Position numbers and translations under genes: made by a program
The notes under the pieces: generated by a model
Seen by the model: only the letters and a program-made list of their open reading frames with translations
What the model was told of the DNA's origin: nothing
Databases searched by the model: none
Part shown: piece after piece, positions 1 through 64,000 of the stretch
How the letters are laid out: every line of letters starts with the position of its first letter
Numbering within the stretch: position 1 is the first letter of the stretch
Source: a virus
IMG/VR virus record: IMGVR_UViG_3300031519_004559
DNA length: 64,000 bases
Strand: one strand, 5' to 3'

Positions 1-186
1 CAGGAAGTAGACAGATTTAAATTGACAGACAAGGCAACATTGTTTAACACATCAGCACATCATACAATTATAAGCGAAGACGTAGAACAACCAAGATCAA
101 GTGCTTGTTTTATATTTTGGCCTTACAATAGCTGGCAAGGTATTGTAGAAGCAGTAAAGGCAAAAGGAGTAATTTTAGAAAGATGA
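1..186 (+). CDS. Partial 2OG-Fe(II) oxygenase-like protein (C-terminal end), paralog of 183..815
   Basis: Frame 1 is open from base 1: ...FKLTDKATLFNTSAHHTI...PRSSACFIFWPYNSW..., aligning with FETKKDAVLLNVGNWHRI...PRKIASFLLWPYNTW of the next ORF; ATGA overlap. Confidence 0.7.
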   Translation, partial: QEVDRFKLTDKATLFNTSAHHTIISEDVEQPRSSACFIFWPYNSWQGIVEAVKAKGVILER

Positions 187-815
187 GAAGTGCGTATAAT
201 TTAAAGATTGATTCAGACACTTTAAGAACTGAACTTAATTATATTGATAACATATGGAATGATTTATCGCAAGAATACAAAGACAAAATGGATTGTAAAG
301 TATATGACGAAAATGTTTATTATGTTTCAAAAAAAGTAGTCAAAGATTTAAAACTTAACGGACTTTTAAATATGTTTAGTCTATTTGAAGATGCATTTTT
401 AGATCATTTTAAGATTGTGCAGATGATGCCTGGAGAATTATATGGATACCATATTGATAATAATAAACATAGCATCCATAATGAGATTCCGCAACATATG
501 ACTTGTCCTGCGGCTGTAAATATTTTGCTCAGTGAACCTGTAGGAGATATAACATTTTTTGGATTTGACAAAAAACTTAATAAGTATAAGAGCTGGGACA
601 AAAGAAACTTGCCACGCAATGATACAGAAGAATTCGAAATTATAGATAAATTTGAAACAAAAAAAGATGCTGTATTACTTAACGTTGGCAATTGGCACAG
701 GATTGAATCAAGCCATAATCAACCAAGAAAGATAGCAAGTTTTTTGCTTTGGCCTTACAATACGTGGGAAAATTATGTAAGTTATTGTAAATTGAAAGGA
801 CTAATTAATGAATAA
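183..815 (+). CDS. 2OG-Fe(II) oxygenase/cupin-fold protein
   Basis: HxD (YHID), distal H (NVGNWH), then R; double-stranded beta-helix pattern. Confidence 0.7.
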   Translation: MRSAYNLKIDSDTLRTELNYIDNIWNDLSQEYKDKMDCKVYDENVYYVSKKVVKDLKLNGLLNMFSLFEDAFLDHFKIVQMMPGELYGYHIDNNKHSIHNEIPQHMTCPAAVNILLSEPVGDITFFGFDKKLNKYKSWDKRNLPRNDTEEFEIIDKFETKKDAVLLNVGNWHRIESSHNQPRKIASFLLWPYNTWENYVSYCKLKGLINE

Positions 816-1419
816 GAAACACTTACCTAGTATACATAATTACAATTTAGATATTGACCTAAAACAATTACAAGATGCTTGTGACACACTTGCAGGGAAA
901 TTTGTTGATGTAAAAACAGCAAACCCAATGTTGTGTGATAATCATATGGAGTTAGTTGCCCATGTTTATGATAACTTTGAACAAATTAATTTAACTACAC
1001 CTAGCGAAATATTACCTTATACTACAAGTATCAAGGAAAGGTTAAGACGAAAAGAAGAACATTTATATAATGTGCCTACAGAAGATTACACAGGCAGTTA
1101 TTTTGAAAAAATAATTACACAATTAAAAGCACCAGCAAGTAGAATTAGAATTACTAAACTTGCTCCAGGAAAAAATATTCCGTTTCATGTTGACTATGAT
1201 GTAAGTTATGCTGTCAGATGTATTGTACCTATTTACGGAGACAAACAAGTAATAAATTTATTTAAACGTGAAGGCAAACTAGAAGCATATAACCTAGACA
1301 ACGGTAATGCTTATTTCCTTAACATTGGATATCCACATGCCGTAATTAACATGAGTAGCAAACCTCGAATTGCTCTTATGTTTAGTCTTAATGGTACAGA
1401 TGATTTAGAAAATGTTTAA
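808..1419 (+). CDS. Aspartyl/asparaginyl beta-hydroxylase-like 2OG-Fe(II) oxygenase
   Basis: RIRITKLAPGKNIPFHVD...GYPHAVIN...PRIAL. Confidence 0.8.
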   Translation: MNKKHLPSIHNYNLDIDLKQLQDACDTLAGKFVDVKTANPMLCDNHMELVAHVYDNFEQINLTTPSEILPYTTSIKERLRRKEEHLYNVPTEDYTGSYFEKIITQLKAPASRIRITKLAPGKNIPFHVDYDVSYAVRCIVPIYGDKQVINLFKREGKLEAYNLDNGNAYFLNIGYPHAVINMSSKPRIALMFSLNGTDDLENV

Positions 1420-1993
1420 TGAATATTTTTTAGAATGTAATATAGGTGTTACATCTGCCTGGCAAGACTACGCAAAGGAAATTGTAGACACTTATAAAAA
1501 AGATTGCGAAATCACAGAGTCTAAACCTGTTCCTATTTTAAAAATAGATGAACACATAAAAATATTAGAACCTTTAAAAAATTACAAAAAATATTTAAGT
1601 GGACATTTTAGAATATTAATTATTAAACCAGGAGAACATGTGCATCATCATCTTGATGTAAATGTTCAAGGACAATATAGTCTTATACCAAAAGGAAAAC
1701 AAATAACAGCGGTTTTAAATTTTCCAATTTACGGAACAGGTGATTGCGATACTATATGGGAAGAGCCTGATTGTGAAATAAACGATCCAAGAATCTTTTA
1801 TGCCAATCCAGAAAAAGCAAAAAGTATAAAATGGAAATTTTTAGATAAAATCACTGTAAAAGAACTTCCAGTATTATTGAATACTGCGGTATGGCACAAA
1901 GTTCAGCCACCACAAAAAGAAAGAGCTTTAATAAGTTTTGTATGTAATACAGAATATGATTGGGAAACTTTACACAACGTATTTAATAATTAA
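1412..1993 (+). CDS. 2OG-Fe(II) oxygenase-like protein
   Basis: IKPGEHVHHHLD, LNFPI, LNTAVWHKV, R. Confidence 0.7.
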   Translation: MFNEYFLECNIGVTSAWQDYAKEIVDTYKKDCEITESKPVPILKIDEHIKILEPLKNYKKYLSGHFRILIIKPGEHVHHHLDVNVQGQYSLIPKGKQITAVLNFPIYGTGDCDTIWEEPDCEINDPRIFYANPEKAKSIKWKFLDKITVKELPVLLNTAVWHKVQPPQKERALISFVCNTEYDWETLHNVFNN

Positions 1994-2528
1994 ATAGTTT
2001 TATATCTTTGTCATAATACTGACCAATTAAATCATATATGTTTTTATCTTCAATTTTATAATTATTAATTTTCATTCCGTTAATTATTGGTAATTTTATG
2101 TTAACACCAAATTCATTATGTAAAACTTTTTCTATACCGTCTTCTATTTTGTAGAAAACTGTATTTTCATCTAACCAATCACTTTGACATCTCCAACTAG
2201 GTGGACCCCAGTCGTAATCTACTTTCATTATTTTTTGTTGCACAAACTCTTCAAAAGTTTCTTGTACTTTGTATCTTTTTTTGCAATACCAATACCTTGA
2301 AACTGTTCTGTCCCAAGGATTACGCACAAACGCAACTTTTGGCTTGTCTATTTTTATATCTTTTGCAGGTATATGTGTTTGTTGAATATCATTGTAGTGT
2401 ATACGTGCATCATAATTTTCATTATAATGATCATCACCATTCCACACATCAAGTTTAAGAGCTGTCAGAATACTTGTTCCTGCACATTTAGGAATGTGTA
2501 ATAATATTTTATTTTTGAATTCTAGCAT
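1983..2528 (-). CDS. Sulfotransferase (Sulfotransfer_2-like)
   Basis: 5'-PSB motif HIPKCAGTS and 3'-PB motif VRNPWDRTVS. Confidence 0.85.
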   Translation of the reverse strand: MLEFKNKILLHIPKCAGTSILTALKLDVWNGDDHYNENYDARIHYNDIQQTHIPAKDIKIDKPKVAFVRNPWDRTVSRYWYCKKRYKVQETFEEFVQQKIMKVDYDWGPPSWRCQSDWLDENTVFYKIEDGIEKVLHNEFGVNIKLPIINGMKINNYKIEDKNIYDLIGQYYDKDIKLFNY

Positions 2529-2985
2529 ATAATATTTCTTCCATTTGGTGAAATAGATAACTGTGTGTGGTTTGGAAACTTACATGGTTTGAAATTGTTA
2601 TACTATCTATATCTGTTAAAATAACTTTACCTTCTGAATATATCATATTATATAAATGGAGATCATTATGGTAAATCATTTTACCATTACAATATTTTTT
2701 AGAAAGTTCTAAAAAGTTCTTCCAAATATCATTTATTTGAACATAAATTTCAACCATATCTTGTGCATCAGCTTTTATGTCTTTTAAATATTTTCCAACA
2801 GATATACCTTCAATGTATTCGTAAATAATTTTATTGCTGTCGTACTCTAATATTTTTGGAAGAAAGTTTGGTTGTTCTGCTATCAATATATCAAGAGCCG
2901 TTTTATCTACAGGCCACTGACTTTCTTTGATAACTGTATTTCCCTGTCTAGTTAGACTGTTGTTATAAAATCTTTTTCTTTCCAT
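2509..2985 (-). CDS. Small protein-kinase-like/phosphotransferase
   Basis: VIK, YEYIEG, HNDLHLYN catalytic loop, TDID (DFG-equivalent). Confidence 0.7.
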   Translation of the reverse strand: MERKRFYNNSLTRQGNTVIKESQWPVDKTALDILIAEQPNFLPKILEYDSNKIIYEYIEGISVGKYLKDIKADAQDMVEIYVQINDIWKNFLELSKKYCNGKMIYHNDLHLYNMIYSEGKVILTDIDSITISNHVSFQTTHSYLFHQMEEILYARIQK

Positions 2986-2988
2986 TAT

Positions 2989-3510
2989 CTAATTTTTCCA
3001 TCTTTGTTTCACTTGTTTTGTTACAAACGGCCAACCACTAAGATTAAGTCTTTCGCCTGTACACGGTTCTACCCAATGATCAAAACCTGTACGCATTATT
3101 ACAAGTCTGTTGCGTTTTGGCAATATACGCATATCTTCTGTACATAATTCTCCATCAGTCTCATCTGTAAGATACAGCATCCACACCCAGTCGCCATACA
3201 CTTCCGGGTCTTCTTTGTGTTTGCCTATACGACTACTGGAAGTAAACTTTTTAGCAAACAGTTGCATCGGTTCTAAATCATTAATAGGCAAACTTGTGCC
3301 AATGTGTTCACCTATTTCACTCAACAGCATTAGTCTATGTGGACTAGTCCTAATATCATTCTTAATCATTTGCCATTCGTAGTCTGTATATTCGCCTACG
3401 TGCGATCCTGTTTCACTATCTAATTGTAGTAGTTCGCCCTTGCAAAGTTCGTCTAGTTGTTGTAGATAGTCTTCGTCAAATATGCTATCAAGTACTATAA
3501 CCGTGTTCAC
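2989..3510 (-). CDS. 2OG-Fe(II) oxygenase (prolyl-hydroxylase-like)
   Basis: HKED, LYL, GEL, PKRNRLV, HWVEP, R-x-N-L-S-G. Confidence 0.8.
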   Translation of the reverse strand: MNTVIVLDSIFDEDYLQQLDELCKGELLQLDSETGSHVGEYTDYEWQMIKNDIRTSPHRLMLLSEIGEHIGTSLPINDLEPMQLFAKKFTSSSRIGKHKEDPEVYGDWVWMLYLTDETDGELCTEDMRILPKRNRLVIMRTGFDHWVEPCTGERLNLSGWPFVTKQVKQRWKN

Positions 3511-4240
3511 GTTCCCAATCCTTCCAAGTTTTATTTGTATCTTCTAACCACTGATTATTATGATCTTTACGTGTACTCTTAGGACCATTAACACTAGCAA
3601 CAGCATGTAGTCTAACACTACGACAGGGTACAACACTATGAGGTTTAGCAGTGTTTAAAATAAATCCTTCTCCGGGGTTACGGAATACACTACCGTCACT
3701 AGTTTCGATACTACTAGTTACTCCTTCACCGTCGTTAAGTAGTACATGATGATATCTAAATCCAGTATCACCATCGGTGTGCCATTGGAAACAACAATCA
3801 TGCTCCATGTAGCTAAACCAGTAGTTACTTCTTAAGTCTGGTATAGTCTGTTCAAGTTCGTCCCAGTACTTCTTACCAAGCTCTCTAAAATCTTTATGTA
3901 CAAAGCAGTATATGTTAAGCCATTGATGATCTTCTATCCTTGCATTTTCTTTGCGTAGTTTTACATAGTATAGCACACCTGTTTCGTATTGTGTTTCTGT
4001 AACATAGTCTAGCCAATTAGATTCGTCTTTCATATCAAAGCCTCTAAGGCCATTATAGATATCTCGTTTAGTCATTAAATCTTTCGGACGTTGCATATAC
4101 ACATTTAAATATGTTTGGTCACCAAAGTCTAGGTCGGTCCATATTTCGCCAGTCATGTTATAAAATAATTGTGTAAGCTCTTTTGTATTGCTGATTGGGT
4201 CGCAATGAACAAATGCTTCATTCATCTTAGGGTCAAACAT
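3488..4240 (-). CDS. 2OG-Fe(II) oxygenase-like protein
   Basis: WHTD, LNTAKPHSV, R-L-H. Confidence 0.7.
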   Translation of the reverse strand: MFDPKMNEAFVHCDPISNTKELTQLFYNMTGEIWTDLDFGDQTYLNVYMQRPKDLMTKRDIYNGLRGFDMKDESNWLDYVTETQYETGVLYYVKLRKENARIEDHQWLNIYCFVHKDFRELGKKYWDELEQTIPDLRSNYWFSYMEHDCCFQWHTDGDTGFRYHHVLLNDGEGVTSSIETSDGSVFRNPGEGFILNTAKPHSVVPCRSVRLHAVASVNGPKSTRKDHNNQWLEDTNKTWKDWEREHGYST

Positions 4241-4677
4241 TTAGCAACCTCCTCTATTGGTTCTTCAAAGCATATTTGAAAATTGTATCTATCGTGTTTG
4301 TTATTATTAATATAATGTTCTAATTGTGTGTTAAACAAGTATGGTGTGCTTAAATGTATCTGAGGACCGGTTGTAAAATAACAGGGAGCATAATGCTTGT
4401 GGTAATGTAACGGTACAATTAAAACAGTGTTACGTTTCCATTTTGTATTATCAACGTGTGCAGTTACTTTGGTATAGCCAGGCTGGTGTACAAAGAATGT
4501 GTAGCTTTTTAAGTTAAACTTATTAAATTCATCTATATTTTTATCCCAGCACAAATTGCCATCGCGACTTCCGCTAATAGTATCGTATTCAACAAAGTCT
4601 CCTTGCGGCAATAGACTTTCTAAGTATTCAGTTTCTTGTTTAGAAATTAAATCTGTTGAGGCAAAATAAGGAATCAT
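4222..4677 (-). CDS. 2OG-Fe(II) oxygenase-like protein
   Basis: AHVD, LFNTQLEH, RYNFQ. Confidence 0.7.
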   Translation of the reverse strand: MIPYFASTDLISKQETEYLESLLPQGDFVEYDTISGSRDGNLCWDKNIDEFNKFNLKSYTFFVHQPGYTKVTAHVDNTKWKRNTVLIVPLHYHKHYAPCYFTTGPQIHLSTPYLFNTQLEHYINNNKHDRYNFQICFEEPIEEVAKCLTLR

Positions 4678-5324
4678 TAATAAACTTCAAATCTAAACTT
4701 GTTAAAAGAATCGTCTGTAATTTTTATATTCATAACAAGCATTATAGAGTCTTTACTATTTGCATTAAACAACACATGTCTTTTAGTTGTATTAACAAAT
4801 GTACTTATGCCGTATTTAAAAGGTACGCTTTCAAAGTTTGCGCCTGACTTAATCATCATAAAGAAATTAGGTGGGACACAATTTTGTATAGGAACAATAA
4901 TCCTAAATACATCTGGAGGCCCCTTTCTGCCACCGTCTAGATGGTGAGGAAAATGACCGCCTTGTGGCAATCTCAAAAAATGACATCTTGCTAACCAAGG
5001 CTTCCATGGGTTAATAACCTTTTGCAATTCAGGACATTTATGATATACATCTGTAAGTGTAGCAAAATCTAATTCAGTGTAACTGTTGCCTGTTCTTTCA
5101 TATAAGTCTTTTAGACTATCTAGATCAGGACCATCTAATTCTCCGTGTAAACTTGTTACACTTAATCCGTCTCTTAATATTCGAGGCTTGCCTGAATTAA
5201 ATTTCTTCCAGTCATTTTCAAATTGTTCTAGTTCTTTCATCACTTGCGTTGTACTGCAATAGATATTATTTAACTCGCATACATCGCCGAATGCATTTAT
5301 ATTATTGTGTAGTTCCCAACTCAT
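4677..5324 (-). CDS. Asp/Asn beta-hydroxylase-like oxygenase
   Basis: RCHFLRLPQGGHFPHHLD, FRIIVP, NTTKRH. Confidence 0.75.
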   Translation of the reverse strand: MSWELHNNINAFGDVCELNNIYCSTTQVMKELEQFENDWKKFNSGKPRILRDGLSVTSLHGELDGPDLDSLKDLYERTGNSYTELDFATLTDVYHKCPELQKVINPWKPWLARCHFLRLPQGGHFPHHLDGGRKGPPDVFRIIVPIQNCVPPNFFMMIKSGANFESVPFKYGISTFVNTTKRHVLFNANSKDSIMLVMNIKITDDSFNKFRFEVY

Positions 5325-5772
5325 TGAGTACCTCCTTTACAGCATCTTCTATAGTAATTGTTTCTAATAATTGCGGATTGTGTTCTAATATAGGATGACC
5401 TTTTAAAAATCCCCATGTTAAATATGTTTGGTTATAATTTTTACTAAAGTGCCGTAGTGTTAGTTTATTGTCTTTTTGTATTTGTTCAAGTACTCCGGAC
5501 ACTTTTGCTTCTGTAATTTTACTGCCAATGTTTATGCATCTTATTTTGTTTTTATACGCTCTAACGCTAACATTGACTTGTGTTAGACCAATGTCGGCAT
5601 TGTTTATAATATAGTCTATTTTATGATCAAATATCTTTTCCCAATCAACTTGCAAGTCATAACCGTTAGATCTACTAAAGCCTTTTATAGTGTATCCTTG
5701 TTCTTTGCACTCGTTAGCAATATGTTTGCCAAAGCCGTTTGTATGACCAGTTATGCCAATCGTAATACCCAT
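5302..5772 (-). CDS. Short SDR/Rossmann-fold oxidoreductase
   Basis: ITGHTNGFG dinucleotide-binding motif, IINNA, INIGS; start placed at MGITIG after GGAGG. Confidence 0.7.
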   Translation of the reverse strand: MGITIGITGHTNGFGKHIANECKEQGYTIKGFSRSNGYDLQVDWEKIFDHKIDYIINNADIGLTQVNVSVRAYKNKIRCINIGSKITEAKVSGVLEQIQKDNKLTLRHFSKNYNQTYLTWGFLKGHPILEHNPQLLETITIEDAVKEVLNELGTTQ

Positions 5773-6206
5773 TGTATTCCTCCCAACGGTATTTCCTCTT
5801 GTGTTATTATCCAATCATATTTAGAACGGTGTTGAAAGTAATCTAGCAATTTGCCATTTTCTTCCCTGCTTACCCAAATGTCTTTGTAGCCTAAACTAAT
5901 AGCGTGTGATGTACTAACATCTAACGTTTCTAATCCTCGAGCAAGGTCTGCTTTAAGACCACCAAAGTTGTACTGTCTGTCTCTAGTGTGCCTGCTCATA
6001 ATGCGTATGCTACCGTTATACTCCGGACGCTCAATGCCAGCACTATAATATATTAGATGCGAATCCCAAGCCATACGGGCAAATTTTGTATGTTGAAACA
6101 ATGGCCATTTACTGTAATTGTTAGCATGTTTATGGCCTTCTGTTTTTGCAAACAGAGTTTTAATATCTTCTAAGTGACTATCAATTGGTGCGAGTATCCA
6201 TTTCAT
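5751..6206 (-). CDS. Hypothetical protein, possibly GNAT-like
   Basis: Coupled ORF in the operon; weak GNAT-like pattern (LGYKDIWVS). Confidence 0.45.
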   Translation of the reverse strand: MKWILAPIDSHLEDIKTLFAKTEGHKHANNYSKWPLFQHTKFARMAWDSHLIYYSAGIERPEYNGSIRIMSRHTRDRQYNFGGLKADLARGLETLDVSTSHAISLGYKDIWVSREENGKLLDYFQHRSKYDWIITQEEIPLGGIQWVLRLA

Positions 6207-6778
6207 TTAATACTCGCCTTATGATGATCTGCGTGATTGCCTTCAAACGGTGCAATGAGATTGATCCATATTCTATTAATAGGCCCATTTAAGTTATGTC
6301 CCCAAAGATTAAGTGTACCATAACCTAAGTATGCTAGTGAAAATACTATGCTGTGTACTATAAGACTGTTAACGCCAAACACTGCAAAAAATAATAACTG
6401 ATGAACAATAAAAATGTATGTGCCGTATTTGTGAAAAAATATTACACGTTTGTTACGTAGTAAGTCTTTTACAAATTTACGCGGCAATGATTCAACTTTC
6501 CATAAACTAAAAAGTATCTTCCACCACGGATGATTTTTTGAACTATGAGGGTCTAATTCTGTATCAGCATACATATGATGCATACGATGCACACCTGCCC
6601 AGCCTAATACGCTTCGACCTCCGCAGAGCAATCCACAATAAAGCATTATTACTTCTTGCCAAGGTGCTGCATTAAATTCTTTATGTGAAAAATATCTGTG
6701 ATACCCTAGAGTTATTCCGATAACAGCCAAGGTCATATAAAGAAAATAGGCAGATAAAAGTATTAAGTATGTTTCCAT
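6203..6778 (-). CDS. Membrane fatty-acid desaturase (delta-9-like)
   Basis: Three His boxes GYHRYFSH, HRMHH, EGNHADHH; hydrophobic segments. Confidence 0.9.
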   Translation of the reverse strand: METYLILLSAYFLYMTLAVIGITLGYHRYFSHKEFNAAPWQEVIMLYCGLLCGGRSVLGWAGVHRMHHMYADTELDPHSSKNHPWWKILFSLWKVESLPRKFVKDLLRNKRVIFFHKYGTYIFIVHQLLFFAVFGVNSLIVHSIVFSLAYLGYGTLNLWGHNLNGPINRIWINLIAPFEGNHADHHKASIK

Positions 6779-6783
6779 ACAAA

Positions 6784-6791
6784 TACTTATC
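6784..6791 (-). promoter_or_regulatory. Late-type promoter (desaturase operon)
   Basis: GATAAGTA 5 nt before the ATG. Confidence 0.6.
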
Positions 6792-6823
6792 TGCCTATTA
6801 AATTACTAATGCAATAAGTGAAG

Positions 6824-7978
6824 TTAGATCAAGCTGGCCCAAGCACCGTTTTCGTAGCCTTGGAATTTGTTTAATGTAGTGTTATAAATGACCATGCCGT
6901 TAGCTGCTGTAATGGCATCACGTACGGCAGTAGTCATACTGCCAAACTGTACAAAACTGCCTACTGTTATAGTGCTGTTAATTGCATCAACTATAGTAGT
7001 TGAATCATCAGCAACTAATGAACCTCTAAACGATGCAGCATCAATTACGCCTGAAATTATTGCATTACCGTCGACCTGCAATGCTTCAGTTGGTTCAGTG
7101 AATACAGTGTTAGTTGGATTAATACGCAGCTTCATGCCGCCGTGTACTGAATGTGTTTCGTATATTGTTACACCCTTAGCACCGTTATCAGCAGCAGTTA
7201 TATATATGTTGCCCTGTCTGCCTTGAATTATGGCTTTGCTTACATCCTGATCTTGGAAAACTAGTTGTCCTAATATAGTATTAGCAGATGCGCCAACAGC
7301 GTTATAATTAAGACGTAAGTTTGATCCAGTTGCATTAGAAACTATTGCATCGCCTGTTGTAACCCTTGTATTATTAACATCAGCTACAACAAGATTATTA
7401 ACACCATCAACCATTAGTGTTGAATTGTCAGCAAATAAACTACCGTTTACATCACCTTCTAATGTTCCTACAAATATGCCAGAGAATTGATTTGTTGTTT
7501 GGTTCCAAGATACTGTACTATCATCAGCAATTAAATCACCTTGTATACTATCTGCTTGTATATGTCCTAGAACATCTAAGGAACTAAAAAATCCAGTGTT
7601 CCAACGTGCTATGTTTGAACCTTGATTGTATGCTACTGATACATCTGGGATCAATGCACCTTGTACTACGCCGCCTACAGCAATAATATCACCGCCGGCG
7701 CCATCGCCTAAGTTAATATTACCTGATGCTGTAACTGTACCTGTAATGTTTATATTACCTGTACCTGTAATGTTGTTGCCATTTAAATCTAGGTTGCCAC
7801 CTAGTTGTGGTGTAGTATCGTCTACAATGTCGTTTTGCCCGGTAACAATGTTACCTCCGACCGTAGAACCATCGCCTACCCACACTTTCTTAGTGTCAGT
7901 GGTGTATACTAGTTCACCGGCTACGGGCGTAATCGCAGTTCGTTCTGCGTTCGTACCTCTTCTTAATTTTAGGGCCAT
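6824..7978 (-). CDS. Tail fibre/virion structural protein
   Basis: N-terminal LKLRRGT...GELVYTTDT..VGDG (Mtd/hyaluronidase N-terminal-like); G/T/N-rich; TATAAATA upstream. Confidence 0.75.
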   Translation of the reverse strand: MALKLRRGTNAERTAITPVAGELVYTTDTKKVWVGDGSTVGGNIVTGQNDIVDDTTPQLGGNLDLNGNNITGTGNINITGTVTASGNINLGDGAGGDIIAVGGVVQGALIPDVSVAYNQGSNIARWNTGFFSSLDVLGHIQADSIQGDLIADDSTVSWNQTTNQFSGIFVGTLEGDVNGSLFADNSTLMVDGVNNLVVADVNNTRVTTGDAIVSNATGSNLRLNYNAVGASANTILGQLVFQDQDVSKAIIQGRQGNIYITAADNGAKGVTIYETHSVHGGMKLRINPTNTVFTEPTEALQVDGNAIISGVIDAASFRGSLVADDSTTIVDAINSTITVGSFVQFGSMTTAVRDAITAANGMVIYNTTLNKFQGYENGAWASLI

Positions 7979-8003
7979 ATTTAACTCCTGGACTGTCTAC
8001 ATG

Positions 8004-8011
8004 TATTTATA
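8004..8011 (-). promoter_or_regulatory. T4-type late promoter (tail fibre)
   Basis: TATAAATA exact match. Confidence 0.75.
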
Positions 8012-8027
8012 CAAAATGCCAAACAAA

Positions 8028-8348
8028 TTACTTTCGACGCTTCATAAAGGATCGTGTCCGTCCTTGGATATCTGCTTTAATCTTAACAGTGTCAAGCCTA
8101 AAGTCAACGTTGTCAATATTTTCTTCGTAATTATTAAACAACTCTTCTAAAGAATTTTCAATGTCTTCGGCATTTTCTTTTTCTCTAGACTTAGCAACGT
8201 CAATGTCCCATACCTTACCATCGGTAAAGAACACTCGGACGCTATGCAGATATTTTACTGGTACAACTTTAATATCTACATCTCGAAATACTTCAGGCCA
8301 ATGATCTATAATGTCCTGTGGTAACTTCTTATTTTTGGGTTTAGGCAC
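8028..8348 (-). CDS. Hypothetical phage protein
   Basis: ORF overlapping the upstream gene in the operon. Confidence 0.6.
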   Translation of the reverse strand: MPKPKNKKLPQDIIDHWPEVFRDVDIKVVPVKYLHSVRVFFTDGKVWDIDVAKSREKENAEDIENSLEELFNNYEENIDNVDFRLDTVKIKADIQGRTRSFMKRRK

Positions 8349-8949
8349 TGGCCGTTACAGACTTTTTCTTCTTAGTCGGAACTAGTTCTTCTGCTTGCCT
8401 ACGTAGTGCGGCCGCTTCTTTGCTCATACGATCTGCTTGCGAACGAAACTGTGCTGCTAATGCTGCATCATCAAGTACTTCGTCACTGGCTGTTGCTGGT
8501 GCAGTATCTTCAATAACTGGCATTTCGTTTACTTTTGCTACTTCTGTAACTGTAGCTGCTCCGCCAGCATCGATAGCTGCAAGATCTTCAATGCCAACTC
8601 CGCGTTGTTCAGCAATCATTTTATTTAGATCGTCTAACGGAATAATGTCACTTCTATTAGGTGTCATTTCTACTAGGCTAGTTGGGACCTTTTGAATCTT
8701 TCCTGTAACATGAAATGCTGGTAACATAATTCTACCATCAGGTAGTCTTGCTCTAGCCATTGCATTTGCAAATACATCTTCATTTTGTCCGCCGTCACTT
8801 TCGATCAGCTTCATTAATGCATCATGTTCTTCTGCCATTAAATTTTCTGTAGTTACTACAAGACAATTTTCAGGTTCACCTGGAACAGTTCTATATGCAA
8901 CAATTACTTTTCTTTGGTTCGTCTTAATTCTGCCAACGTGCTTATACAT
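8341..8949 (-). CDS. Hypothetical phage protein with C-terminal coiled coil
   Basis: SD GGAG, TAATG coupling. Confidence 0.65.
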   Translation of the reverse strand: MYKHVGRIKTNQRKVIVAYRTVPGEPENCLVVTTENLMAEEHDALMKLIESDGGQNEDVFANAMARARLPDGRIMLPAFHVTGKIQKVPTSLVEMTPNRSDIIPLDDLNKMIAEQRGVGIEDLAAIDAGGAATVTEVAKVNEMPVIEDTAPATASDEVLDDAALAAQFRSQADRMSKEAAALRRQAEELVPTKKKKSVTASA

Positions 8950-9179
8950 TATTTTTCTCCTTCAGCTTCGCCTTGCGATTGCTGTTGTGCCACTGCCGCT
9001 AGAAATGTTTCTAACTTCGTGTATGTTGTACCGACTACAGTCATTTCACCAGGCTTAAAAGCGCCTCGTTGACTTGCTACATCGATGATTTGTTTGATAT
9101 TACCTAAGTCTTGAACTGTAAGTTCGACTGGTGTTTCAGTTTGCGCATTTGCGGTTGCTGATGTTGTTTCTTCGGTCAT
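8949..9179 (-). CDS. Hypothetical phage protein
   Basis: SD AAGGAG; coupled to the downstream gene. Confidence 0.65.
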   Translation of the reverse strand: MTEETTSATANAQTETPVELTVQDLGNIKQIIDVASQRGAFKPGEMTVVGTTYTKLETFLAAVAQQQSQGEAEGEK

Positions 9180-9220
9180 AGTTTTTTTAACTCCTTGTAC
9201 TATTAATTATTCAAAAATAT

Positions 9221-9526
9221 TTACTTATATTTCAAAAGTGGACAAGCCAATGTGAAATATGATAGTTCTTTCGGGTCTTCGAAACCTACTTTAAGTATAG
9301 TTTCTATTGATCGTGTTTCGTTTACAGCTATCGAACGTCCTACATAGTACCGACCTTTTAAATGGTCTGCAATCCAATTTGAAATACTATCTGATAAATT
9401 GTAGGTTAGTGGAAGTTTTATATATTCAAAATGTGCAGGAGGAGAACTAGTCTTCCTGCACTTAAAAACTTCTAATCGATTTGGTTGTTTTGATTTAAGC
9501 AGCATCATAATGTACTGTAGTCCCAA
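9221..9526 (-). CDS. Hypothetical phage protein
   Basis: ORF fills the gap after the VWA gene; start uncertain. Confidence 0.55.
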   Translation of the reverse strand: MGLQYIMMLLKSKQPNRLEVFKCRKTSSPPAHFEYIKLPLTYNLSDSISNWIADHLKGRYYVGRSIAVNETRSIETILKVGFEDPKELSYFTLACPLLKYK

Positions 9527-10769
9527 ATGGTGCTTGCAGTGCCTTGTCGTTATTAGAATGTATTACAAACACTGTGTCGCAATAATCTTCGTCGCCCCAG
9601 CCGTCCCAGGTATATCCGTCTGTAAACATAATAAACTTCTTAGGTTGTATATCTTGCTCTTTCATGTATGTCCAGTTTACAGAAAAATCAGTTCCGCCAC
9701 CGCCCATAATTTCGTAGTCAACTAAGTCTTCGCCGTCGTCTGCACTATAGTCTTGTTCGTTATATACTTTAGTATCAAAGCACCACAATTTAATGTTGTA
9801 GTCTCTGTACTCGTCCATAATGCCTTGTACTTCACTTAAAAAGTCACGTCCTTGAATTTCACCAATTGACCCCGACATATCAATGCTAATGCACAAGTCG
9901 ATAGTTTCATCAAAATTCATACCTGGAAGTATTGCACCTGTATGCCAACCTTTGCGTGATGGACGACTAAACGTGTAGTCACAACGTATTGTGCTTTGAA
10001 TCTGTTGACGTAGTATTTCACGCCAGTTCATTTTAGGTTCAGTAAGGTCTTTAATCATACGTGCAATTTCACCCGGAACATTACCTGCACCTGATGCTTG
10101 AGCGGCTGACATCATGCTTTCTTTGATCTCTTCTTTGATCTTGCGCATTTCATCTTTTGAATATTTAGGTTGCGCTTTGCCTCCGTTGCCACCTTCTTCA
10201 GGACCTTCGCCTTCGCTGTCGCCTTCCCAGTCAAGATGTTCGTCTAACATTTCACCCAGTTGCTTTAAATATTCTTCACCGTTTTGTTTTGCTTTTTCAA
10301 ATAGTTCATCATAAACAGATTCTGAACTCCAGTTATCGTATTTAAAGTCTTGGTAACAATCTACTACTTTAGGCTTTTCACCAATGCGATCACGTACAAG
10401 TAAGTTGTTTACAATGTAGTCTGCAGCAATATTATAGATCATAGGATCACGGTCATCTCTGCGGCCTAAGTGATCAAATACGCAATGTAGGATTTCGTGT
10501 GCAATGACAAATTCAATTTCTCTATTTGTCATTGCATTAAAGAATTGTGTGTTAAAATACAAGTGACGCCCGTCAGTTGCCGCTGTAGGACACCAATCGT
10601 CACACGGTAAAATTTTAAGGCGTGTTGCCATATTACCAAAGAACGGATGACGGAGTAGCAAACCTACTCTAGCAACAATAATGTCTTCCATTACTTTTGT
10701 GCGCATTATAGCTAATGCTTCTGGTGTAATATCCGGATCTGCTGTAAATCCTTTAATGTCTATGCCCAT
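9495..10769 (-). CDS. Metallopeptidase-like + VWA domain protein (DUF2201-type)
   Basis: TAATDG, HEILH zincin motif, acidic/Gly linker, MIDAS DMSGS, GGGGTDF, FTDG. Confidence 0.9.
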   Translation of the reverse strand: MGIDIKGFTADPDITPEALAIMRTKVMEDIIVARVGLLLRHPFFGNMATRLKILPCDDWCPTAATDGRHLYFNTQFFNAMTNREIEFVIAHEILHCVFDHLGRRDDRDPMIYNIAADYIVNNLLVRDRIGEKPKVVDCYQDFKYDNWSSESVYDELFEKAKQNGEEYLKQLGEMLDEHLDWEGDSEGEGPEEGGNGGKAQPKYSKDEMRKIKEEIKESMMSAAQASGAGNVPGEIARMIKDLTEPKMNWREILRQQIQSTIRCDYTFSRPSRKGWHTGAILPGMNFDETIDLCISIDMSGSIGEIQGRDFLSEVQGIMDEYRDYNIKLWCFDTKVYNEQDYSADDGEDLVDYEIMGGGGTDFSVNWTYMKEQDIQPKKFIMFTDGYTWDGWGDEDYCDTVFVIHSNNDKALQAPFGTTVHYDAA

Positions 10770-10803
10770 AACGTTAACTCCTATAATGCTTTATTGTTCT
10801 TAC

Positions 10804-10832
10804 AGTATACTATATTTAACAATAGATGTCAA
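10804..10832 (-). promoter_or_regulatory. Sigma70-type early promoter (VWA gene)
   Basis: TTGACA-17-TATACT. Confidence 0.85.
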
Positions 10833-10838
10833 GCGTAA

Positions 10839-10864
10839 TTGGGCGTTTTGAAGAGATCGCCCAA
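10839..10864 (-). terminator. Stem-loop downstream of MoxR
   Basis: TTGGGCG...CGCCCAA inverted repeat; weak U-tract. Confidence 0.4.
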
Positions 10865-10874
10865 ACTCTTACGT

Positions 10875-11963
10875 CTATGCTTCTTGTGCTTTGGTAATAT
10901 ACTTGCCAAAGCGTTCATGGAACTCATCAAAGCATTCTACTTCGTCTGGGTCAATTGGTAACGCATATTGCGTAAGGGCTAACTTAATACCCATTACAAC
11001 TAACTCAGTTTCGAAGTTATCCATCATAAAGCGTAGGTAGTTATTAACTTTATCGTCAAACTTCTTATCGCCTTTGTCGGATGCTTCTTTAAGTTCGTAG
11101 CAGAGCGAGACTGTTAAGGAATACATGGCACTGATTTCTTTAGTCTTAAGCTCTTTAACCTTTCCTGCTAAAATGTCAGTTGGGTTAGGCATAGACGCTG
11201 CTACCTTGCGGTGAGCAACAAACTTTATTCCAAGTCCTTCGCCTACAGCACCTGATACAAGATCAGTTGTTGTTTCTTCATCTAGGTCATCTTCTAGTAA
11301 TTCTGATACAAACGACCATGTTCGAGGTGTTGCAAAAGAACGACTTGGACTCTTAGGATCAAAATCGTAAAGATCTTTTTTGCTAAATGTTAAGTAACCA
11401 ACAACATCTGCATGGATATTATTTGCTACAGCCCAAGCAAAGTAATCGTCCCAGTCAACTGCTAGTTCAATATGTACAAATCTGTTTGCTAACGGAGCAG
11501 GCATTCTATAAGTAACACCTTTGTCAGCATCTCGGTTACCAGCTGCAACAATTAGTACGTTATCTGGTAACTTATAAGCACCGACTTTACGGTTTAAAAT
11601 AAGCTGATAAGCCGCCGCCTGTACTGCCGGAGCCGCTGAATTCATTTCGTCTAAGAACAATACAATCCAATCATATTGTGCTGCAAATTCTGCTGTTGGT
11701 AATTCTTGTGGCGGTGCCCATGCCATCACATTATCGTTTGCTGCATAGTACGGAATACCTTTAATATCTGTAGGTTCCCAAAGCGACAAGCGAATATCAA
11801 TTAAGTGTGAATTAGGAAGTTCTCTAGTTACTTGCCCGACAATGTCGGATTTACCAATACCCGGAGGACCCCACATAAAGATAGGACGTTGCTTTTTGAA
11901 AGCATGCCTAATACTCTTCTTTGCACGGTTGGGTGATACAGTTCGAATTGCTACGTTTTCCAT
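10875..11963 (-). CDS. MoxR-like AAA+ ATPase
   Basis: Walker A GPPGIGKS, Walker B LFLDE, AAGN, LANRF; adjacent to the VWA gene; start at MENV after AGAGGA. Confidence 0.9.
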   Translation of the reverse strand: MENVAIRTVSPNRAKKSIRHAFKKQRPIFMWGPPGIGKSDIVGQVTRELPNSHLIDIRLSLWEPTDIKGIPYYAANDNVMAWAPPQELPTAEFAAQYDWIVLFLDEMNSAAPAVQAAAYQLILNRKVGAYKLPDNVLIVAAGNRDADKGVTYRMPAPLANRFVHIELAVDWDDYFAWAVANNIHADVVGYLTFSKKDLYDFDPKSPSRSFATPRTWSFVSELLEDDLDEETTTDLVSGAVGEGLGIKFVAHRKVAASMPNPTDILAGKVKELKTKEISAMYSLTVSLCYELKEASDKGDKKFDDKVNNYLRFMMDNFETELVVMGIKLALTQYALPIDPDEVECFDEFHERFGKYITKAQEA

Positions 11964-12018
11964 TTTGTATTCCTCTTTAGTTTCTATCAGTGCCATACTG
12001 TTTTATTAGTATGTGTAT

Positions 12019-12047
12019 ATTATAGCACCAACTACACTAATGGTCAA
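12019..12047 (-). promoter_or_regulatory. Sigma70-type promoter (MoxR)
   Basis: TTGACC-17-TATAAT. Confidence 0.85.
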
Positions 12048-12439
12048 CCACTTTTGGAATCTTTTTGTCTATTCATTGCTTTTATTAGGCCATATTTTCT
12101 AACATCGCCACTAAACAAATGAAGTTCCATAGCTTTTTTTTCGTTAGTAACAGTAATGCCTGTCTTGTCAAAGTAGTACGGGCAGTCTATAAACTGATCC
12201 ATCCATATAATAACATTAGTAGTGAATTCAAACCCTTTTGGATACGGCACTGCATACATCTGTAATTCAAGTTCTTCTGTTACAAATGCATATCCTGCGT
12301 CTGTAAGACGAAGTCCGCCTGTATCTTTTGATCTAGTGTTTTGCCACCAGGACGACATATACTCAGTAAGACTTGCTTCGTGTACAGCCTTACCGGAATT
12401 CTTTAGAAAAATCTTAGTGTAAGTTTCTTTCCAGTTCAT
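12044..12439 (-). CDS. Hypothetical phage protein
   Basis: TAATG-coupled ORF. Confidence 0.6.
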   Translation of the reverse strand: MNWKETYTKIFLKNSGKAVHEASLTEYMSSWWQNTRSKDTGGLRLTDAGYAFVTEELELQMYAVPYPKGFEFTTNVIIWMDQFIDCPYYFDKTGITVTNEKKAMELHLFSGDVRKYGLIKAMNRQKDSKSG

Positions 12440-12732
12440 TAGTCAACCAGTGGAACATTCTCACCTGCAGATAGCTTTACAACAGTAAAGTTCTCACAGC
12501 TGAATAAATCATTAAGTTTTTTAGCTAAATTAATAGCATGTCCTGGGTTAGAGAAGGATACTTTCTTATACTTAGGCCCTGGATAGTTTGTTAAACTATG
12601 TGATGATTTAAGATTAAATGGTTTGTTGTTATAGAATACTGCCCATATAGCATCAGCATCGAGTATTTGCTCGCTTTTATAGGTCTTTTTATCTATAAAT
12701 TCTAATAAAACCGTTGGTTTTGGTCTGCTCAT
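12439..12732 (-). CDS. Hypothetical phage protein
   Basis: SD AAGGA; late-type box upstream. Confidence 0.65.
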   Translation of the reverse strand: MSRPKPTVLLEFIDKKTYKSEQILDADAIWAVFYNNKPFNLKSSHSLTNYPGPKYKKVSFSNPGHAINLAKKLNDLFSCENFTVVKLSAGENVPLVD

Positions 12733-12774
12733 ATACGTTGTCCTTTAATAAACTACGTATATATTTAGCTATTT

Positions 12775-13014
12775 TTACCAACCTTTGCCACCGTCCATTT
12801 GAACTTCGATGACTTCGTTGTCGGTATTGCCCTGTTTTGCCAGTAAACTTTCTAAGTCTCCGTTGAGTCTAGCCATTACTTCGCCTAGTGTAAATGCTAG
12901 ACGCTTAGCCTGCTGGATGTCTAATGTGACATCTCTAGCCCTACTAGCGTCAGCACTTCTTACTTGAGATATAAACTGCTGTATAGACGCAGTGTTAAGC
13001 GGCTCATTTAGCAT
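12775..13014 (-). CDS. Hypothetical phage protein
   Basis: Overlapping operon ORF. Confidence 0.55.
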   Translation of the reverse strand: MLNEPLNTASIQQFISQVRSADASRARDVTLDIQQAKRLAFTLGEVMARLNGDLESLLAKQGNTDNEVIEVQMDGGKGW

Positions 13015-13468
13015 TTGCTTTACTCAATTCTGTACGCATTTCGATTGCTGTAGTAAAAGGTCCTTTATATGCATAACGTTCAATAGTAATTGATTTAGGA
13101 CAAAAGCTCTTAACCCAGCCTTTTTCAAATTGAATAATATAAAATCCTGCACAGTACAAACTTTTAGATTTATCGCTTTTTGTAAACAACGGTAGTTTCT
13201 GTTTAATATCATAAAGTGGATTATGCGGTTTGCAACTTGTAGGAAAGCCGTGAACTTCGTCTAGTGTGACTTCTGTAATTTCTAGCGCACTCCAGTTAAC
13301 AGTCCCTAAGTCTTTTTCTAACGCTCTTTTGTCATCAACAAATCTTGTGCCATTTGCATCAGTTACCATATACTTTTCATCTGAGTAAGCAAGGGTTGCA
13401 ACCTTGTTACCTTCGCTTTCGAGTATCCAAAACTTTCCGTCTATAATTTCTTTTGCTTTTAGTGTCAT
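13004..13468 (-). CDS. Hypothetical phage protein
   Basis: ATGA-coupled to the RNase H gene. Confidence 0.6.
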   Translation of the reverse strand: MTLKAKEIIDGKFWILESEGNKVATLAYSDEKYMVTDANGTRFVDDKRALEKDLGTVNWSALEITEVTLDEVHGFPTSCKPHNPLYDIKQKLPLFTKSDKSKSLYCAGFYIIQFEKGWVKSFCPKSITIERYAYKGPFTTAIEMRTELSKANAK

Positions 13469-14451
13469 CCTATATACCTCGCTTGTAGCGGCTCCGCATA
13501 ACTTTGAGCCTGTTCACTCATTCGCTGGAGATCCCACTTAGCGCAAAACTTCATAAGACGCATTCCAACTTGTGATATTTGTTTAGGTTGTGCTGCGTCT
13601 TCAATAACATCATTAATAATACTTCTAATATTACCAGGTTGTGCCGTTAAGTCGCATAATACAACGTTTCGATTGTAGTCATCTAGTACACGATGTTCTA
13701 CACCTTCATGATCTACCCAACGCTGTAGCATCATGTTATTCCAGTTGTATCCTTTAGCACCTTTATCTTCATATGCTTCAATAAGTCCAACTTTGTTCTT
13801 AGTACCTTTCTTACGTACACCAGGATAAGCACTAAACACGTTATCACTAGTATCACCACGCATACACTTTTCAAACAACATAAAGTCAGGATGCGGTGCA
13901 GGCTTAGGCTCTTGTGTCTTCTTATCAATTACACGGTTACCTTTCTTATCAAAGTAACCTTCGTGTGTAATAGTAGTCTCAGATACACCGTTATACTGCT
14001 TACAATTAGGAGCAATAAGTTGTGCAAAGTCGCCATCTGTGCTAATAATAACATGATTATCGTTAGGGTGTGCTTGTACCCAACCAGCAATAAGATCATC
14101 TGCTTCTAGTTGCTTGTGTTGCATAACTGTACAATTAGTCTTTGTATCGACGAAATCTTTAAATGTATCAAACGCCTCCCAAAACAGTGTCTCTTCTTCT
14201 TGTTGTGCTTCTGTAAGTGCATCTCGAGATACTTTGCGGTTGCGTTTATAAGGAGCATAAACATCTTTGCGCCAGCTACGACCTTCTAAACAGAACACAA
14301 CATGATCAGCCTTAAAGTCCTGCCATGCCTTTCTAACACCAGCAAGTGTGATATGAAACGCCATACCTATCTTTGTATCTAAGTCGCCTCGAATAACGTG
14401 CCTTGCACGAAAGAATGTATTTGCTGTGTCTACTAGTACATAAGTTGCCAT
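13465..14451 (-). CDS. rnh: T4-type RNase H / 5'-3' flap exonuclease
   Basis: LVD, YKRNR, EADD, STDGDF, GDTSDN motifs. Confidence 0.9.
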   Translation of the reverse strand: MATYVLVDTANTFFRARHVIRGDLDTKIGMAFHITLAGVRKAWQDFKADHVVFCLEGRSWRKDVYAPYKRNRKVSRDALTEAQQEEETLFWEAFDTFKDFVDTKTNCTVMQHKQLEADDLIAGWVQAHPNDNHVIISTDGDFAQLIAPNCKQYNGVSETTITHEGYFDKKGNRVIDKKTQEPKPAPHPDFMLFEKCMRGDTSDNVFSAYPGVRKKGTKNKVGLIEAYEDKGAKGYNWNNMMLQRWVDHEGVEHRVLDDYNRNVVLCDLTAQPGNIRSIINDVIEDAAQPKQISQVGMRLMKFCAKWDLQRMSEQAQSYAEPLQARYIG

Positions 14452-14483
14452 TATATTGCCTTGTTTAAGTTGCGTTGTATATT

Positions 14484-14512
14484 ATTATACACGAGTTTGC
14501 GATAGATGTCAA
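14484..14512 (-). promoter_or_regulatory. Sigma70-type promoter (rnh)
   Basis: TTGACA-17-TATAAT, perfect consensus. Confidence 0.9.
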
Positions 14513-14518
14513 GTAAAA

Positions 14519-15610
14519 TTACCACCCCATTTGCTCCCAAGGTACATCTTTGTCACCAAAGTGTCCGTAAATACAATTCTCGCTATAGTTAGTATAGTTG
14601 AAAAGATCAAATCTGTCAATGATTCCTTTTGGTGTTAAATCAATTTCACGCTCAATAAAGTTAGCTATCGAACGATTGTGTCCGTTCGAATCAATATAAA
14701 TGCTTGTTGGTTCTTTAATACCAATAGCATAACTTAGTTGTATATTACACCAGTCTGCCATTTCATCTGCTACTACGTTCTTAGCTAACCAACGGGCCAT
14801 ATAAGCTGCACTACGATCTACTTTAGTAGGATCTTTGCCACTAAAAGCACCGCCCCCGTGAGGAGCAAACCCCCCATAAGTATCGACAATAATCTTTCTC
14901 CCAGTAACTCCGGAGTCACCATCAGGACCACCAATAACAAAATTGCCAGTAGGATTAAGATGCCATACAGTATCGCTATCAATTAAGTCTCCTAACTCTT
15001 CTATTGCCGCAAGTTTACATAAATGCCTTGCTTCTTCTACATTGCCTTCAGTGTGCTGTGTACTAATAACAATTTGATCAATGCGTTTAATAACACCGTC
15101 TCGTCTTGCACCATTGTACTCTACACTTACTTGTGATTTAGCATCCGGACCTAGTATACTACCACGCTTTGTCTTTAAGTTTTTAAGGATAGCGTGACTG
15201 TAATGAATAGGCGCTGGCATCATGCTAGGTGTATGATTACACGCATAACCAAACATAATACCTTGATCGCCTGCTCCAAAGCTATCTGTGCCTAGTGCAA
15301 TGTCTGCACTTTGTTCGTGAATTTCATTATACAACCGTAATTCGTCCCAATGAAATCCATCTTGCTCGTAGCCAATTTCTTTAACTTTGTTTCGAACAAT
15401 TTGTTCTACTTCGGCTCTAGTTACATTAAAGTTCTTAACTTCGCCTGCTAGTGTAACCATGTTGGTAGTTACTAGTGTTTCAACTGCTACTCGTGTAGTT
15501 GTATCGCCTGCGGCTAATCCGGCATCTACAATCGCATCACTAATTTGATCTGCTACTTTATCTGGATGCCCGTCACTAACACTTTCACTTGTAAAAATAT
15601 GTTTTTGCAT
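14519..15610 (-). CDS. metK: S-adenosylmethionine synthetase
   Basis: FTSESVSDGHPDK, GAGDQG, GGGAFSGKDPTKVDRS. Confidence 0.97.
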   Translation of the reverse strand: MQKHIFTSESVSDGHPDKVADQISDAIVDAGLAAGDTTTRVAVETLVTTNMVTLAGEVKNFNVTRAEVEQIVRNKVKEIGYEQDGFHWDELRLYNEIHEQSADIALGTDSFGAGDQGIMFGYACNHTPSMMPAPIHYSHAILKNLKTKRGSILGPDAKSQVSVEYNGARRDGVIKRIDQIVISTQHTEGNVEEARHLCKLAAIEELGDLIDSDTVWHLNPTGNFVIGGPDGDSGVTGRKIIVDTYGGFAPHGGGAFSGKDPTKVDRSAAYMARWLAKNVVADEMADWCNIQLSYAIGIKEPTSIYIDSNGHNRSIANFIEREIDLTPKGIIDRFDLFNYTNYSENCIYGHFGDKDVPWEQMGW

Positions 15611-16023
15611 TATGATACTTCACTCGCTCCGTCAGCCAACGGCTTTACATTAATATATCCTGCACCTCGATCTGTATCCATGCCTTCTTCTGATAACATG
15701 TTATAGACAATGTCTTTGAACCAACGATCGACTACTTCTTCTTCAGGATCGGATTCTGTGCCGTAACCGTGTCTAATTAATTCTACAATAAAGTATTTGT
15801 TCCAGTCAAGTTCAAAAAACCCATTGCGTATATTCTTTTCATTTACTTTCATGTCAAGTACATTAACCCAAGGCATCTTCTTACGTGTTGCATATGCCTT
15901 AGGGTCAGTGCCTTTAACATGTGCTAGTTCTTTTTCTTTTAACTCTTTTTCTTGCTTGTCAATCTTTGCTTGATTAGCTTCTACCTTGTCTTGCCCTGTT
16001 AATTTTTTAATAAAGTTTTTCAT
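15610..16023 (-). CDS. Hypothetical phage protein
   Basis: Coupled to metK. Confidence 0.6.
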   Translation of the reverse strand: MKNFIKKLTGQDKVEANQAKIDKQEKELKEKELAHVKGTDPKAYATRKKMPWVNVLDMKVNEKNIRNGFFELDWNKYFIVELIRHGYGTESDPEEEVVDRWFKDIVYNMLSEEGMDTDRGAGYINVKPLADGASEVS

Positions 16024-16119
16024 ATTAATCCTTTTCTTCTTAGTTTATCGTCTAAATTTTCTTTGTCAATTGGAGCAGTCATTGCTGTCTTGTGTACGTC
16101 ATTAATGTACTTAGGTTCC

Positions 16120-17016
16120 CTAGGTACCCCAGGCATTTCCGAATAAGCTGATGTGTAGTCTAGGGGTGAAGCGCCATCCCTTTTCCATGCAAACTTCCGC
16201 AACTTCTTTAACGTTAAGGACATACTCTTCCGAGCGTCCCCCAAGCGGCATACAATATACTGGACACTCAACGCCGACATCACGATATGCTTGCACAGCT
16301 CGCCCAGCTTCATCAATGTCTGCACGATCAGCAACGACAAATTTAAGATAAAGATCACTGCCATCAACAGTGGAATAGTTAAGAGCGACATCAGGCTTAA
16401 TAGCGTCCATCCAAGATTCTCCGCTAACGGATAGCTTAGGCGAACAACTCCACGTGACAGTAATTCTGTCACTATTGTTGAGATAGTTGTAGAGGTCATC
16501 ATGTAATACTTGTGTAGTGTTTGTTTCAAATGTAACATTTTTTAAATCCTTCATACGTGGATGTTCGAACAGTTCTACGTAAAGTCGTTGCCACGCTAAC
16601 AACGGCTCACCACCTGTCATAATTAAATGGATATCTTGTCCGTTATCCATTGTCCACTTGCCTTCTGGAGTAAGAGATAGCAAATGCTCAACTACTTCTT
16701 CAACTTCTGCAAGTTTGTTAAAGTCTTTAAACTCAGGATAGATACTTGCATAAGTGTCACATCCTGTATGGATAATAGGCAAATCTGTAAACTTTTCAGT
16801 CTTTGCAATAATGCCATCATCTAACAAATCTTTTACTTCTTGATTGTAGCGTTGCCCGCCTGCAAGTTTTTCTGCACGACTAGGTTCATCTTTACCGAGT
16901 CCAAAGTTCATACAACGGAAGTTACAACCGAAGGTACGCAAGAATACACTAGGTACTCCTACAAACTTACCTTCGCCTTGTACGCTGTAGAACGCTTCAC
17001 TGTACCGCAACTTCAT
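16120..17016 (-). CDS. queE: 7-carboxy-7-deazaguanine synthase (radical SAM)
   Basis: FYSVQGEG..G.PSVFLR..GCNFRC...GCDT, TGGEP, ETN, SPKL, RLH. Confidence 0.9.
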   Translation of the reverse strand: MKLRYSEAFYSVQGEGKFVGVPSVFLRTFGCNFRCMNFGLGKDEPSRAEKLAGGQRYNQEVKDLLDDGIIAKTEKFTDLPIIHTGCDTYASIYPEFKDFNKLAEVEEVVEHLLSLTPEGKWTMDNGQDIHLIMTGGEPLLAWQRLYVELFEHPRMKDLKNVTFETNTTQVLHDDLYNYLNNSDRITVTWSCSPKLSVSGESWMDAIKPDVALNYSTVDGSDLYLKFVVADRADIDEAGRAVQAYRDVGVECPVYCMPLGGRSEEYVLNVKEVAEVCMEKGWRFTPRLHISLFGNAWGT

Positions 17017-17696
17017 CGTGCAAACTCCTGTTGCAATTTAATGTTGTCAAAGAACTCCTTCTTAGTACCCGGATCATATTTAAAACTACCTTGTAATACA
17101 GTTGTTTGTGTAAGACTGCTAGTTGCCATAATGCCACGGTTCTCACAACAGCCGTGTGTTGCTTGAATATAAACACCTAAGTTTTCTGCACCAGTTGCTT
17201 TACCAATCTCACGTGCAATGTCATTTGCAAGTTCTTCTTGTAGAGTGCCACGTCGAGCGCACCATTGTGCAATACGTGTGTACTTACTAAGTCCGATAAG
17301 TTTGTCTGCAGCAATAATACCAATATATGCAGTGCCTGTAACAGGCTGGTGATGATGTGAACACATGCTTTTAAGTTCACTACGTACAACCAACATTCCG
17401 TCATATCGTTCATCACTGTCATTAGGAAATGCTGTTGCACTTGGCATTGGGTCATACCGACCTGACATAATCTCATTAAAGTACATCTTAGCAAGCCGTC
17501 TTGCTGTACCTTCTGAGTTAGGATCGTTGCGTCGATCAATAATTAGTGTATCTAGTACAGTGTTAAAAGCTAGAGTAGCTTCATCAATAAGATCTTGTTT
17601 ATCTCCATCTTCTAACACTGCACTAATATTGTCGCCGGCCCAAAAGCGTATATTGTTTACTTCTAGACGTTGTTTAACTACTTCTGATTTATTCAT
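17013..17696 (-). CDS. folE: GTP cyclohydrolase I
   Basis: SMCSHHH, GLSK..RI, LQE, H.C...RG. Confidence 0.95.
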   Translation of the reverse strand: MNKSEVVKQRLEVNNIRFWAGDNISAVLEDGDKQDLIDEATLAFNTVLDTLIIDRRNDPNSEGTARRLAKMYFNEIMSGRYDPMPSATAFPNDSDERYDGMLVVRSELKSMCSHHHQPVTGTAYIGIIAADKLIGLSKYTRIAQWCARRGTLQEELANDIAREIGKATGAENLGVYIQATHGCCENRGIMATSSLTQTTVLQGSFKYDPGTKKEFFDNIKLQQEFAR

Positions 17697-17742
17697 TCAC
17701 TTCTCCGATGTTTAGGCAGGGGATTGCCTGTAATATACTATA

Positions 17743-17771
17743 AGTATACACGTTTATTTAGGTTTTGTCAA
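17743..17771 (-). promoter_or_regulatory. Sigma70-type promoter (folE-queE-metK)
   Basis: TTGACA-17-TATACT. Confidence 0.85.
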
Positions 17772-17778
17772 CCGTTAA

Positions 17779-17973
17779 CTAAAATAATTTTAGCATTTCT
17801 AAACGGTCATTTGCTTCTGCCATTTTATCAAGTTCTGTTTGAATAGCCTCCATCACATCACTGTGTTCACCAATACCGGCTGGGTTAGTTAAGTACACTT
17901 CGACATTTGCTTTGTGCAATGCAATAGCGCCTTCGGCATGTTTCTGTGCCGCTTCAATCATCATGTTACGCAT
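17779..17973 (-). CDS. Small conserved-type phage protein
   Basis: MRNMMIEAAQKHAEG...NPAGIGEHSD; start reassigned to an internal ATG after AAAGGA. Confidence 0.6.
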   Translation of the reverse strand: MRNMMIEAAQKHAEGAIALHKANVEVYLTNPAGIGEHSDVMEAIQTELDKMAEANDRLEMLKLF

Positions 17974-18346
17974 GATAGTTTCCTTTCTCTGGGATAACGT
18001 GACGTACCCCGCCACGGGGGTCTTCTGTATCACCGTCTCTTCTAAAGATAAGGTGTACGTGGGGATACATGCAAGTCTGACCTGCACTCTCTCCCATATT
18101 AAGGCCAATGTTATAGCCTGTAATATCATTGTTTGCTGCTACTTTATTTTGATCGCCCATAGCAACAGCAAATTTAAAACATTTCATTAGCTCTTCTTGT
18201 GTCACTTGTTTAGGTACTATAAGAGTATGTCCTTGTGTAACCGGATATGCATCTTCGTACACTACAAAGTCTCTAGTATCGTATGTTACATTGGTCCACG
18301 GCGCTCGCCCGTCCGCTTGTGCCTTAGCTAGAGTATCAATACTCAC
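17966..18346 (-). CDS. HIT-family nucleotide hydrolase
   Basis: YPVTQGHTLIVPK, N.GESAGQT, HVHLI. Confidence 0.9.
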   Translation of the reverse strand: MSIDTLAKAQADGRAPWTNVTYDTRDFVVYEDAYPVTQGHTLIVPKQVTQEELMKCFKFAVAMGDQNKVAANNDITGYNIGLNMGESAGQTCMYPHVHLIFRRDGDTEDPRGGVRHVIPEKGNYHA

Positions 18347-18878
18347 CTACATTCTCCCATGGGTAAACTAACCAAACATCTTCTTCAGCTTTGTTGATTT
18401 CGTGACAAGTATAACTAACAGGAACTTCGGCATTACTTGCACCATTATCTGTTAGTGTCGCAAAGCGAACATTGTTGCCCCATACTGCATTCCATCGATC
18501 ATGCTCCATTGGCATACAGCCCGATGGCCAGTCTTCTTTGATCCAATTGAAAGTAGCACCAGTATCGTTGATATCATCTACAATAAGGATGTTCTTACTC
18601 AATGGAGGGAAGCCTTCCTCTCCTTTAGGTTCGTAACCAAATGCATCTTCTGCCATCCATAAGTTGCTTTCGCTTTCACTGTCATCGTCTCGTAGACTAA
18701 CTTTAAGTGCTTCGCAACGTATGCCAGTCATATTACTAATAATAGTAGCAGGTACATTACCACCGCGTGTAAGTCCTACAATGTAATCAGGACGCCAGTT
18801 GTCTGTATACATTTGATTAACAATGCTTACACACATACGTTCAATGTCAGTCCAGCTGTAATAATGTTTCTTAATCAT
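18336..18878 (-). CDS. Purine phosphoribosyltransferase (Gpt-like)
   Basis: GLTRGG, PRPP-binding loop IVDDINDTGAT, WLVYPWE. Confidence 0.9.
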   Translation of the reverse strand: MIKKHYYSWTDIERMCVSIVNQMYTDNWRPDYIVGLTRGGNVPATIISNMTGIRCEALKVSLRDDDSESESNLWMAEDAFGYEPKGEEGFPPLSKNILIVDDINDTGATFNWIKEDWPSGCMPMEHDRWNAVWGNNVRFATLTDNGASNAEVPVSYTCHEINKAEEDVWLVYPWENVGEY

Positions 18879-18887
18879 AGTTAGTCC

Positions 18888-19040
18888 TTAGTTAATTATA
18901 TCAGGGGTTATTAAATCTACAGTGTTTACGACTGTCTTGCCTGCATATATTGCAGTTGTTGCAGTTACGTCTACAATCGCTGCTGTTGTGGAACAGCCTG
19001 TTAGAAGGAACAGTATAAGAAAAGCGTTTACTTTAATCAT
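18888..19040 (-). CDS. Small lipoprotein (50 aa, absent from the ORF track)
   Basis: MIKVNAFLILFLLTGC lipobox; ATGA overlap with the upstream gene. Confidence 0.7.
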   Translation of the reverse strand: MIKVNAFLILFLLTGCSTTAAIVDVTATTAIYAGKTVVNTVDLITPDIIN

Positions 19041-19225
19041 TTTCCCGCCTTTGAGTCTTTCTCTGCTTTAGTTAGTTTTTGATTCCAGCTACTATTGCTA
19101 ATACCAAGTTCGCTGGGCATAGGCTTTGTTTTGCCTTTAGTAATTTCTCCACCTTTGGCAAGAAACTCTGCCTTCATTCGTTCTAGTTCATCATCTTTAG
19201 GTTTTGCATCGTGATTCATTGGCAT
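19037..19225 (-). CDS. Small protein with SutA-like RNA-polymerase-binding motif
   Basis: ELERMKAEFLAKGGEIT resembles the FLxxGG motif of SutA. Confidence 0.5.
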   Translation of the reverse strand: MPMNHDAKPKDDELERMKAEFLAKGGEITKGKTKPMPSELGISNSSWNQKLTKAEKDSKAGK

Positions 19226-19237
19226 GCGCAGTATTCC

Positions 19238-19459
19238 TTATTTGTATTTGTTAAATGCCGCAATTCTGTCTGCACGAGTATATCCTCGATCAAGTGCATA
19301 AGGATCAATATTTAATTTAGCTGCTATGTCGGTTGCTTCTTTTAAAGAACGACACGTACTAACTAAAATGTCTCTAGCTAATAGTACCTTCCATCTTGGA
19401 TTTTGTTTAGTATCTGTTGTTTCTACTACTGTGTAGTCGGTGTGTATTCTTTTAGCCAT
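19238..19459 (-). CDS. Hypothetical protein
   Basis: SD AAGGA. Confidence 0.55.
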   Translation of the reverse strand: MAKRIHTDYTVVETTDTKQNPRWKVLLARDILVSTCRSLKEATDIAAKLNIDPYALDRGYTRADRIAAFNKYK

Positions 19460-19510
19460 TAAAACATTCCTTGTTTATTAAAACGAGACGCTATTGCCTT
19501 CGTAGTTGCC

Positions 19511-20566
19511 TTACTCATTAGATATTGCCTCATAAAGTGCGCTACCGCTAAAAAACTCTTTGTTAAGTTTAGTAACTTGCTTGTTAATATTTGGAAGTAG
19601 ATCATCATAGTTTTCCATATAGTTTACAATTTGTGCGACTATTTTGTCTTTATGATGCAAGTATGCGTCATAGTTCTCAGTCCACTCACTAGGGTATTTA
19701 AATATGTCTAACCCCATTTCACTGTAACTTAGACGATCAGGTACCATAGGAATAGCATCAACTAATGCGCCTTCATACCAGCTAATGCCAAGTGTTTCTT
19801 GTAGGTTAGCACTAAACACCATCTTAGCTTCGCCTAACAAGTTATGATATTCGTTTTTAGTAAGTTGGTAATCTTGACAAACAACAAACTCGTATTGCGG
19901 CAACCGCTCTGCAAGATCTCTAAAGATTTCAACTTGCTTTTCAGGTGCAACTCTATGTGGAAATAAGATCAAGTCTCGTTTTGTCATACCTTTATAACTA
20001 TCTAAACTGCTACGCAAGTACTCCATAGGCCAGCCAACTCTTATTGCTTTGTCCATATCAACATTATAATTATCCATCATTGTATCTGTAAATAAATCAA
20101 TATGGAATTCACTTGCAAAGAAGTTGTCATCATAGCATTCGTACATTGACATTTCAGCATGTCTAACCCACGGCTTGTCACCTATTAGTCTACCCAAGAA
20201 GTCTTGTGGATCGTAACTACCAGCATGCCACATGCCGCCAATACGAATGTCAACACCTAGTAACTCTGCCATATACTTTAATTGTATAACAGTAGGGTTC
20301 CAAGCATCTGTGTATAAAAAGTAGTCACCGTCCTTAACTTCTCCGTTAGCAAATATCCTGCTAATCTCTAACATTTGTTGGGATTTATAATTATTAGTTC
20401 CTGCAAAGTTAAGAAATGCCCCAGGCGTTGTAGCCTGAGGTACTTCTCCGCCACTAATTACAGTGACGTCTTCGTTTGTAGCTCGTTGCAGTTGTTTAGG
20501 AAGATACTCTTTCCATTGCTTAGTATAGCGTGAGTCAACTGCTTCAATGTCTACAATATAAATCAA
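19511..20566 (-). CDS. GT-B fold glycosyltransferase
   Basis: WHAGSYD, FPHRVAPEKQ, ETLGISWYEG (E-x7-E retaining-GT motif), PDRLSYSE; likely TTG start overlapping the upstream TGA. Confidence 0.8.
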   Translation of the reverse strand: MIYIVDIEAVDSRYTKQWKEYLPKQLQRATNEDVTVISGGEVPQATTPGAFLNFAGTNNYKSQQMLEISRIFANGEVKDGDYFLYTDAWNPTVIQLKYMAELLGVDIRIGGMWHAGSYDPQDFLGRLIGDKPWVRHAEMSMYECYDDNFFASEFHIDLFTDTMMDNYNVDMDKAIRVGWPMEYLRSSLDSYKGMTKRDLILFPHRVAPEKQVEIFRDLAERLPQYEFVVCQDYQLTKNEYHNLLGEAKMVFSANLQETLGISWYEGALVDAIPMVPDRLSYSEMGLDIFKYPSEWTENYDAYLHHKDKIVAQIVNYMENYDDLLPNINKQVTKLNKEFFSGSALYEAISNE

Positions 20567-20778
20567 TTTCCGTTCCTTGCCCGACGTTGTTGCCGACCTT
20601 GGTATTTTTGCCAAGAAAGATAACTTTCCCAGATTCGATCGCCTTTCTTATAAAGACTCTTTTCGTCATACGGTTTAGCTTCGAACCTACAGTAGTCTTT
20701 AAACTTATCTAGGTCATCAAATACTTTATTGTATGCTTCCCGATTGAAGTTAGCCATTTTATGTTCCTTTAATAGCAT
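20563..20778 (-). CDS. Hypothetical protein
   Basis: Coupled ORF; probable start MANFN after AAGGA. Confidence 0.55.
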   Translation of the reverse strand: MLLKEHKMANFNREAYNKVFDDLDKFKDYCRFEAKPYDEKSLYKKGDRIWESYLSWQKYQGRQQRRARNGN

Positions 20779-21227
20779 TAGTTTTTAGGATAAAAAATTG
20801 AACAGCCGTTTTCGCCATCTTCGGCGACATCAATTTCTACAAACCGGCTTGGGTATTTTGTAGAAATTTCTTGGTACAAATCATCTGCGATCATCTCACA
20901 TGACTTGTGATTCAGTTGTATTACATCTTGTGCATACAACCGTTCCATCCAGCGTTTAAACTGAATAAACTCAATATCGCGATCGTTGTGAAACACTTCG
21001 ATGCGAACTTTAAAGTGGAAAATATGACGATGCGGAATGCCTAGGAATGATACATCATCCCATTCGCCTGTTGCTAGTTTAGGATCAGTGTCTGCGCCTG
21101 GGTACATATGTACACCTTCTTTACGAAAGGTAACCCATACACTTCTGCTTGCTTGTTGTGTTGTCATTTTATCGTCTTCTTCTCTTGTTCTACGTAGCAT
21201 ATAATCATAATAAGCTTCATTTGTCAT
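20778..21227 (-). CDS. QueD-like T-fold protein with LxxxHRHxF motif (DpdL-type, putative CDG decarboxylase)
   Basis: LGIPHRHIF instead of the canonical QueD CxxxHGH; DRDIEF, SCEMIA, EDGENG. Confidence 0.75.
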   Translation of the reverse strand: MTNEAYYDYMLRRTREEDDKMTTQQASRSVWVTFRKEGVHMYPGADTDPKLATGEWDDVSFLGIPHRHIFHFKVRIEVFHNDRDIEFIQFKRWMERLYAQDVIQLNHKSCEMIADDLYQEISTKYPSRFVEIDVAEDGENGCSIFYPKN

Positions 21228-21233
21228 AGTACT

Positions 21234-21262
21234 AGTATACTTTCATTTGATTACTTTGTCAA
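21234..21262 (-). promoter_or_regulatory. Sigma70-type promoter (QueD-like gene; leaderless)
   Basis: TTGACA-17-TATACT, 6 nt before the ATG. Confidence 0.85.
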
Positions 21263-21764
21263 GGCCATAATTGTTCCAATCCGTAAATTTATTACGGTCC
21301 ATCAACTCATGCAGGCTATGGCACCAAACACCTGGATTAGTTGCTTTAAAATCTTTATCGTCAATTTTAATCATTGTGTTGTAGTTCCACTGTTTAACAT
21401 AAGGAACCACAACACGAAGTTGCGGAATAAAGTTATCTACCTCAGTTAGACCGCCGTCTAAGAACCATTCAAGGTTAATAGTACTTGGAATGTCTAAACT
21501 GCATAAGATACCTTGATCTGTAAACGCACGGATCATTAGATCCCAGTCTTCAAACTCATCTGAAGTAACTGGCTTATAACTGTGATTAGCACCAAAGAAG
21601 ATATGTTCGCACTGTTCTTCTTTGTAGAACTTCATTATCTCGTTGTAGTCCTGTGTGCCAGTAACAAACAATGTCTTCATTCCAAACGCAGGAGTCTTTT
21701 CAACTTCTACACCTGTAAAGAAGATGATGTCGTTTGCTTCGCCTGTGTCGTAATCACGTTTCAT
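21243..21764 (-). CDS. Hypothetical protein in the deazaguanine locus
   Basis: Lies between the TGT-like and QueD-like genes; GVEVE, EHIFFGANHS, PGVWCH. Confidence 0.65.
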   Translation of the reverse strand: MKRDYDTGEANDIIFFTGVEVEKTPAFGMKTLFVTGTQDYNEIMKFYKEEQCEHIFFGANHSYKPVTSDEFEDWDLMIRAFTDQGILCSLDIPSTINLEWFLDGGLTEVDNFIPQLRVVVPYVKQWNYNTMIKIDDKDFKATNPGVWCHSLHELMDRNKFTDWNNYGLDKVIK

Positions 21765-21921
21765 TTTTTAATTGATCCTTAATTGCCAGTTTTTCTTTTT
21801 TTAATTGCTGTACTTCCATTTCATTAGCACGTTCTTTTTCAGACTTTTCTATTACACCGTGTAAATGTTCGTGCATCTTTTTAAGTCTTTCTAAGTTTTT
21901 CTTTTTAGGACGCAAAGCCAT
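21754..21921 (-). CDS. DUF465/YdcH-like small coiled-coil protein
   Basis: LKKMH...LKKEKLAIKDQL; start at MALRPK after GAGGAG. Confidence 0.6.
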   Translation of the reverse strand: MALRPKKKNLERLKKMHEHLHGVIEKSEKERANEMEVQQLKKEKLAIKDQLKNET

Positions 21922-21922
21922 T

Positions 21923-23482
21923 TTATATCTCCTCGAATAAATTGCCAAAGGTGGTACTAGCATTCACAGTCTTCTTACCAATAGCACCACGTGTTCCTGG
22001 AATGGCCATCCAAAACTTTGAATAACTATCAATAACCTTCATAGACTCTTCTCGAGTTGTCTTTGAAAAAATCTCTTCAACAACATCTCTAAATAGAATA
22101 CGATCAAACTTTTCGTCTACAAGCATCTTAGGTATAACGCCTGCATCGTACTGTCTATTAGCTTCTTGTACAGCATTAATGTGTGTCCATACGTTATGGC
22201 CCATCTGAATAGCATAACTAAAGCTATCCCAGCTCGTTGAGTCCCTGCCACGTACAGTTGTGTTACCATCTGCATCTAGCAAAGGATTACCTTCTTTGTC
22301 TAAGTCAACATCGCCTTTGAGTACTTTAATAGTACCAATTTTATTAGTATCACCGACTGAATACGTGCAAATATCGTTAACTAATAATCCGTCAGTTAAT
22401 GGACTATCTTCAAATGTATTAAAGATACCGTCTTGTAGTGTAGCGTCTTTAAATCCTCGAGTGTCAGTTGCATACTTTAGTTCGTCCACACTAGGCACCA
22501 TTCGATAGGTCCATTTACCTCTATCAGGTGTTTCAACTGATGTATATACTTGTCCATTAGCAGTTGCTAAAAATGGACTAGCACAGTCAAATGTAAGCAT
22601 CATAGTAGGGTTATAGTACTTACGTACAGCTCGTTGTACGTCTGTAAGTAACGTAGCCCATTCTAGCTTAGATGTGCCTAAGAAGTGCATTACATCGTGT
22701 ATACCGCTTTGTAGTAGTCCATCATAGTGCAATGAAACTATACGTTTAAGAACCAAATGCACATCGCACATATTCTGACCACCCATTGACCACCCATTAA
22801 AGTGATTGTCTGGATATTTGACTGGATCGCAATAGTCTTTCATTTGCTCATACCAGTCATCGGCGTCTGCATGATTCTCACCTTGCAATACGTTAAGGAA
22901 CTTACAAGCACCTGTTCTATGCTTCATCCAATAGTCATTGTTAATACGTGTTGCTTTCACAGCTTCTTGATATGTACTAATACCAGTTGCCTTTGCACCT
23001 GCTGGTGAACGTGCAACCCAAGCTGGAATATCAAGTATCATACCATAGTCCATGTAAGCATCCATCCAACGCAAAACACTATCACGTTTTTGCTGTGCTT
23101 TAGGACAATTAGGATCTTTCCAATCGCCTTCCCAAACACCTTTACCAATTTGAAAACCACCACTATCGCCTAGTGCCCAAGTATTATCACGATCTCTATT
23201 ACGGATCATATCTTCCTTAGGGCTAAACTTAGTAGTGTCTAATTCAGCATGTCCTGCAGAGTAAAGCGTCCACTTGTATGTAAATGCTCCTTCTTTGGAG
23301 TTAAGATAGTTAAGACTTTCCATGCCATTTGCAAAGTTTTTAGGCATACGATCATCAGAAACATACGGACCAGTTACAGGATCAGGATAACGTTGCTTGC
23401 CCACATAAGTTGCATAGAAGCCACTAAGTGCAGGTAAGAAATGTGCGTAATCTTGTTGCGCTTCTGTAAGGTCTTTATTCAT
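21923..23482 (-). CDS. dpdA: TGT-fold guanine transglycosylase, DpdA-like (DNA 7-deazaguanine insertase)
   Basis: DSGGFQ, MILD, LQG, GG, HFLG, FDC (catalytic Asp), HN; lacks the CxCxxC Zn motif; genomic context of folE/queE/clamp. Confidence 0.8.
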   Translation of the reverse strand: MNKDLTEAQQDYAHFLPALSGFYATYVGKQRYPDPVTGPYVSDDRMPKNFANGMESLNYLNSKEGAFTYKWTLYSAGHAELDTTKFSPKEDMIRNRDRDNTWALGDSGGFQIGKGVWEGDWKDPNCPKAQQKRDSVLRWMDAYMDYGMILDIPAWVARSPAGAKATGISTYQEAVKATRINNDYWMKHRTGACKFLNVLQGENHADADDWYEQMKDYCDPVKYPDNHFNGWSMGGQNMCDVHLVLKRIVSLHYDGLLQSGIHDVMHFLGTSKLEWATLLTDVQRAVRKYYNPTMMLTFDCASPFLATANGQVYTSVETPDRGKWTYRMVPSVDELKYATDTRGFKDATLQDGIFNTFEDSPLTDGLLVNDICTYSVGDTNKIGTIKVLKGDVDLDKEGNPLLDADGNTTVRGRDSTSWDSFSYAIQMGHNVWTHINAVQEANRQYDAGVIPKMLVDEKFDRILFRDVVEEIFSKTTREESMKVIDSYSKFWMAIPGTRGAIGKKTVNASTTFGNLFEEI

Positions 23483-24216
23483 TACTTACTCTGCGCTGGA
23501 AGAATATAATTGTATGTAGCTAAACCACTGTTAACTGTAATTTGCATAGCACCTTGATCACTAATGCTCATTGTAATATCACCACCAAGACTTAAAATTG
23601 ACTGTGTTTGTGCTACAGGCCAAGCCCAAGTATGCGACAACGAACCTTCTATATTAGACTGGAATACAAACTCGCCTGCGTGTGTGCTTTGATCACCGAA
23701 GCTAAACACAAGATCAGTTGCATCGCCTGTTTTTACAGTTTTTACGTTAAACGTAGGTTCTTCGGAATGTGCTGCACTTTGCAGTTTCATTCTTGTAATA
23801 CTAGCAACATGCGGATTAAATGTTACGTCCCAGCTTGCACCTTTAAATTTAACACTTTTAAGTTTTTCATCAATAATTTGCTGATTCATAAAACGGTAAT
23901 CGTTTTGGAAATCGCCTGCTGCATTTTCAAAGTGAATATGCGTAGGAATAGTTTCGCCATTGCGTTCTGCTTGCACAACATCGATCTTAGCATCTTTCTG
24001 ATACTCTGGATTCTTCAAGTGCAATGCTAACTTATCTAAGTTAGGCATACCAAATGTACCAGATGCAACATTAGAAGTTGTTTCTGCTGTAAGTATCACT
24101 GACCGATCCTCGGCCATTGATTCAAATGTAGTAGTTTCGCCACCCGTTACTTTAACTAAGCTGAGGAATCCCAGCGAGTGTGTTTTTGCGACTACGTCTT
24201 GTAAGATGTCTTTCAT
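23482..24216 (-). CDS. DNA polymerase sliding clamp (gp45/PCNA-like)
   Basis: 244 aa, beta-rich two-domain pattern, C-terminal YNYILPA; near polB; clamp loader present in the window. Confidence 0.7.
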   Translation of the reverse strand: MKDILQDVVAKTHSLGFLSLVKVTGGETTTFESMAEDRSVILTAETTSNVASGTFGMPNLDKLALHLKNPEYQKDAKIDVVQAERNGETIPTHIHFENAAGDFQNDYRFMNQQIIDEKLKSVKFKGASWDVTFNPHVASITRMKLQSAAHSEEPTFNVKTVKTGDATDLVFSFGDQSTHAGEFVFQSNIEGSLSHTWAWPVAQTQSILSLGGDITMSISDQGAMQITVNSGLATYNYILPAQSK

Positions 24217-24217
24217 G

Positions 24218-24970
24218 TTATTCTCCTATGTTAAGTTTTATTATATTATCTTTATGACCGTTTGTCAAGTACTTTTCTATATTATATTTAGGTTTAAAGC
24301 CCAAAGTCTTAATTTTTTCCATGTTCGCACAAGTCCATTGTCGTTCATGTGGTGTATTTAGGCGGATAGGCAAGTTGTCTGCAAAATCACGGATCTTATA
24401 TGGAGTACCCGTGCCTATATCAATAGTGCCTGTATACGTGCTTTTCATACAAAGCTCAATAGCATCGCATAAATCTTCAATGTGTATAAAGTCTCTATAG
24501 TGATCTGTTACATATTCTAGTCCACCATTAAATAGTTTGTCAAAGAACATGCCTTTGCGTGGAGTGTCTGAATAAACGGTATGAAACCGCATGCCTAGTG
24601 TATCAGCATAACGTTCAGCAGCTTCTTCGACTATGTACTTAGACGCCGCATAAGGGTTCAAATCGGGCTCGTAAGCACTGGAACTGCTTGCGTATAGTAT
24701 ACGTGTATCTCTGTAGCGTTCAAACAGACGCTTGCTTGCTTCAACATTGTTACGCCAATAGCCTGCAGGATCGTTTGTACTTTCTCGAACTCCACTTTTG
24801 CCTGCTAGATGTATAATTAAATCAAACTCTTCTGAAAACTCTACATCACATAAGTCAAGTCCGTCTTGTAGGTCAATACCAACTACTACTCTGTCTTTTG
24901 TTTCTAATAGTCTGTTTAGTAAATGTGTACCAATAAATCCTTTATGGCCTGTTAATAATATTCTATGCAT
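24218..24970 (-). CDS. NAD-dependent nucleotide-sugar epimerase/dehydratase
   Basis: TGHKGFIG, HLAG, ASSSS, YAASK, RFHTVY. Confidence 0.9.
   Translation of the reverse strand: MHRILLTGHKGFIGTHLLNRLLETKDRVVVGIDLQDGLDLCDVEFSEEFDLIIHLAGKSGVRESTNDPAGYWRNNVEASKRLFERYRDTRILYASSSSAYEPDLNPYAASKYIVEEAAERYADTLGMRFHTVYSDTPRKGMFFDKLFNGGLEYVTDHYRDFIHIEDLCDAIELCMKSTYTGTIDIGTGTPYKIRDFADNLPIRLNTPHERQWTCANMEKIKTLGFKPKYNIEKYLTNGHKDNIIKLNIGE
24240..24268 (-). promoter_or_regulatory. Sigma70-type promoter (clamp-dpdA)
   Basis: TTGACA-17-TATAAT. Confidence 0.9.
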
Positions 24971-25367
24971 TAACTCGATTCCTTAAATCACTTGAACTGA
25001 AACGGTGGTCTCTTTTGTTAAAGTGTAATTCGATGTCACGCTTGCGGCAAATGTCTTTACCTGTGAAATCTTTGTCGCGATACTCTTCTCCTAGTATGCG
25101 TACTTCTATTGGATACATACTAAGGATATCTTCTAAGTCTTCTTCAGTTCCGTACGGAATAATTTCATCTACATACTCTACACCTTTTAGTTGAGTATAG
25201 CGTTCAACTACTGTTTGTATGGGTGCGTTCTTGTCTTTGCGATCAACACTAGGGTCTACCTGTAATCCGCAAATTAAATAATCGCATTGTTCTTTTGCTT
25301 CACGCAACATAATTACGTGTCCAGCATGTAATAAATCAAACGTGCTACAAGTAAATCCTACTTTCAA
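24963..25367 (-). CDS. Cytidylyltransferase (TagD-like)
   Basis: STFDLLHAGH, VDEIIPY, R..FSSSDLR. Confidence 0.9.
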   Translation of the reverse strand: MKVGFTCSTFDLLHAGHVIMLREAKEQCDYLICGLQVDPSVDRKDKNAPIQTVVERYTQLKGVEYVDEIIPYGTEEDLEDILSMYPIEVRILGEEYRDKDFTGKDICRKRDIELHFNKRDHRFSSSDLRNRVNA

Positions 25368-25693
25368 TGTTCTCTCCTTCCATCAAATACACAAATAAAC
25401 TTTAAACCAACGTCTGTGTTGTTGTGTACTCTGTGAAATACGTTGTCGTGGATTAGTACAGTGTCGCCTGCTGTAACATCAAATATTTTATGATCAAGCT
25501 CCATCTGTCCACTACCGCCTACAAAGACATAGACTTCTTCTTGCCCGGCATGCCGGTGACCTGTTGTACTTTTACCTGCATTTAAATGCGTACTACTCAC
25601 TACAAGGTTGCTTAGATCAGTATTGTCTTTAACAACATAACGTGCATCTTCTTTAACAACCTTGCCGCCAATATCCCAATCACTGTATTTCAA
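25364..25693 (-). CDS. Cupin (phosphomannose-isomerase-like)
   Basis: GHRH..QEEVY, G.G, GD, FHRVHN; probable TTG start. Confidence 0.8.
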   Translation of the reverse strand: MKYSDWDIGGKVVKEDARYVVKDNTDLSNLVVSSTHLNAGKSTTGHRHAGQEEVYVFVGGSGQMELDHKIFDVTAGDTVLIHDNVFHRVHNNTDVGLKFICVFDGRREH

Positions 25694-26406
25694 TTTGCTA
25701 TCCCCCTTTGTTGGAAATTTTCTAAAATTTCTTTTGTGTCTCTCCAACTTTTAACTTGTTTTGCAACACCGCCTGCTTCTTTTACAGCATATGCAAGACT
25801 AAAATCGTTGCCGTCTGGGTCCATTCTATCGCCAAAGAAGAATACTCTATCTTTTTGTATTTCCTGCAGCACTTGACGCTTGTCTTTACCTTTAGCAATA
25901 ATGTCAATACCGGTTTCGCCACCAACCACTGCACTTACATTAGGAAAATGTTTGTTGATCCTTTCAGCAATGTGTATGCGTTCGTCGGCTTCTATGTCAT
26001 AGTAAAAGTAATCTTTGCGTTGTACTTTATCTGCATTACGCCCCACAACACTAAAGTTAACCATGCCCGGCCGTTCTTCTAAATGCTTGCCGGTTTTAAT
26101 TGTGTATTCACTATTTTTAAGTTCAGCATTAAGAAATTCTTTAAGTTCGTCGGTCATCTTCCAAGGATTAGTGTAAACATTCTCTTGTCGATACCATACA
26201 TCGTTGCCGTTGCAATTATAAATCTTGTTTACACTCATACAAATTTCAGGACCAATCTGTTCAAGCGTTTTAGGGTTATCACTTCCTGTAACTAAACTTA
26301 CTGTATTGTTTTGCGAAAAATATAAAAACCACAATGCAAATTGAGGATTTATTTTCTTCCTACTAGGGGTAAGTGTGCCGTCAACATCAAATATAAAATG
26401 ATTCAT
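25690..26406 (-). CDS. HAD-IIB phosphomannomutase (eukaryotic PMM-like)
   Basis: FDVDGTLT, VTGSD, E.RPGMVNFS..GR, FFGD..DPDGND. Confidence 0.85.
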   Translation of the reverse strand: MNHFIFDVDGTLTPSRKKINPQFALWFLYFSQNNTVSLVTGSDNPKTLEQIGPEICMSVNKIYNCNGNDVWYRQENVYTNPWKMTDELKEFLNAELKNSEYTIKTGKHLEERPGMVNFSVVGRNADKVQRKDYFYYDIEADERIHIAERINKHFPNVSAVVGGETGIDIIAKGKDKRQVLQEIQKDRVFFFGDRMDPDGNDFSLAYAVKEAGGVAKQVKSWRDTKEILENFQQRGIAN

Positions 26407-26407
26407 T

Positions 26408-29077
26408 TTACTCTCCAAAGTCAAACAAACTTGAAAACGTATTATGCCTCTTAGTATCTTCTAGTGGATAGTTAAGAACTCCAATCAAGTTGTCTAGTTT
26501 GTTATCAATAATAGTTTCTGCCATAGCTATATCATCAAATGGCAACTCTTTAAACCAATCAGGAATACGTAACTCGTCTGTTGGATACGCAACACTTGTA
26601 TACCCTAGTGGATTTTGTTTTAGTTTACAAACAATGACCTTCATGCCGTCTACAACTTCTTGCGAGTACTTGTCACCATTCATACGTTTGAGTGTATTCC
26701 AATTAATACTTGCTCTAACGTGTCCAGGCATGTTTGCTTTGCCTTGCTTTTCTTCAAGTCGTTGATAGTGTCCGACTTTGTTTGCACGTTTCGGACTACC
26801 TTTCTCCCAACCAGGCCTCTCACTAAACTCCTTACGGAATACAGTAATACGTTCTAGTACATCTTCTTGCGGCTTGTCAGTAAGCACCATAAGCAATAGC
26901 TCACTTAGGAACTCTTGCATAAACACGGGAGTATCTGATCTACGCAAGTCCAAGCCCATTGCTTTTACTTTACCTGCTTTGCCGTCTACATCTGTTCTAA
27001 AGCCTTCAATGTCATACACTAGTGCTGCATAACGCTTCTTAGTAATAAACAACCCTGACTGTGCTACAATTTCTCTAGCCGCTGCAATAACGTCTGATCT
27101 ACTCTTTGGACAATGAAATGCTTCCATCATAAACTTTGGAAAAGTTTCATTAGCCGCTTCGCATACTTGATCATATAGTGTAATTACGTTGTCCTTATCC
27201 CAAGGAATAGAACCATTGTCAATTTGCTCTTTGAGAATAGGATAACCACTAAAGTAACATGAGTCAGTATCACCATAGATCATTGCATCACCTGTGTGAT
27301 CATAAACACCTGTAATAGTCTTGTTAACTTCTGCACTCATATGCTTAACAATAGTACGTCCTGTTAGTGTTGTACTTTGTCCGATACGTTTGTCAAAGAA
27401 TCTACAACCTGGATTAAGAATTGCACCATACAAACTGTTAAGCAAAATCTTCTTAACTAGCTGTCGCTTATCCCAATACTCAATCTCTGCTGAGTTGCCG
27501 GCGTCCTTAGCTTTCTTTAGCTTCTTCTGCATCTCTTTACGTTCAGCATACCAACGTTTTAAAATACCTGGAATAACACCTTCAAACTCTGTAGTAAAAA
27601 TAGTACCGTTACTACTAAGCATCCAGGGTTGATGACTATCAAACACTGCTTTATAAATTTCAGCACCGCTTAGAACGTCACTGCCCCCGCTCTCCCAGTC
27701 AATGGTTAGCGCAACATCTTTACGCTGTTCCATAACTGCTTCATATTCTTCTGTACTAAAGCGTCCTTCCCAACTACCAGCAAAACTCTTCTTCTTTAAG
27801 AACATGTCTTCGTGTACACGAGCATCACTAATGTCTGGACGTATTTGTCCAATAACAGTTTCTGGCGCCATGTTTAATGCACGAATAACTGACGGATATA
27901 GTGAGTTCAAATCCATTGAACCAATCCATTTGTGCAAGCCCTTCTTAGGAAATGCTACATATGCACCAGCCGCTTGTGTATTTTCGTCATCACGTCTTTG
28001 TCGATTAGGAACTTGTAAGCCTCTATGGTGAGCTTCGTTAACAATGCCTTGTTCTGTAACAGCAACAGCGCCCATTGTAGTTTGAATAAGAACTGTGTTC
28101 TCGTGTGCAATAGTGTTAGACAAGTCAATAAAGCGTAGTTTCTTATCTAGTTTATCAAGTAGTGCTGTATCTTGAATGTTATATTGAATAAATTTACGGA
28201 AGTCGTTGTTGTATAATTGATCAAGTGTGCCTTCGTATTCAACTTTGTTTTCACCTACCTCAATCTCGCCAATAGCATCTAGTCGATATGTGTGACGCTC
28301 TTCGTAGGTGTACTTGCGATACAAATTCAAACTATCTAAGTGTACACGCCCAACTAAGTCAAACGTTTGGCTTTCTTTGCCGTACTTCTCGTACATACGC
28401 TTCTTAGGAAGTTGGCCCCACAAGCAGAATCTACGTGTGTCGTCTTTGCTTAGTACACGACTAGTCCTGTTTACAGTATATGGAATATCATATCCTTCAC
28501 TGTTCCATCCACTAAGTACATCACTGTCTTCAATAAGTGTTAAGAAAGTATCAATCATTTCACTTTCTTTTTCAACTAGCATTACATTGTCTATGCCTTC
28601 AACTTCTTTACGTGCTTGCTCCATAGTAAGTGTCTTTGGAGGTACAGCAATACATATCATAGTGTCGAGCCACTGTAAGTATACACTAATACTTGTAATA
28701 GGCATAAACGGATCACTAGGATCAGCAAAGCCACGTTCTGGATCAAAGTCGGTCTCAATATCAAAAAATGCAACGTTTAGTTTAGGTGCATCTGCGTTAA
28801 GATAGTTATCACTCAAACATTGAAAAATAGGATTAATGTCACTTTCAAACAGTTCTTTGTCTCTGTTAATAGCAACTTCTTTGCGGAAGTCTTTTGTACT
28901 CTTACATACAATACGACTTAGGGGATCACCGTATACACTTTTGTACTTGCCCCTAGGGTCTTTATAAAAAAATGTATATTTAGATTGATATTCACGGTAA
29001 ATTCTTTTACCATCTTTGCGTTCAACAGCTCGAATGATATCGGCGTCGCGATCAAAGAATGCGTCTACGTAGCTCAT
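26408..29077 (-). CDS. polB: Family B DNA polymerase
   Basis: Exonuclease FDIET, GWN..YD; polymerase DLNSLYPS, K..LNS.YG, YGDTDS, KKRY; start MSYVD after GAAGGAG. Confidence 0.97.
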   Translation of the reverse strand: MSYVDAFFDRDADIIRAVERKDGKRIYREYQSKYTFFYKDPRGKYKSVYGDPLSRIVCKSTKDFRKEVAINRDKELFESDINPIFQCLSDNYLNADAPKLNVAFFDIETDFDPERGFADPSDPFMPITSISVYLQWLDTMICIAVPPKTLTMEQARKEVEGIDNVMLVEKESEMIDTFLTLIEDSDVLSGWNSEGYDIPYTVNRTSRVLSKDDTRRFCLWGQLPKKRMYEKYGKESQTFDLVGRVHLDSLNLYRKYTYEERHTYRLDAIGEIEVGENKVEYEGTLDQLYNNDFRKFIQYNIQDTALLDKLDKKLRFIDLSNTIAHENTVLIQTTMGAVAVTEQGIVNEAHHRGLQVPNRQRRDDENTQAAGAYVAFPKKGLHKWIGSMDLNSLYPSVIRALNMAPETVIGQIRPDISDARVHEDMFLKKKSFAGSWEGRFSTEEYEAVMEQRKDVALTIDWESGGSDVLSGAEIYKAVFDSHQPWMLSSNGTIFTTEFEGVIPGILKRWYAERKEMQKKLKKAKDAGNSAEIEYWDKRQLVKKILLNSLYGAILNPGCRFFDKRIGQSTTLTGRTIVKHMSAEVNKTITGVYDHTGDAMIYGDTDSCYFSGYPILKEQIDNGSIPWDKDNVITLYDQVCEAANETFPKFMMEAFHCPKSRSDVIAAAREIVAQSGLFITKKRYAALVYDIEGFRTDVDGKAGKVKAMGLDLRRSDTPVFMQEFLSELLLMVLTDKPQEDVLERITVFRKEFSERPGWEKGSPKRANKVGHYQRLEEKQGKANMPGHVRASINWNTLKRMNGDKYSQEVVDGMKVIVCKLKQNPLGYTSVAYPTDELRIPDWFKELPFDDIAMAETIIDNKLDNLIGVLNYPLEDTKRHNTFSSLFDFGE

Positions 29078-29150
29078 GTATTCTCCTTCGTTGCTTATGG
29101 CCAACTTAACCTTCTACATGCCTAGCTAATAGCTATTGGCGTATTATTAA

Positions 29151-29432
29151 TTATAGCACAAATAGTTGTATAAGAGCAAGACAATTCATTACTACAAACC
29201 AACTACACAGTACTATTACAAATGCTGCTTGCCTAATTACTGCACTAACAACACCTAATAGACTTCCTACCAAATACATAGGTACAAATATCTTTGTTGC
29301 TGGATCTAAGATAGTAAATGTTAGAACAGCACTTGCACCAATTAGCAGTACTGCTTCTATCATTTCACAGTAGAACGCTACAGGACTAGTTCTGTAACTG
29401 TTCTTGAAAAACTCTGTAATCTTATCAATCAC
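29151..29432 (-). CDS. Small membrane protein
   Basis: Three hydrophobic helices. Confidence 0.65.
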   Translation of the reverse strand: MIDKITEFFKNSYRTSPVAFYCEMIEAVLLIGASAVLTFTILDPATKIFVPMYLVGSLLGVVSAVIRQAAFVIVLCSWFVVMNCLALIQLFVL

Positions 29433-29689
29433 TTATCTTTGCCTACCGTAACAACAAGTGTTTCCAAATCGTCAAATTCATCAGCAACTCTATCCCAGTC
29501 ACCTTTTTGTGCAATTTTAATTGCTTTGTTAATCATTGATGGCTTAATATCAAGTTCTTCAGCTACAGCCTTTACTGTTTCTTTTAGACCCATATTTAGA
29601 TCCTCAATTTCTTGTAGTACTGTAACACCTTCGTTAACAAGTCGTTCTAGTTTGGCCTTCTCTTCAGCCCCGTATGTGCGATCACTCAT
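29429..29689 (-). CDS. T4 DsbA-like dsDNA-binding protein
   Basis: Helical 86 aa, LKE.VKAVAEELDIKP..INKAIK; own sigma70 promoter. Confidence 0.6.
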   Translation of the reverse strand: MSDRTYGAEEKAKLERLVNEGVTVLQEIEDLNMGLKETVKAVAEELDIKPSMINKAIKIAQKGDWDRVADEFDDLETLVVTVGKDK

Positions 29690-29713
29690 AAGTTTCTCCT
29701 TTAATTTATATAC

Positions 29714-29742
29714 ATTGTACAGGATTTATTGTTGTTTGTCAA
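29714..29742 (-). promoter_or_regulatory. Sigma70-type promoter (dsbA-like to polB)
   Basis: TTGACA-17-TACAAT. Confidence 0.85.
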
Positions 29743-29926
29743 GAACTATTTTGGCTTTATAGGCTTCTTCAAACCCTTCTTCGTGGATATAACTTTCATT
29801 ATTTCCCCAAAGTCGTTTGAAGTAGCCGTCGGCACAAGCAATGATAGTTTCATCATTTGTTCCTAAGTGGCCTTTGGTCATATAGAATAACCGACATGCT
29901 TCTTTAAGTTCTTTTTCTGTCATCAC
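29726..29926 (-). CDS. Hypothetical protein
   Basis: Late-type box immediately upstream. Confidence 0.55.
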   Translation of the reverse strand: MMTEKELKEACRLFYMTKGHLGTNDETIIACADGYFKRLWGNNESYIHEEGFEEAYKAKIVLDKQQ

Positions 29927-29965
29927 GTATTTAGACCTTATACTATAGGCAATCGTAATTGTTGG

Positions 29966-30694
29966 TTAAGATTTGTGTTTTGCTAGTGCTTTGTAAAGTT
30001 GGGCTTTGATTGATGATTCGTTGGCATGTATTGCGGCTTGTTGTTTTTTACGCATAGGATGTCCTTTACCGTGGATACCTTTCTTACGTCCGTCACCTTC
30101 TTCAACACCGTCTTTCTTTTGTATTTTAGATAGCGTTTTTTGCATAGATATAATTTGTGATCTAAACATTGGATTTGTGATAAGTTCTGAAAATAATGCA
30201 ACGTATGGTTTAATAACATCACGTTCTCTTTCAGATAGTATTTCGCCCGAAGCGGCTTTTTTAAGTCCGATAGCAATCAATGCACTTTCGTCCATTTCTG
30301 GGTCTATTGCACCACCTAAAGTTGACGCCGCAGGTGTCAGTGCTCTTACGTCTATATCTTCTTCGCCGACTAGTTTATCTTTTAAAGGGTGCGTAGTACG
30401 CTTCGGTTCTGCTGTAGGTATAGGATCACTGCCTTTAGCTTGTCCTGCACTTCCAGTTTTTTGTGATTCTGTTATTCCTGCTAATTTAGCAAAATCTGAT
30501 ACATTATCAATGCCTAACGGCATTGATCCTTGTGGTACTTGTACACTTTCGGTTATGTAATCTTTTGTTGGGGGAGCATCTGGAGCCGGAGCGTTAGCCA
30601 TTTGTAACAATGCTTGTTTATCTGCTGCTGGGTCTGAAGGAAATAAGTCCTTCATTTTTGCACTTAGTTTGTAAAAGTCGTCCATGTTAGGCAT
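29966..30694 (-). CDS. Putative internal head protein, modular
   Basis: Repeated [ILV]xE sites (YITE, LAGITE, VEE). Confidence 0.55.
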   Translation of the reverse strand: MPNMDDFYKLSAKMKDLFPSDPAADKQALLQMANAPAPDAPPTKDYITESVQVPQGSMPLGIDNVSDFAKLAGITESQKTGSAGQAKGSDPIPTAEPKRTTHPLKDKLVGEEDIDVRALTPAASTLGGAIDPEMDESALIAIGLKKAASGEILSERERDVIKPYVALFSELITNPMFRSQIISMQKTLSKIQKKDGVEEGDGRKKGIHGKGHPMRKKQQAAIHANESSIKAQLYKALAKHKS

Positions 30695-31313
30695 CGCCCT
30701 TTACTCTGTGACAACTATCTCCTTTACCTCTACGATAGCCTTTCCAGCATACTTTACCATGACTGCCTTTTTTCTTTTCTTCGTCAAGTGTAGTATAACT
30801 TGGATTGCCGCACTTGGTGCAGTTATCTACTTTTTTTTTTGAATCTTCTTTAACTGTTGGTTTTTCGTGAGTCCAACCTTTTTTGGCCATATCTTTATGA
30901 TCTTGTTCAACTTTGGCCATTTTGCTTTTGCCAGTCTTTGGATCATACATCATATGTGGTTTGAATTTTTCGTCTTTGCCTTTTTTTGTTTCTAGCATTG
31001 CAGATAACCCATCTTTATAGCTAGAGCGTTTTGCTTCAGCAACAGCTTCGTTGGCAAACTTTGTATCGTAATCCATAGCGTGGTATACAGAGCCAACATA
31101 ATCTGCGGCTTTTGTTATTTTACTCTGTTGCCAACCTTCGATGCCTTCTGCTTCGCTTACACTTTTTAACATGTCATGAAGTTTAATTGCATACTTTGCA
31201 ATTTTATACAAATCAGCTCTTGCCATTTGTACTTCATGATCACGTTCAGCCATGTCAGCTAAACTAGCTAAGCCACCTTCGTTTACTTGGTTTTTAATTT
31301 CATTGTGCCGCAT
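30687..31313 (-). CDS. Putative internal head protein, modular
   Basis: MRHNEIKNQVNE leader; basic modules separated by xxE; start after GGAG. Confidence 0.6.
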   Translation of the reverse strand: MRHNEIKNQVNEGGLASLADMAERDHEVQMARADLYKIAKYAIKLHDMLKSVSEAEGIEGWQQSKITKAADYVGSVYHAMDYDTKFANEAVAEAKRSSYKDGLSAMLETKKGKDEKFKPHMMYDPKTGKSKMAKVEQDHKDMAKKGWTHEKPTVKEDSKKKVDNCTKCGNPSYTTLDEEKKKGSHGKVCWKGYRRGKGDSCHRVKGDA

Positions 31314-31353
31314 TATACTCTCCGTATACATATTTATGCTTTATAAATAGTAT

Positions 31354-32157
31354 TTATCTTTTGATGGCTTTGCCGCCCATTACGTTGGCCGTCATGTCTA
31401 GTGCATTTTTAGCAGTTCCGTCTGCGTTAGTAGCCTGCGGTGCTTTCGGTAAACCGTTCTTGTCTTTACCTACCTTACGTTTTGCACCAGGAACACTTGT
31501 TATAACAGAAACATCACCTGCACTTGTACCGCCTACTGTGGCAGTCTCATCTAACCCTGCTTGTGCTTTTGCAAGCATTGGCTTTAGTTTAGCTAACTCT
31601 GCTTTTACTTGAGGTACTTTAGGATGATTAGGATTGTTTCTAATTAACTCTTCATAGTCTTTAATTGCTTTTGCAACAACAGCGTATGACCCTTTAACTC
31701 CAGTTTTTATTACATTGCCAAGATCTTCATCTTCGCTAACACCAGCGTTACCGCCAAGATCTTTTCTGTTTCGATCAAATGGAACTTGAACGCTTTTGGG
31801 AGCCGGTTTGAAGATGCCCGTTTTTTTACCGCCACTATTATATTTCTGTATTAAGGCATTTAGAATTTTTCTATTACGGCTGAAGCTACCGTCGATAACA
31901 TTTGAATTCGCAGCCCTGTTAAGACCTATCCAAGCGTAAAAGGCTTTTTTGCCATCTTCTGGTGACATTACGTTTCGTATTAAATTCTCTAATTCTTTTT
32001 TCATTGGAGGTAATGTAGATGCTTCGTTCATTTTGTTCTTTGCATGACAATCACAATGTTTACAATCAGGTCCGCACTTACATTCTGTTACAGGCTTGCC
32101 GCAACATGCTTCTGGACACATCTCTACTTTTGCTTCTGTTATTTCAAATATTTTCAT
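31354..32157 (-). CDS. Putative internal head protein with metallothionein-like Cys-rich module
   Basis: MKIFEITE leader; CPEACCGKPVTECKCGPDCKHCDC. Confidence 0.6.
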   Translation of the reverse strand: MKIFEITEAKVEMCPEACCGKPVTECKCGPDCKHCDCHAKNKMNEASTLPPMKKELENLIRNVMSPEDGKKAFYAWIGLNRAANSNVIDGSFSRNRKILNALIQKYNSGGKKTGIFKPAPKSVQVPFDRNRKDLGGNAGVSEDEDLGNVIKTGVKGSYAVVAKAIKDYEELIRNNPNHPKVPQVKAELAKLKPMLAKAQAGLDETATVGGTSAGDVSVITSVPGAKRKVGKDKNGLPKAPQATNADGTAKNALDMTANVMGGKAIKR

Positions 32158-32158
32158 T

Positions 32159-33076
32159 TTATGATCTTCCCGATTTCATATTTGCGCACCAGTGCAACAT
32201 TTTGGCTTTTTCGCCACTTGCATTTTTAGCACGTTTGCGCAACTGTGTTACTGTGCCATTGCAACTAGCACCTGACTTCTTTACTCTACCTGGTCTGCTT
32301 TTGCCTTTTTTCTTACCATCAGCAAAGTTTTCAGCAACCGGCTCTTGCATATGTTGTTTAATTTCTTTAGCTGTGCGTTCAAACTTATGATCTTTGTATT
32401 TAAACCCAATGCCACCTGCTGCTTCCCATGCATTAATGTTAACACCGTAGTCGTCAATTAGTATGTTAGGAGTGCCGTCTTTTGCTGTAGCAAATTGTGG
32501 TTTATTGTGTGTAACATGTACTTCTTTAGGTGGGAAAAATGCTAGATTTTTCTCTACCCATGTTCGCTTGTGTTTTTCTGAATTAGGATCATCAGCTAAA
32601 GGACTAGTACAAATACTATATTCGCCTTTAACTTCTTTAATTAAGTTAAGTAAATTTTTTGCTTCTGGAAGTACAGGCAATCTTAACCAAAAGTCGTCAG
32701 TGTCTCGTATCTTTTGTAGTGCATCGTTTATATCGTGTTGTTTGTTAATGTCTGTAAAATGATCTACGTCCATTAGTTTAGCCCACTCGCCAAAGAAGTC
32801 TGCAATTACTCCGTCCATGTCAACGTATATTTCTGTAGCACTAGCAATTTCGCCCATTGCTTCTGTAAATTGCTTACCTTCAGAAAGACCTAAGTTAAAC
32901 AATACGTTAGTTCTCTTGCCTTTAACTTTACTACTAAGTGTAGGTGGTTTGCCGTCCTTATCAACAGTGTTGCCGAATTTAGCAGCCTGGCGTGGAATTT
33001 CACCTACACCAACATCTGGCGTAGTATTAACTCCTTTTACAATTCTTCCCCATTCTGTTAGGTCACGTATTCTCAT
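32159..33076 (-). CDS. 5'(3')-deoxyribonucleotidase (HAD) with flanking basic modules
   Basis: YVDMDGVIADF, CTSP, LIDD...N...W...GG.G; MRIRDLTE leader. Confidence 0.8.
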   Translation of the reverse strand: MRIRDLTEWGRIVKGVNTTPDVGVGEIPRQAAKFGNTVDKDGKPPTLSSKVKGKRTNVLFNLGLSEGKQFTEAMGEIASATEIYVDMDGVIADFFGEWAKLMDVDHFTDINKQHDINDALQKIRDTDDFWLRLPVLPEAKNLLNLIKEVKGEYSICTSPLADDPNSEKHKRTWVEKNLAFFPPKEVHVTHNKPQFATAKDGTPNILIDDYGVNINAWEAAGGIGFKYKDHKFERTAKEIKQHMQEPVAENFADGKKKGKSRPGRVKKSGASCNGTVTQLRKRAKNASGEKAKMLHWCANMKSGRS

Positions 33077-33300
33077 TTTTTACGTCCTCTAAATCCTGCA
33101 GGCATATTTTGATTCATCATTTTAGGCTGACTAAACCAAAGCTCAAACCATTCCTTGTCACCCGGTTTTATGTTTTGATCCCGCATCTTTTTTGCATTTG
33201 AATTTGCAGCATCACTGATGTTCTCAAGAGTGTACTCTGTGTAACCTTTGAATTCGTTTACACCAGCAAGTTTTTTAAGCTCATCAAGACTATCGTACAT
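33073..33300 (-). CDS. Hypothetical protein, putative head-associated
   Basis: LKKLAGVNE; IKPGDKEWFELWF. Confidence 0.55.
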   Translation of the reverse strand: MYDSLDELKKLAGVNEFKGYTEYTLENISDAANSNAKKMRDQNIKPGDKEWFELWFSQPKMMNQNMPAGFRGRKK

Positions 33301-33943
33301 TACTAGCCTGTACACCAATGGATGCTTCTGTATCACCTAATGCGCTATTAAGTAAGTCTGTTGCTGCTTGTCCGTTGCCAGGATACAGTATTTCTGCCGC
33401 TTTCGTTTTTTTCTCCTCATCCATTTCAGGCCATGCAGCTCTTAGTTCACTAGCACTTTTAATATCCATGCCACTAAAATTAAAATCTTGTGTAGGGCCA
33501 TACGTCATATAACCGTGCATATCAGCACCGTGTTCGAGGTTACCGTCGTAGCTGATAATGTAGCCCATTTGTCCATCACTTTTTCTTATTTGATCTGGCT
33601 TAGGATGACTTGCTTGATCTTTGTCGCTACGTACAAATACCAATGCTGTATTTTCAGCATCGTTTAATAAGGATTGATATGATAATGCGTTAAAAGGACT
33701 TTTAACTTGTATAAATCTTTCTTTAGGCACACCTGCCATAGAAGCTAATTGTTGTTTAATATTAAAGGGGAAAGGTCTAGACTTAGTATCGTCAGTTGCA
33801 GCTACATAAACATTGCCTTGTCCGAACGTTTTTACTGCCCAATCATATAGACTTTTGTGTCCAGGATGAAACGGATGAAAACCACCTGGCATGACTGCCA
33901 CAACTTTCTTTTTACGGTCTTCAAATAAGTCTCTTAACCTCAT
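33290..33943 (-). CDS. HxGH nucleotidyltransferase (cytidylyltransferase-like)
   Basis: PGGFHPFHPGH, SASELR; MRLRDLFE leader. Confidence 0.8.
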   Translation of the reverse strand: MRLRDLFEDRKKKVVAVMPGGFHPFHPGHKSLYDWAVKTFGQGNVYVAATDDTKSRPFPFNIKQQLASMAGVPKERFIQVKSPFNALSYQSLLNDAENTALVFVRSDKDQASHPKPDQIRKSDGQMGYIISYDGNLEHGADMHGYMTYGPTQDFNFSGMDIKSASELRAAWPEMDEEKKTKAAEILYPGNGQAATDLLNSALGDTEASIGVQASNVR

Positions 33944-34266
33944 GCATAATCACCCTGTTCAATTGCTTGCATCTCTTCTTGGTATATTTTATCATAAAGA
34001 GCCGCTCTATGTTCGTTATTATACATGTCGTCAGGGTGTTGTGTCAACCGGTATTTTGTGCAATAGTCAGTTATACCTTTTTCAATCATAGGCATAAGAG
34101 TTTTTCGTGGATCAGTATTTGTGCCTTCTCGTTGCATATCAGCAATTTTTGCCATTGTAGGGAAATATTCATTCCTATAAAAAGCAGAATCATTACGCAT
34201 ATGCATACAAGTGTCGTCTACAAGATCATACGGCATTTCAGTTGTTTCTGTAATTTCTCTTACCAT
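33940..34266 (-). CDS. Hypothetical protein
   Basis: MVREITE leader; TAATG coupling. Confidence 0.55.
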   Translation of the reverse strand: MVREITETTEMPYDLVDDTCMHMRNDSAFYRNEYFPTMAKIADMQREGTNTDPRKTLMPMIEKGITDYCTKYRLTQHPDDMYNNEHRAALYDKIYQEEMQAIEQGDYA

Positions 34267-34853
34267 TACCATTTTCTGCAACTCCAGTAACGTGCTTTAT
34301 GTCTTGGTCCAGGATTATCACAATTATGTCTTGCTCTAAAAGAACGTCTTGCTGCTGGATTGTTTTTACGAATCTTCATAGCTTTGCCTTTAACACTGCT
34401 TCCGCCGTGTCCGAAGTTTACTTTAACTACATTACCTTTTGGATTCTTAACGTATACTTTAAACTTTTTAACATCGCCTTGCATAGGCTTGCCTAGTTTA
34501 ACTGTACGTCCTTGGTATTCTGCTTCGTCAATAACATCATCATCGTTATACCACATAACACCGTACTCTTCAAAAAAGTCATCGTCGTCTTCGAATGTTA
34601 CTTCGTCGGTTTCTTCTAATTCGTCTGTTGATATATCAATATCAAAATCTGTATGCCCTTGCTCAAACATATAGTTTGCTAGTCGCTGTGCATATTCATT
34701 TGATTCTTCTTCGCTTAACTGACGAGAAAGTGGTATTTCGTAAACAGTTGCACCTTGCTCGGTTTCATAAATTTCTTGTTCAGCAAAAATGCTCTCGTCT
34801 AATGAATTAGCTGTGTCTTGCTTTTCCATCGTAATTCTTACAAAATGTTCCAT
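34266..34853 (-). CDS. Acidic N-terminus + basic C-terminal domain (DUF6321-like)
   Basis: KFKVYV...VNFG...RRSFRARHNC...ARYWSCRKW. Confidence 0.65.
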   Translation of the reverse strand: MEHFVRITMEKQDTANSLDESIFAEQEIYETEQGATVYEIPLSRQLSEEESNEYAQRLANYMFEQGHTDFDIDISTDELEETDEVTFEDDDDFFEEYGVMWYNDDDVIDEAEYQGRTVKLGKPMQGDVKKFKVYVKNPKGNVVKVNFGHGGSSVKGKAMKIRKNNPAARRSFRARHNCDNPGPRHKARYWSCRKW

Positions 34854-34861
34854 CAGTCCTC

Positions 34862-35251
34862 CTAGTGGTTTAGTGCAATCGACCCTATTGTGCCGTCGGT
34901 CCAGTTATATACTTTTGCTCTAAGCCATACGTAATTACCTGTAAAATTAAACATGTAACTACCATACGTTCCTGTATATATTTGTTGAGTATCAGTAACA
35001 ATAAACCAATCACTATCAGTCGGAGTTACAGCTAATGTCGCTTGTATCTCAATAGTGCCTACAACGGCATTATTTGCATTTCCTAATAGGTTATATTGTA
35101 CTGTATGAAATCCGTCAGCACGACCGTAATAACCGTCGCCCTTTAGATTGCTTGATGTGTAAGTCGTTGCAGTACTGTCGCCTGGATGTGTCAACTGTAC
35201 TGTAGTTGCTCCGCTTACTGTAAATTCAAAATTTTCGCTACTTGCTGGCAT
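34862..35251 (-). CDS. Beta-rich virion structural protein
   Basis: IEIQATL...DWF...FTGNYVWLRA; late promoter. Confidence 0.6.
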   Translation of the reverse strand: MPASSENFEFTVSGATTVQLTHPGDSTATTYTSSNLKGDGYYGRADGFHTVQYNLLGNANNAVVGTIEIQATLAVTPTDSDWFIVTDTQQIYTGTYGSYMFNFTGNYVWLRAKVYNWTDGTIGSIALNH

Positions 35252-35255
35252 ACTG

Positions 35256-35945
35256 TTATTTATCTATATCTGCATCGCAGACTAGTTTGTCGATACGTTG
35301 TATACAATTGCCTGCAATAATTTTAAATAACATTAATACTTTCTCAGTAGTCATAAAAATATAACGGCCATTCATATATTTTAAGTCTTGATCAAGATCA
35401 TCAAGTAGCATATCTGAAACTTTTACTTTGTCTCTATTTGCCTTTAACCAAGGCCCTAAAGTATCAGGCACCCAATTACTATTAAAAGTAACTTTATATT
35501 GATATGTGTTATCCTTAACTATAATAGTGTTAGTATTATTACGAATAAACTCTATATGCTCTTTTGCAGGTCCTGCAAAAGTTTGCACACTTCTTAATTT
35601 ATTAGACAACCTACGAAGAAATGCATCGTCATTACAATAAAAATTTAAGGTATTGCTTTCGCATCGTATTAAGTAAACATCCTTATACCTAGTTAATACA
35701 TTATAAATTGTTCTAGCGTCAATAAAATGTGCAATATCTATCGGTGATTGATATCTACCTTGCCACCTAGTAAGTGGCAAAATTCCATTATCAAGATCTG
35801 TTTGTAATTGGTCCAATACCGTAGAAGCAAACATAAAGTTTTTGTTCCTAAATATTGGACCAAGTTGATTATATACCGTTAGACAATACAGATATTTATT
35901 ATAGAAAAGTTTATTAGTGTCATGCTGTAATAGTTTCTTTTTCAT
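35256..35945 (-). CDS. Hypothetical protein
   Basis: 229-aa ORF overlapping the end of clpA. Confidence 0.6.
   Translation of the reverse strand: MKKKLLQHDTNKLFYNKYLYCLTVYNQLGPIFRNKNFMFASTVLDQLQTDLDNGILPLTRWQGRYQSPIDIAHFIDARTIYNVLTRYKDVYLIRCESNTLNFYCNDDAFLRRLSNKLRSVQTFAGPAKEHIEFIRNNTNTIIVKDNTYQYKVTFNSNWVPDTLGPWLKANRDKVKVSDMLLDDLDQDLKYMNGRYIFMTTEKVLMLFKIIAGNCIQRIDKLVCDADIDK
35257..35264 (-). promoter_or_regulatory. Late-type promoter
   Basis: GATAAATA 5 nt before the ATG. Confidence 0.65.
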
Positions 35946-38166
35946 TATATACTAATACCAATTCTTTTCCTTTAGTGTTCACATCTATCTTACATTTGCC
36001 ACCGTCTTTTAGTGTGCCAAATAATAACTGACGTGATAGCGGTTGTTTGATCTCTTTATCAATCACACGCTGTAATGGTCTTGCACCCATCTTTTTATTA
36101 AATCCTTTTTCTACCAAGTAATCAAGTGCTTCATCACTTATAGTAATATCAACCTGCTTGCCTTTAACCTGAGCTTTTAATTCAACTAAGAACTTACCAA
36201 CAATTTTCATCATTACTTCTTTACCAAGAGTATCAAAAGTAATTATGCCGTCGAGTCTATTTCTAAATTCTGGAGCAAAGAATCTCTTTAGTTCAGTATC
36301 TTCATAATAGTTATCGCTATCATCACTAAATCCGATAGTGTTTTTCTCAGCCTGTGCAGCACCTAAGTTAGTAGTAAGAATTAGTACACAGTTACGTGCA
36401 TCTGCTTCTTTACCATTAGATCCTGTCAGCTTGCCATTGTCCATTACTTGCAACAAGATTTGTGAAACATCTGGATGAGCTTTTTCGATCTCGTCAAGTA
36501 ACAATACACAGTTAGGATTTTCTTGCAACTTAGTAATTAACAATCCGTTGTTTTCGTCGTAACCAACGTAACCAGGTGGTGATCCAATTAGTTTAGCAAC
36601 GCTGTGCTTTTCCTGATATTCTGACATATCAAAACGTACAAGTGTTACTCCTAATTGTTTAGCAAGTGATTTTGCTGTTTCAGTTTTACCAGTGCCTGTC
36701 GGACCCATAAACACAAATGCTCCAATAGGTTTATCATCTGGTTTTAATCCTGCTTGTGCAACTAGTATCTTATCAACAATGCCTTCGACTGCTTTATCCT
36801 GGCCGTACACATCACCTTTGATGTTCTTTTCAAGGTTTTTAAGATTGTCAGTTTCTTTTTCAGCAACTTGCTCTGTAGGTAAGTTTATAACTTTAGCAAG
36901 TTCAAACTGTATTTCCGCACCGTCAACAATTTTATCACCTGTAACTTCCTTTAAATTAAATCTCGAACATGCAAGATCAATTAAGTCAATTGCTTTATCT
37001 GGCAATTTCTTATCACTTTGATATTTAACACTTAATTTGATTGCTTCTGCAATAGCTTCGTCGGTAATAGTAGTTTTATGAAACTCTTCGTAATACTTTT
37101 TAATACCATGTAAAATATCTTTAGTAACTTCTGGACTAGGCTCGTCAACTGTTACACGTTGGAATCGACGCATTAATGCACGATCCTTTTCAAAGAACTT
37201 GCGATACTCATCCCAAGTAGTTGATGCAACAACTTTAATGTTACCTTTAGCAAGAGCTGGTTTTAGCATGTTAGCTAAATCATTTGCACTATTACCGCCA
37301 CCACCTGATCCAGCACCACTAATCATATGTGCTTCGTCGATGAACATAATAGTTTTGCCTTTGCCTTTAAGACCTGCAAGTACTAATTTAAAGCGTTCTT
37401 CAAAGTCTCCGCGATACTTACTACCTGCAAGCATACTACCAATGTCTAACATGAATACTTTATATTCTTTTAAAAACTCTGGAACAGTTCCTTGCACAAT
37501 ATTCCAAGCAAGGCCTTCTGCAATAGCAGTTTTACCAACTCCTGGATCACCAACAAGTAAACAGTTATTTTTATTACGTCTGCCTAATGCAAGTGCAATA
37601 GTATCTAACTCAGCCTCGCGACCAATTACAGGATCAATCTTTTCTTTTACAACTTCTTGATTTAAGTCAGTTGTAAACTGTCTCAATGCACGTTGTGCTT
37701 CGCCTGACATTTCCTCGTCTTCGATACTTGTTTCTAATTCTGCATTAATGTATTCTGCAAATGTATCTTTTTTAAGACCGCTTTGCTCTAAAAAGTAATT
37801 ACTAATAGATTTCTTTTCAGACATAATACTTAACATAACATCTACTAGTTCAATAGTATTACGTCCAGCAAATAGTACTTGTGTAAATGCTCTATTTAAA
37901 ACTCTTTCAACGGCTTGCGTTTTTTTAGGTTTGTATTTTGCTAACTCAATTTTTAATTCGTCGCACTTCTCTTTTAGATGATGCTCTAGGTGAGATTTAA
38001 TATAATCTACATCAGCACCATACTCTTTTATAACATCATAAAACGGATCACTGCACAGCATACTAAACAATAAATGTTCAATAGTGACATACTCATGTCT
38101 TAGTTTCTTTGCATCTGTAATCGACTTATCAAATACTAACTGTAACTCTTGACTCGGTTCAACCAT
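35920..38166 (-). CDS. clpA: Clp protease ATP-binding subunit ClpA-like
   Basis: Clp N domain (HEYVTIEHLL), two AAA modules (GDPGVGKT, GPTGTGKT), IGF loop, MGARPL. Confidence 0.95.
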   Translation of the reverse strand: MVEPSQELQLVFDKSITDAKKLRHEYVTIEHLLFSMLCSDPFYDVIKEYGADVDYIKSHLEHHLKEKCDELKIELAKYKPKKTQAVERVLNRAFTQVLFAGRNTIELVDVMLSIMSEKKSISNYFLEQSGLKKDTFAEYINAELETSIEDEEMSGEAQRALRQFTTDLNQEVVKEKIDPVIGREAELDTIALALGRRNKNNCLLVGDPGVGKTAIAEGLAWNIVQGTVPEFLKEYKVFMLDIGSMLAGSKYRGDFEERFKLVLAGLKGKGKTIMFIDEAHMISGAGSGGGGNSANDLANMLKPALAKGNIKVVASTTWDEYRKFFEKDRALMRRFQRVTVDEPSPEVTKDILHGIKKYYEEFHKTTITDEAIAEAIKLSVKYQSDKKLPDKAIDLIDLACSRFNLKEVTGDKIVDGAEIQFELAKVINLPTEQVAEKETDNLKNLEKNIKGDVYGQDKAVEGIVDKILVAQAGLKPDDKPIGAFVFMGPTGTGKTETAKSLAKQLGVTLVRFDMSEYQEKHSVAKLIGSPPGYVGYDENNGLLITKLQENPNCVLLLDEIEKAHPDVSQILLQVMDNGKLTGSNGKEADARNCVLILTTNLGAAQAEKNTIGFSDDSDNYYEDTELKRFFAPEFRNRLDGIITFDTLGKEVMMKIVGKFLVELKAQVKGKQVDITISDEALDYLVEKGFNKKMGARPLQRVIDKEIKQPLSRQLLFGTLKDGGKCKIDVNTKGKELVLVYNEKETITA

Positions 38167-38668
38167 TGATATACCTTTTTTCTCTTTTAATTTTCTTTTT
38201 CATTGCCATTCCTAATTTTAGTTTAGAAACACGATCGGTAAATTCTATACCTTGCAAGTGATCGTATTCGTGTAAGAATACTCTTGCATCATACCCTTCA
38301 AGTACTATTATACACTCTTTTGCGTCTGCGTCAAGAAACTGTGTTACCAATTTAATTGGTCTTTTGACATTTAATATTAAATTAGGATAACTTAGGCATC
38401 CTTCATACTTTGAATCTGTTTCTTCTGATATCTTTTGTATCACTGGATTAATAACTGCAAATGCTTCTTTTAGTTCGCTATGCTGTGTTGGTCGCATTAC
38501 AAAAATTTGTGCATCTAATCCAACTTGGTTAGCACTAATGCCTATACCTTTATGTAGGTCCATTAGGTCAACCATCTCCTGAGCTGTTTGAATAGCGTCA
38601 GTTGTATCAAAGTCAAACGGCTTAACTTGTTTTGTAAGCCAACTACTGGGTGCGTAAATTAATTCCAT
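38159..38668 (-). CDS. def: Peptide deformylase
   Basis: GIGISANQVG, EGCLS, HEYDHLQG. Confidence 0.95.
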   Translation of the reverse strand: MELIYAPSSWLTKQVKPFDFDTTDAIQTAQEMVDLMDLHKGIGISANQVGLDAQIFVMRPTQHSELKEAFAVINPVIQKISEETDSKYEGCLSYPNLILNVKRPIKLVTQFLDADAKECIIVLEGYDARVFLHEYDHLQGIEFTDRVSKLKLGMAMKKKIKREKRYING

Positions 38669-39464
38669 TTTTAATCTCTTCTATCCTTCTTAATTCGTCA
38701 TTAGTTAATTTAGGGGTTACTGCTTTAATCTTAACATATAAATTCCCTCTGTTGTTATAGGTATTTACTCGTGGCAGACCGTGTCCGGTTATATTCATGG
38801 TAACATCATTATTTGTGCCTGGAGGAACAGTAAGAGCAAGTTGTTTATTTTCAGGTGTGTGTATCGTTACTGATTTACCTAAAATCAAATCAAATATATC
38901 AACAATTACTTCAGTATACAAATGTTCACCGTCTCGCTTCCACTTATGAGGAGTTGGTATAGCTAGTTGTACTTGTAATGTTCCTCTAGGTATTCCGGGT
39001 ATACTATCATCGCCGTAGTTTGGAAACTGTACAGTGTCACCGTGTTTCATGCCAGGTGGAATTTTTACATCTATTACTTCGCCACGACCATTAGGTAAGT
39101 TATATGTAATTGTTGCAGCACATCCTGTGTACACTTCAGCAAATGACATTCTATATCCAATACGCATGTCTTTGTTGCGCATCGGTTGCCCAGGGCGCAT
39201 GAAACCAAAGTTAGCAAATATATCGTCAAAAGAATGACCACCTTGCATGTTACCTGTATTAGCATGATATTGTCGTTGGGGGTTATCATACGCCGCACGT
39301 TTTTGTGGGTCTTTTAATATACCATACGCTTCGCTAACTTTTTTAAATTGTTCAGCATCACCGCCCCTGTCGGGATGGTGTTTCATACTTGCTTGCTTGT
39401 ATGCTTTTTTTAAATCTGATTCAGAAGCGTTTCTAGGAACACCTAGTATAGAATAATAGTCCAT
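38643..39464 (-). CDS. dnaJ: DnaJ/CbpA-type co-chaperone without Zn finger
   Basis: J domain with HPD; C-terminal DnaJ_C domain. Confidence 0.9.
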   Translation of the reverse strand: MDYYSILGVPRNASESDLKKAYKQASMKHHPDRGGDAEQFKKVSEAYGILKDPQKRAAYDNPQRQYHANTGNMQGGHSFDDIFANFGFMRPGQPMRNKDMRIGYRMSFAEVYTGCAATITYNLPNGRGEVIDVKIPPGMKHGDTVQFPNYGDDSIPGIPRGTLQVQLAIPTPHKWKRDGEHLYTEVIVDIFDLILGKSVTIHTPENKQLALTVPPGTNNDVTMNITGHGLPRVNTYNNRGNLYVKIKAVTPKLTNDELRRIEEIKNGINLRTQ

Positions 39465-39469
39465 ACAAT

Positions 39470-39477
39470 TACTTATC
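39470..39477 (-). promoter_or_regulatory. Late-type promoter (dnaJ-def-clpA)
   Basis: GATAAGTA 5 nt before the ATG. Confidence 0.6.
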
Positions 39478-39508
39478 GCATGGACTATTTAGGTTTTGTA
39501 TTAATGAT

Positions 39509-39844
39509 TTACTTTTTAGATATTGCTTCTTTAGCATAGAACGCTGCTACAATTGCTGCAACTGATACAAAGTAAGTAGGAGCCATTGATCCTAGTACTG
39601 TCGATGCTTGATCTAAGCCTGCAAATACTGATGCTACAACTGCGAACGGATATAGTAGCATACCAAATAGTGCAAACCAAGCCATGTTACGTTGTGCATC
39701 ACGCATTAGGTCTTCGTCTTCTAAACGCTTGCGTTTGAACTCAAGGTCCATTGCCATTTCTTCTGCAGAGATGTGTCCATCTCCGTTTGCGTCCATTGCT
39801 GCTGCAACTGATTCGTCAACTGTTACTGTTTTCTTTTCTGCCAT
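39509..39844 (-). CDS. Membrane protein with EF-hand-like loop, holin candidate
   Basis: DANGDGHISAEE; two TM helices; near the lysis genes. Confidence 0.55.
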   Translation of the reverse strand: MAEKKTVTVDESVAAAMDANGDGHISAEEMAMDLEFKRKRLEDEDLMRDAQRNMAWFALFGMLLYPFAVVASVFAGLDQASTVLGSMAPTYFVSVAAIVAAFYAKEAISKK

Positions 39845-39845
39845 T

Positions 39846-40124
39846 TTATTTTCCCTCTAGTTTAGCAATACGAGCTTCTAGCTCGTCGATCTTCTTAGTT
39901 ACATGAGGGTATTTTTTACGCCAAGCGTCCGTAGGCTGCTCAAACCAAGTCAATCCCCATCTTACAACTAAGAAGTCTAAGAATTGATCTAGTTTAGCAT
40001 AGCACCAGAGTCCTGCTTTTGTATCTTTAAAATAAGCTAGAAAGGCAGCACCTGCTAGTGCGCCAAGTATACTTGTGTATATCCACAAAGTATCGCCCGT
40101 AAGTCGTTCAATTAAATCCCACAT
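39846..40124 (-). CDS. Small membrane protein
   Basis: N-terminal TM helix, C-terminal coiled coil; late promoter. Confidence 0.55.
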   Translation of the reverse strand: MWDLIERLTGDTLWIYTSILGALAGAAFLAYFKDTKAGLWCYAKLDQFLDFLVVRWGLTWFEQPTDAWRKKYPHVTKKIDELEARIAKLEGK

Positions 40125-40162
40125 AATAAGCCCTTTTGTTTACTATATGTATTTATTATTAT

Positions 40163-40489
40163 TTACTTTTTAAGAGTGAATGATTCACCACAGCCGCAGG
40201 TAGCGTCTTCCCAGGGATTTTTGAATTGGAATCCTTCGTTGAGTCCTTCTTTGACATAATCTAGATGAGTTCCATCTATCATCACTAGTGACTTGTTATC
40301 AACAATAATCTTTATGCCGTTTGAGTCAAACATAGTGTCATCGTCATTAACATCGTCAACAAACTCTAACACATACGCATACCCTGAGCAACCAGTAGTT
40401 CTTACCTTAACTCTAAGTCCTAGACCTTTGCCGCGATTTTCTAAAAAGCCAGTTACACGTTCTGCACCAACATCAGTAATTGTTATCAC
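40163..40489 (-). CDS. iscA: Fe-S cluster A-type carrier
   Basis: [15 protein letters not shown]. Confidence 0.95.
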
Positions 40490-40854
40490 TTAGATTTGTA
40501 ATCTGCAATAGCGGCTTTGATAGCATCTTCTGCTAGTACTGAACAATGTATCTTTACTGGGGGTAGAGCAAGTTCAGTTGCAAGGTCTGTGTTCTTTATC
40601 TCACTTGCGCCTTCTAATGTCATTCCTTTAACCCATTCAGTAAGTAAGCTACTACTTGCAATAGCACTACCACAACCGTATGTTTTAAACTTAGCATCAG
40701 TGATTATGTTATCTTCTACTTTAATTTGTAAGCGCATAACATCGCCACAGGCAGGAGCTCCTACCATTCCAGTTCCAATGCTGTCATCTATTTCCCACTT
40801 ACCAACATTACGAGGGTTTTCGTAATGGTCCATCACCTTATCTGAATATGCCAT
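40486..40854 (-). CDS. iscU: Fe-S cluster scaffold
   Basis: [41 protein letters not shown]. Confidence 0.97.
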
Positions 40855-40855
40855 A

Positions 40856-41041
40856 TTATTTTCTCAGTTTAAAAATATCGTTGCGGCTTAGTTCGCCTGC
40901 GTATAACTCGTATTTGTACAAATTAGTTTCGAGTGTTATTCCATTAAAACTCACTACTTTTTCGTTAGAAGTTTTATCTTCTTCTATCTTACGCTTTAAT
41001 GTACTTAGACTATCCCAATTAGTTTTCTTAGTATAATCCAT
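40856..41041 (-). CDS. Hypothetical protein
   Basis: Small ORF downstream of a sigma70 promoter. Confidence 0.5.
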   Translation of the reverse strand: MDYTKKTNWDSLSTLKRKIEEDKTSNEKVVSFNGITLETNLYKYELYAGELSRNDIFKLRK

Positions 41042-41070
41042 ACTTTAAATCTCTTTTAATGTATTAGTCT

Positions 41071-41099
41071 ATTATAGCAAAACTATTCTTGCTTGTCAA
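41071..41099 (-). promoter_or_regulatory. Sigma70-type promoter (iscU-iscA)
   Basis: TTGACA-17-TATAAT. Confidence 0.9.
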
Positions 41100-41457
41100 C
41101 CGCTTCGGGCTTAACAGCTTCTTCGTAGTAAACAATGATTTGTTTTTGCTGTTCGATGTAGCGTCTTAGTTCTGCAAAGTTTAAACTAAGATTTTCATAA
41201 TCTTTAACTGAGATAGCAATGTAGGCGTCACTGCCATTCTTTGCTTCAAATTCTTTTTTAAATTCTTCAAGGTTGCCAGCAGATACTACATAGATTTTAA
41301 CATCATTAAGTAGTACTCCTTTTGGACGGGCAACAATAGGTACAGTAGTTTTTACAGTATTAGTTACTGTTACTATCTGTGGTTCCGGCCTCATCGCGCT
41401 GCACCCTATTAGGGTCAGTGATAATAATAAGATCATCCCAAAGTTTATCAGTCGCAT
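41083..41457 (-). CDS. Outer-membrane spanin (o-spanin/Rz1-like lipoprotein)
   Basis: Lipobox LIGC; overlaps the i-spanin 3' end. Confidence 0.75.
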   Translation of the reverse strand: MRLINFGMILLLSLTLIGCSAMRPEPQIVTVTNTVKTTVPIVARPKGVLLNDVKIYVVSAGNLEEFKKEFEAKNGSDAYIAISVKDYENLSLNFAELRRYIEQQKQIIVYYEEAVKPEAVDKQE

Positions 41458-41782
41458 TTTGCATCCTCTTTTCGATCAACCCCGGCTTTTTATTTGCCAA
41501 ATGCGTAAGGTTGTGTTTTTGTAAAGTAGCACGAAGTTCGTCTCCGTACTTTTCTGCTGTTTGTAATTCAGCTTGCAGGTTAGCATTTAGTTCTGCATTG
41601 CGAAACACGTCTCTTTGTAAAGTAGCAATACTATCTTCGCTAATTTGTACTGCTACTTCCATTTTTGCAACATTATCTCGTGCTGTTTGTAAATCACTTT
41701 GTAGTTTTTGAACATATAGATAACCCATACCAGCAGTTGCAATAACTGTCATTACCATAGCAATTTTAATAGCACCAAACAT
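41360..41782 (-). CDS. Inner-membrane spanin (Rz-like)
   Basis: N-terminal TM plus long coiled coil; directly after the endolysin. Confidence 0.75.
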   Translation of the reverse strand: MFGAIKIAMVMTVIATAGMGYLYVQKLQSDLQTARDNVAKMEVAVQISEDSIATLQRDVFRNAELNANLQAELQTAEKYGDELRATLQKHNLTHLANKKPGLIEKRMQNATDKLWDDLIIITDPNRVQRDEAGTTDSNSN

Positions 41783-41785
41783 AGT

Positions 41786-42661
41786 TTATCCTAAAAGTTT
41801 TTCTAGTGTCATTGGGCCAGCAATACCGTCAGCAACTAATCCGTTAGCAACTTGCCATGCTTTAAGCGCACGTTCTGTTCCTGGTCCAAATGCTCCGTCT
41901 GCTCCAACGCCTAATGCTTCTTGCATCATTTTAACGCCTTCACCTTTACATCCTTTACGTAGTACACCAATGTCATCTACATCAACGTCATCTTCTCCGT
42001 CATCTTCGACAATACTTACAGGATTGCCAAATACTTCCATTGCTTTCTTATAACGTGATTGACGATCTGCAAGTCCGATGTTACCACCGTTAATCTTTTT
42101 AGTCATCTTTGTTACGTCATCTGTGTCTGCAATTGAATTTAGATTGTTTGCATCCCAGAACCAGCAAGCACTTTCAACAGCGCCTTTTTCAGTTGCAACA
42201 TATGTTGCTGCTTCTTCTGCTGTCATGCCTACTGTTTTAGCAAAACGTTCATAGTTGTTACGTCCAGTAAGTTGCTTTAGACCACGACCACAAAATCTCC
42301 AACCATCGCCGTCTTCTGTATTACCTAGCTGTCCGCGCTTAGAGCGGAATTCGTCTTGATATACATAGTTTGCAATCTTCTCTGGGTTACGTGCATACTC
42401 TGCTGCATTACGCTTAGGTGCTGCACCAAAGTAACGTCCGAATACTGCGTTAAGTGCTTTCTCACTATAGTTTAAGTTCTCAGTAAGTGAGCGGAAGTTG
42501 TTTGATTCGTGCGATGTTTGACTAATAAAATGCGCCATACGCCTTTCTGTAGTAATACCATATTTAGGTAGTACATCTACTAATGCAGCATGCCACGCAT
42601 CGACATTTTTGTTACCTGGGATCAATTTAGCCAGGTGTTCTTTCTGTAGTTCAAAGCTCAT
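41786..42661 (-). CDS. Endolysin, glycoside hydrolase family 19 + peptidoglycan-binding domain
   Basis: HES..F..L.ENLNYS, GRG..QLTGR.NY, INGG; C-terminal DG.FGPGT...WQ...GL.ADGIAGP. Confidence 0.92.
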   Translation of the reverse strand: MSFELQKEHLAKLIPGNKNVDAWHAALVDVLPKYGITTERRMAHFISQTSHESNNFRSLTENLNYSEKALNAVFGRYFGAAPKRNAAEYARNPEKIANYVYQDEFRSKRGQLGNTEDGDGWRFCGRGLKQLTGRNNYERFAKTVGMTAEEAATYVATEKGAVESACWFWDANNLNSIADTDDVTKMTKKINGGNIGLADRQSRYKKAMEVFGNPVSIVEDDGEDDVDVDDIGVLRKGCKGEGVKMMQEALGVGADGAFGPGTERALKAWQVANGLVADGIAGPMTLEKLLG

Positions 42662-43380
42662 TTTTGTATCCTTTTTAAAACAAGAGCCTTGTCTTCGTTT
42701 TCAAAAACAAGACTATTTCCGTACTTACTTATATTATAATTACCCAAATACTTAGTTAAAAATAGTATTTCTGGATAAGATTCCATTATATCAAATTTGC
42801 CATCTATATTTTCTAGTACTTCCTTTTTATCGCCAAATTCTACGAATTCAAATGCTAAAGGATCTGCATAAACTTTTTTACAAATAATTGTGTTTTCAAG
42901 CATATCTACACTATCGATATAGCCTTTGCTAAAAAAGTTCTTATAATTTTCCATTGTATTTTGGTTTCTAGTTAGTCCGTAATTGTTAGGATCCTTCGGA
43001 ATAAAACTGTCTAGATTTTCCATAGTGGCATCTTTGCTGGTGAAATTCTTATAGTATCTAAATTTTAAATTATCAAGTCCTGCTATCTTTTTTACACCGT
43101 CTAAAACTTCGTAAATATTATCAGCTATATGTCTGTTCCTTTCCATTTCAACAAATACTTTATAAGTACCGTCTGATTGTTCTCCAGCTGTTGCATCAGC
43201 ATCGAGTATAAAACTATAACCGCCCTCTAAAAATTTAACAAGATCGTCGGCTGGTGCTTTATCTCTTACGCTAAAACTTAATGTTACTATGTCTTCGTCA
43301 TCACCCATTTTTGACTTAAATGAATCTATTTCAAAAATGTCAAAAAGCATAGCTTTTAGATCGCCTGCACGTAGTCCCAT
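42658..43380 (-). CDS. Hypothetical phage protein
   Basis: Coupled ORF in the late operon. Confidence 0.6.
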   Translation of the reverse strand: MGLRAGDLKAMLFDIFEIDSFKSKMGDDEDIVTLSFSVRDKAPADDLVKFLEGGYSFILDADATAGEQSDGTYKVFVEMERNRHIADNIYEVLDGVKKIAGLDNLKFRYYKNFTSKDATMENLDSFIPKDPNNYGLTRNQNTMENYKNFFSKGYIDSVDMLENTIICKKVYADPLAFEFVEFGDKKEVLENIDGKFDIMESYPEILFLTKYLGNYNISKYGNSLVFENEDKALVLKRIQK

Positions 43381-43958
43381 TAAATTGTACCTCCTGTAGC
43401 TGCTTCCTCAGGCGCCGCCGCGGCCATATCTGGTGCTGGTGCTCCGGCTCCAGCTAATGCGTCAGCTGGTTGCTCTGCTTGTGGACCAGCATCTGTTTCT
43501 ACTGCAGGTTCATTATTAAGATCCATACGCTCTGCATATGATCCGTAAATACTTGCTATAAGTTTTTTAGGCATCATAATTTCTATTATCCATACAGGGC
43601 TTCTATCTAGTTTGCCCTTGCGTGTTCCGGGTCGAATGTCTTCAGGCTTACGAATTGTGCGTGGCTTTGTAATGTATGACTTTTGGTAACTAATTTTACA
43701 GTCGTAATCTAACAGACGCTTGCCGCCCATTGGATCAGGCATTTTTGCTCTAGGCCAAAAGAACTTACAAGTGACCCAATGTCTATCAATTTTTGGTCCT
43801 TCGGCAAGTTCACCGTCTTCCCAATTTTGATACACGTAAAGATCTAATTCATCTAAGACTCTTTCAAAATCTTTCAACACTTGAAATGAAGTATTACTAT
43901 CATAGATGTTTTCTACGTTTTTAATTATATCATATATATTTTGCATATTCGCTTCCAA
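43380..43958 (-). CDS. Hypothetical phage protein
   Basis: Late promoter upstream; Ala/Pro-rich tail. Confidence 0.6.
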   Translation of the reverse strand: MEANMQNIYDIIKNVENIYDSNTSFQVLKDFERVLDELDLYVYQNWEDGELAEGPKIDRHWVTCKFFWPRAKMPDPMGGKRLLDYDCKISYQKSYITKPRTIRKPEDIRPGTRKGKLDRSPVWIIEIMMPKKLIASIYGSYAERMDLNNEPAVETDAGPQAEQPADALAGAGAPAPDMAAAAPEEAATGGTI

Positions 43959-43972
43959 AACTTTATTATACT

Positions 43973-44030
43973 TATTTATCGTTCATAATCATTAACTTTG
44001 AGCTTTTGATATTAGTCACAGGACTAAATA
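43973..44030. promoter_or_regulatory. Divergent late-type promoters (lysis operon and phoH)
   Basis: GATAAATA on minus (43973-43980) and ACTAAATA on plus (44023-44030). Confidence 0.6.
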
Positions 44031-44098
44031 CTTTTGTAGGGCAGTAGCCCATTTGGGCATTGCTCTACTTACATCAATCCATGTAAGGAGGACACTTA

Positions 44099-44821
44099 AT
44101 GGGTGCAAAGCGAAAGTCTCAAAAGAGACAATCAGACTCCAGCTACAGTAACGTAGTTGAATTCACAAACTTCAAAAAACAAAATCAAGTAACTATTCTT
44201 CCAAGAAACAAAAATCAAGAAACATACACGCTAAAACTGTTAGATCCAACGAAAGACATAGTCTTCGGAGTAGGTCCTGCAGGAACCGGTAAAACACTGC
44301 TTGCAGTGCAGGTGGCTGTAAAAATGTTTAAGGAACAGGCAGTTGACAAGATTATCGTTACAAGGCCAGCAGTATCGGTTGACGAAGATCTTGGGTTTTT
44401 ACCAGGAACGCTAGAAGAAAAGATGGCGCCTTGGACAAGACCAATTTTTGATGTATTAAAAGAATATTTTAATGCAGCTGAAATATCTGGAATGATTGCA
44501 GAAGGTATTATTGAAATATCGCCATTAGCATACATGCGTGGGCGAACATTTAAAAATAGCTTTATTCTTGCAGACGAAATGCAAAACGCAACAGAAAACC
44601 AAATGAAGATGCTATTAACACGATTAGGTGAAGGTAGTATGATGGCAGTTACAGGAGATCTTGCACAAGCAGATAGAATTAAAGATAATGGTCTTATTAG
44701 ATTTGTAGATAAATTAAAAGTTAATAATTCCACAAGGTTGGACATAGTCCAGTTTGCACAAGGAGACATTGAGAGGCATGAAGCTGTAAAGGAGGTGTTA
44801 AAGATATATGGAGATACTTAA
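44099..44821 (+). CDS. phoH: PhoH-family ATPase
   Basis: GPAGTGKT, LGFLPG, YMRGRTF, DEMQN, GD..Q.D. Confidence 0.95.
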   Translation: MGAKRKSQKRQSDSSYSNVVEFTNFKKQNQVTILPRNKNQETYTLKLLDPTKDIVFGVGPAGTGKTLLAVQVAVKMFKEQAVDKIIVTRPAVSVDEDLGFLPGTLEEKMAPWTRPIFDVLKEYFNAAEISGMIAEGIIEISPLAYMRGRTFKNSFILADEMQNATENQMKMLLTRLGEGSMMAVTGDLAQADRIKDNGLIRFVDKLKVNNSTRLDIVQFAQGDIERHEAVKEVLKIYGDT

Positions 44822-45952
44822 TTATTTCCTAAAAACATAAACACCCTCAAACTTTTCTCGCCCGGCTAGTTTTTGATTACCAACTCCTGGTCGGGTGTTA
44901 AGCATCATTTTAATTGTGTTTACATGTTTAAAGCCTATACGCTCCGCGGTAGCAATCCAATCTTCTACAACTTTAAATTCTTTGCTTCCGTAGGTTTTAT
45001 AATCTGCAATATTTGTAGCAAATATTCCGTCGCTGTTAAGGCCTTTATATATGTTCTCAATAGTAGGTTCAACGTAGCCACCAAACCAATCTTCAAGAGT
45101 TTTATAACGTACCATACATTGTGTATCTTCATCTGAATATTTTTCTAAGTTAAAATACGGTGGAGAACTAAATGCAAGATCTATATCAGTAGGTTGGTAA
45201 TCTTCACTAACACTTTGTATAATGTTTCCCTTTACACCAACTGCTTCATTAATGCACTCATTAAAGTAGTTTAAGTACTTTATAGTTTCTGTATTAGGCT
45301 CAACGCCAGTGTAATTATATTTCATGTTACTAGCGCCTATGCCTAATAACCGTCCTCCGTAGCCGCAACTATAATCATATACATTTCCCCATATCACCGG
45401 ACATAGTTCTTCAACAATAGCTCTAGCATTTTGAGGTTTAAAGTTTTGTACGTTTTCACCTGTAACAAGTTCTAATGCTCTACGTAATGCTGTAGGATAA
45501 GCTAAGTGATTTCCTTCACGCATTTCATAACAAATGCGTATAGCTCTCTTTAACTTTTTGTCATCAAAAAATCTATCACGTAAACTGTTACTACCTCTAC
45601 CTTTAGGCTCAGCCGTCATCATGTTAGTAAACAAAAAACGACTAAGAGGCTGACCCCTATTATTTCCTAAACTTATTCTGCTATCTTTCACACCGTTGTA
45701 ACTAGTATCTTTAAAGTCACGTATTGCCCGTATAATGCCCTTTTCTGTAAAATAGATAATGGGCACTAGATTTATGGATCGATAAATGTCAAAGATACTA
45801 GATACTGTGCCGTCAGGGTCTTTATTGAAGGCCGGTTTATCAAATTTGTCTAATTGGTCATATACTGACTCATACCCAGTAAACTCGTCACCGTGAATGT
45901 TCTTAGCACCAATTCCCCAAAAGTCGTGTATTTCTTGTAACGTCGACGACAT
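44822..45952 (-). CDS. DNA amino-methyltransferase (N4-C/N6-A)
   Basis: DYSCGYGGRLLG SAM motif, FSSPPY catalytic motif. Confidence 0.85.
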   Translation of the reverse strand: MSSTLQEIHDFWGIGAKNIHGDEFTGYESVYDQLDKFDKPAFNKDPDGTVSSIFDIYRSINLVPIIYFTEKGIIRAIRDFKDTSYNGVKDSRISLGNNRGQPLSRFLFTNMMTAEPKGRGSNSLRDRFFDDKKLKRAIRICYEMREGNHLAYPTALRRALELVTGENVQNFKPQNARAIVEELCPVIWGNVYDYSCGYGGRLLGIGASNMKYNYTGVEPNTETIKYLNYFNECINEAVGVKGNIIQSVSEDYQPTDIDLAFSSPPYFNLEKYSDEDTQCMVRYKTLEDWFGGYVEPTIENIYKGLNSDGIFATNIADYKTYGSKEFKVVEDWIATAERIGFKHVNTIKMMLNTRPGVGNQKLAGREKFEGVYVFRK

Positions 45953-46629
45953 TAGATCTCTTTAGCTAACGGAAAGATTTCAGCAATAACTTTAGCACAG
46001 GCATGTGCAATATCCATATGTTCTTTTTGTGTACCATTAGAACCGCGGAGTTCTATATAGTGTACCCAACTACGAATACTACCTTGCATATACAAACGTG
46101 ACTTAGTTAAGCCTTCTGGCAAAACTTTACGAGCTTGTTCTTTAGCAATACCATTTTCAATTGCCCAGTCATATGCATCTTTTGCGGCATCAATTACTCT
46201 TTGTTGTTTATTTTTCCAAGTGCCTTGGAGAATAGCATGTCCATCACTTTCAGGATCTAAGTCAACAGAGTTCTGCCTGTTCTTAGGATCTTGCAAACGT
46301 GCTTCACTTATTACAAACTGATCACCCATACTTGCTGGATCAGCATACCGTTGACTAAATTCTTGAAACGCAAAACTACGATGTCGAACAACCTGGTGTG
46401 CAATATCTCGAGTGGTATCAATTTCCAATGTGGCGTTAACCATTTCAAGTGGTGACCAATGTTGGTGTTTGATCAAATACTTAATCAAACGTTTACTTGT
46501 TTCTGTATTAATTTGTGCTGTAGGGTTTGACACTTTTGCACAAAATGCAATAAGTTCTTGTAGGTCTGTTAATCCTTCTGCTTCAAATTCGTCTGTTGCT
46601 TTTGAATAGCATACTAATCGAACTGTCAT
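45952..46629 (-). CDS. thyX: Flavin-dependent thymidylate synthase
   Basis: HWSPLE, RHRSFAFQEFSQRY, EQAR..LP, TQKEH. Confidence 0.95.
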   Translation of the reverse strand: MTVRLVCYSKATDEFEAEGLTDLQELIAFCAKVSNPTAQINTETSKRLIKYLIKHQHWSPLEMVNATLEIDTTRDIAHQVVRHRSFAFQEFSQRYADPASMGDQFVISEARLQDPKNRQNSVDLDPESDGHAILQGTWKNKQQRVIDAAKDAYDWAIENGIAKEQARKVLPEGLTKSRLYMQGSIRSWVHYIELRGSNGTQKEHMDIAHACAKVIAEIFPLAKEI

Positions 46630-46814
46630 TCTGGGTGTTCTCCTTTTAAATTTTTAATCCTAGCATTAATAAAATTAATTGTTGTGTGTATATGGCCACT
46701 GCCAGATAGCTGCAACAATGTTCTATAATATGCAATTTCTTCTTCTAGTACGTTAATGCGTACTAGATCATTTATTAATTTTCTATTTTCAGTCGCCTTG
46801 ACCTGGTTGTTCAC
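46626..46814 (-). CDS. Hypothetical protein
   Basis: Small coupled ORF. Confidence 0.45.
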
Positions 46815-47142
46815 TAAAATGATCCTCTAATTTATTTGGTACTCCGTCCCACTCAGTTGCGTCAGGAGGGACATCATCGGGCCGGGCTACAGTAATGTTT
46901 GGCCACTCGTCTGAATAACGTTGATTAAATATTTCCCAGTACGCTGACTTATCTGGATCTAATGCATTATCGGCCACAATAGCATCAGCAGGACACTCGG
47001 GTTCACATACTCCGCAATCAATACATTCCATAGGATTGATTACCAGCATGTTCTCGCCTTCGTAAAAACAGTCTACAGGACATACTTCTACGCATGTCAT
47101 GTGTTTACATTTAATACAATTTTCTGTTACTAGATATGTCAT
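46789..47142 (-). CDS. fdxA: 7Fe ferredoxin
   Basis: [29 protein letters not shown]. Confidence 0.93.
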
Positions 47143-47549
47143 AGTTTTCCTTCATCTCTAAGTCTGTTTCTAATTTGCGTAGCACTAATACTATGTATCT
47201 CTTTGCCTAAGTCGTGCTCTGTAAATGTATATCCTACACCACGACCGTAGCTAATGTCTACAATGTTTGGTACTTGCATTGTAACATATTCGTTGCCGCG
47301 TGTAAAGCCCGCATTATGTAATCCTTCTTCGATTCCGTCTACTACATAATCAAAACTAAAAGGATTGTCATCTTGTACAACTGTACGTCCACCACCTGCA
47401 TCTTCGCCTACAATACCGCCTACGTCACGAATCATAATACATACTTGGCCTGTTTCTGCTAATGCACGTTTAAACAATTCGGTGTGACCGTCATGCCATG
47501 GTTGCCATCTACCCAACATTTGTGCAGTCGGTTTTTTCCAATCAAACAT
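47139..47549 (-). CDS. Small HxGH nucleotidyltransferase
   Basis: [17 protein letters not shown]. Confidence 0.8.
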
Positions 47550-47967
47550 TTTTCCTACCCATGTAACTTTTTACTACGTCTATTAATTGTTGGTGTGTGT
47601 CATTAAACCATTGTGCAACATGGTAGTCATATTCTACAGGCGCTTGGAACATCTTATTGGTATCTTCAAAACGTCCCTTTTGGATAGTGTCCATCCACAC
47701 AGTAAAGTCTGGATTAAACTCTGCTCGAGCTTCTTCAGTTGGGCACACAAAGTCTGCTATTGCAATCTTGCCAGCCATAACAACTCCATCTGCCAAGAAC
47801 TTCATACGCATTGCTTGACGCATACGACCTTCTGGACTAAAGTCCCAGTCGTCGTATTGTTTTCTAACAGCATCAGCGTTAATCCAAACGCCGCCAATGA
47901 GTTTTGCAAACGGCTCGGCTAGTGTGCTCTTGCCGCTTCCAGGTAATCCAAATATTAATATCTTCAT
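47542..47967 (-). CDS. cysC: Adenylyl-sulfate kinase-like P-loop kinase
   Basis: GLPGSGKST, NADAVR, DFSPEGR, FVCP. Confidence 0.7.
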   Translation of the reverse strand: MKILIFGLPGSGKSTLAEPFAKLIGGVWINADAVRKQYDDWDFSPEGRMRQAMRMKFLADGVVMAGKIAIADFVCPTEEARAEFNPDFTVWMDTIQKGRFEDTNKMFQAPVEYDYHVAQWFNDTHQQLIDVVKSYMGRKNV

Positions 47968-48881
47968 TACAGTCTTGCTAGTCGAATTAGCGTAGCTGCT
48001 AAATTAATCTCCGGATCAACAACTAGCGTATGATCAACTAGACCTTGCTTAATAACAAGTACGGCAGTGTCTTGTTTTTCTTCATCACCAAACAACTCAA
48101 TGTTATCATATAGCCAGCGATAGATCTCTTCCATCTCTTCTGGACGAACTGCACCACATAGTAGTTTACGTGCTTCTGCAATCTTACCATCTTTAAATAA
48201 TTCAACCATATCTAGCTTCCAGTCTTGTTCACCAGTATCGCCTTCGTTAGGTTTAAGTAAGCTATTATCTTGTACATTCATTTGTACAGTGTTAATGCAC
48301 TTACGTAGGTCTGGGTAAGTTGCTTTTACATAAGTGTCGAGTGTATCTAAGTCTGGAGTTACGCCTTCTGTAATAAGTATCTCTGCAACACGAGCAGTAA
48401 ACTCAGTTTGGTCAATTTTAGCAATATGAAAGCCTTGACAACGACTGTGTATAGCAGGAATAATTCTGTTAGGATAGTTACACGTCATAATAAAACGTGC
48501 TGTTGTGTGATACTCTTCCATCACTCCACGTAGTGCGGCTTGGGCGTTAGGCGACAAATAGTCAGCCTCATCAAGTAGTACAACTTTAAAGTCACCAAAC
48601 GGAATCATTTGTACAAAGTTAACAATTTTGTCACGTACATCGTCTACACTGTTAGTGCGACTTGCGTTAATCTCTAAGATATCTAACGGATTAAGATCAA
48701 GTTCGTTGAACAACAGTTTAGCAAGAGTAGTCTTACCAATACCTGCATTGCCACTAAACAGCAAATGCGGAATAGTCTTTTCTTTAATCCAAGTGTTTAC
48801 TTGGTTTCGCTGTGCATCATCACGAAACACGTATCCGTCAACTGTTGCTGGACGGTATTTTTCTACCCATAATTCTTTCAT
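47967..48881 (-). CDS. Clamp loader ATPase (RFC small subunit/gp44-like)
   Basis: WVEKYRP, GNAGIGKT, NAS, DEAD, SRC. Confidence 0.95.
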   Translation of the reverse strand: MKELWVEKYRPATVDGYVFRDDAQRNQVNTWIKEKTIPHLLFSGNAGIGKTTLAKLLFNELDLNPLDILEINASRTNSVDDVRDKIVNFVQMIPFGDFKVVLLDEADYLSPNAQAALRGVMEEYHTTARFIMTCNYPNRIIPAIHSRCQGFHIAKIDQTEFTARVAEILITEGVTPDLDTLDTYVKATYPDLRKCINTVQMNVQDNSLLKPNEGDTGEQDWKLDMVELFKDGKIAEARKLLCGAVRPEEMEEIYRWLYDNIELFGDEEKQDTAVLVIKQGLVDHTLVVDPEINLAATLIRLARL

Positions 48882-49699
48882 TCGCTAGCCTTTGTTATCA
48901 TATTAATGTTATCACTAATTATAGCATCAAACTCACCGTCTGTCAAGCTATAATATAAATCTTGGCTTAATGCTCTGCTAAAACTAGCACTTACATCATT
49001 ATTAAGTCCAAGTCTGTTACATGCTTCTGCTGTGCTGTATCCGCCACTTAGGAAGACAACCTTGCGTACATTACGATGTACTGTTAGGTTGTGATACAAG
49101 TTAGGTACTTCAGGAGGTGTTAGTTTAAGAATAACTTTAAATTTCTTCTCATTTAAAAACTTCTCTAATAGTTTGTATAGTTCTTGTTCGACCAGTTCTT
49201 TCTCAGGATGATCAATAGGTACTTCAGGTTCGATGATAGGCACAAGTCCGTAACTGCAAATAGTTTCTGCTAGTTGAAACTGTTGTGTAAGAATTGCTCT
49301 AACCATGTCTACACTTTTAACAATACTACGCATCTTTGTGCCGTAGATTTGTGCGCCAATAGATCCGTTTTCTGGTGTGCGTTTAGTTGCCCATTCTAAC
49401 ATTTGCTTTACTGGAAACTGTTTAAGCATACCGCTTTCTTCACATCCGCTGTCAATCTTTAGAAACGAATCGATACCCATGTCATCCAAGATGTTAACCA
49501 TGCCGCGTGTGACTGTGTCTTGGTAGAGGATTGCTCCCCAGATGTTTTTGTCGTTGAAGTCAGGTGAGTTAACCATACGCATACGCATTTCGTGTACACG
49601 ATCCATTTTGTTATCTTCTGTGTACTCACGACCATAACGTTCTAGTACGCCACCTGTTGAACCACCACTGTGGTCCATTGCTGCTATAAATCTACTCAT
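48878..49699 (-). CDS. fda: Class I fructose-bisphosphate aldolase
   Basis: FIAAMDHSGGST, FLKIDSG, GTKMRS, PIIEPEV, LSGGYS, ASFSRAL. Confidence 0.9.
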   Translation of the reverse strand: MSRFIAAMDHSGGSTGGVLERYGREYTEDNKMDRVHEMRMRMVNSPDFNDKNIWGAILYQDTVTRGMVNILDDMGIDSFLKIDSGCEESGMLKQFPVKQMLEWATKRTPENGSIGAQIYGTKMRSIVKSVDMVRAILTQQFQLAETICSYGLVPIIEPEVPIDHPEKELVEQELYKLLEKFLNEKKFKVILKLTPPEVPNLYHNLTVHRNVRKVVFLSGGYSTAEACNRLGLNNDVSASFSRALSQDLYYSLTDGEFDAIISDNINMITKASE

Positions 49700-49856
49700 C
49701 CATATTCTCCAAAACTAAACATTGATTGTATTCAACTACGTATCCACAAGCACGAAGGAAGTTTTGAAACTCTTCAAGAACATTATCCATAGACGCATGT
49801 TCTGCCATTTCTATTTCAATCTTTGTGCCGTCACTGTGTTGGTGTGTAAACTTCAT
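49692..49856 (-). CDS. Small hypothetical protein (54 aa, absent from the ORF track)
   Basis: MKFTHQHSDG...VLEEFQNFLRACGY; fills the gap and overlaps the fda start. Confidence 0.55.
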   Translation of the reverse strand: MKFTHQHSDGTKIEIEMAEHASMDNVLEEFQNFLRACGYVVEYNQCLVLENMDE

Positions 49857-50034
49857 TCTTCTTCCCATCTTGTTTCTTTAGTTCAGCTTGATAAGCATCA
49901 GCAGCATCACTGGCAAGGCGGTGAGCGGCGTTAGCGGCAGCATTAGCAGCATAACCAAAAGCAGCATCAGCAGTAGCATCTAATGTCTCAGCAAAAGCCT
50001 TTAGTTCTTCTAGCTTAGTCATGATATAATCCAA
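49831..50034 (-). CDS. Ala-rich small protein
   Basis: Low-complexity ORF in the operon. Confidence 0.4.
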   Translation of the reverse strand: MDYIMTKLEELKAFAETLDATADAAFGYAANAAANAAHRLASDAADAYQAELKKQDGKKNEVYTPTQ

Positions 50035-50360
50035 TCCATATTCATCCAGTCTGTATCTTCTGGCATCATCTCAACTTTGTCGCCATGCATACCTTGTAAC
50101 TGTTTCCAAATACCAGCATTGTTCATCCTCAGTGTGTACGACTCTTTATAACAACGATATCGAGACCCACTAGCACCATGGAAGTAGTAGCACTCTTCGT
50201 CCTCTTCTACCTTTGTAATGCCACTGTTCATACGCCAACTGTCGCCATCCAAGTAACCGCCTGATGTCCCAACAAGCGCCTTATAGAAGATACCGTGTTC
50301 TTCAGTATTAAACTTTATAACTACCCAATTGTCACAGTTATAATCACTCATACCTTCCAC
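50019..50360 (-). CDS. Conserved-type phage hypothetical protein
   Basis: DNWVV, GGYLDGDSWRMNSGI, GASGSRY. Confidence 0.65.
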   Translation of the reverse strand: MEGMSDYNCDNWVVIKFNTEEHGIFYKALVGTSGGYLDGDSWRMNSGITKVEEDEECYYFHGASGSRYRCYKESYTLRMNNAGIWKQLQGMHGDKVEMMPEDTDWMNMDWIIS

Positions 50361-50554
50361 TCCTTTTCTTCTTCCAATGCATATTGTACTGCTTGGTAAT
50401 AGTCTGTGTCTTCATCGTTCATATGTGCAAAGTATAATCCTGCCGAAGACATTAGTTTATGAATTTCTGATCCTGGTTCTAAATGGGTATTACTTTCCAT
50501 TATGGCCTGGATCTTGTCCATTGTTCCTTTGATCTTCGTTTGGATCTTACTCAT
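50348..50554 (-). CDS. Hypothetical protein
   Basis: Start reassigned to MSKIQ. Confidence 0.5.
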   Translation of the reverse strand: MSKIQTKIKGTMDKIQAIMESNTHLEPGSEIHKLMSSAGLYFAHMNDEDTDYYQAVQYALEEEKEWKV

Positions 50555-50843
50555 GTTCGCCGCCGTTAGCACGACCATTATAAGCGCCAAATACATTTGG
50601 CTTACGTTTTGCTGTTTCAAATGTTGCTACTGTTATTGCGATTGCGGCTAGTAGTAATACGTGTAGAAGCATACTAATAACACCTGCCCACATACTGCCT
50701 ACAATAATAGCAAACACAATACACCACATCCATGCAAGTACTTGCATAATCATATGTCGTGTGCTAAAGTCTGGAATTGCACTCAACGGATTCTTTTCGT
50801 GATCCATTACTACATTCCAACAATCGTATACCCATTCTCTCAT
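50547..50843 (-). CDS. Membrane protein
   Basis: Two TM helices; ATGA-coupled start MREWV. Confidence 0.6.
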   Translation of the reverse strand: MREWVYDCWNVVMDHEKNPLSAIPDFSTRHMIMQVLAWMWCIVFAIIVGSMWAGVISMLLHVLLLAAIAITVATFETAKRKPNVFGAYNGRANGGEHE

Positions 50844-50974
50844 TTGTTTAGCATCCTCATACAAGTAAATACACTATTTTCATCCAAGCAATCACTCCAG
50901 ATGTGATTTAAATAATATGCTATGCCGGCAATAAAGATAATTGCAGCAGCACCGTAAATAAGTTTCTCAATCAT
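50840..50974 (-). CDS. Small membrane peptide (44 aa, absent from the ORF track)
   Basis: MIEKLIYGAAAIIFIAGIAYY...; ATGA overlaps at both ends. Confidence 0.55.
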   Translation of the reverse strand: MIEKLIYGAAAIIFIAGIAYYLNHIWSDCLDENSVFTCMRMLNK

Positions 50975-51303
50975 TCGTAGCTTTCTCCTGTTTCGCGAAA
51001 GAAGTTTTCACTCCAAAACGCCTTGTCGTCAATCCAAACATCATAGTGTTCTTTCTTACCAACACTAAGTTCGTGATGCTTTGCACCCCATTCTACTAAT
51101 TGATTGTGTGTTAGTCTATAATAGTCTATACCACTTACAGCACCACGAGCTGTCATATATTTAATTGTGTGTCCTGCATCATATAATGCATTTACTTTTG
51201 CAATACGATCCATCATAGGTTCGTGTATTGCATAATTCTTTGAGCCGTCTGCATTAAATACTTCATTACAGATCGTTCCGTCTATATCAATTACATATTT
51301 CAA
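50971..51303 (-). CDS. Minimal HAD phosphatase
   Basis: IDIDGTI, TARG, GK, IDDK. Confidence 0.8.
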   Translation of the reverse strand: MKYVIDIDGTICNEVFNADGSKNYAIHEPMMDRIAKVNALYDAGHTIKYMTARGAVSGIDYYRLTHNQLVEWGAKHHELSVGKKEHYDVWIDDKAFWSENFFRETGESYE

Positions 51304-51307
51304 TTAA

Positions 51308-51880
51308 CTACTTCCCTGTGACAATTTCATATATTTCTTTCCAACCGTTTGCTCTAACAAGTCCTGGATACTCAAAATCTTTGTTATATGGGTGTGTAAT
51401 AAGAATAGACTTATGTCCAGCTTTAATACCAGCTACTGCATTTTCTGGCTTATCTTCAATCCACCAATGTCCGGGTTCCCACTGTTTTAAGTATTCGTCT
51501 TTGTCTGCGCCTGTTTCAATACATTGGCAACTTGTAAATGCAGCTCCAAAATGATCTAACAAATTCAAGCTCCTTGCCTTGCCAGCATATTCATCAGTAC
51601 TCATAGAAGTGAGGCCAGCAAATTGATATCCTTCTCGCCTCAACTCCATTGCGTATTCAACAGCGCCTTCCATAGGAGTTAAGTAGCCCATCCATGCACT
51701 TTCGTTAAATTGGATGATTAATTCATCTGCCCAACTTTTTGAAATGCTATAGCGCACTGCTTGACTGTATACATCCGGTACTTCAACTTTAAATTTTTTA
51801 GATGCCATCCACCTAGTAAATGCAGTATCCCACCTAAGGAATACTCCGTCAATATCTGTTAAAATTAATTTTTCATTCAT
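51308..51880 (-). CDS. HAD 5'-nucleotidase-like protein
   Basis: TDIDGV, TS, K, IEDKPEN, HPYN. Confidence 0.8.
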   Translation of the reverse strand: MNEKLILTDIDGVFLRWDTAFTRWMASKKFKVEVPDVYSQAVRYSISKSWADELIIQFNESAWMGYLTPMEGAVEYAMELRREGYQFAGLTSMSTDEYAGKARSLNLLDHFGAAFTSCQCIETGADKDEYLKQWEPGHWWIEDKPENAVAGIKAGHKSILITHPYNKDFEYPGLVRANGWKEIYEIVTGK

Positions 51881-52413
51881 CGTTTAATGCCTAATTCCTT
51901 GTATGCAATTTGAATTGCTTTTGACTGATAGTATGCATCGGCTAATGCGTTGTGTAAATTGCTTTGCATTCCTTTGCGTGGATCCTTCTCACAACAGCTA
52001 AAAAGGGTCCTAGAATCCCGTATAATCCAAAAGTTCCACGGAATCGGCTTTCCGCTGCTACGGAACATGTCTTCTAGTATGGTATAGTCAAAACCGTAAC
52101 CTTGTCCCCATAATGTATCAACACCAACACAAAATTTACTAATTTGGCGTAGAGCTTCATCTACACTTACTGCGCCTGTTTGATCAAACGCTTCTTCCAT
52201 AATAGCAGGATCTTGTTTGCCCCACCATTCAATAGTGCTGTTACTAGCTGTACGTCCGAGCGCATCTTGCTCGTCAATATTAATTTTTAAGTAAAGCTCT
52301 GAGTGTGGTTCACTGTTGTCTAACGCATTGAATTTAACTGCACCTAATGATAGGACAGTTGCGCTTGGACTAGTATCAATAGTCTCTAAATCAATAGTTG
52401 CATGTGTTGTCAA
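51877..52413 (-). CDS. DEDDh 3'-5' exonuclease (DexA-like)
   Basis: IDLET, G.GFD, RDSRT, HNALADA; TTG start. Confidence 0.85.
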   Translation of the reverse strand: MTTHATIDLETIDTSPSATVLSLGAVKFNALDNSEPHSELYLKINIDEQDALGRTASNSTIEWWGKQDPAIMEEAFDQTGAVSVDEALRQISKFCVGVDTLWGQGYGFDYTILEDMFRSSGKPIPWNFWIIRDSRTLFSCCEKDPRKGMQSNLHNALADAYYQSKAIQIAYKELGIKR

Positions 52414-52439
52414 AAGAAAACTCCTTAGTTATTACATAC

Positions 52440-52468
52440 ATTATAGCACATAGTAACTAAGGAGTCAA
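52440..52468 (-). promoter_or_regulatory. Sigma70-type promoter (exonuclease operon)
   Basis: TTGACT-17-TATAAT. Confidence 0.85.
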
Positions 52469-52487
52469 GTAGTTTTTTTAAATTATT

Positions 52488-52844
52488 TTACTTAATAAAC
52501 TGTGCTAGTTGCGGTGCTTTCCAACCTTGCGGCTTTAGTACTTTACCGTCTTCACGCTTAATTACTTTACTGGTTGTAGGATCAATCTTTGCAAAGTTTG
52601 TGTTCATTACTTCTTTCCAGGCAGCTTCACCGTCCCAACCTGCAGCACGGATTGCACCCATGGTAACAACGAGGATGTCAACTAGTGCATCAAGTTGTTC
52701 TACTTTGTCGTGCGTTCTAAGTGCTTTTTGAAGTTCAATATACTCTTCGTCTATTAGATCAAGGTACATATTGTAGTTTGCTTCACTTGCTGGTTGGTCA
52801 CATGCTGTTGCAAACATGTCTACATCGTTAAATGGATTAGTCAT
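52488..52844 (-). CDS. MazG-like NTP pyrophosphohydrolase
   Basis: LIDEEYIEL, EQLDALVD, REDGKVLKP. Confidence 0.85.
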   Translation of the reverse strand: MTNPFNDVDMFATACDQPASEANYNMYLDLIDEEYIELQKALRTHDKVEQLDALVDILVVTMGAIRAAGWDGEAAWKEVMNTNFAKIDPTTSKVIKREDGKVLKPQGWKAPQLAQFIK

Positions 52845-53263
52845 TATGCTATTTGTCCTGATGAATTTACAAAGTCTTGTGGGTTTACTGTAGCATGTTC
52901 ACCGTCGCCATATTCTCCACCTATCTGTACGTCATTTGGTTTAGTTTCTGAATATGCTAAGACACATTCAGCATCTACCATTCGAACTTCAATTTCACCG
53001 TCTGGAGTTTCTATAGTCATTCCACGAGTCCAACGACCATGTTCTACTAGAATCCATTGACCTACACTATAGTCATCCTCATTAATTGGACCTTTGGAAT
53101 AAACTTTACCCCAACGAGGATAAATGCCTCGAGTTGAGCCGTTGTCGTCTTTAATAATTAGACCACCTTTTGATTTTTGTTCTCCAAAGTGCATATCACT
53201 TACTAGAACTCTATCACCGATAGCTCTCGGAGTACCTTTAATTGTATTTAAATTTAACGCCAT
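52844..53263 (-). CDS. groES: GroES-like co-chaperonin
   Basis: AIGDRVLV, KSKGGLII, GKVYSKGP. Confidence 0.8.
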   Translation of the reverse strand: MALNLNTIKGTPRAIGDRVLVSDMHFGEQKSKGGLIIKDDNGSTRGIYPRWGKVYSKGPINEDDYSVGQWILVEHGRWTRGMTIETPDGEIEVRMVDAECVLAYSETKPNDVQIGGEYGDGEHATVNPQDFVNSSGQIA

Positions 53264-53266
53264 TTG

Positions 53267-53602
53267 TTAATTACCTTTTTGTACAAAATTTCCGTCAGTG
53301 TCTTCTTCCCATTCGTCATCTTCGCCGATAACTAGTACATCGTTTTCGTCCTCGAGACTGTCCTTAGACTTGGCTACAGCAATTTCATCAGGTACACCCG
53401 GATGTTCTTTTTGGTAATCAGCAAGAATCTGTTCTCTAGTTTTAACAATAGTTCCACCAGGTCCTAGTTCGTCACCGCGAGCATTAACTTTGGCATTACC
53501 TACTGCTGGTGTTAACTCATTTTTTTGACGTAGCAAGTCCATATCGACTTGTTTGCCTTGCATTGATTTGTAGACTTTACGTCCTGTTTGTTTCATTGGC
53601 AT
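53267..53602 (-). CDS. Hypothetical late protein
   Basis: Strong SD; late promoter; AVGNAKVNARGDELG. Confidence 0.65.
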   Translation of the reverse strand: MPMKQTGRKVYKSMQGKQVDMDLLRQKNELTPAVGNAKVNARGDELGPGGTIVKTREQILADYQKEHPGVPDEIAVAKSKDSLEDENDVLVIGEDDEWEEDTDGNFVQKGN

Positions 53603-53627
53603 TGTAATACCTCCTTAGTTATAATAG

Positions 53628-53635
53628 TACTTATC
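53628..53635 (-). promoter_or_regulatory. Late-type promoter (groES operon)
   Basis: GATAAGTA upstream of the SD. Confidence 0.6.
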
Positions 53636-54164
53636 TTAGGAACTCTCTCCAGTCCAGGTCAAACTGGATTGAATCAATTCTATGTACACCTATTAAGTAT
53701 AGCACATAACTTGCTACACTACTACCTCTTCCTACACCCCAAACAATATCATTCTCTCGCATAAAGTCTACAAGATAAATCATGTAGCGTAGTAAGTCAA
53801 GCATGCCACGTGCTTCGTACTCACGTAGTTCTTCCCATATACGTTCTTGATGGGGAATTTCCTCACAGGGCGTTTCTGCTTTACCTAATACATATTTGAA
53901 TACATTAAGATCTTTATATTCATCAGGCATAAACCACTCAGACTGTAATGCATTGTCAAAGTCTTTTTGTTCTACATCAATTGGTATATACTGTTTAAGT
54001 TCGGGCAAGTACTGATCTCGCATTGCTTCGTTGAATTTATCTATGTCATCACTAGGATCACATAGTACCACATGACATTTGTCCACATGACCGGTATAGA
54101 TCATATCAATAAGATCTTTATTCGAGAATCGCGGAATACCTAGTTTGTCTGTTTTCATAAGCAT
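53631..54164 (-). CDS. Stand-alone fragment of DNA polymerase III alpha (DnaE) NTPase region
   Basis: GVGRGSSVASYVLYLIGVHRID...EFLR matches the DnaE GPGRGS...FERFL motif. Confidence 0.75.
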   Translation of the reverse strand: MLMKTDKLGIPRFSNKDLIDMIYTGHVDKCHVVLCDPSDDIDKFNEAMRDQYLPELKQYIPIDVEQKDFDNALQSEWFMPDEYKDLNVFKYVLGKAETPCEEIPHQERIWEELREYEARGMLDLLRYMIYLVDFMRENDIVWGVGRGSSVASYVLYLIGVHRIDSIQFDLDWREFLR

Positions 54165-54170
54165 ACATGT

Positions 54171-54199
54171 ATTTTAACTGATATTAATCAGATTGTCAA
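54171..54199 (-). promoter_or_regulatory. Sigma70-type promoter (DnaE fragment; leaderless)
   Basis: TTGACA-17-TAAAAT, 6 nt before the ATG. Confidence 0.8.
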
Positions 54200-54410
54200 G
54201 AGAATTTTCGCCATCTTCGGCAGAAATATTTTGAGTCATCTTAGATGACCTGTTAGTTGATTCGGCTTTAAGTTCATCTAAAATTAGCGTCATCTGTGCT
54301 TGAACGCCGGGGTTATGTGTTTGCCAATACTTTGTTGATAAATCGACAATTTTCTCGTGTAAGTCTGCGTCAGATAGATCTCTAAAATTATCTATTAACG
54401 GATGACTCAT
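54174..54410 (-). CDS. Hypothetical protein
   Basis: TAATG-coupled ORF. Confidence 0.55.
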   Translation of the reverse strand: MSHPLIDNFRDLSDADLHEKIVDLSTKYWQTHNPGVQAQMTLILDELKAESTNRSSKMTQNISAEDGENSLDNLINIS

Positions 54411-54976
54411 TATGCTCCAAACTCACCAATATAGTCTGCAAATACAATACCACCTGCATTTGTTGTCCAAAAGTCTACTATTGCTCTTTTTGCTGTATTG
54501 CTAACAACAAATGATGCAGGAAATCCAGGGCCTTTAATAATTGAGCCAGCTATTGCATTCCAAGTAATTACTTTGGTCACATCGCTAGTACTAACTTCTA
54601 CACGCATTTTACTAAGTCTTCCGGATGTGCCCCACCCTGTTAGAGATAACGTAATATCATCACCTACTGTAAGTGTTTGGTAGTGTCCGTCAGACCAGTC
54701 AATATTTTGACCTGCACTAATAGTGCCAATGCTGTTAACTTCTTCAGTGTTAGCAAGAAGATTTGCATCTAAAATGTTGTTACCATTAAAGTCATTTGCA
54801 GCATTTAATTTTGCTGTAGTTGTGTCCAGTGTAGATAAGTCTGTCGCTGCATTGCCCATCTGTGTCTTGATAACATTGAAATTGTCTCTAAAACCTTGTG
54901 AATCGTTATCTACCCCAGCTACAGGATATAATGCATCTATACTTTGTATTGAACTTGAACTTATTGTGATTGCCAT
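54410..54976 (-). CDS. Virion structural protein
   Basis: YPVAGVDNDSQGFRDNF; beta-rich C-terminus; late promoter. Confidence 0.65.
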   Translation of the reverse strand: MAITISSSSIQSIDALYPVAGVDNDSQGFRDNFNVIKTQMGNAATDLSTLDTTTAKLNAANDFNGNNILDANLLANTEEVNSIGTISAGQNIDWSDGHYQTLTVGDDITLSLTGWGTSGRLSKMRVEVSTSDVTKVITWNAIAGSIIKGPGFPASFVVSNTAKRAIVDFWTTNAGGIVFADYIGEFGA

Positions 54977-54994
54977 TTTTTGTTTCTCCGTTAA

Positions 54995-55002
54995 TATTTA
55001 TG
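54995..55002 (-). promoter_or_regulatory. Late-type promoter
   Basis: CATAAATA upstream of a structural gene. Confidence 0.6.
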
Positions 55003-55006
55003 TCTA

Positions 55007-57556
55007 TTAGACATTGTGTTTGTAATTTGCGAACATAATGTATTTCTCATCTGATACGCCTTCTGTGCTATCGATTACATATCTATCAATATCATAATTA
55101 AATTGATTAAATTTAGTATTAGTATTTGCAATAGCATTTTTAATAATATTACTCTGTCCAGGTAGAGTGTAACATAATGGAATAGCATTTACGAATCCTA
55201 ATGTGGCAATTGCTCCTGGTTGTGAAGTACGCATCCATAACGGTAAGAAGTTAATTTCTGTTTCGCCTAAGGCACGTAGTCTATCTCTCATATTATCAAT
55301 GCTAGAGATAAATCGTTTTGTGTCGTTTGCACCGTCTATAGTAATTGCATCAGAGTCAACTTTTATTGCATTCTCTGGTGACGGCCTAAATCTATACGGA
55401 TCAGTAGTTCCGGTAGTTATAGGGCTTAATATATCAACACTGTTATTAACGCCAACGTAAAATCCATCGCCGGTGGATATTATTGCTGTTGATCCGTCTC
55501 GGATAGTAACTGTAAGGCTAGGCAATAATTCTATTGCTACGGTTGAAAATCTTCTACTGCCTAACTCAATAACATCTGCATCTATTAAGTCAATGGGTTG
55601 TCCTGGAACAGTATAGCCAGCTGAAGTATACTTTTCAGAATTAACACTGTTTTCTTGAGTATTTCTAATTGTAAAACTGTTTCTAGTCTTAACTCCAGTT
55701 GTGCTTTCTGCAGGATCAATCACTTCAATATATACCACTTCATAAACAATAGTATCACTGCCTGGGTTCTTAGCTATGGCAGTTTTTACTTCACCTAGCT
55801 TATATGTTTTACGCATATGATTTTTTGATGCAGCCGCAACGTATCTGTTAATTAATTTTGTTTCAATGCCTGCATAGATTAACATTTGTAATTGTTTTTG
55901 CAATCCAAAGTTAGGGTCGTTAGGTCTATATATTTTGTCGTTTTCGAATATTCTACTATCAGTAATAATTTCTGTAAGTGCGCTTCTTTGAGTTTGTCTT
56001 AAAAATGGACGTACACTAATATTACTATACAACTTGTCGTCTGGATCGCTGACTGATAATGTAAATTGTCTTTCAATTTTACTATAACCGAAGTGGTCTT
56101 TAACACTTACTGTAAATGTATACATCCTGTCAACATTTGTAGTATTCCCGTCAAGTGTTAGAGTCTGACTATCAAAAATTGTAAGCCCAGGATTAGCTAC
56201 TGTACCAAAACTATTAATTTTACCTATTATGTCACCACCTGGACCTAATCTTAGTCCCGGCGGCAAACTGCCACTTTCTAAAACATACAGTAGATTTGCA
56301 TTAGGTACTGTTGTGTTTGCAGTTACAGACAAAGTACTAATATAGTTAGAGCTTATCAATCCAAGGCTGCTAGATGTTTTCCATGTTAAGACACTGTCTA
56401 TTTCGCCTAATAATTTTATAGTAAACGTCTTGTTTTTAAACGGTTGGTCGTCAACATTTACTTCTGTACGAGTCGCTCGTACTGTAAATTTGTATTCTAT
56501 TGTAATAGCAGGTTGATAAGGAACTTTGCCTCCTAGTTCACCTGTTTGTGTATCAAGCAATAGCCCTGGAGGTAGCACACTTGCACTGCCGTCGTCGTTC
56601 AACGACTGTAAAGAATATGTTATTATGCCAGTATCTGGATTAGGGTCAATAACGTCAAGATATAATGTAACATAGTTATTTGCCCGTCTAAAACCAAAGT
56701 TTGCAGGAGTTAACCAAATTGGCACTCTAACATTAGATATGTCTGCTGTAAAGATACCATTTGCAACTTGCATAATAGTATTGTCTGCTCTAAGAAAATC
56801 ATCCCCTACAACATAAATTTTAAAAGTTCTGTCAGTATAATCATCACCGTCTGAAACACGTACGATGAATTCGTAATATCTGTTTAATTTTCTTGGAGAC
56901 TTAGTAACAACATTAATGTCATATGAGCCTAGGTCATAAAAATAACTGTCAAATCCGTTTCCTGATCTTTCACCAAAATCATATGGAAAACTTCCGTAGT
57001 TATTAGCATCAAAGAATCCTGAACCTGCTGGTTTTTCTAATGCAAGAATAGGTTCTACAATGCCGGCTAATCGTCCGTCTACTGTAAGCGTAATGCCTGG
57101 AGGCAACTCGCCTCGAATCTTAGTATATTCTAACAGGTCTCCAGCTGAAGTATCAGGGTCGGTTGCGATAAGTTGATAATCTAACGGAGCACTGTCAATT
57201 ATGAATAGCGCATCATTAGAGCCAACTGGCAAACTTCCTTCGGGGGTGGTCCATACAGGCTCGTCTGCGCCCGTAACAATTACATTAAATGTTCTATCGC
57301 TTATTAACCCATTTAGAGTTGCTCTAACGCAAAATTCGTATTTTGTATCACGTGCAACCTCAAATGGAGTGCCTACTAATTCGTACCCATTTAAGCGCAT
57401 TCCACTAGGAATAGTGCCTGATATAACTGCTATAGTCATTCCTGAAGTTGCCATTGGCAAGTATCTACCATTAGCAGGTAACGCTAAACTTGTAGTTATA
57501 CGTTCTTCTATCGTTGCTATAGTTTTATCAGACTGTAATGTCCAAAAGTCTGCCAT
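55007..57556 (-). CDS. Baseplate/tail protein with putative Ig (He_PIG-like) repeats
   Basis: Repeated G.LPPG(L/I).L...G...G motifs; late promoter. Confidence 0.75.
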   Translation of the reverse strand: MADFWTLQSDKTIATIEERITTSLALPANGRYLPMATSGMTIAVISGTIPSGMRLNGYELVGTPFEVARDTKYEFCVRATLNGLISDRTFNVIVTGADEPVWTTPEGSLPVGSNDALFIIDSAPLDYQLIATDPDTSAGDLLEYTKIRGELPPGITLTVDGRLAGIVEPILALEKPAGSGFFDANNYGSFPYDFGERSGNGFDSYFYDLGSYDINVVTKSPRKLNRYYEFIVRVSDGDDYTDRTFKIYVVGDDFLRADNTIMQVANGIFTADISNVRVPIWLTPANFGFRRANNYVTLYLDVIDPNPDTGIITYSLQSLNDDGSASVLPPGLLLDTQTGELGGKVPYQPAITIEYKFTVRATRTEVNVDDQPFKNKTFTIKLLGEIDSVLTWKTSSSLGLISSNYISTLSVTANTTVPNANLLYVLESGSLPPGLRLGPGGDIIGKINSFGTVANPGLTIFDSQTLTLDGNTTNVDRMYTFTVSVKDHFGYSKIERQFTLSVSDPDDKLYSNISVRPFLRQTQRSALTEIITDSRIFENDKIYRPNDPNFGLQKQLQMLIYAGIETKLINRYVAAASKNHMRKTYKLGEVKTAIAKNPGSDTIVYEVVYIEVIDPAESTTGVKTRNSFTIRNTQENSVNSEKYTSAGYTVPGQPIDLIDADVIELGSRRFSTVAIELLPSLTVTIRDGSTAIISTGDGFYVGVNNSVDILSPITTGTTDPYRFRPSPENAIKVDSDAITIDGANDTKRFISSIDNMRDRLRALGETEINFLPLWMRTSQPGAIATLGFVNAIPLCYTLPGQSNIIKNAIANTNTKFNQFNYDIDRYVIDSTEGVSDEKYIMFANYKHNV

Positions 57557-57574
57557 GTAATACTCCTTATATTG

Positions 57575-57582
57575 TATTTATC
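57575..57582 (-). promoter_or_regulatory. Late-type promoter (Ig-repeat baseplate gene)
   Basis: GATAAATA. Confidence 0.65.
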
Positions 57583-57589
57583 GGAGTTA

Positions 57590-58291
57590 CTAAATAGCTC
57601 CAAGCTCGACGCTTGTTGCATTTGGTATAGTAAGAGATCCAAAATCTACATCTGTGTTTAGAGTAAACCATTCAGAAAAACTAGTTGCGCTAGGAATGAT
57701 AGCATCAAAGTCAAATCCAAATACAAATTTATCAAGATCACTTACATCTATTCCGTTTACAGTACCAGTTAACGGACCTACAAATGATGTTGCAGTTACC
57801 GTACCTGCAGCTTGAATATTGTTCCCGTCAGCATTTAATACTCCGCCTAGTTTAGGACTTGTGTCAGTTTCAACAAGATTAGTGCCGTCAACGTCAATAA
57901 ACACATCTTCTGATGTAACTCGTGTAGTTGTGCCACTACCACCTTGTATTCGAATAGTATTGTTGCCAGTGCCTAATACAACACTGCCACTATCGCTTAC
58001 AACAATTAGTTGTTTCATAGAAGCATCGCCGGATATAGTAAGACTGTTCCCGCCACCACTTAGACTAATATTTGATCCTGCAACAATACTCCTAAATTGT
58101 AGAGTGTTGTCACTTTTTTGTGCAAATAATCCTTCACCTAGTCCAAGGTTTGCTCCGTCGGATCCGTCTGCTGTACTTACTTTTGTATCTAAGTCTAAAA
58201 AGTTTGCGTTTACTTTATTAAATGCTTCGCGAACATCATCGCCGGTGCCGTCGTTTGCTATACTACCTATGTTTATACTTTGTATTGACAT
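57590..58291 (-). CDS. Baseplate/tail-fibre attachment protein (gp9/gp10-like N-terminus)
   Basis: INIG..ANDGTGD..R.AF.KVN.NF. Confidence 0.7.
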   Translation of the reverse strand: MSIQSINIGSIANDGTGDDVREAFNKVNANFLDLDTKVSTADGSDGANLGLGEGLFAQKSDNTLQFRSIVAGSNISLSGGGNSLTISGDASMKQLIVVSDSGSVVLGTGNNTIRIQGGSGTTTRVTSEDVFIDVDGTNLVETDTSPKLGGVLNADGNNIQAAGTVTATSFVGPLTGTVNGIDVSDLDKFVFGFDFDAIIPSATSFSEWFTLNTDVDFGSLTIPNATSVELGAI

Positions 58292-58304
58292 TTCTTATTC
58301 TCCG

Positions 58305-59921
58305 TTATGCGTTAATTGTAAATGATTGTCCAGCTGTTACTACCCAGCCGCCTGTAGTATATAATAAACTTACAGTGTCATATGTTGCGTTAAGTTCAAT
58401 TGACGTTCCGTTTGCAAAGGATGCAGGAGTAATAGTTGCTGTACTAGACCCACCCATCTTAATTATATGTTTAATTTGTCCTGACACACCGTTTGCTAGT
58501 GTAAAAGCATCTGTACCAGTTGTGATAATTTCAGTACTAGTTGTAGTTAAATTAATTACACCTGGGCCAGCTATTACTTGCATGCCACCTAAGACTACTC
58601 CGTGTAGTGTATTGTTAACACCGTCTACAAGTACTGTTGAATCATCACCAAACACACTACCTGTAAAATCACCTGTAATAGCAGGACTTGCTGTATGTGT
58701 AACTTCACCTGAAGTAACATCGTACATTAGCATTGTTGTACCAACAGCACTTCTAATTGGTGTAATTACTAAACTACTTGCTGTTGTATTTTCTACCGTA
58801 GCGCCAGTTGCGTTAAGTACAATTGAGTTTGCCGCTTGGTTTGTTTGACCTGCTTTTTGACCAATTGCTATTGCATTTTCGCCTTGACCATCGTACCCTG
58901 CAAGATGACCAATTGCTACTGCATCTTCACCTTGATTTGTTTTACCCGCTTCGAATCCAACTGCTACTGACTGTGCGCCTTGACTAGTATAGCCTGCAGT
59001 ACGACCAATTGCTACTGCATAGCCACCTTGACTAGTATTGCCTGCAAAATATCCAATTGCTATTGCCACTGTGCCTTGAGTTGTTTGACCTGCAGTACGA
59101 CCAATTGCTACTGCCGCGCCACCTTGACTAGTATTGCCTGCATAATGTCCAATTGCTACTGACTGTGCGCCTTGAGTTGTTTGTCCTGCGTGATAGCCAA
59201 GTGCAATTTCTGATTCACTTGTGCGTAAACTTGCTGTGTCTACTGCGCCAACAATCTTATTGTTAACACCGTCTACAAGTAATGTACTATCATCGCCAAA
59301 CACACTACCTATTATATCGCCATCATGCGGTGCGCCTGCTAGTTGTGCATCAGTAATGCCAAAGCCTGCTAGTGTAGTCGGCTTGTTTGTTATTTCTGAA
59401 AAGTGAACAGTTGTATTAACAAATGCTGTGCCGTTGTATTTTAAAATTTGATTAGCAACAGCACCAGTTAGTACTACATTTTGCAATTCACCAAGATCTT
59501 GATTAGTTAGGTCAATGCTTGCATCGGCAATATTGCCCGGCTCATATCTACCTAAACTTGTATCGTAAATTAATGCTTGTCCGTTTGTTGCTTGTGTGCT
59601 TCCTACATCCGATAAATCTTCTGTACTAGCTGGAATACTAGGACGTCCGGTCAGGGCGGCATATGTTCCGTCAAACAATGAAGGCGTATTACTTAGGTCT
59701 GTATAACTGTTTGTTAGTGCAACAGTTCCTAATGGGTTACCATTTATGCTTACGCTATTACTATCTACAACAAGATTAGCAACAGTTAATGTGCCGCTTG
59801 CTGTGATATTAACAGCGTTCACAATACTGTTTGTGTTAAGATTTAAACTATCATTTGCTGGTAGTTCTTTAATCTTATTATTATCTGTTGTGTCTATTAC
59901 TAGCGGATATCTTACTGCCAT
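58305..59921 (-). CDS. Tail fibre with YadA-head-like repeats
   Basis: 16-aa G..Q.G..(S/A)VAIG..A repeats; TTLAGFGITD motif. Confidence 0.75.
   Translation of the reverse strand: MAVRYPLVIDTTDNNKIKELPANDSLNLNTNSIVNAVNITASGTLTVANLVVDSNSVSINGNPLGTVALTNSYTDLSNTPSLFDGTYAALTGRPSIPASTEDLSDVGSTQATNGQALIYDTSLGRYEPGNIADASIDLTNQDLGELQNVVLTGAVANQILKYNGTAFVNTTVHFSEITNKPTTLAGFGITDAQLAGAPHDGDIIGSVFGDDSTLLVDGVNNKIVGAVDTASLRTSESEIALGYHAGQTTQGAQSVAIGHYAGNTSQGGAAVAIGRTAGQTTQGTVAIAIGYFAGNTSQGGYAVAIGRTAGYTSQGAQSVAVGFEAGKTNQGEDAVAIGHLAGYDGQGENAIAIGQKAGQTNQAANSIVLNATGATVENTTASSLVITPIRSAVGTTMLMYDVTSGEVTHTASPAITGDFTGSVFGDDSTVLVDGVNNTLHGVVLGGMQVIAGPGVINLTTTSTEIITTGTDAFTLANGVSGQIKHIIKMGGSSTATITPASFANGTSIELNATYDTVSLLYTTGGWVVTAGQSFTINA
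58840..59205 (-). repeat. About eight tandem 48-bp (16-aa) repeats
   Basis: Recurrent ccaattgcta / ccttgactagta units on the + strand. Confidence 0.8.
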
Positions 59922-59939
59922 TTTATTTTCCTATATCTA

Positions 59940-59947
59940 TATTTAGT
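59940..59947 (-). promoter_or_regulatory. Late-type promoter (tail fibre)
   Basis: ACTAAATA upstream of the SD. Confidence 0.55.
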
Positions 59948-60485
59948 GTAAATCTGCCCATCCAGCTGTACTATCATTATTAGCATCTGCTGCATAGCCT
60001 TGGAATTTTCCTGTTGTAGTATTGTATACAAATAACCCTTCTGCTGTAGTTAGTGCATCTATTGCTGCTTGAGTCAGCATAGGGGCTTTAAAACTACTTG
60101 GTTCAGCAGGACCTACAATCTTGCTGTTAACTCCGTCAACTAATATTGTTGAGTCGTCACCAAATATTGATCCAGTAACGTCACCGTCTACCTTTATACT
60201 TGCTCCGTTAACAACTAAGTTACCTTGGGCATCTGCTTGTAGTCTTGCATTACCAATGTAAACAAAATCTTTTACATGTAAGTCAGACCACCTTTTAGTA
60301 GAACTACCTAATGCTCTAGTCCCGTCAGTAGTAGGTATCATGTTAGATCCTATACTGTCTAAGTCTAGTGTGGTTGCTGCATACAGTTCGTCAAAGTTAT
60401 CGTTGATTTTGTCAAAGGCTGTGCGTAACGGATCGCCGTCACCTTTGTTTATACTTGTACCAATGTTTACAATTTGCTTCGCCAT
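59943..60485 (-). CDS. Baseplate/tail-fibre protein (gp9/gp10-like N-terminus)
   Basis: VNIGTSINKGDGDPLRTAFDKINDNF. Confidence 0.7.
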   Translation of the reverse strand: MAKQIVNIGTSINKGDGDPLRTAFDKINDNFDELYAATTLDLDSIGSNMIPTTDGTRALGSSTKRWSDLHVKDFVYIGNARLQADAQGNLVVNGASIKVDGDVTGSIFGDDSTILVDGVNSKIVGPAEPSSFKAPMLTQAAIDALTTAEGLFVYNTTTGKFQGYAADANNDSTAGWADLH

Positions 60486-63400
60486 TATACTCTCCCTACC
60501 ACAACTTCAACAATGCCTTTGCCGTCGTCTGGTTTATTACCTACTGCTTTACCAATAACTTGACCAACACCTGGCGTGTTATTAACTATTGCATAACCTG
60601 GAATACTTGCTGTTACTAACATGTCGCCTTTATTAACAAGGCCTAGTACTTTACACGGTACACGCCCTTGTAAGCCTATTGCTGTAACATGATCACCTTG
60701 TAATGCACTGTTCATTAAGTGTGCTGGATTAGTTGATACTACACCAGCAACTCTTGTATTGCCTTTTGTATTTGTAACTGTGACTTCTTCTTCGCCGCCA
60801 AATACAACAACAGTTCCTTCTTCATAGTCTGCATCTGCTAAGTAATTCTCCGCCAAGTCAGCGTATTGTGCTGACGTTGCTGTGCCTTCAAACACAGTAG
60901 CATAGACTGTGTTCCACTTTCTTGCACTAGCGCCTAAGTTTCTATTGTTTCCAGTATCATCAGGCTCAATATGACTGTCAATTCTAGAAGTAAATGTTAC
61001 AGTATCTGTTGTTGCATTACCTAGGTCAACGTTACCATTAAATGTAGCAGTTCCGCCTACGGTCATTCCAGCAACTACTGCTACAACACCACTACCTTTT
61101 CCGTCTAGTGACAAGTTTGTATTAGTGCCGCTGTATGCTATAATTGAATCAACCTTTAAAGTATCATTAATTGCAACGCCGCCGGTGCCGTCTCCCGACA
61201 GTACTAAATCAGCATTGTTAGCTACTGTACTAATTGCATCGACATGTAGACCTGCATCATTTACGTATGCTTCAGTAGTGCCGTTGGTTACAAATACAAT
61301 AGTGTTTGCTGCACTTTCTGAAAAGCCTCCACCTGCACCTATACCGATACCAGTTGAAGTACCAGTACGTTCAGTTAGGGCTTCGATGAAGTTTGTGTAT
61401 ATCCAATCTGTTGATATATACCCTTCATCAGTATAACTACTTGCTGTTTGGAAATTACTTTCCGTTGCTATAGCTGTATCACCTACATCAATACTTCCTG
61501 GGAACGCAGTTACAAGTGAAGCACTTGTTGTTCCTGTTGAATTTAATATAACAGCTTGACCTGGTGTTTTAAGTGTTAATGTTGTTCCCGTACCAGTAGT
61601 TGTTGCAACTTCGTAACTATCTGCGCCACCTAATACAAGTCCTGATACTCTAATAGCACCGTCACTTAATGTTTTAACAATTCGACTAGCTTCACCACTT
61701 ACAGTAATTTCAATAGCGCCATATGTTGCAGCCGCTGTACGTATTAGAACTTCGTCTCCACTTGAGCCAAAAGCACCAAATTCACTATCTCTTAGCGCAC
61801 CGCCTTGATCAAGCACTGTGTCAAAACTAATTGCTGTTACAGCACCAGCACTTGCAGCACTTCTACCTAATACAGTATCAGTTGCCACCCATTGTAGTTT
61901 ACTCGGAGTAATACCTGTTGTTGTTGAAGTACTTGTTTGTAATTCTACAAAGCCAGATGTGTGTGTAAACTCTGTATTCTTAAATGTAGCAAGTCCTAGG
62001 TCAGCTTGTGCAATTCCTGTAGCATTTGCTCTAGTACCTGCTGTACTCATAGCAAGTTTACTTTGTGCAATAGCCGCAGTTGACGACACATCAGCATCTA
62101 TTAAACTGCCTGCCTCGTACTGGAAGTTATATTCTGCACCACCAGATGTTCTTGTAACAGTTACATTAATGTCACTGCCTGCTGATTCACTAGCGTGTGT
62201 AAGTTCTGGGAACGGTCCGCCTACGTCTGCTTGTAGTGCAGTTGTAAGACCAACTGCTGATGCAGTACCATTTGTTATAGTATCGTTGTCTGGATCAAAT
62301 GTTCCTGTACTAACAGTATAAACAATTTTTCTAATACTGCCAAACTGTTCGTCAGTTAATGTTTCTAAATCTACTATAACTCCTGTAGCAGTTGGTGAGC
62401 TAGGATCGTTTTGTATTGTGTTACCAACACCAAATGTTCCGCCAGTTTCTAGTTGTGTGTAAATGATTTGCTTACCACTAAACACTGCAAGTTCGTTTGC
62501 TCCAACAGTTCCTATAGACGTGTCTCGCATCGACTTTACATTAGCAAATGCGTTAGCATTATCATCAACATAGTTTTTGTTAGTAGCATCACTGCCACTA
62601 AGTGGATTACCTAAGTTCTGAACTTTGTTTGAGTTTAAATTTAAATTGCCCTCCATGGAACTTAGTCCATTTAGAGGAAGGAAACCTGTTCCAATTCTAT
62701 TACCAGAACTAGGTATTTGTGCGCCTGACTTAACATTAAATCCTAATACTCTATTAATGTATCCGCCAACTGCTTTCTCTGTTGGTGCTGCCTGACCTGA
62801 ATCATCAGCAAAACTATCATCAGCACTAAACTCATTAATAGTAACACCCTTTTTAAAGCCAAGTGCGTTAGCGTTTGATAACCCAATTTCGCCAGCAAAT
62901 GTAATATCACCTGTTGCTTGGTCTACACTAAAGAACTTACCAACACGGAAGAAACCGCTTTGATCTGTACTTACAAAGAACACACGCCCTTTACGTCTTT
63001 CCCACACTTGGGCAGTTGTTGCAGTTTGGGCATCAGTATAAAAGTCAGCTAAACTATTAACTGGATCACCCAAAATAACATTTGGATAGTTTGAGTCGTT
63101 AAATCCGCCTGTACCTATCTGTGTAAAGTCGTGTCCTGTTGCTCTCATAAGTGAGATAGCAACTGTAATTTCACCTGTTGACCCTGCAGGTAAGCCTGCT
63201 GTAATTGTTCTATCATTTGCCGGCACTGCACTAGCTAAGCCTGCGCCACCGTATGCGCTAATATTTGTAGCTGCAACATCTACAAAAGTAATAAATGCCC
63301 AGCTAGTTAAGTCTATAACTGAAGGAACACTGTCAGCACCTAGTGCTCCGCTAGTTGTGCCAGTCCATGTATCAGTAGTATTAAACGTCCCTGTTACATT

Positions 63401-64000
63401 TTGTAATTCGATAGTTGTTCCTGATACACTAGCATGTACAACGCCTGTTGCTCCTGTGTTAGCCTGTGTAATAGTTTCACCTGCGGTTACACTTATACTT
63501 CCTGTAGTGGTAAATTCTGCAACAGTAGTATAGTTTGTAACACCGTGTGTTTTACCACTCCAAACGAATCGCATACCGCCAAGAGCACTATAGCCTACAT
63601 CACCTGGATAAAGACCTGCTTGTGTTCTACTGTCTCTTGCAATACGTTCAGAATTATCATATAAATTTTGGGCACTTGCGACTAGTTGACCAACAGCAAG
63701 TTTTGTATCTGCTTGTGTCGAACCGTACCCGCTGCCTAATTTAGTAGTCTTAACAGCCATATTAACAAAATCAAATCCTACTTCAAATGTAGTTGCAATT
63801 TCATCTGCTGCTAAGTCTTGACTAAAGCTATCTTTATTACTAAATGCAATACTTCTGTATGTTGAATTATCACTTTCGTCAAAGTTAATTGCTGTACTAG
63901 GTCTTGTAACTAACGTTCCAGGACTGCTAACATTGTCAAAGATGTGGTTAAAGTTGTTTCTGTATTCAACGATTGTAGCATCTGCAACAGTAGCTTGTAA
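60485..64000 (-). CDS. Long tail fibre/spike, 5'-truncated by the window edge
   Basis: Frame stays open from 64000; DATNKNYVD motif; C-terminal YADLAENY...GRVPCKV chaperone-like domain. Confidence 0.8.
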   Translation of the reverse strand, partial: LQATVADATIVEYRNNFNHIFDNVSSPGTLVTRPSTAINFDESDNSTYRSIAFSNKDSFSQDLAADEIATTFEVGFDFVNMAVKTTKLGSGYGSTQADTKLAVGQLVASAQNLYDNSERIARDSRTQAGLYPGDVGYSALGGMRFVWSGKTHGVTNYTTVAEFTTTGSISVTAGETITQANTGATGVVHASVSGTTIELQNVTGTFNTTDTWTGTTSGALGADSVPSVIDLTSWAFITFVDVAATNISAYGGAGLASAVPANDRTITAGLPAGSTGEITVAISLMRATGHDFTQIGTGGFNDSNYPNVILGDPVNSLADFYTDAQTATTAQVWERRKGRVFFVSTDQSGFFRVGKFFSVDQATGDITFAGEIGLSNANALGFKKGVTINEFSADDSFADDSGQAAPTEKAVGGYINRVLGFNVKSGAQIPSSGNRIGTGFLPLNGLSSMEGNLNLNSNKVQNLGNPLSGSDATNKNYVDDNANAFANVKSMRDTSIGTVGANELAVFSGKQIIYTQLETGGTFGVGNTIQNDPSSPTATGVIVDLETLTDEQFGSIRKIVYTVSTGTFDPDNDTITNGTASAVGLTTALQADVGGPFPELTHASESAGSDINVTVTRTSGGAEYNFQYEAGSLIDADVSSTAAIAQSKLAMSTAGTRANATGIAQADLGLATFKNTEFTHTSGFVELQTSTSTTTGITPSKLQWVATDTVLGRSAASAGAVTAISFDTVLDQGGALRDSEFGAFGSSGDEVLIRTAAATYGAIEITVSGEASRIVKTLSDGAIRVSGLVLGGADSYEVATTTGTGTTLTLKTPGQAVILNSTGTTSASLVTAFPGSIDVGDTAIATESNFQTASSYTDEGYISTDWIYTNFIEALTERTGTSTGIGIGAGGGFSESAANTIVFVTNGTTEAYVNDAGLHVDAISTVANNADLVLSGDGTGGVAINDTLKVDSIIAYSGTNTNLSLDGKGSGVVAVVAGMTVGGTATFNGNVDLGNATTDTVTFTSRIDSHIEPDDTGNNRNLGASARKWNTVYATVFEGTATSAQYADLAENYLADADYEEGTVVVFGGEEEVTVTNTKGNTRVAGVVSTNPAHLMNSALQGDHVTAIGLQGRVPCKVLGLVNKGDMLVTASIPGYAIVNNTPGVGQVIGKAVGNKPDDGKGIVEVVVGRV

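What the first reader, a model, noticed from the sequence alone, without database searches (positions are those of the whole stretch)
21923..26450. The DpdA-like transglycosylase ends in the same C-terminal TFxxLF tail as the DNA polymerase, suggesting clamp-tethered base exchange
Seen: PolB ends ...RHNTFSSLFDFGE and the TGT-like protein ends ...ASTTFGNLFEEI, both T-F-x-x-L-F-acidic at the extreme C-terminus. The TGT-like gene is translationally coupled (TAATG at 23482) to the clamp gene and shares its promoter. Known: T4-like polymerases, gp33 and gp55 dock on gp45 through short C-terminal hydrophobic peptides (LDFLF-like), as PIP boxes do on PCNA. Inference: the base-exchange enzyme rides the sliding clamp and modifies nascent phage DNA at the fork. 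This would explain phage-versus-host DNA discrimination and argues for a DNA rather than tRNA substrate.
Basis: partly seen in the sequence, partly recalled or inferred. Interest (0 to 1): 0.85.

Follow-up and report, generated by a model that had tools for sequence, protein, structure and literature searches.

The report
DNA base-swapping enzyme with polymerase-like clamp tail
In this giant marine phage, the enzyme that probably swaps guanine in DNA for a modified base ends in the same short peptide its DNA polymerase is expected to use to hold the sliding clamp, and that peptide is kept across very distant relatives, which suggests DNA modification is physically coupled to replication.

Summary
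PolB (26408-29104, -) ends NTFSSLFDFGE. The 519-aa protein (21923-23482, -) ends TTFGNLFEEI. They are the only two of 98 window ORFs with this kind of tail.

The 244-aa neighbour folds as a PCNA-type clamp. The 519-aa protein folds as a tRNA-guanine transglycosylase (Z 19.8) with the catalytic aspartates intact. Its closest characterised relative is the DNA transglycosylase DpdA2 of Vibrio phage VH7D.

The tail sits on a low-confidence linker. An xFxxLF motif occurs in 80/80 close homologs and in many relatives of only 30-45% identity. It tracks the cognate polymerase tail:
- Vibrio phage 2.275.O: ...NTDLFDW and ...NNDLFGW, rank 1/495
- PA5oct: rank 2/432
- a marine clade: both end ...LFDF

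Homologs in bacterial chromosomes have no PolB or clamp nearby and lack the motif.

One caveat: in about 90% of close homologs the motif is internal, followed by a conserved acidic extension that this window lacks.

Clamp tethering is the best explanation (about 0.65), but binding itself was not tested. I found no paper that describes it. I rate it a new variant of known kinds: T4 gp43/gp55 tails and DpdA.

The parts
26408..29104 (-). Family B DNA polymerase (T4 gp43-like, 898 aa)
   Evidence: Pfam DNA_pol_B 3e-35 and phrog_262 3.5e-200. 42-48% identity to the PolB of jumbo phages Phosso, Atu_ph07 and Vibrio 2.275.O.
26411..26443 (-). PolB C-terminal peptide NTFSSLFDFGE, the presumed clamp-binding epitope
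   Evidence: All 64 complete PolB tails in related loci match TF..LF[DE]F. It is analogous to T4 gp43 ...SLDFLFG, whose tail is an established gp45 ligand (PMC2988020).
24218..26424 (-). Sugar-nucleotide cassette between PolB and the clamp: PMM-like, cupin/mannose-6-P isomerase-like, cytidylyltransferase-like and NAD epimerase genes
   Evidence: Pfam hits. This is context only and not part of the tether. Its content varies between related loci.
24240..24268 (-). Perfect sigma-70-type promoter consensus upstream of the clamp gene
   Evidence: 12/12 match. A 12/12 match occurs within 120 nt upstream of the clamp in 59/78 related loci, and an 11/12 or better match in 72/78.
23482..24216 (-). PCNA-fold sliding clamp (244 aa)
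   Evidence: AF2 pLDDT 81, pTM 0.79. Foldseek PDB top hits are all PCNA or the ASFV clamp, prob 1.00, TM 0.6-0.7. Homologs are annotated as PCNA or sliding clamp in phages PAC2 and Phosso.
23480..23484 (-). TAATG stop/start overlap between the clamp and the transglycosylase gene
   Evidence: The gap between the two genes is 10 nt or less in 46/78 related loci.
22004..23482 (-). TGT-fold catalytic domain of the DpdA-like protein (residues 1-493)
   Evidence: AF2 pLDDT 94, pTM 0.92. VIA Z 19.8 with 302 residues aligned to TGT 2ash. hhalign to E. coli TGT gives prob 92%, and to VH7D DpdA2 prob 96%. D106, D151 and D299 are invariant or near-invariant in the family.
21956..22003 (-). Flexible basic linker IPGTRGAIGKKTVNAS (residues 494-509)
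   Evidence: pLDDT falls to 72 and then 46; residues 501-511 are below 50.
21926..21955 (-). C-terminal peptide TTFGNLFEEI (residues 510-519), the proposed clamp-docking motif
   Evidence: The xFxxLF motif is present in 80/80 close homologs and enriched in distant ones.
16120..17696 (-). QueE-like radical SAM protein (16120-17016) and GTP cyclohydrolase I FolE (17013-17696): 7-deazaguanine precursor synthesis
   Evidence: phrog_2076 2e-48 and NCBIfam QueE models (sub-threshold). Pfam GTP_cyclohydroI 1.6e-37.
47967..48881 (-). Clamp-loader subunit (gp44/RFC-like)
   Evidence: phrog_168 'clamp loader of DNA polymerase' 4e-75.

Best explanation
The 519-aa protein is a divergent DpdA-type DNA guanine transglycosylase. 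It has a TGT-fold catalytic core and is closest to DpdA2. A roughly 16-residue disordered basic linker leads to a short hydrophobic-acidic peptide, T-F-x-x-L-F-[DE], which copies the C-terminal peptide of the phage's own T4-like DNA polymerase.

In T4, gp43, gp55 and gp33 share such tails to dock on gp45. By that analogy, the peptide docks the transglycosylase on the adjacent, co-transcribed PCNA-fold clamp. The clamp loader places clamps on phage replication intermediates. The enzyme would therefore be held on newly replicated phage DNA and would exchange guanine for a 7-deazaguanine derivative made by the neighbouring FolE/QueE pathway.

What is shown: both tails, both folds, the conserved catalytic residues, motif conservation, resemblance to the cognate polymerase tail in several lineages, loss of the motif in bacterial homologs, and conserved synteny and promoter.

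What is inferred: physical binding to the clamp, DNA as substrate, the identity of the inserted base, and the timing relative to the fork.
For: Folds:
- The clamp has a PCNA fold.
- The 519-aa protein has a TGT fold, Z 19.8.
- The DSGGFQ, LDxP and FDCxxP catalytic motifs align to E. coli TGT D89, D143 and D264.
- The closest characterised relatives are VH7D and nt-1 DpdA2. PMC10516641 validated these as DNA transglycosylases.

The tail behaves like a tethered short linear motif:
- It sits on a low-pLDDT linker.
- xFxxLF occurs in 80/80 close homologs.
- [FY]..[LM]F occurs in the last 45 aa of 23/101 representatives from 50%-identity clusters, against 0.8% of body windows. [LM]F occurs in the last 12 aa of 32%, against 4%.
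- The motif fraction falls from about 70% to 19% as relatedness to the window protein falls.

The tail resembles the cognate PolB tail:
- Window: rank 1/97.
- Vibrio 2.275.O...NNTDLFDW versus ...NNNDLFGW, rank 1/495.
- PA5oct: HFDSLF versus SFNSLF, rank 2/432.
- The P0265 clade: both end LFDF.
- L162: FQQLFDFK versus FNNLFEMA.

Nineteen bacterial-chromosome homologs have no PolB or clamp nearby. None of the 17 complete tails carries the xFxxLF motif.

Synteny PolB - clamp - transglycosylase holds in the marine clades, PA5oct and Vibrio 2.275.O.

T4 precedent read from the T4 record: gp43 ...SLDFLFG and gp55 ...SLDFLYEAND. The literature describes interchangeable clamp-binding epitopes on unstructured linkers (PMC2988020).

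PA5oct DNA resists restriction at G-containing sites (PMC12191111).
Against: - No binding test was possible.
- In 72/80 close homologs and in PA5oct the motif is internal and followed by a conserved acidic extension. A strictly C-terminal T4-type epitope is therefore not the general form.
- The Phosso pair is weak (...TTFNDLFTF versus ...IVEGLF), and its gene lies next to primase and helicase, not PolB and the clamp.
- The permutation test for covariation is modest: p 0.02 and 0.08.
- The clamp shows no sequence similarity to T4 gp45, so the polymerase-tail-to-clamp interaction is itself inferred by analogy.
- The T4-like phage VH7D's DpdA2 tail (...AEFPAFKEQE) does not obviously match its gp43 tail (...TLESFFG).
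Confidence: 0.65

Rival explanations
1. The shared peptide binds a common partner other than the clamp, for example the clamp loader, the single-strand-binding protein or the helicase. Alternatively it acts mainly as a competitor that regulates polymerase access to the clamp, rather than tethering the enzyme productively.
For: T4 gp45 has several ligand sites, and its clamp loader uses the same face (PMC2988020). The second conserved acidic helix (LDExKLEELEDEQL) in most homologs hints at further partners. In Phosso the gene sits beside primase and DnaB rather than the clamp.
Against: The only established role of this kind of PolB tail in T4 and RB69 is clamp binding. The clamp gene is the immediate, often overlapping upstream neighbour in most lineages.
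Confidence: 0.12
2. The motif serves a function unrelated to the replisome, and its likeness to the PolB tail is convergence on a generic hydrophobic-acidic ending. It could be a C-terminal degron for the phage's Lon-like protease, an oligomerisation or autoinhibitory element, or a docking site for the partner glycosyltransferase.
For: The window encodes a 748-aa ATP-dependent protease (35920-38166). A glycosyltransferase-like partner (p367) co-occurs with the enzyme even in bacterial loci. Short hydrophobic tails are common signals.
Against: - Bacterial homologs that keep the p367 partner lack the motif.
- The motif follows lineage-specific details of the PolB tail, such as ...LF[DG]W in Vibrio 2.275.O and ...LFDF in the P0265 clade.
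- Genome-wide, the transglycosylase is the best or second-best match to the PolB tail.
- The region has low pLDDT and is not packed.
Confidence: 0.1
3. The enzyme is a tRNA-modifying TGT (a host-takeover or translation function), not a DNA transglycosylase, and the tail is irrelevant to DNA modification.
For: The fold and catalytic residues are those of tRNA-guanine transglycosylases. No activity data exist for this subfamily.
Against: - The protein is closer to the validated DNA enzyme DpdA2 than to E. coli TGT (prob 96% versus 92%).
- No Cys or His cluster equivalent to the TGT zinc site appears among the conserved columns.
- PA5oct, which encodes a homolog, has DNA resistant at G-containing sites.
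- The gene is embedded between replisome genes.
Confidence: 0.05

Closest known systems
T4 and RB69 clamp-binding C-terminal epitopes of gp43, gp55 and gp33 docking on gp45
   Same: Short hydrophobic-acidic peptides on unstructured linkers, nearly identical between the polymerase and a non-polymerase client. T4 gp43 ends ...SLDFLFG and gp55 ends ...SLDFLYEAND (PMC2988020). Here PolB ends ...SLFDFGE and the client ends ...NLFEEI.
   Different: The client is a DNA base-exchange enzyme, not a transcription factor. The clamp is PCNA-like with no detectable sequence similarity to gp45. In most homologs the motif is internal and followed by a second acidic module.
DpdA2 DNA guanine transglycosylases of Vibrio phages VH7D and nt-1 (Hutinet et al. 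2023, PMC10516641)
   Same: TGT-fold enzyme encoded next to folE and que genes. hhalign prob 96%, E 7.5e-9. Foldseek BFVD hit to the nt-1 protein, E 2e-10.
   Different: Only about 20% identity over the core. It has extra insertions (519 versus 459 aa) and no Pfam TGT hit. It carries the polymerase-like tail and sits directly after the clamp. VH7D DpdA2's tail does not obviously match its gp43 tail.
DpdA3 (Cellulophaga phiST, Campylobacter CP220), the subfamily linked to complete G replacement
   Same: A very divergent TGT-like enzyme missed by standard models, in phages whose pathway appears to stop at CDG (FolE and QueE but no QueC seen here).
   Different: There is only a weak structural match to the phiST protein (E 3.7e-3, 259 aa). 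The family profile finds nothing in CP220.
Eukaryotic DNMT1-PCNA and UNG2-PCNA (PIP-box recruitment of DNA-modifying or base-excising enzymes to replication forks); from general knowledge
   Same: The same logic: a short clamp-binding motif on a flexible segment couples a DNA base-modifying enzyme to newly replicated DNA.
   Different: Different motif (QxxLxxFF), different enzymes, eukaryotic. No phage or bacterial DNA-hypermodification enzyme with such a motif turned up in the searched literature.
Bacterial beta-clamp-binding motif QL[SD]LF; from general knowledge
   Same: The core ...SLF / ...DLF with preceding polar residues. It can be internal or C-terminal.
   Different: The clamp here is a two-domain PCNA-type protein, not the three-domain beta clamp.

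Membership tests
TGT superfamily / DpdA DNA transglycosylases | TGT-type (beta/alpha)8 barrel fold | tested here: met
   AF2 pLDDT 94. Foldseek PDB top 50 hits are all TGT, prob 1.00. VIA Z 18.6-19.8, about 300 residues aligned, rmsd about 4.4.
TGT superfamily / DpdA DNA transglycosylases | Catalytic aspartates: DSGGFQ acid/base, substrate-binding Asp, and the FDC nucleophile | tested here: met
   D106, D151 and D299 are invariant or near-invariant in 106 sequences. They align with E. coli TGT D89, D143 and D264 motifs.
TGT superfamily / DpdA DNA transglycosylases | Match to the curated family model (Pfam PF01702 TGT or an NCBIfam model) | tested here: not met
   No Pfam, NCBIfam or PHROG hit at E<=0.01. 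The relationship is visible only by profile-profile and fold comparison.
TGT superfamily / DpdA DNA transglycosylases | Genomic association with 7-deazaguanine biosynthesis genes | tested here: met
   FolE and QueE-like genes in the window. QueF, QueC and FolE lie next to the Vibrio 2.275.O homolog. QueE lies near the PA5oct homolog.
TGT superfamily / DpdA DNA transglycosylases | Base exchange on DNA (not tRNA) | not testable with these tools
   Indirect only: it is nearest to validated DpdA2, and PA5oct DNA is refractory at G-containing sites (PMC12191111).
T4-type clamp-binding C-terminal epitope | Short hydrophobic-acidic peptide highly similar to the cognate polymerase tail | tested here: met
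   Rank 1/97 (window), 1/495 (Vibrio 2.275.O) and 2/432 (PA5oct). The P0265 clade ends LFDF in both proteins.
T4-type clamp-binding C-terminal epitope | Located at the extreme C-terminus | tested here: inconclusive
   Terminal in the window, in 8/80 close loci, and in many distant representatives. A 20-39-residue acidic extension follows it in 72/80 close loci and in PA5oct. T4 gp55 itself has 4 residues after the motif.
T4-type clamp-binding C-terminal epitope | Connected by an unstructured, sequence-variable linker | tested here: met
   Residues 501-511 have pLDDT below 50. Linker sequences are unrelated between clades while the motif persists.
T4-type clamp-binding C-terminal epitope | Physical binding to the hydrophobic pocket or interface of the clamp | not testable with these tools
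   No multimer prediction or binding assay was available.
PCNA/gp45-type sliding clamp (the 244-aa protein) | Two-domain pseudo-symmetric processivity fold | tested here: met
   Foldseek hits to PCNA and the ASFV clamp, E 2.5e-9, prob 1.00, TM 0.6-0.7 over the full length.
PCNA/gp45-type sliding clamp (the 244-aa protein) | Genomic partnership with a replicative polymerase and a clamp loader | tested here: met
   It lies downstream of PolB in all lineages examined. A clamp loader is in the window.
PCNA/gp45-type sliding clamp (the 244-aa protein) | Sequence similarity to T4 gp45 | tested here: not met
   hhalign of the family alignment against T4 gp45 gives prob 0.3%. phmmer against the PDB finds nothing.

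The most novel reading that the evidence does not exclude
A whole, environmentally abundant lineage of jumbo phages (thousands of metagenomic homologs, plus PA5oct-like Pseudomonas phages and Vibrio phage 2.275.O) runs replication-coupled DNA hypermodification. A DpdA-type transglycosylase rides the phage sliding clamp as a 'tool-belt' client next to the polymerase and exchanges guanines on nascent DNA. The clamp supplies both self/non-self discrimination and the processivity needed for dense modification. The second conserved acidic helix in most homologs would then be a regulatory or hand-off module. This would be the first clamp-tethered base-exchange enzyme, and a prokaryotic-virus counterpart of DNMT1-PCNA.
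Probability: 0.5. Interest if true: 0.8.

Novelty: new variant of a known kind. Interest (0 to 1): 0.7.

Why it matters
Current work treats phage 7-deazaguanine DNA modification as post-replicative base exchange by free DpdA enzymes, with efficiencies from below 0.1% to 100% of Gs that remain unexplained (PMC10516641).

A clamp-docking peptide on the transglycosylase would give a concrete mechanism on three points:
- how the enzyme finds phage rather than host DNA;
- how modification keeps pace with replication;
- why some systems modify densely.

It also extends the repertoire of sliding-clamp clients to a new enzyme class. The idea can be tested in a culturable system (PA5oct on P. aeruginosa PAO1). 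The family is very abundant in marine metagenomes: more than 7,600 hits among the 8,000 scored candidates.

Tried and rejected
Sequence-only identification failed for both proteins:
- phmmer or hmmsearch against PDB sequences found nothing.
- Pfam, PHROGs and NCBIfam gave nothing for the 519-aa protein.
- The clamp family has no hhalign similarity to T4 gp45.

Other dead ends:
- There is no near-identical phage genome (megablast).
- No whole genome is held for this window.
- Attempts to place the family against DpdA3 did not work. The profile finds nothing in CP220, my guessed accession for phiST was wrong, and the paper's supplements are not held.
- Loci could not be obtained for representatives P0254, P0344, P0287 and P0277. 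I therefore could not ask whether phage homologs without the motif also lack a clamp.
- Alignment A3 was too diverse for a genome scan.
- A Pfam scan of the whole alignment A2 exceeded the size limit.

Explanations I considered and rejected:
- Chance similarity. Rejected on the rank tests, the enrichment and the conservation.
- The tail as part of the folded domain. Rejected on low pLDDT and variable linkers.
- A degron or a glycosyltransferase-docking role. Kept as a low-probability rival.

The VH7D DpdA2 tail does not clearly resemble its gp43 tail. I do not claim the principle extends to DpdA2 of T4-like phages.

Full report
**What is at the coordinates.** All genes in 17-29 kb lie on the minus strand and are tightly packed. 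In order they are:
- a T4 gp43-like family B polymerase (26408-29104; Pfam DNA_pol_B, phrog_262);
- four sugar-nucleotide genes (24218-26424);
- a 244-aa ORF (23482-24216);
- a 519-aa ORF (21923-23482);
- further downstream, a 173-aa and a 149-aa protein, a glycosyltransferase-like 367-aa protein, a phosphoribosyltransferase, a HIT protein, FolE (17013-17696) and a QueE-like radical SAM enzyme (16120-17016).

A clamp-loader subunit lies at 47967-48881. The window has no near-identical relative among 50,697 phage records. Its PolB is 42-48% identical to those of the jumbo phages Phosso, Atu_ph07, Vibrio 2.275.O and the PBECO4 group. Homologs are extremely abundant in marine metagenomes.

**The observation.** PolB ends ...RHNTFSSLFDFGE and the 519-aa protein ends ...ASTTFGNLFEEI. 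Of 230 raw ORFs (98 likely genes) these are the only two with F..[LIMF]F in the last 15 residues. TFxxLF occurs only twice in 20,721 residues, both times at these C-termini. The clamp stop and the next start overlap as TAATG. A perfect TTGACA-17-TATAAT lies 24 nt upstream of the clamp ATG. A 12/12 match is present upstream of the clamp in 59 of 78 related loci, and the two genes are 10 nt or less apart in 46 of 78.

**What the two proteins are.** Neither is recognised by Pfam, NCBIfam or PDB sequence searches.

The 244-aa protein was modelled with a 25-sequence alignment (pLDDT 81, pTM 0.79). It matches PCNA and the ASFV sliding clamp over its full length (Foldseek prob 1.00, TM 0.6-0.7). Homologs in PAC2 and Phosso are annotated as PCNA or sliding clamp.

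The 519-aa protein was modelled with 106 diverse sequences (pLDDT 94.3, pTM 0.92). It matches tRNA-guanine transglycosylases (Foldseek prob 1.00; VIA Z 19.8, about 300 residues aligned). Family-invariant residues D106 (DSGGFQ), D151 (LDxP) and D299 (FDCxSPF) align with the catalytic aspartates of E. coli TGT (hhalign prob 92%). The closest characterised relative is DpdA2 of Vibrio phage VH7D (profile hit E 4.7e-6 in that genome; hhalign prob 96%). A BFVD hit to the nt-1 protein has E 2e-10. Both enzymes were shown to insert preQ0, preQ1 or CDG into DNA (PMC10516641). PA5oct encodes a 36%-identical homolog beside its clamp and near queE. Its DNA is resistant at G-containing restriction sites (PMC12191111). 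An earlier survey mentioned a deazaguanine synthesis/incorporation system in PA5oct (PMC7824862).

**The tail as a tethered short motif.** In the model the fold ends near residue 493. Residues 501-511 have pLDDT below 50 and the last nine about 57. This layout is a basic linker (IPGTRGAIGKKTVNAS) followed by TTFGNLFEEI.

In 80 IMG/VR loci with 74-100% identical homologs, every protein keeps x-F-x-x-L-F (80/80). All 64 complete PolB tails read TF..LF[DE]F. In 72 of the 80, however, the motif is followed by a 20-39-residue acidic extension ending in a conserved LDExKLEELEDEQL. Only 8, including the window, end right after the motif.

Among 101 full-length representatives from clusters at 50% identity, [FY]..[LM]F occurs in the last 45 residues of 23, against 0.8% of equally sized body windows. 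[LM]F occurs in the last 12 residues of 32%, against 4%. The fraction with the motif falls from about 70% among the nearer representatives to 19% among the most distant.

**Match to the cognate polymerase.**

| Lineage | PolB tail | Transglycosylase tail | Note |
|---|---|---|---|
| Vibrio phage 2.275.O (34% identity) | ...NNTDLFDW | ...NNNDLFGW | best match of 495 proteins, 32 vs 24 for the runner-up |
| PA5oct | ...HFDSLFGW | ...SFNSLFD + acidic extension | rank 2 of 432 |
| Marine clade, 30-35% identity (L118-L126) | ...LFDF | ...LFDF[SDEN], in most loci | |
| L131 | FNKLFDF | FSSLFEGA | |
| L162 | FQQLFDFK | FNNLFEMA | |
| Phosso | ...TTFNDLFTF | ...IVEGLF | weakest case; the gene sits by primase and helicase |

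A permutation test of matched against shuffled pairs gives p 0.02 (12 non-independent pairs) and 0.08 (7 deep clades). Conservation is therefore strong, while covariation is only suggestive.

**Negative control.** The most distant branch of the family lies in chromosomes of Sphingomonadales and other Alphaproteobacteria. None of 19 loci has a PolB or clamp homolog within 10 kb. None of the 17 complete tails has the xFxxLF motif, although one (L160) contains ELF. Some of these loci keep the glycosyltransferase-like partner (40-50% identity), so the motif does not track that partner.

**Precedent.** Reading the T4 record directly, gp43 ends ...SLDFLFG and the late sigma factor gp55 ends ...SLDFLYEAND. 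[quoted passage not shown] In gp55 the epitope sits on an unstructured, variable linker. The RB69 clamp has been co-crystallised with the polymerase's last 11 residues (PMC2988020). The architecture here is the same, with a base-exchange enzyme as the client.

**Mechanism proposed.** The clamp loader loads the PCNA-like trimer on primer-template junctions of replicating phage DNA. PolB occupies one site through its tail. The transglycosylase docks through its mimic tail, either on the same ring or on clamps left behind the fork. It then replaces guanines with a 7-deazaguanine derivative supplied by FolE, QueE and neighbouring enzymes.

The shown steps are the folds, catalytic residues, motif, linker, conservation, synteny and co-transcription signals. 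The inferred steps are binding, the DNA substrate, the identity of the base and the timing. I put this at about 0.65.

Rivals, with lower weights, are a different shared partner or a competitive role (0.12), an unrelated role such as a degron or glycosyltransferase docking (0.10), and a tRNA enzyme (0.05).

**Novelty.** Full-text searches for DpdA or deazaguanine with clamp, jumbo phage or clamp-binding motif found no description of a clamp-binding tail on a DpdA. The DpdA papers do not discuss it. Clamp-binding peptides and DpdA enzymes are both known. Their combination, and the second acidic module, are new variants. Earlier notes from this scan on the same stretch independently recorded the clamp-dpdA coupling and the possible glycosylated deazapurine pathway. 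I did not rely on them.

**Limits.** No multimer prediction or binding assay was available. Several distant representatives could not be located on contigs.

Noticed in passing
L003-L081 (e.g. L003:7164-8828), L084:5998-7620 (PA5oct); absent at window 21923-21955: Most homologs carry a second conserved C-terminal module after the LF motif: an acidic linker plus an amphipathic helix, LDExKLEELEDEQL (PA5oct: INDEKLTELEQGLDN). It occurs in no other protein of these loci or of the PA5oct and Vibrio 2.275.O genomes. Its partner and function are unknown. The window's protein is a short form that lacks it.
   Followed up: partly
window 19511-20614 and 24218-26424; L147, L156, L157: A glycosyltransferase-like 367-aa protein accompanies the transglycosylase in the marine clades and, at 40-50% identity, in some alphaproteobacterial chromosomes. 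Together with the sugar-nucleotide cassette between PolB and the clamp, this suggests a sugar-decorated deazaguanine or another glycosylated DNA base.
   Followed up: partly
L142-L160 (Sphingomonas, Sphingobium, Azospirillum and other chromosomes): An uncharacterised bacterial branch of this divergent TGT-like family exists in Alphaproteobacteria, without replisome neighbours and without the LF tail. Whether it is part of a defence or modification island was not examined.
   Followed up: no
W01 (Vibrio phage 2.275.O) 163961-164215, 230797-231921, 215901-216338; W02 (PA5oct) 143938-144540: A few other proteins end in LF-type peptides...QETMDELF...ESIGGLF, an internal NKTDLFEA, and ...EPDPFKLFS after an acidic linker. 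They could be further clamp clients.
   Followed up: no
L137:1276-2655 and L138 (Vibrio phage VH7D): The validated DpdA2 of the T4-like phage VH7D ends ...TTAEFPAFKEQE, while its gp43 ends ...TLESFFG. Both are hydrophobic-acidic but not clearly the same motif, so it is unclear whether clamp docking extends to DpdA2.
   Followed up: no
L120:754-2994; L084:1-4834: The PolB of locus L120 appears interrupted by an intein-like insertion: the ORF runs into ...HSVMVERCGKLIEV.... PA5oct PolB is split by a homing endonuclease gene.
   Followed up: no
window 35920-38166: A 748-aa ATP-dependent (Lon-like) protease, phrog_4871 E 1e-249. It is relevant only as a possible reader of C-terminal degrons.
   Followed up: no
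window 9495-11996: A MoxR-like AAA ATPase (phrog_1297) paired with a DUF2201 metallopeptidase/VWA protein.
   Followed up: no
window 20778-21227: The 149-aa protein (phrog_17812, HRHIFHF motif) lacks the canonical QueD signature. It is conserved next to the transglycosylase in all marine clades. An earlier scan note suggests it is a DpdL-like T-fold enzyme. No QueC was seen among the ORFs I scanned.
   Followed up: no
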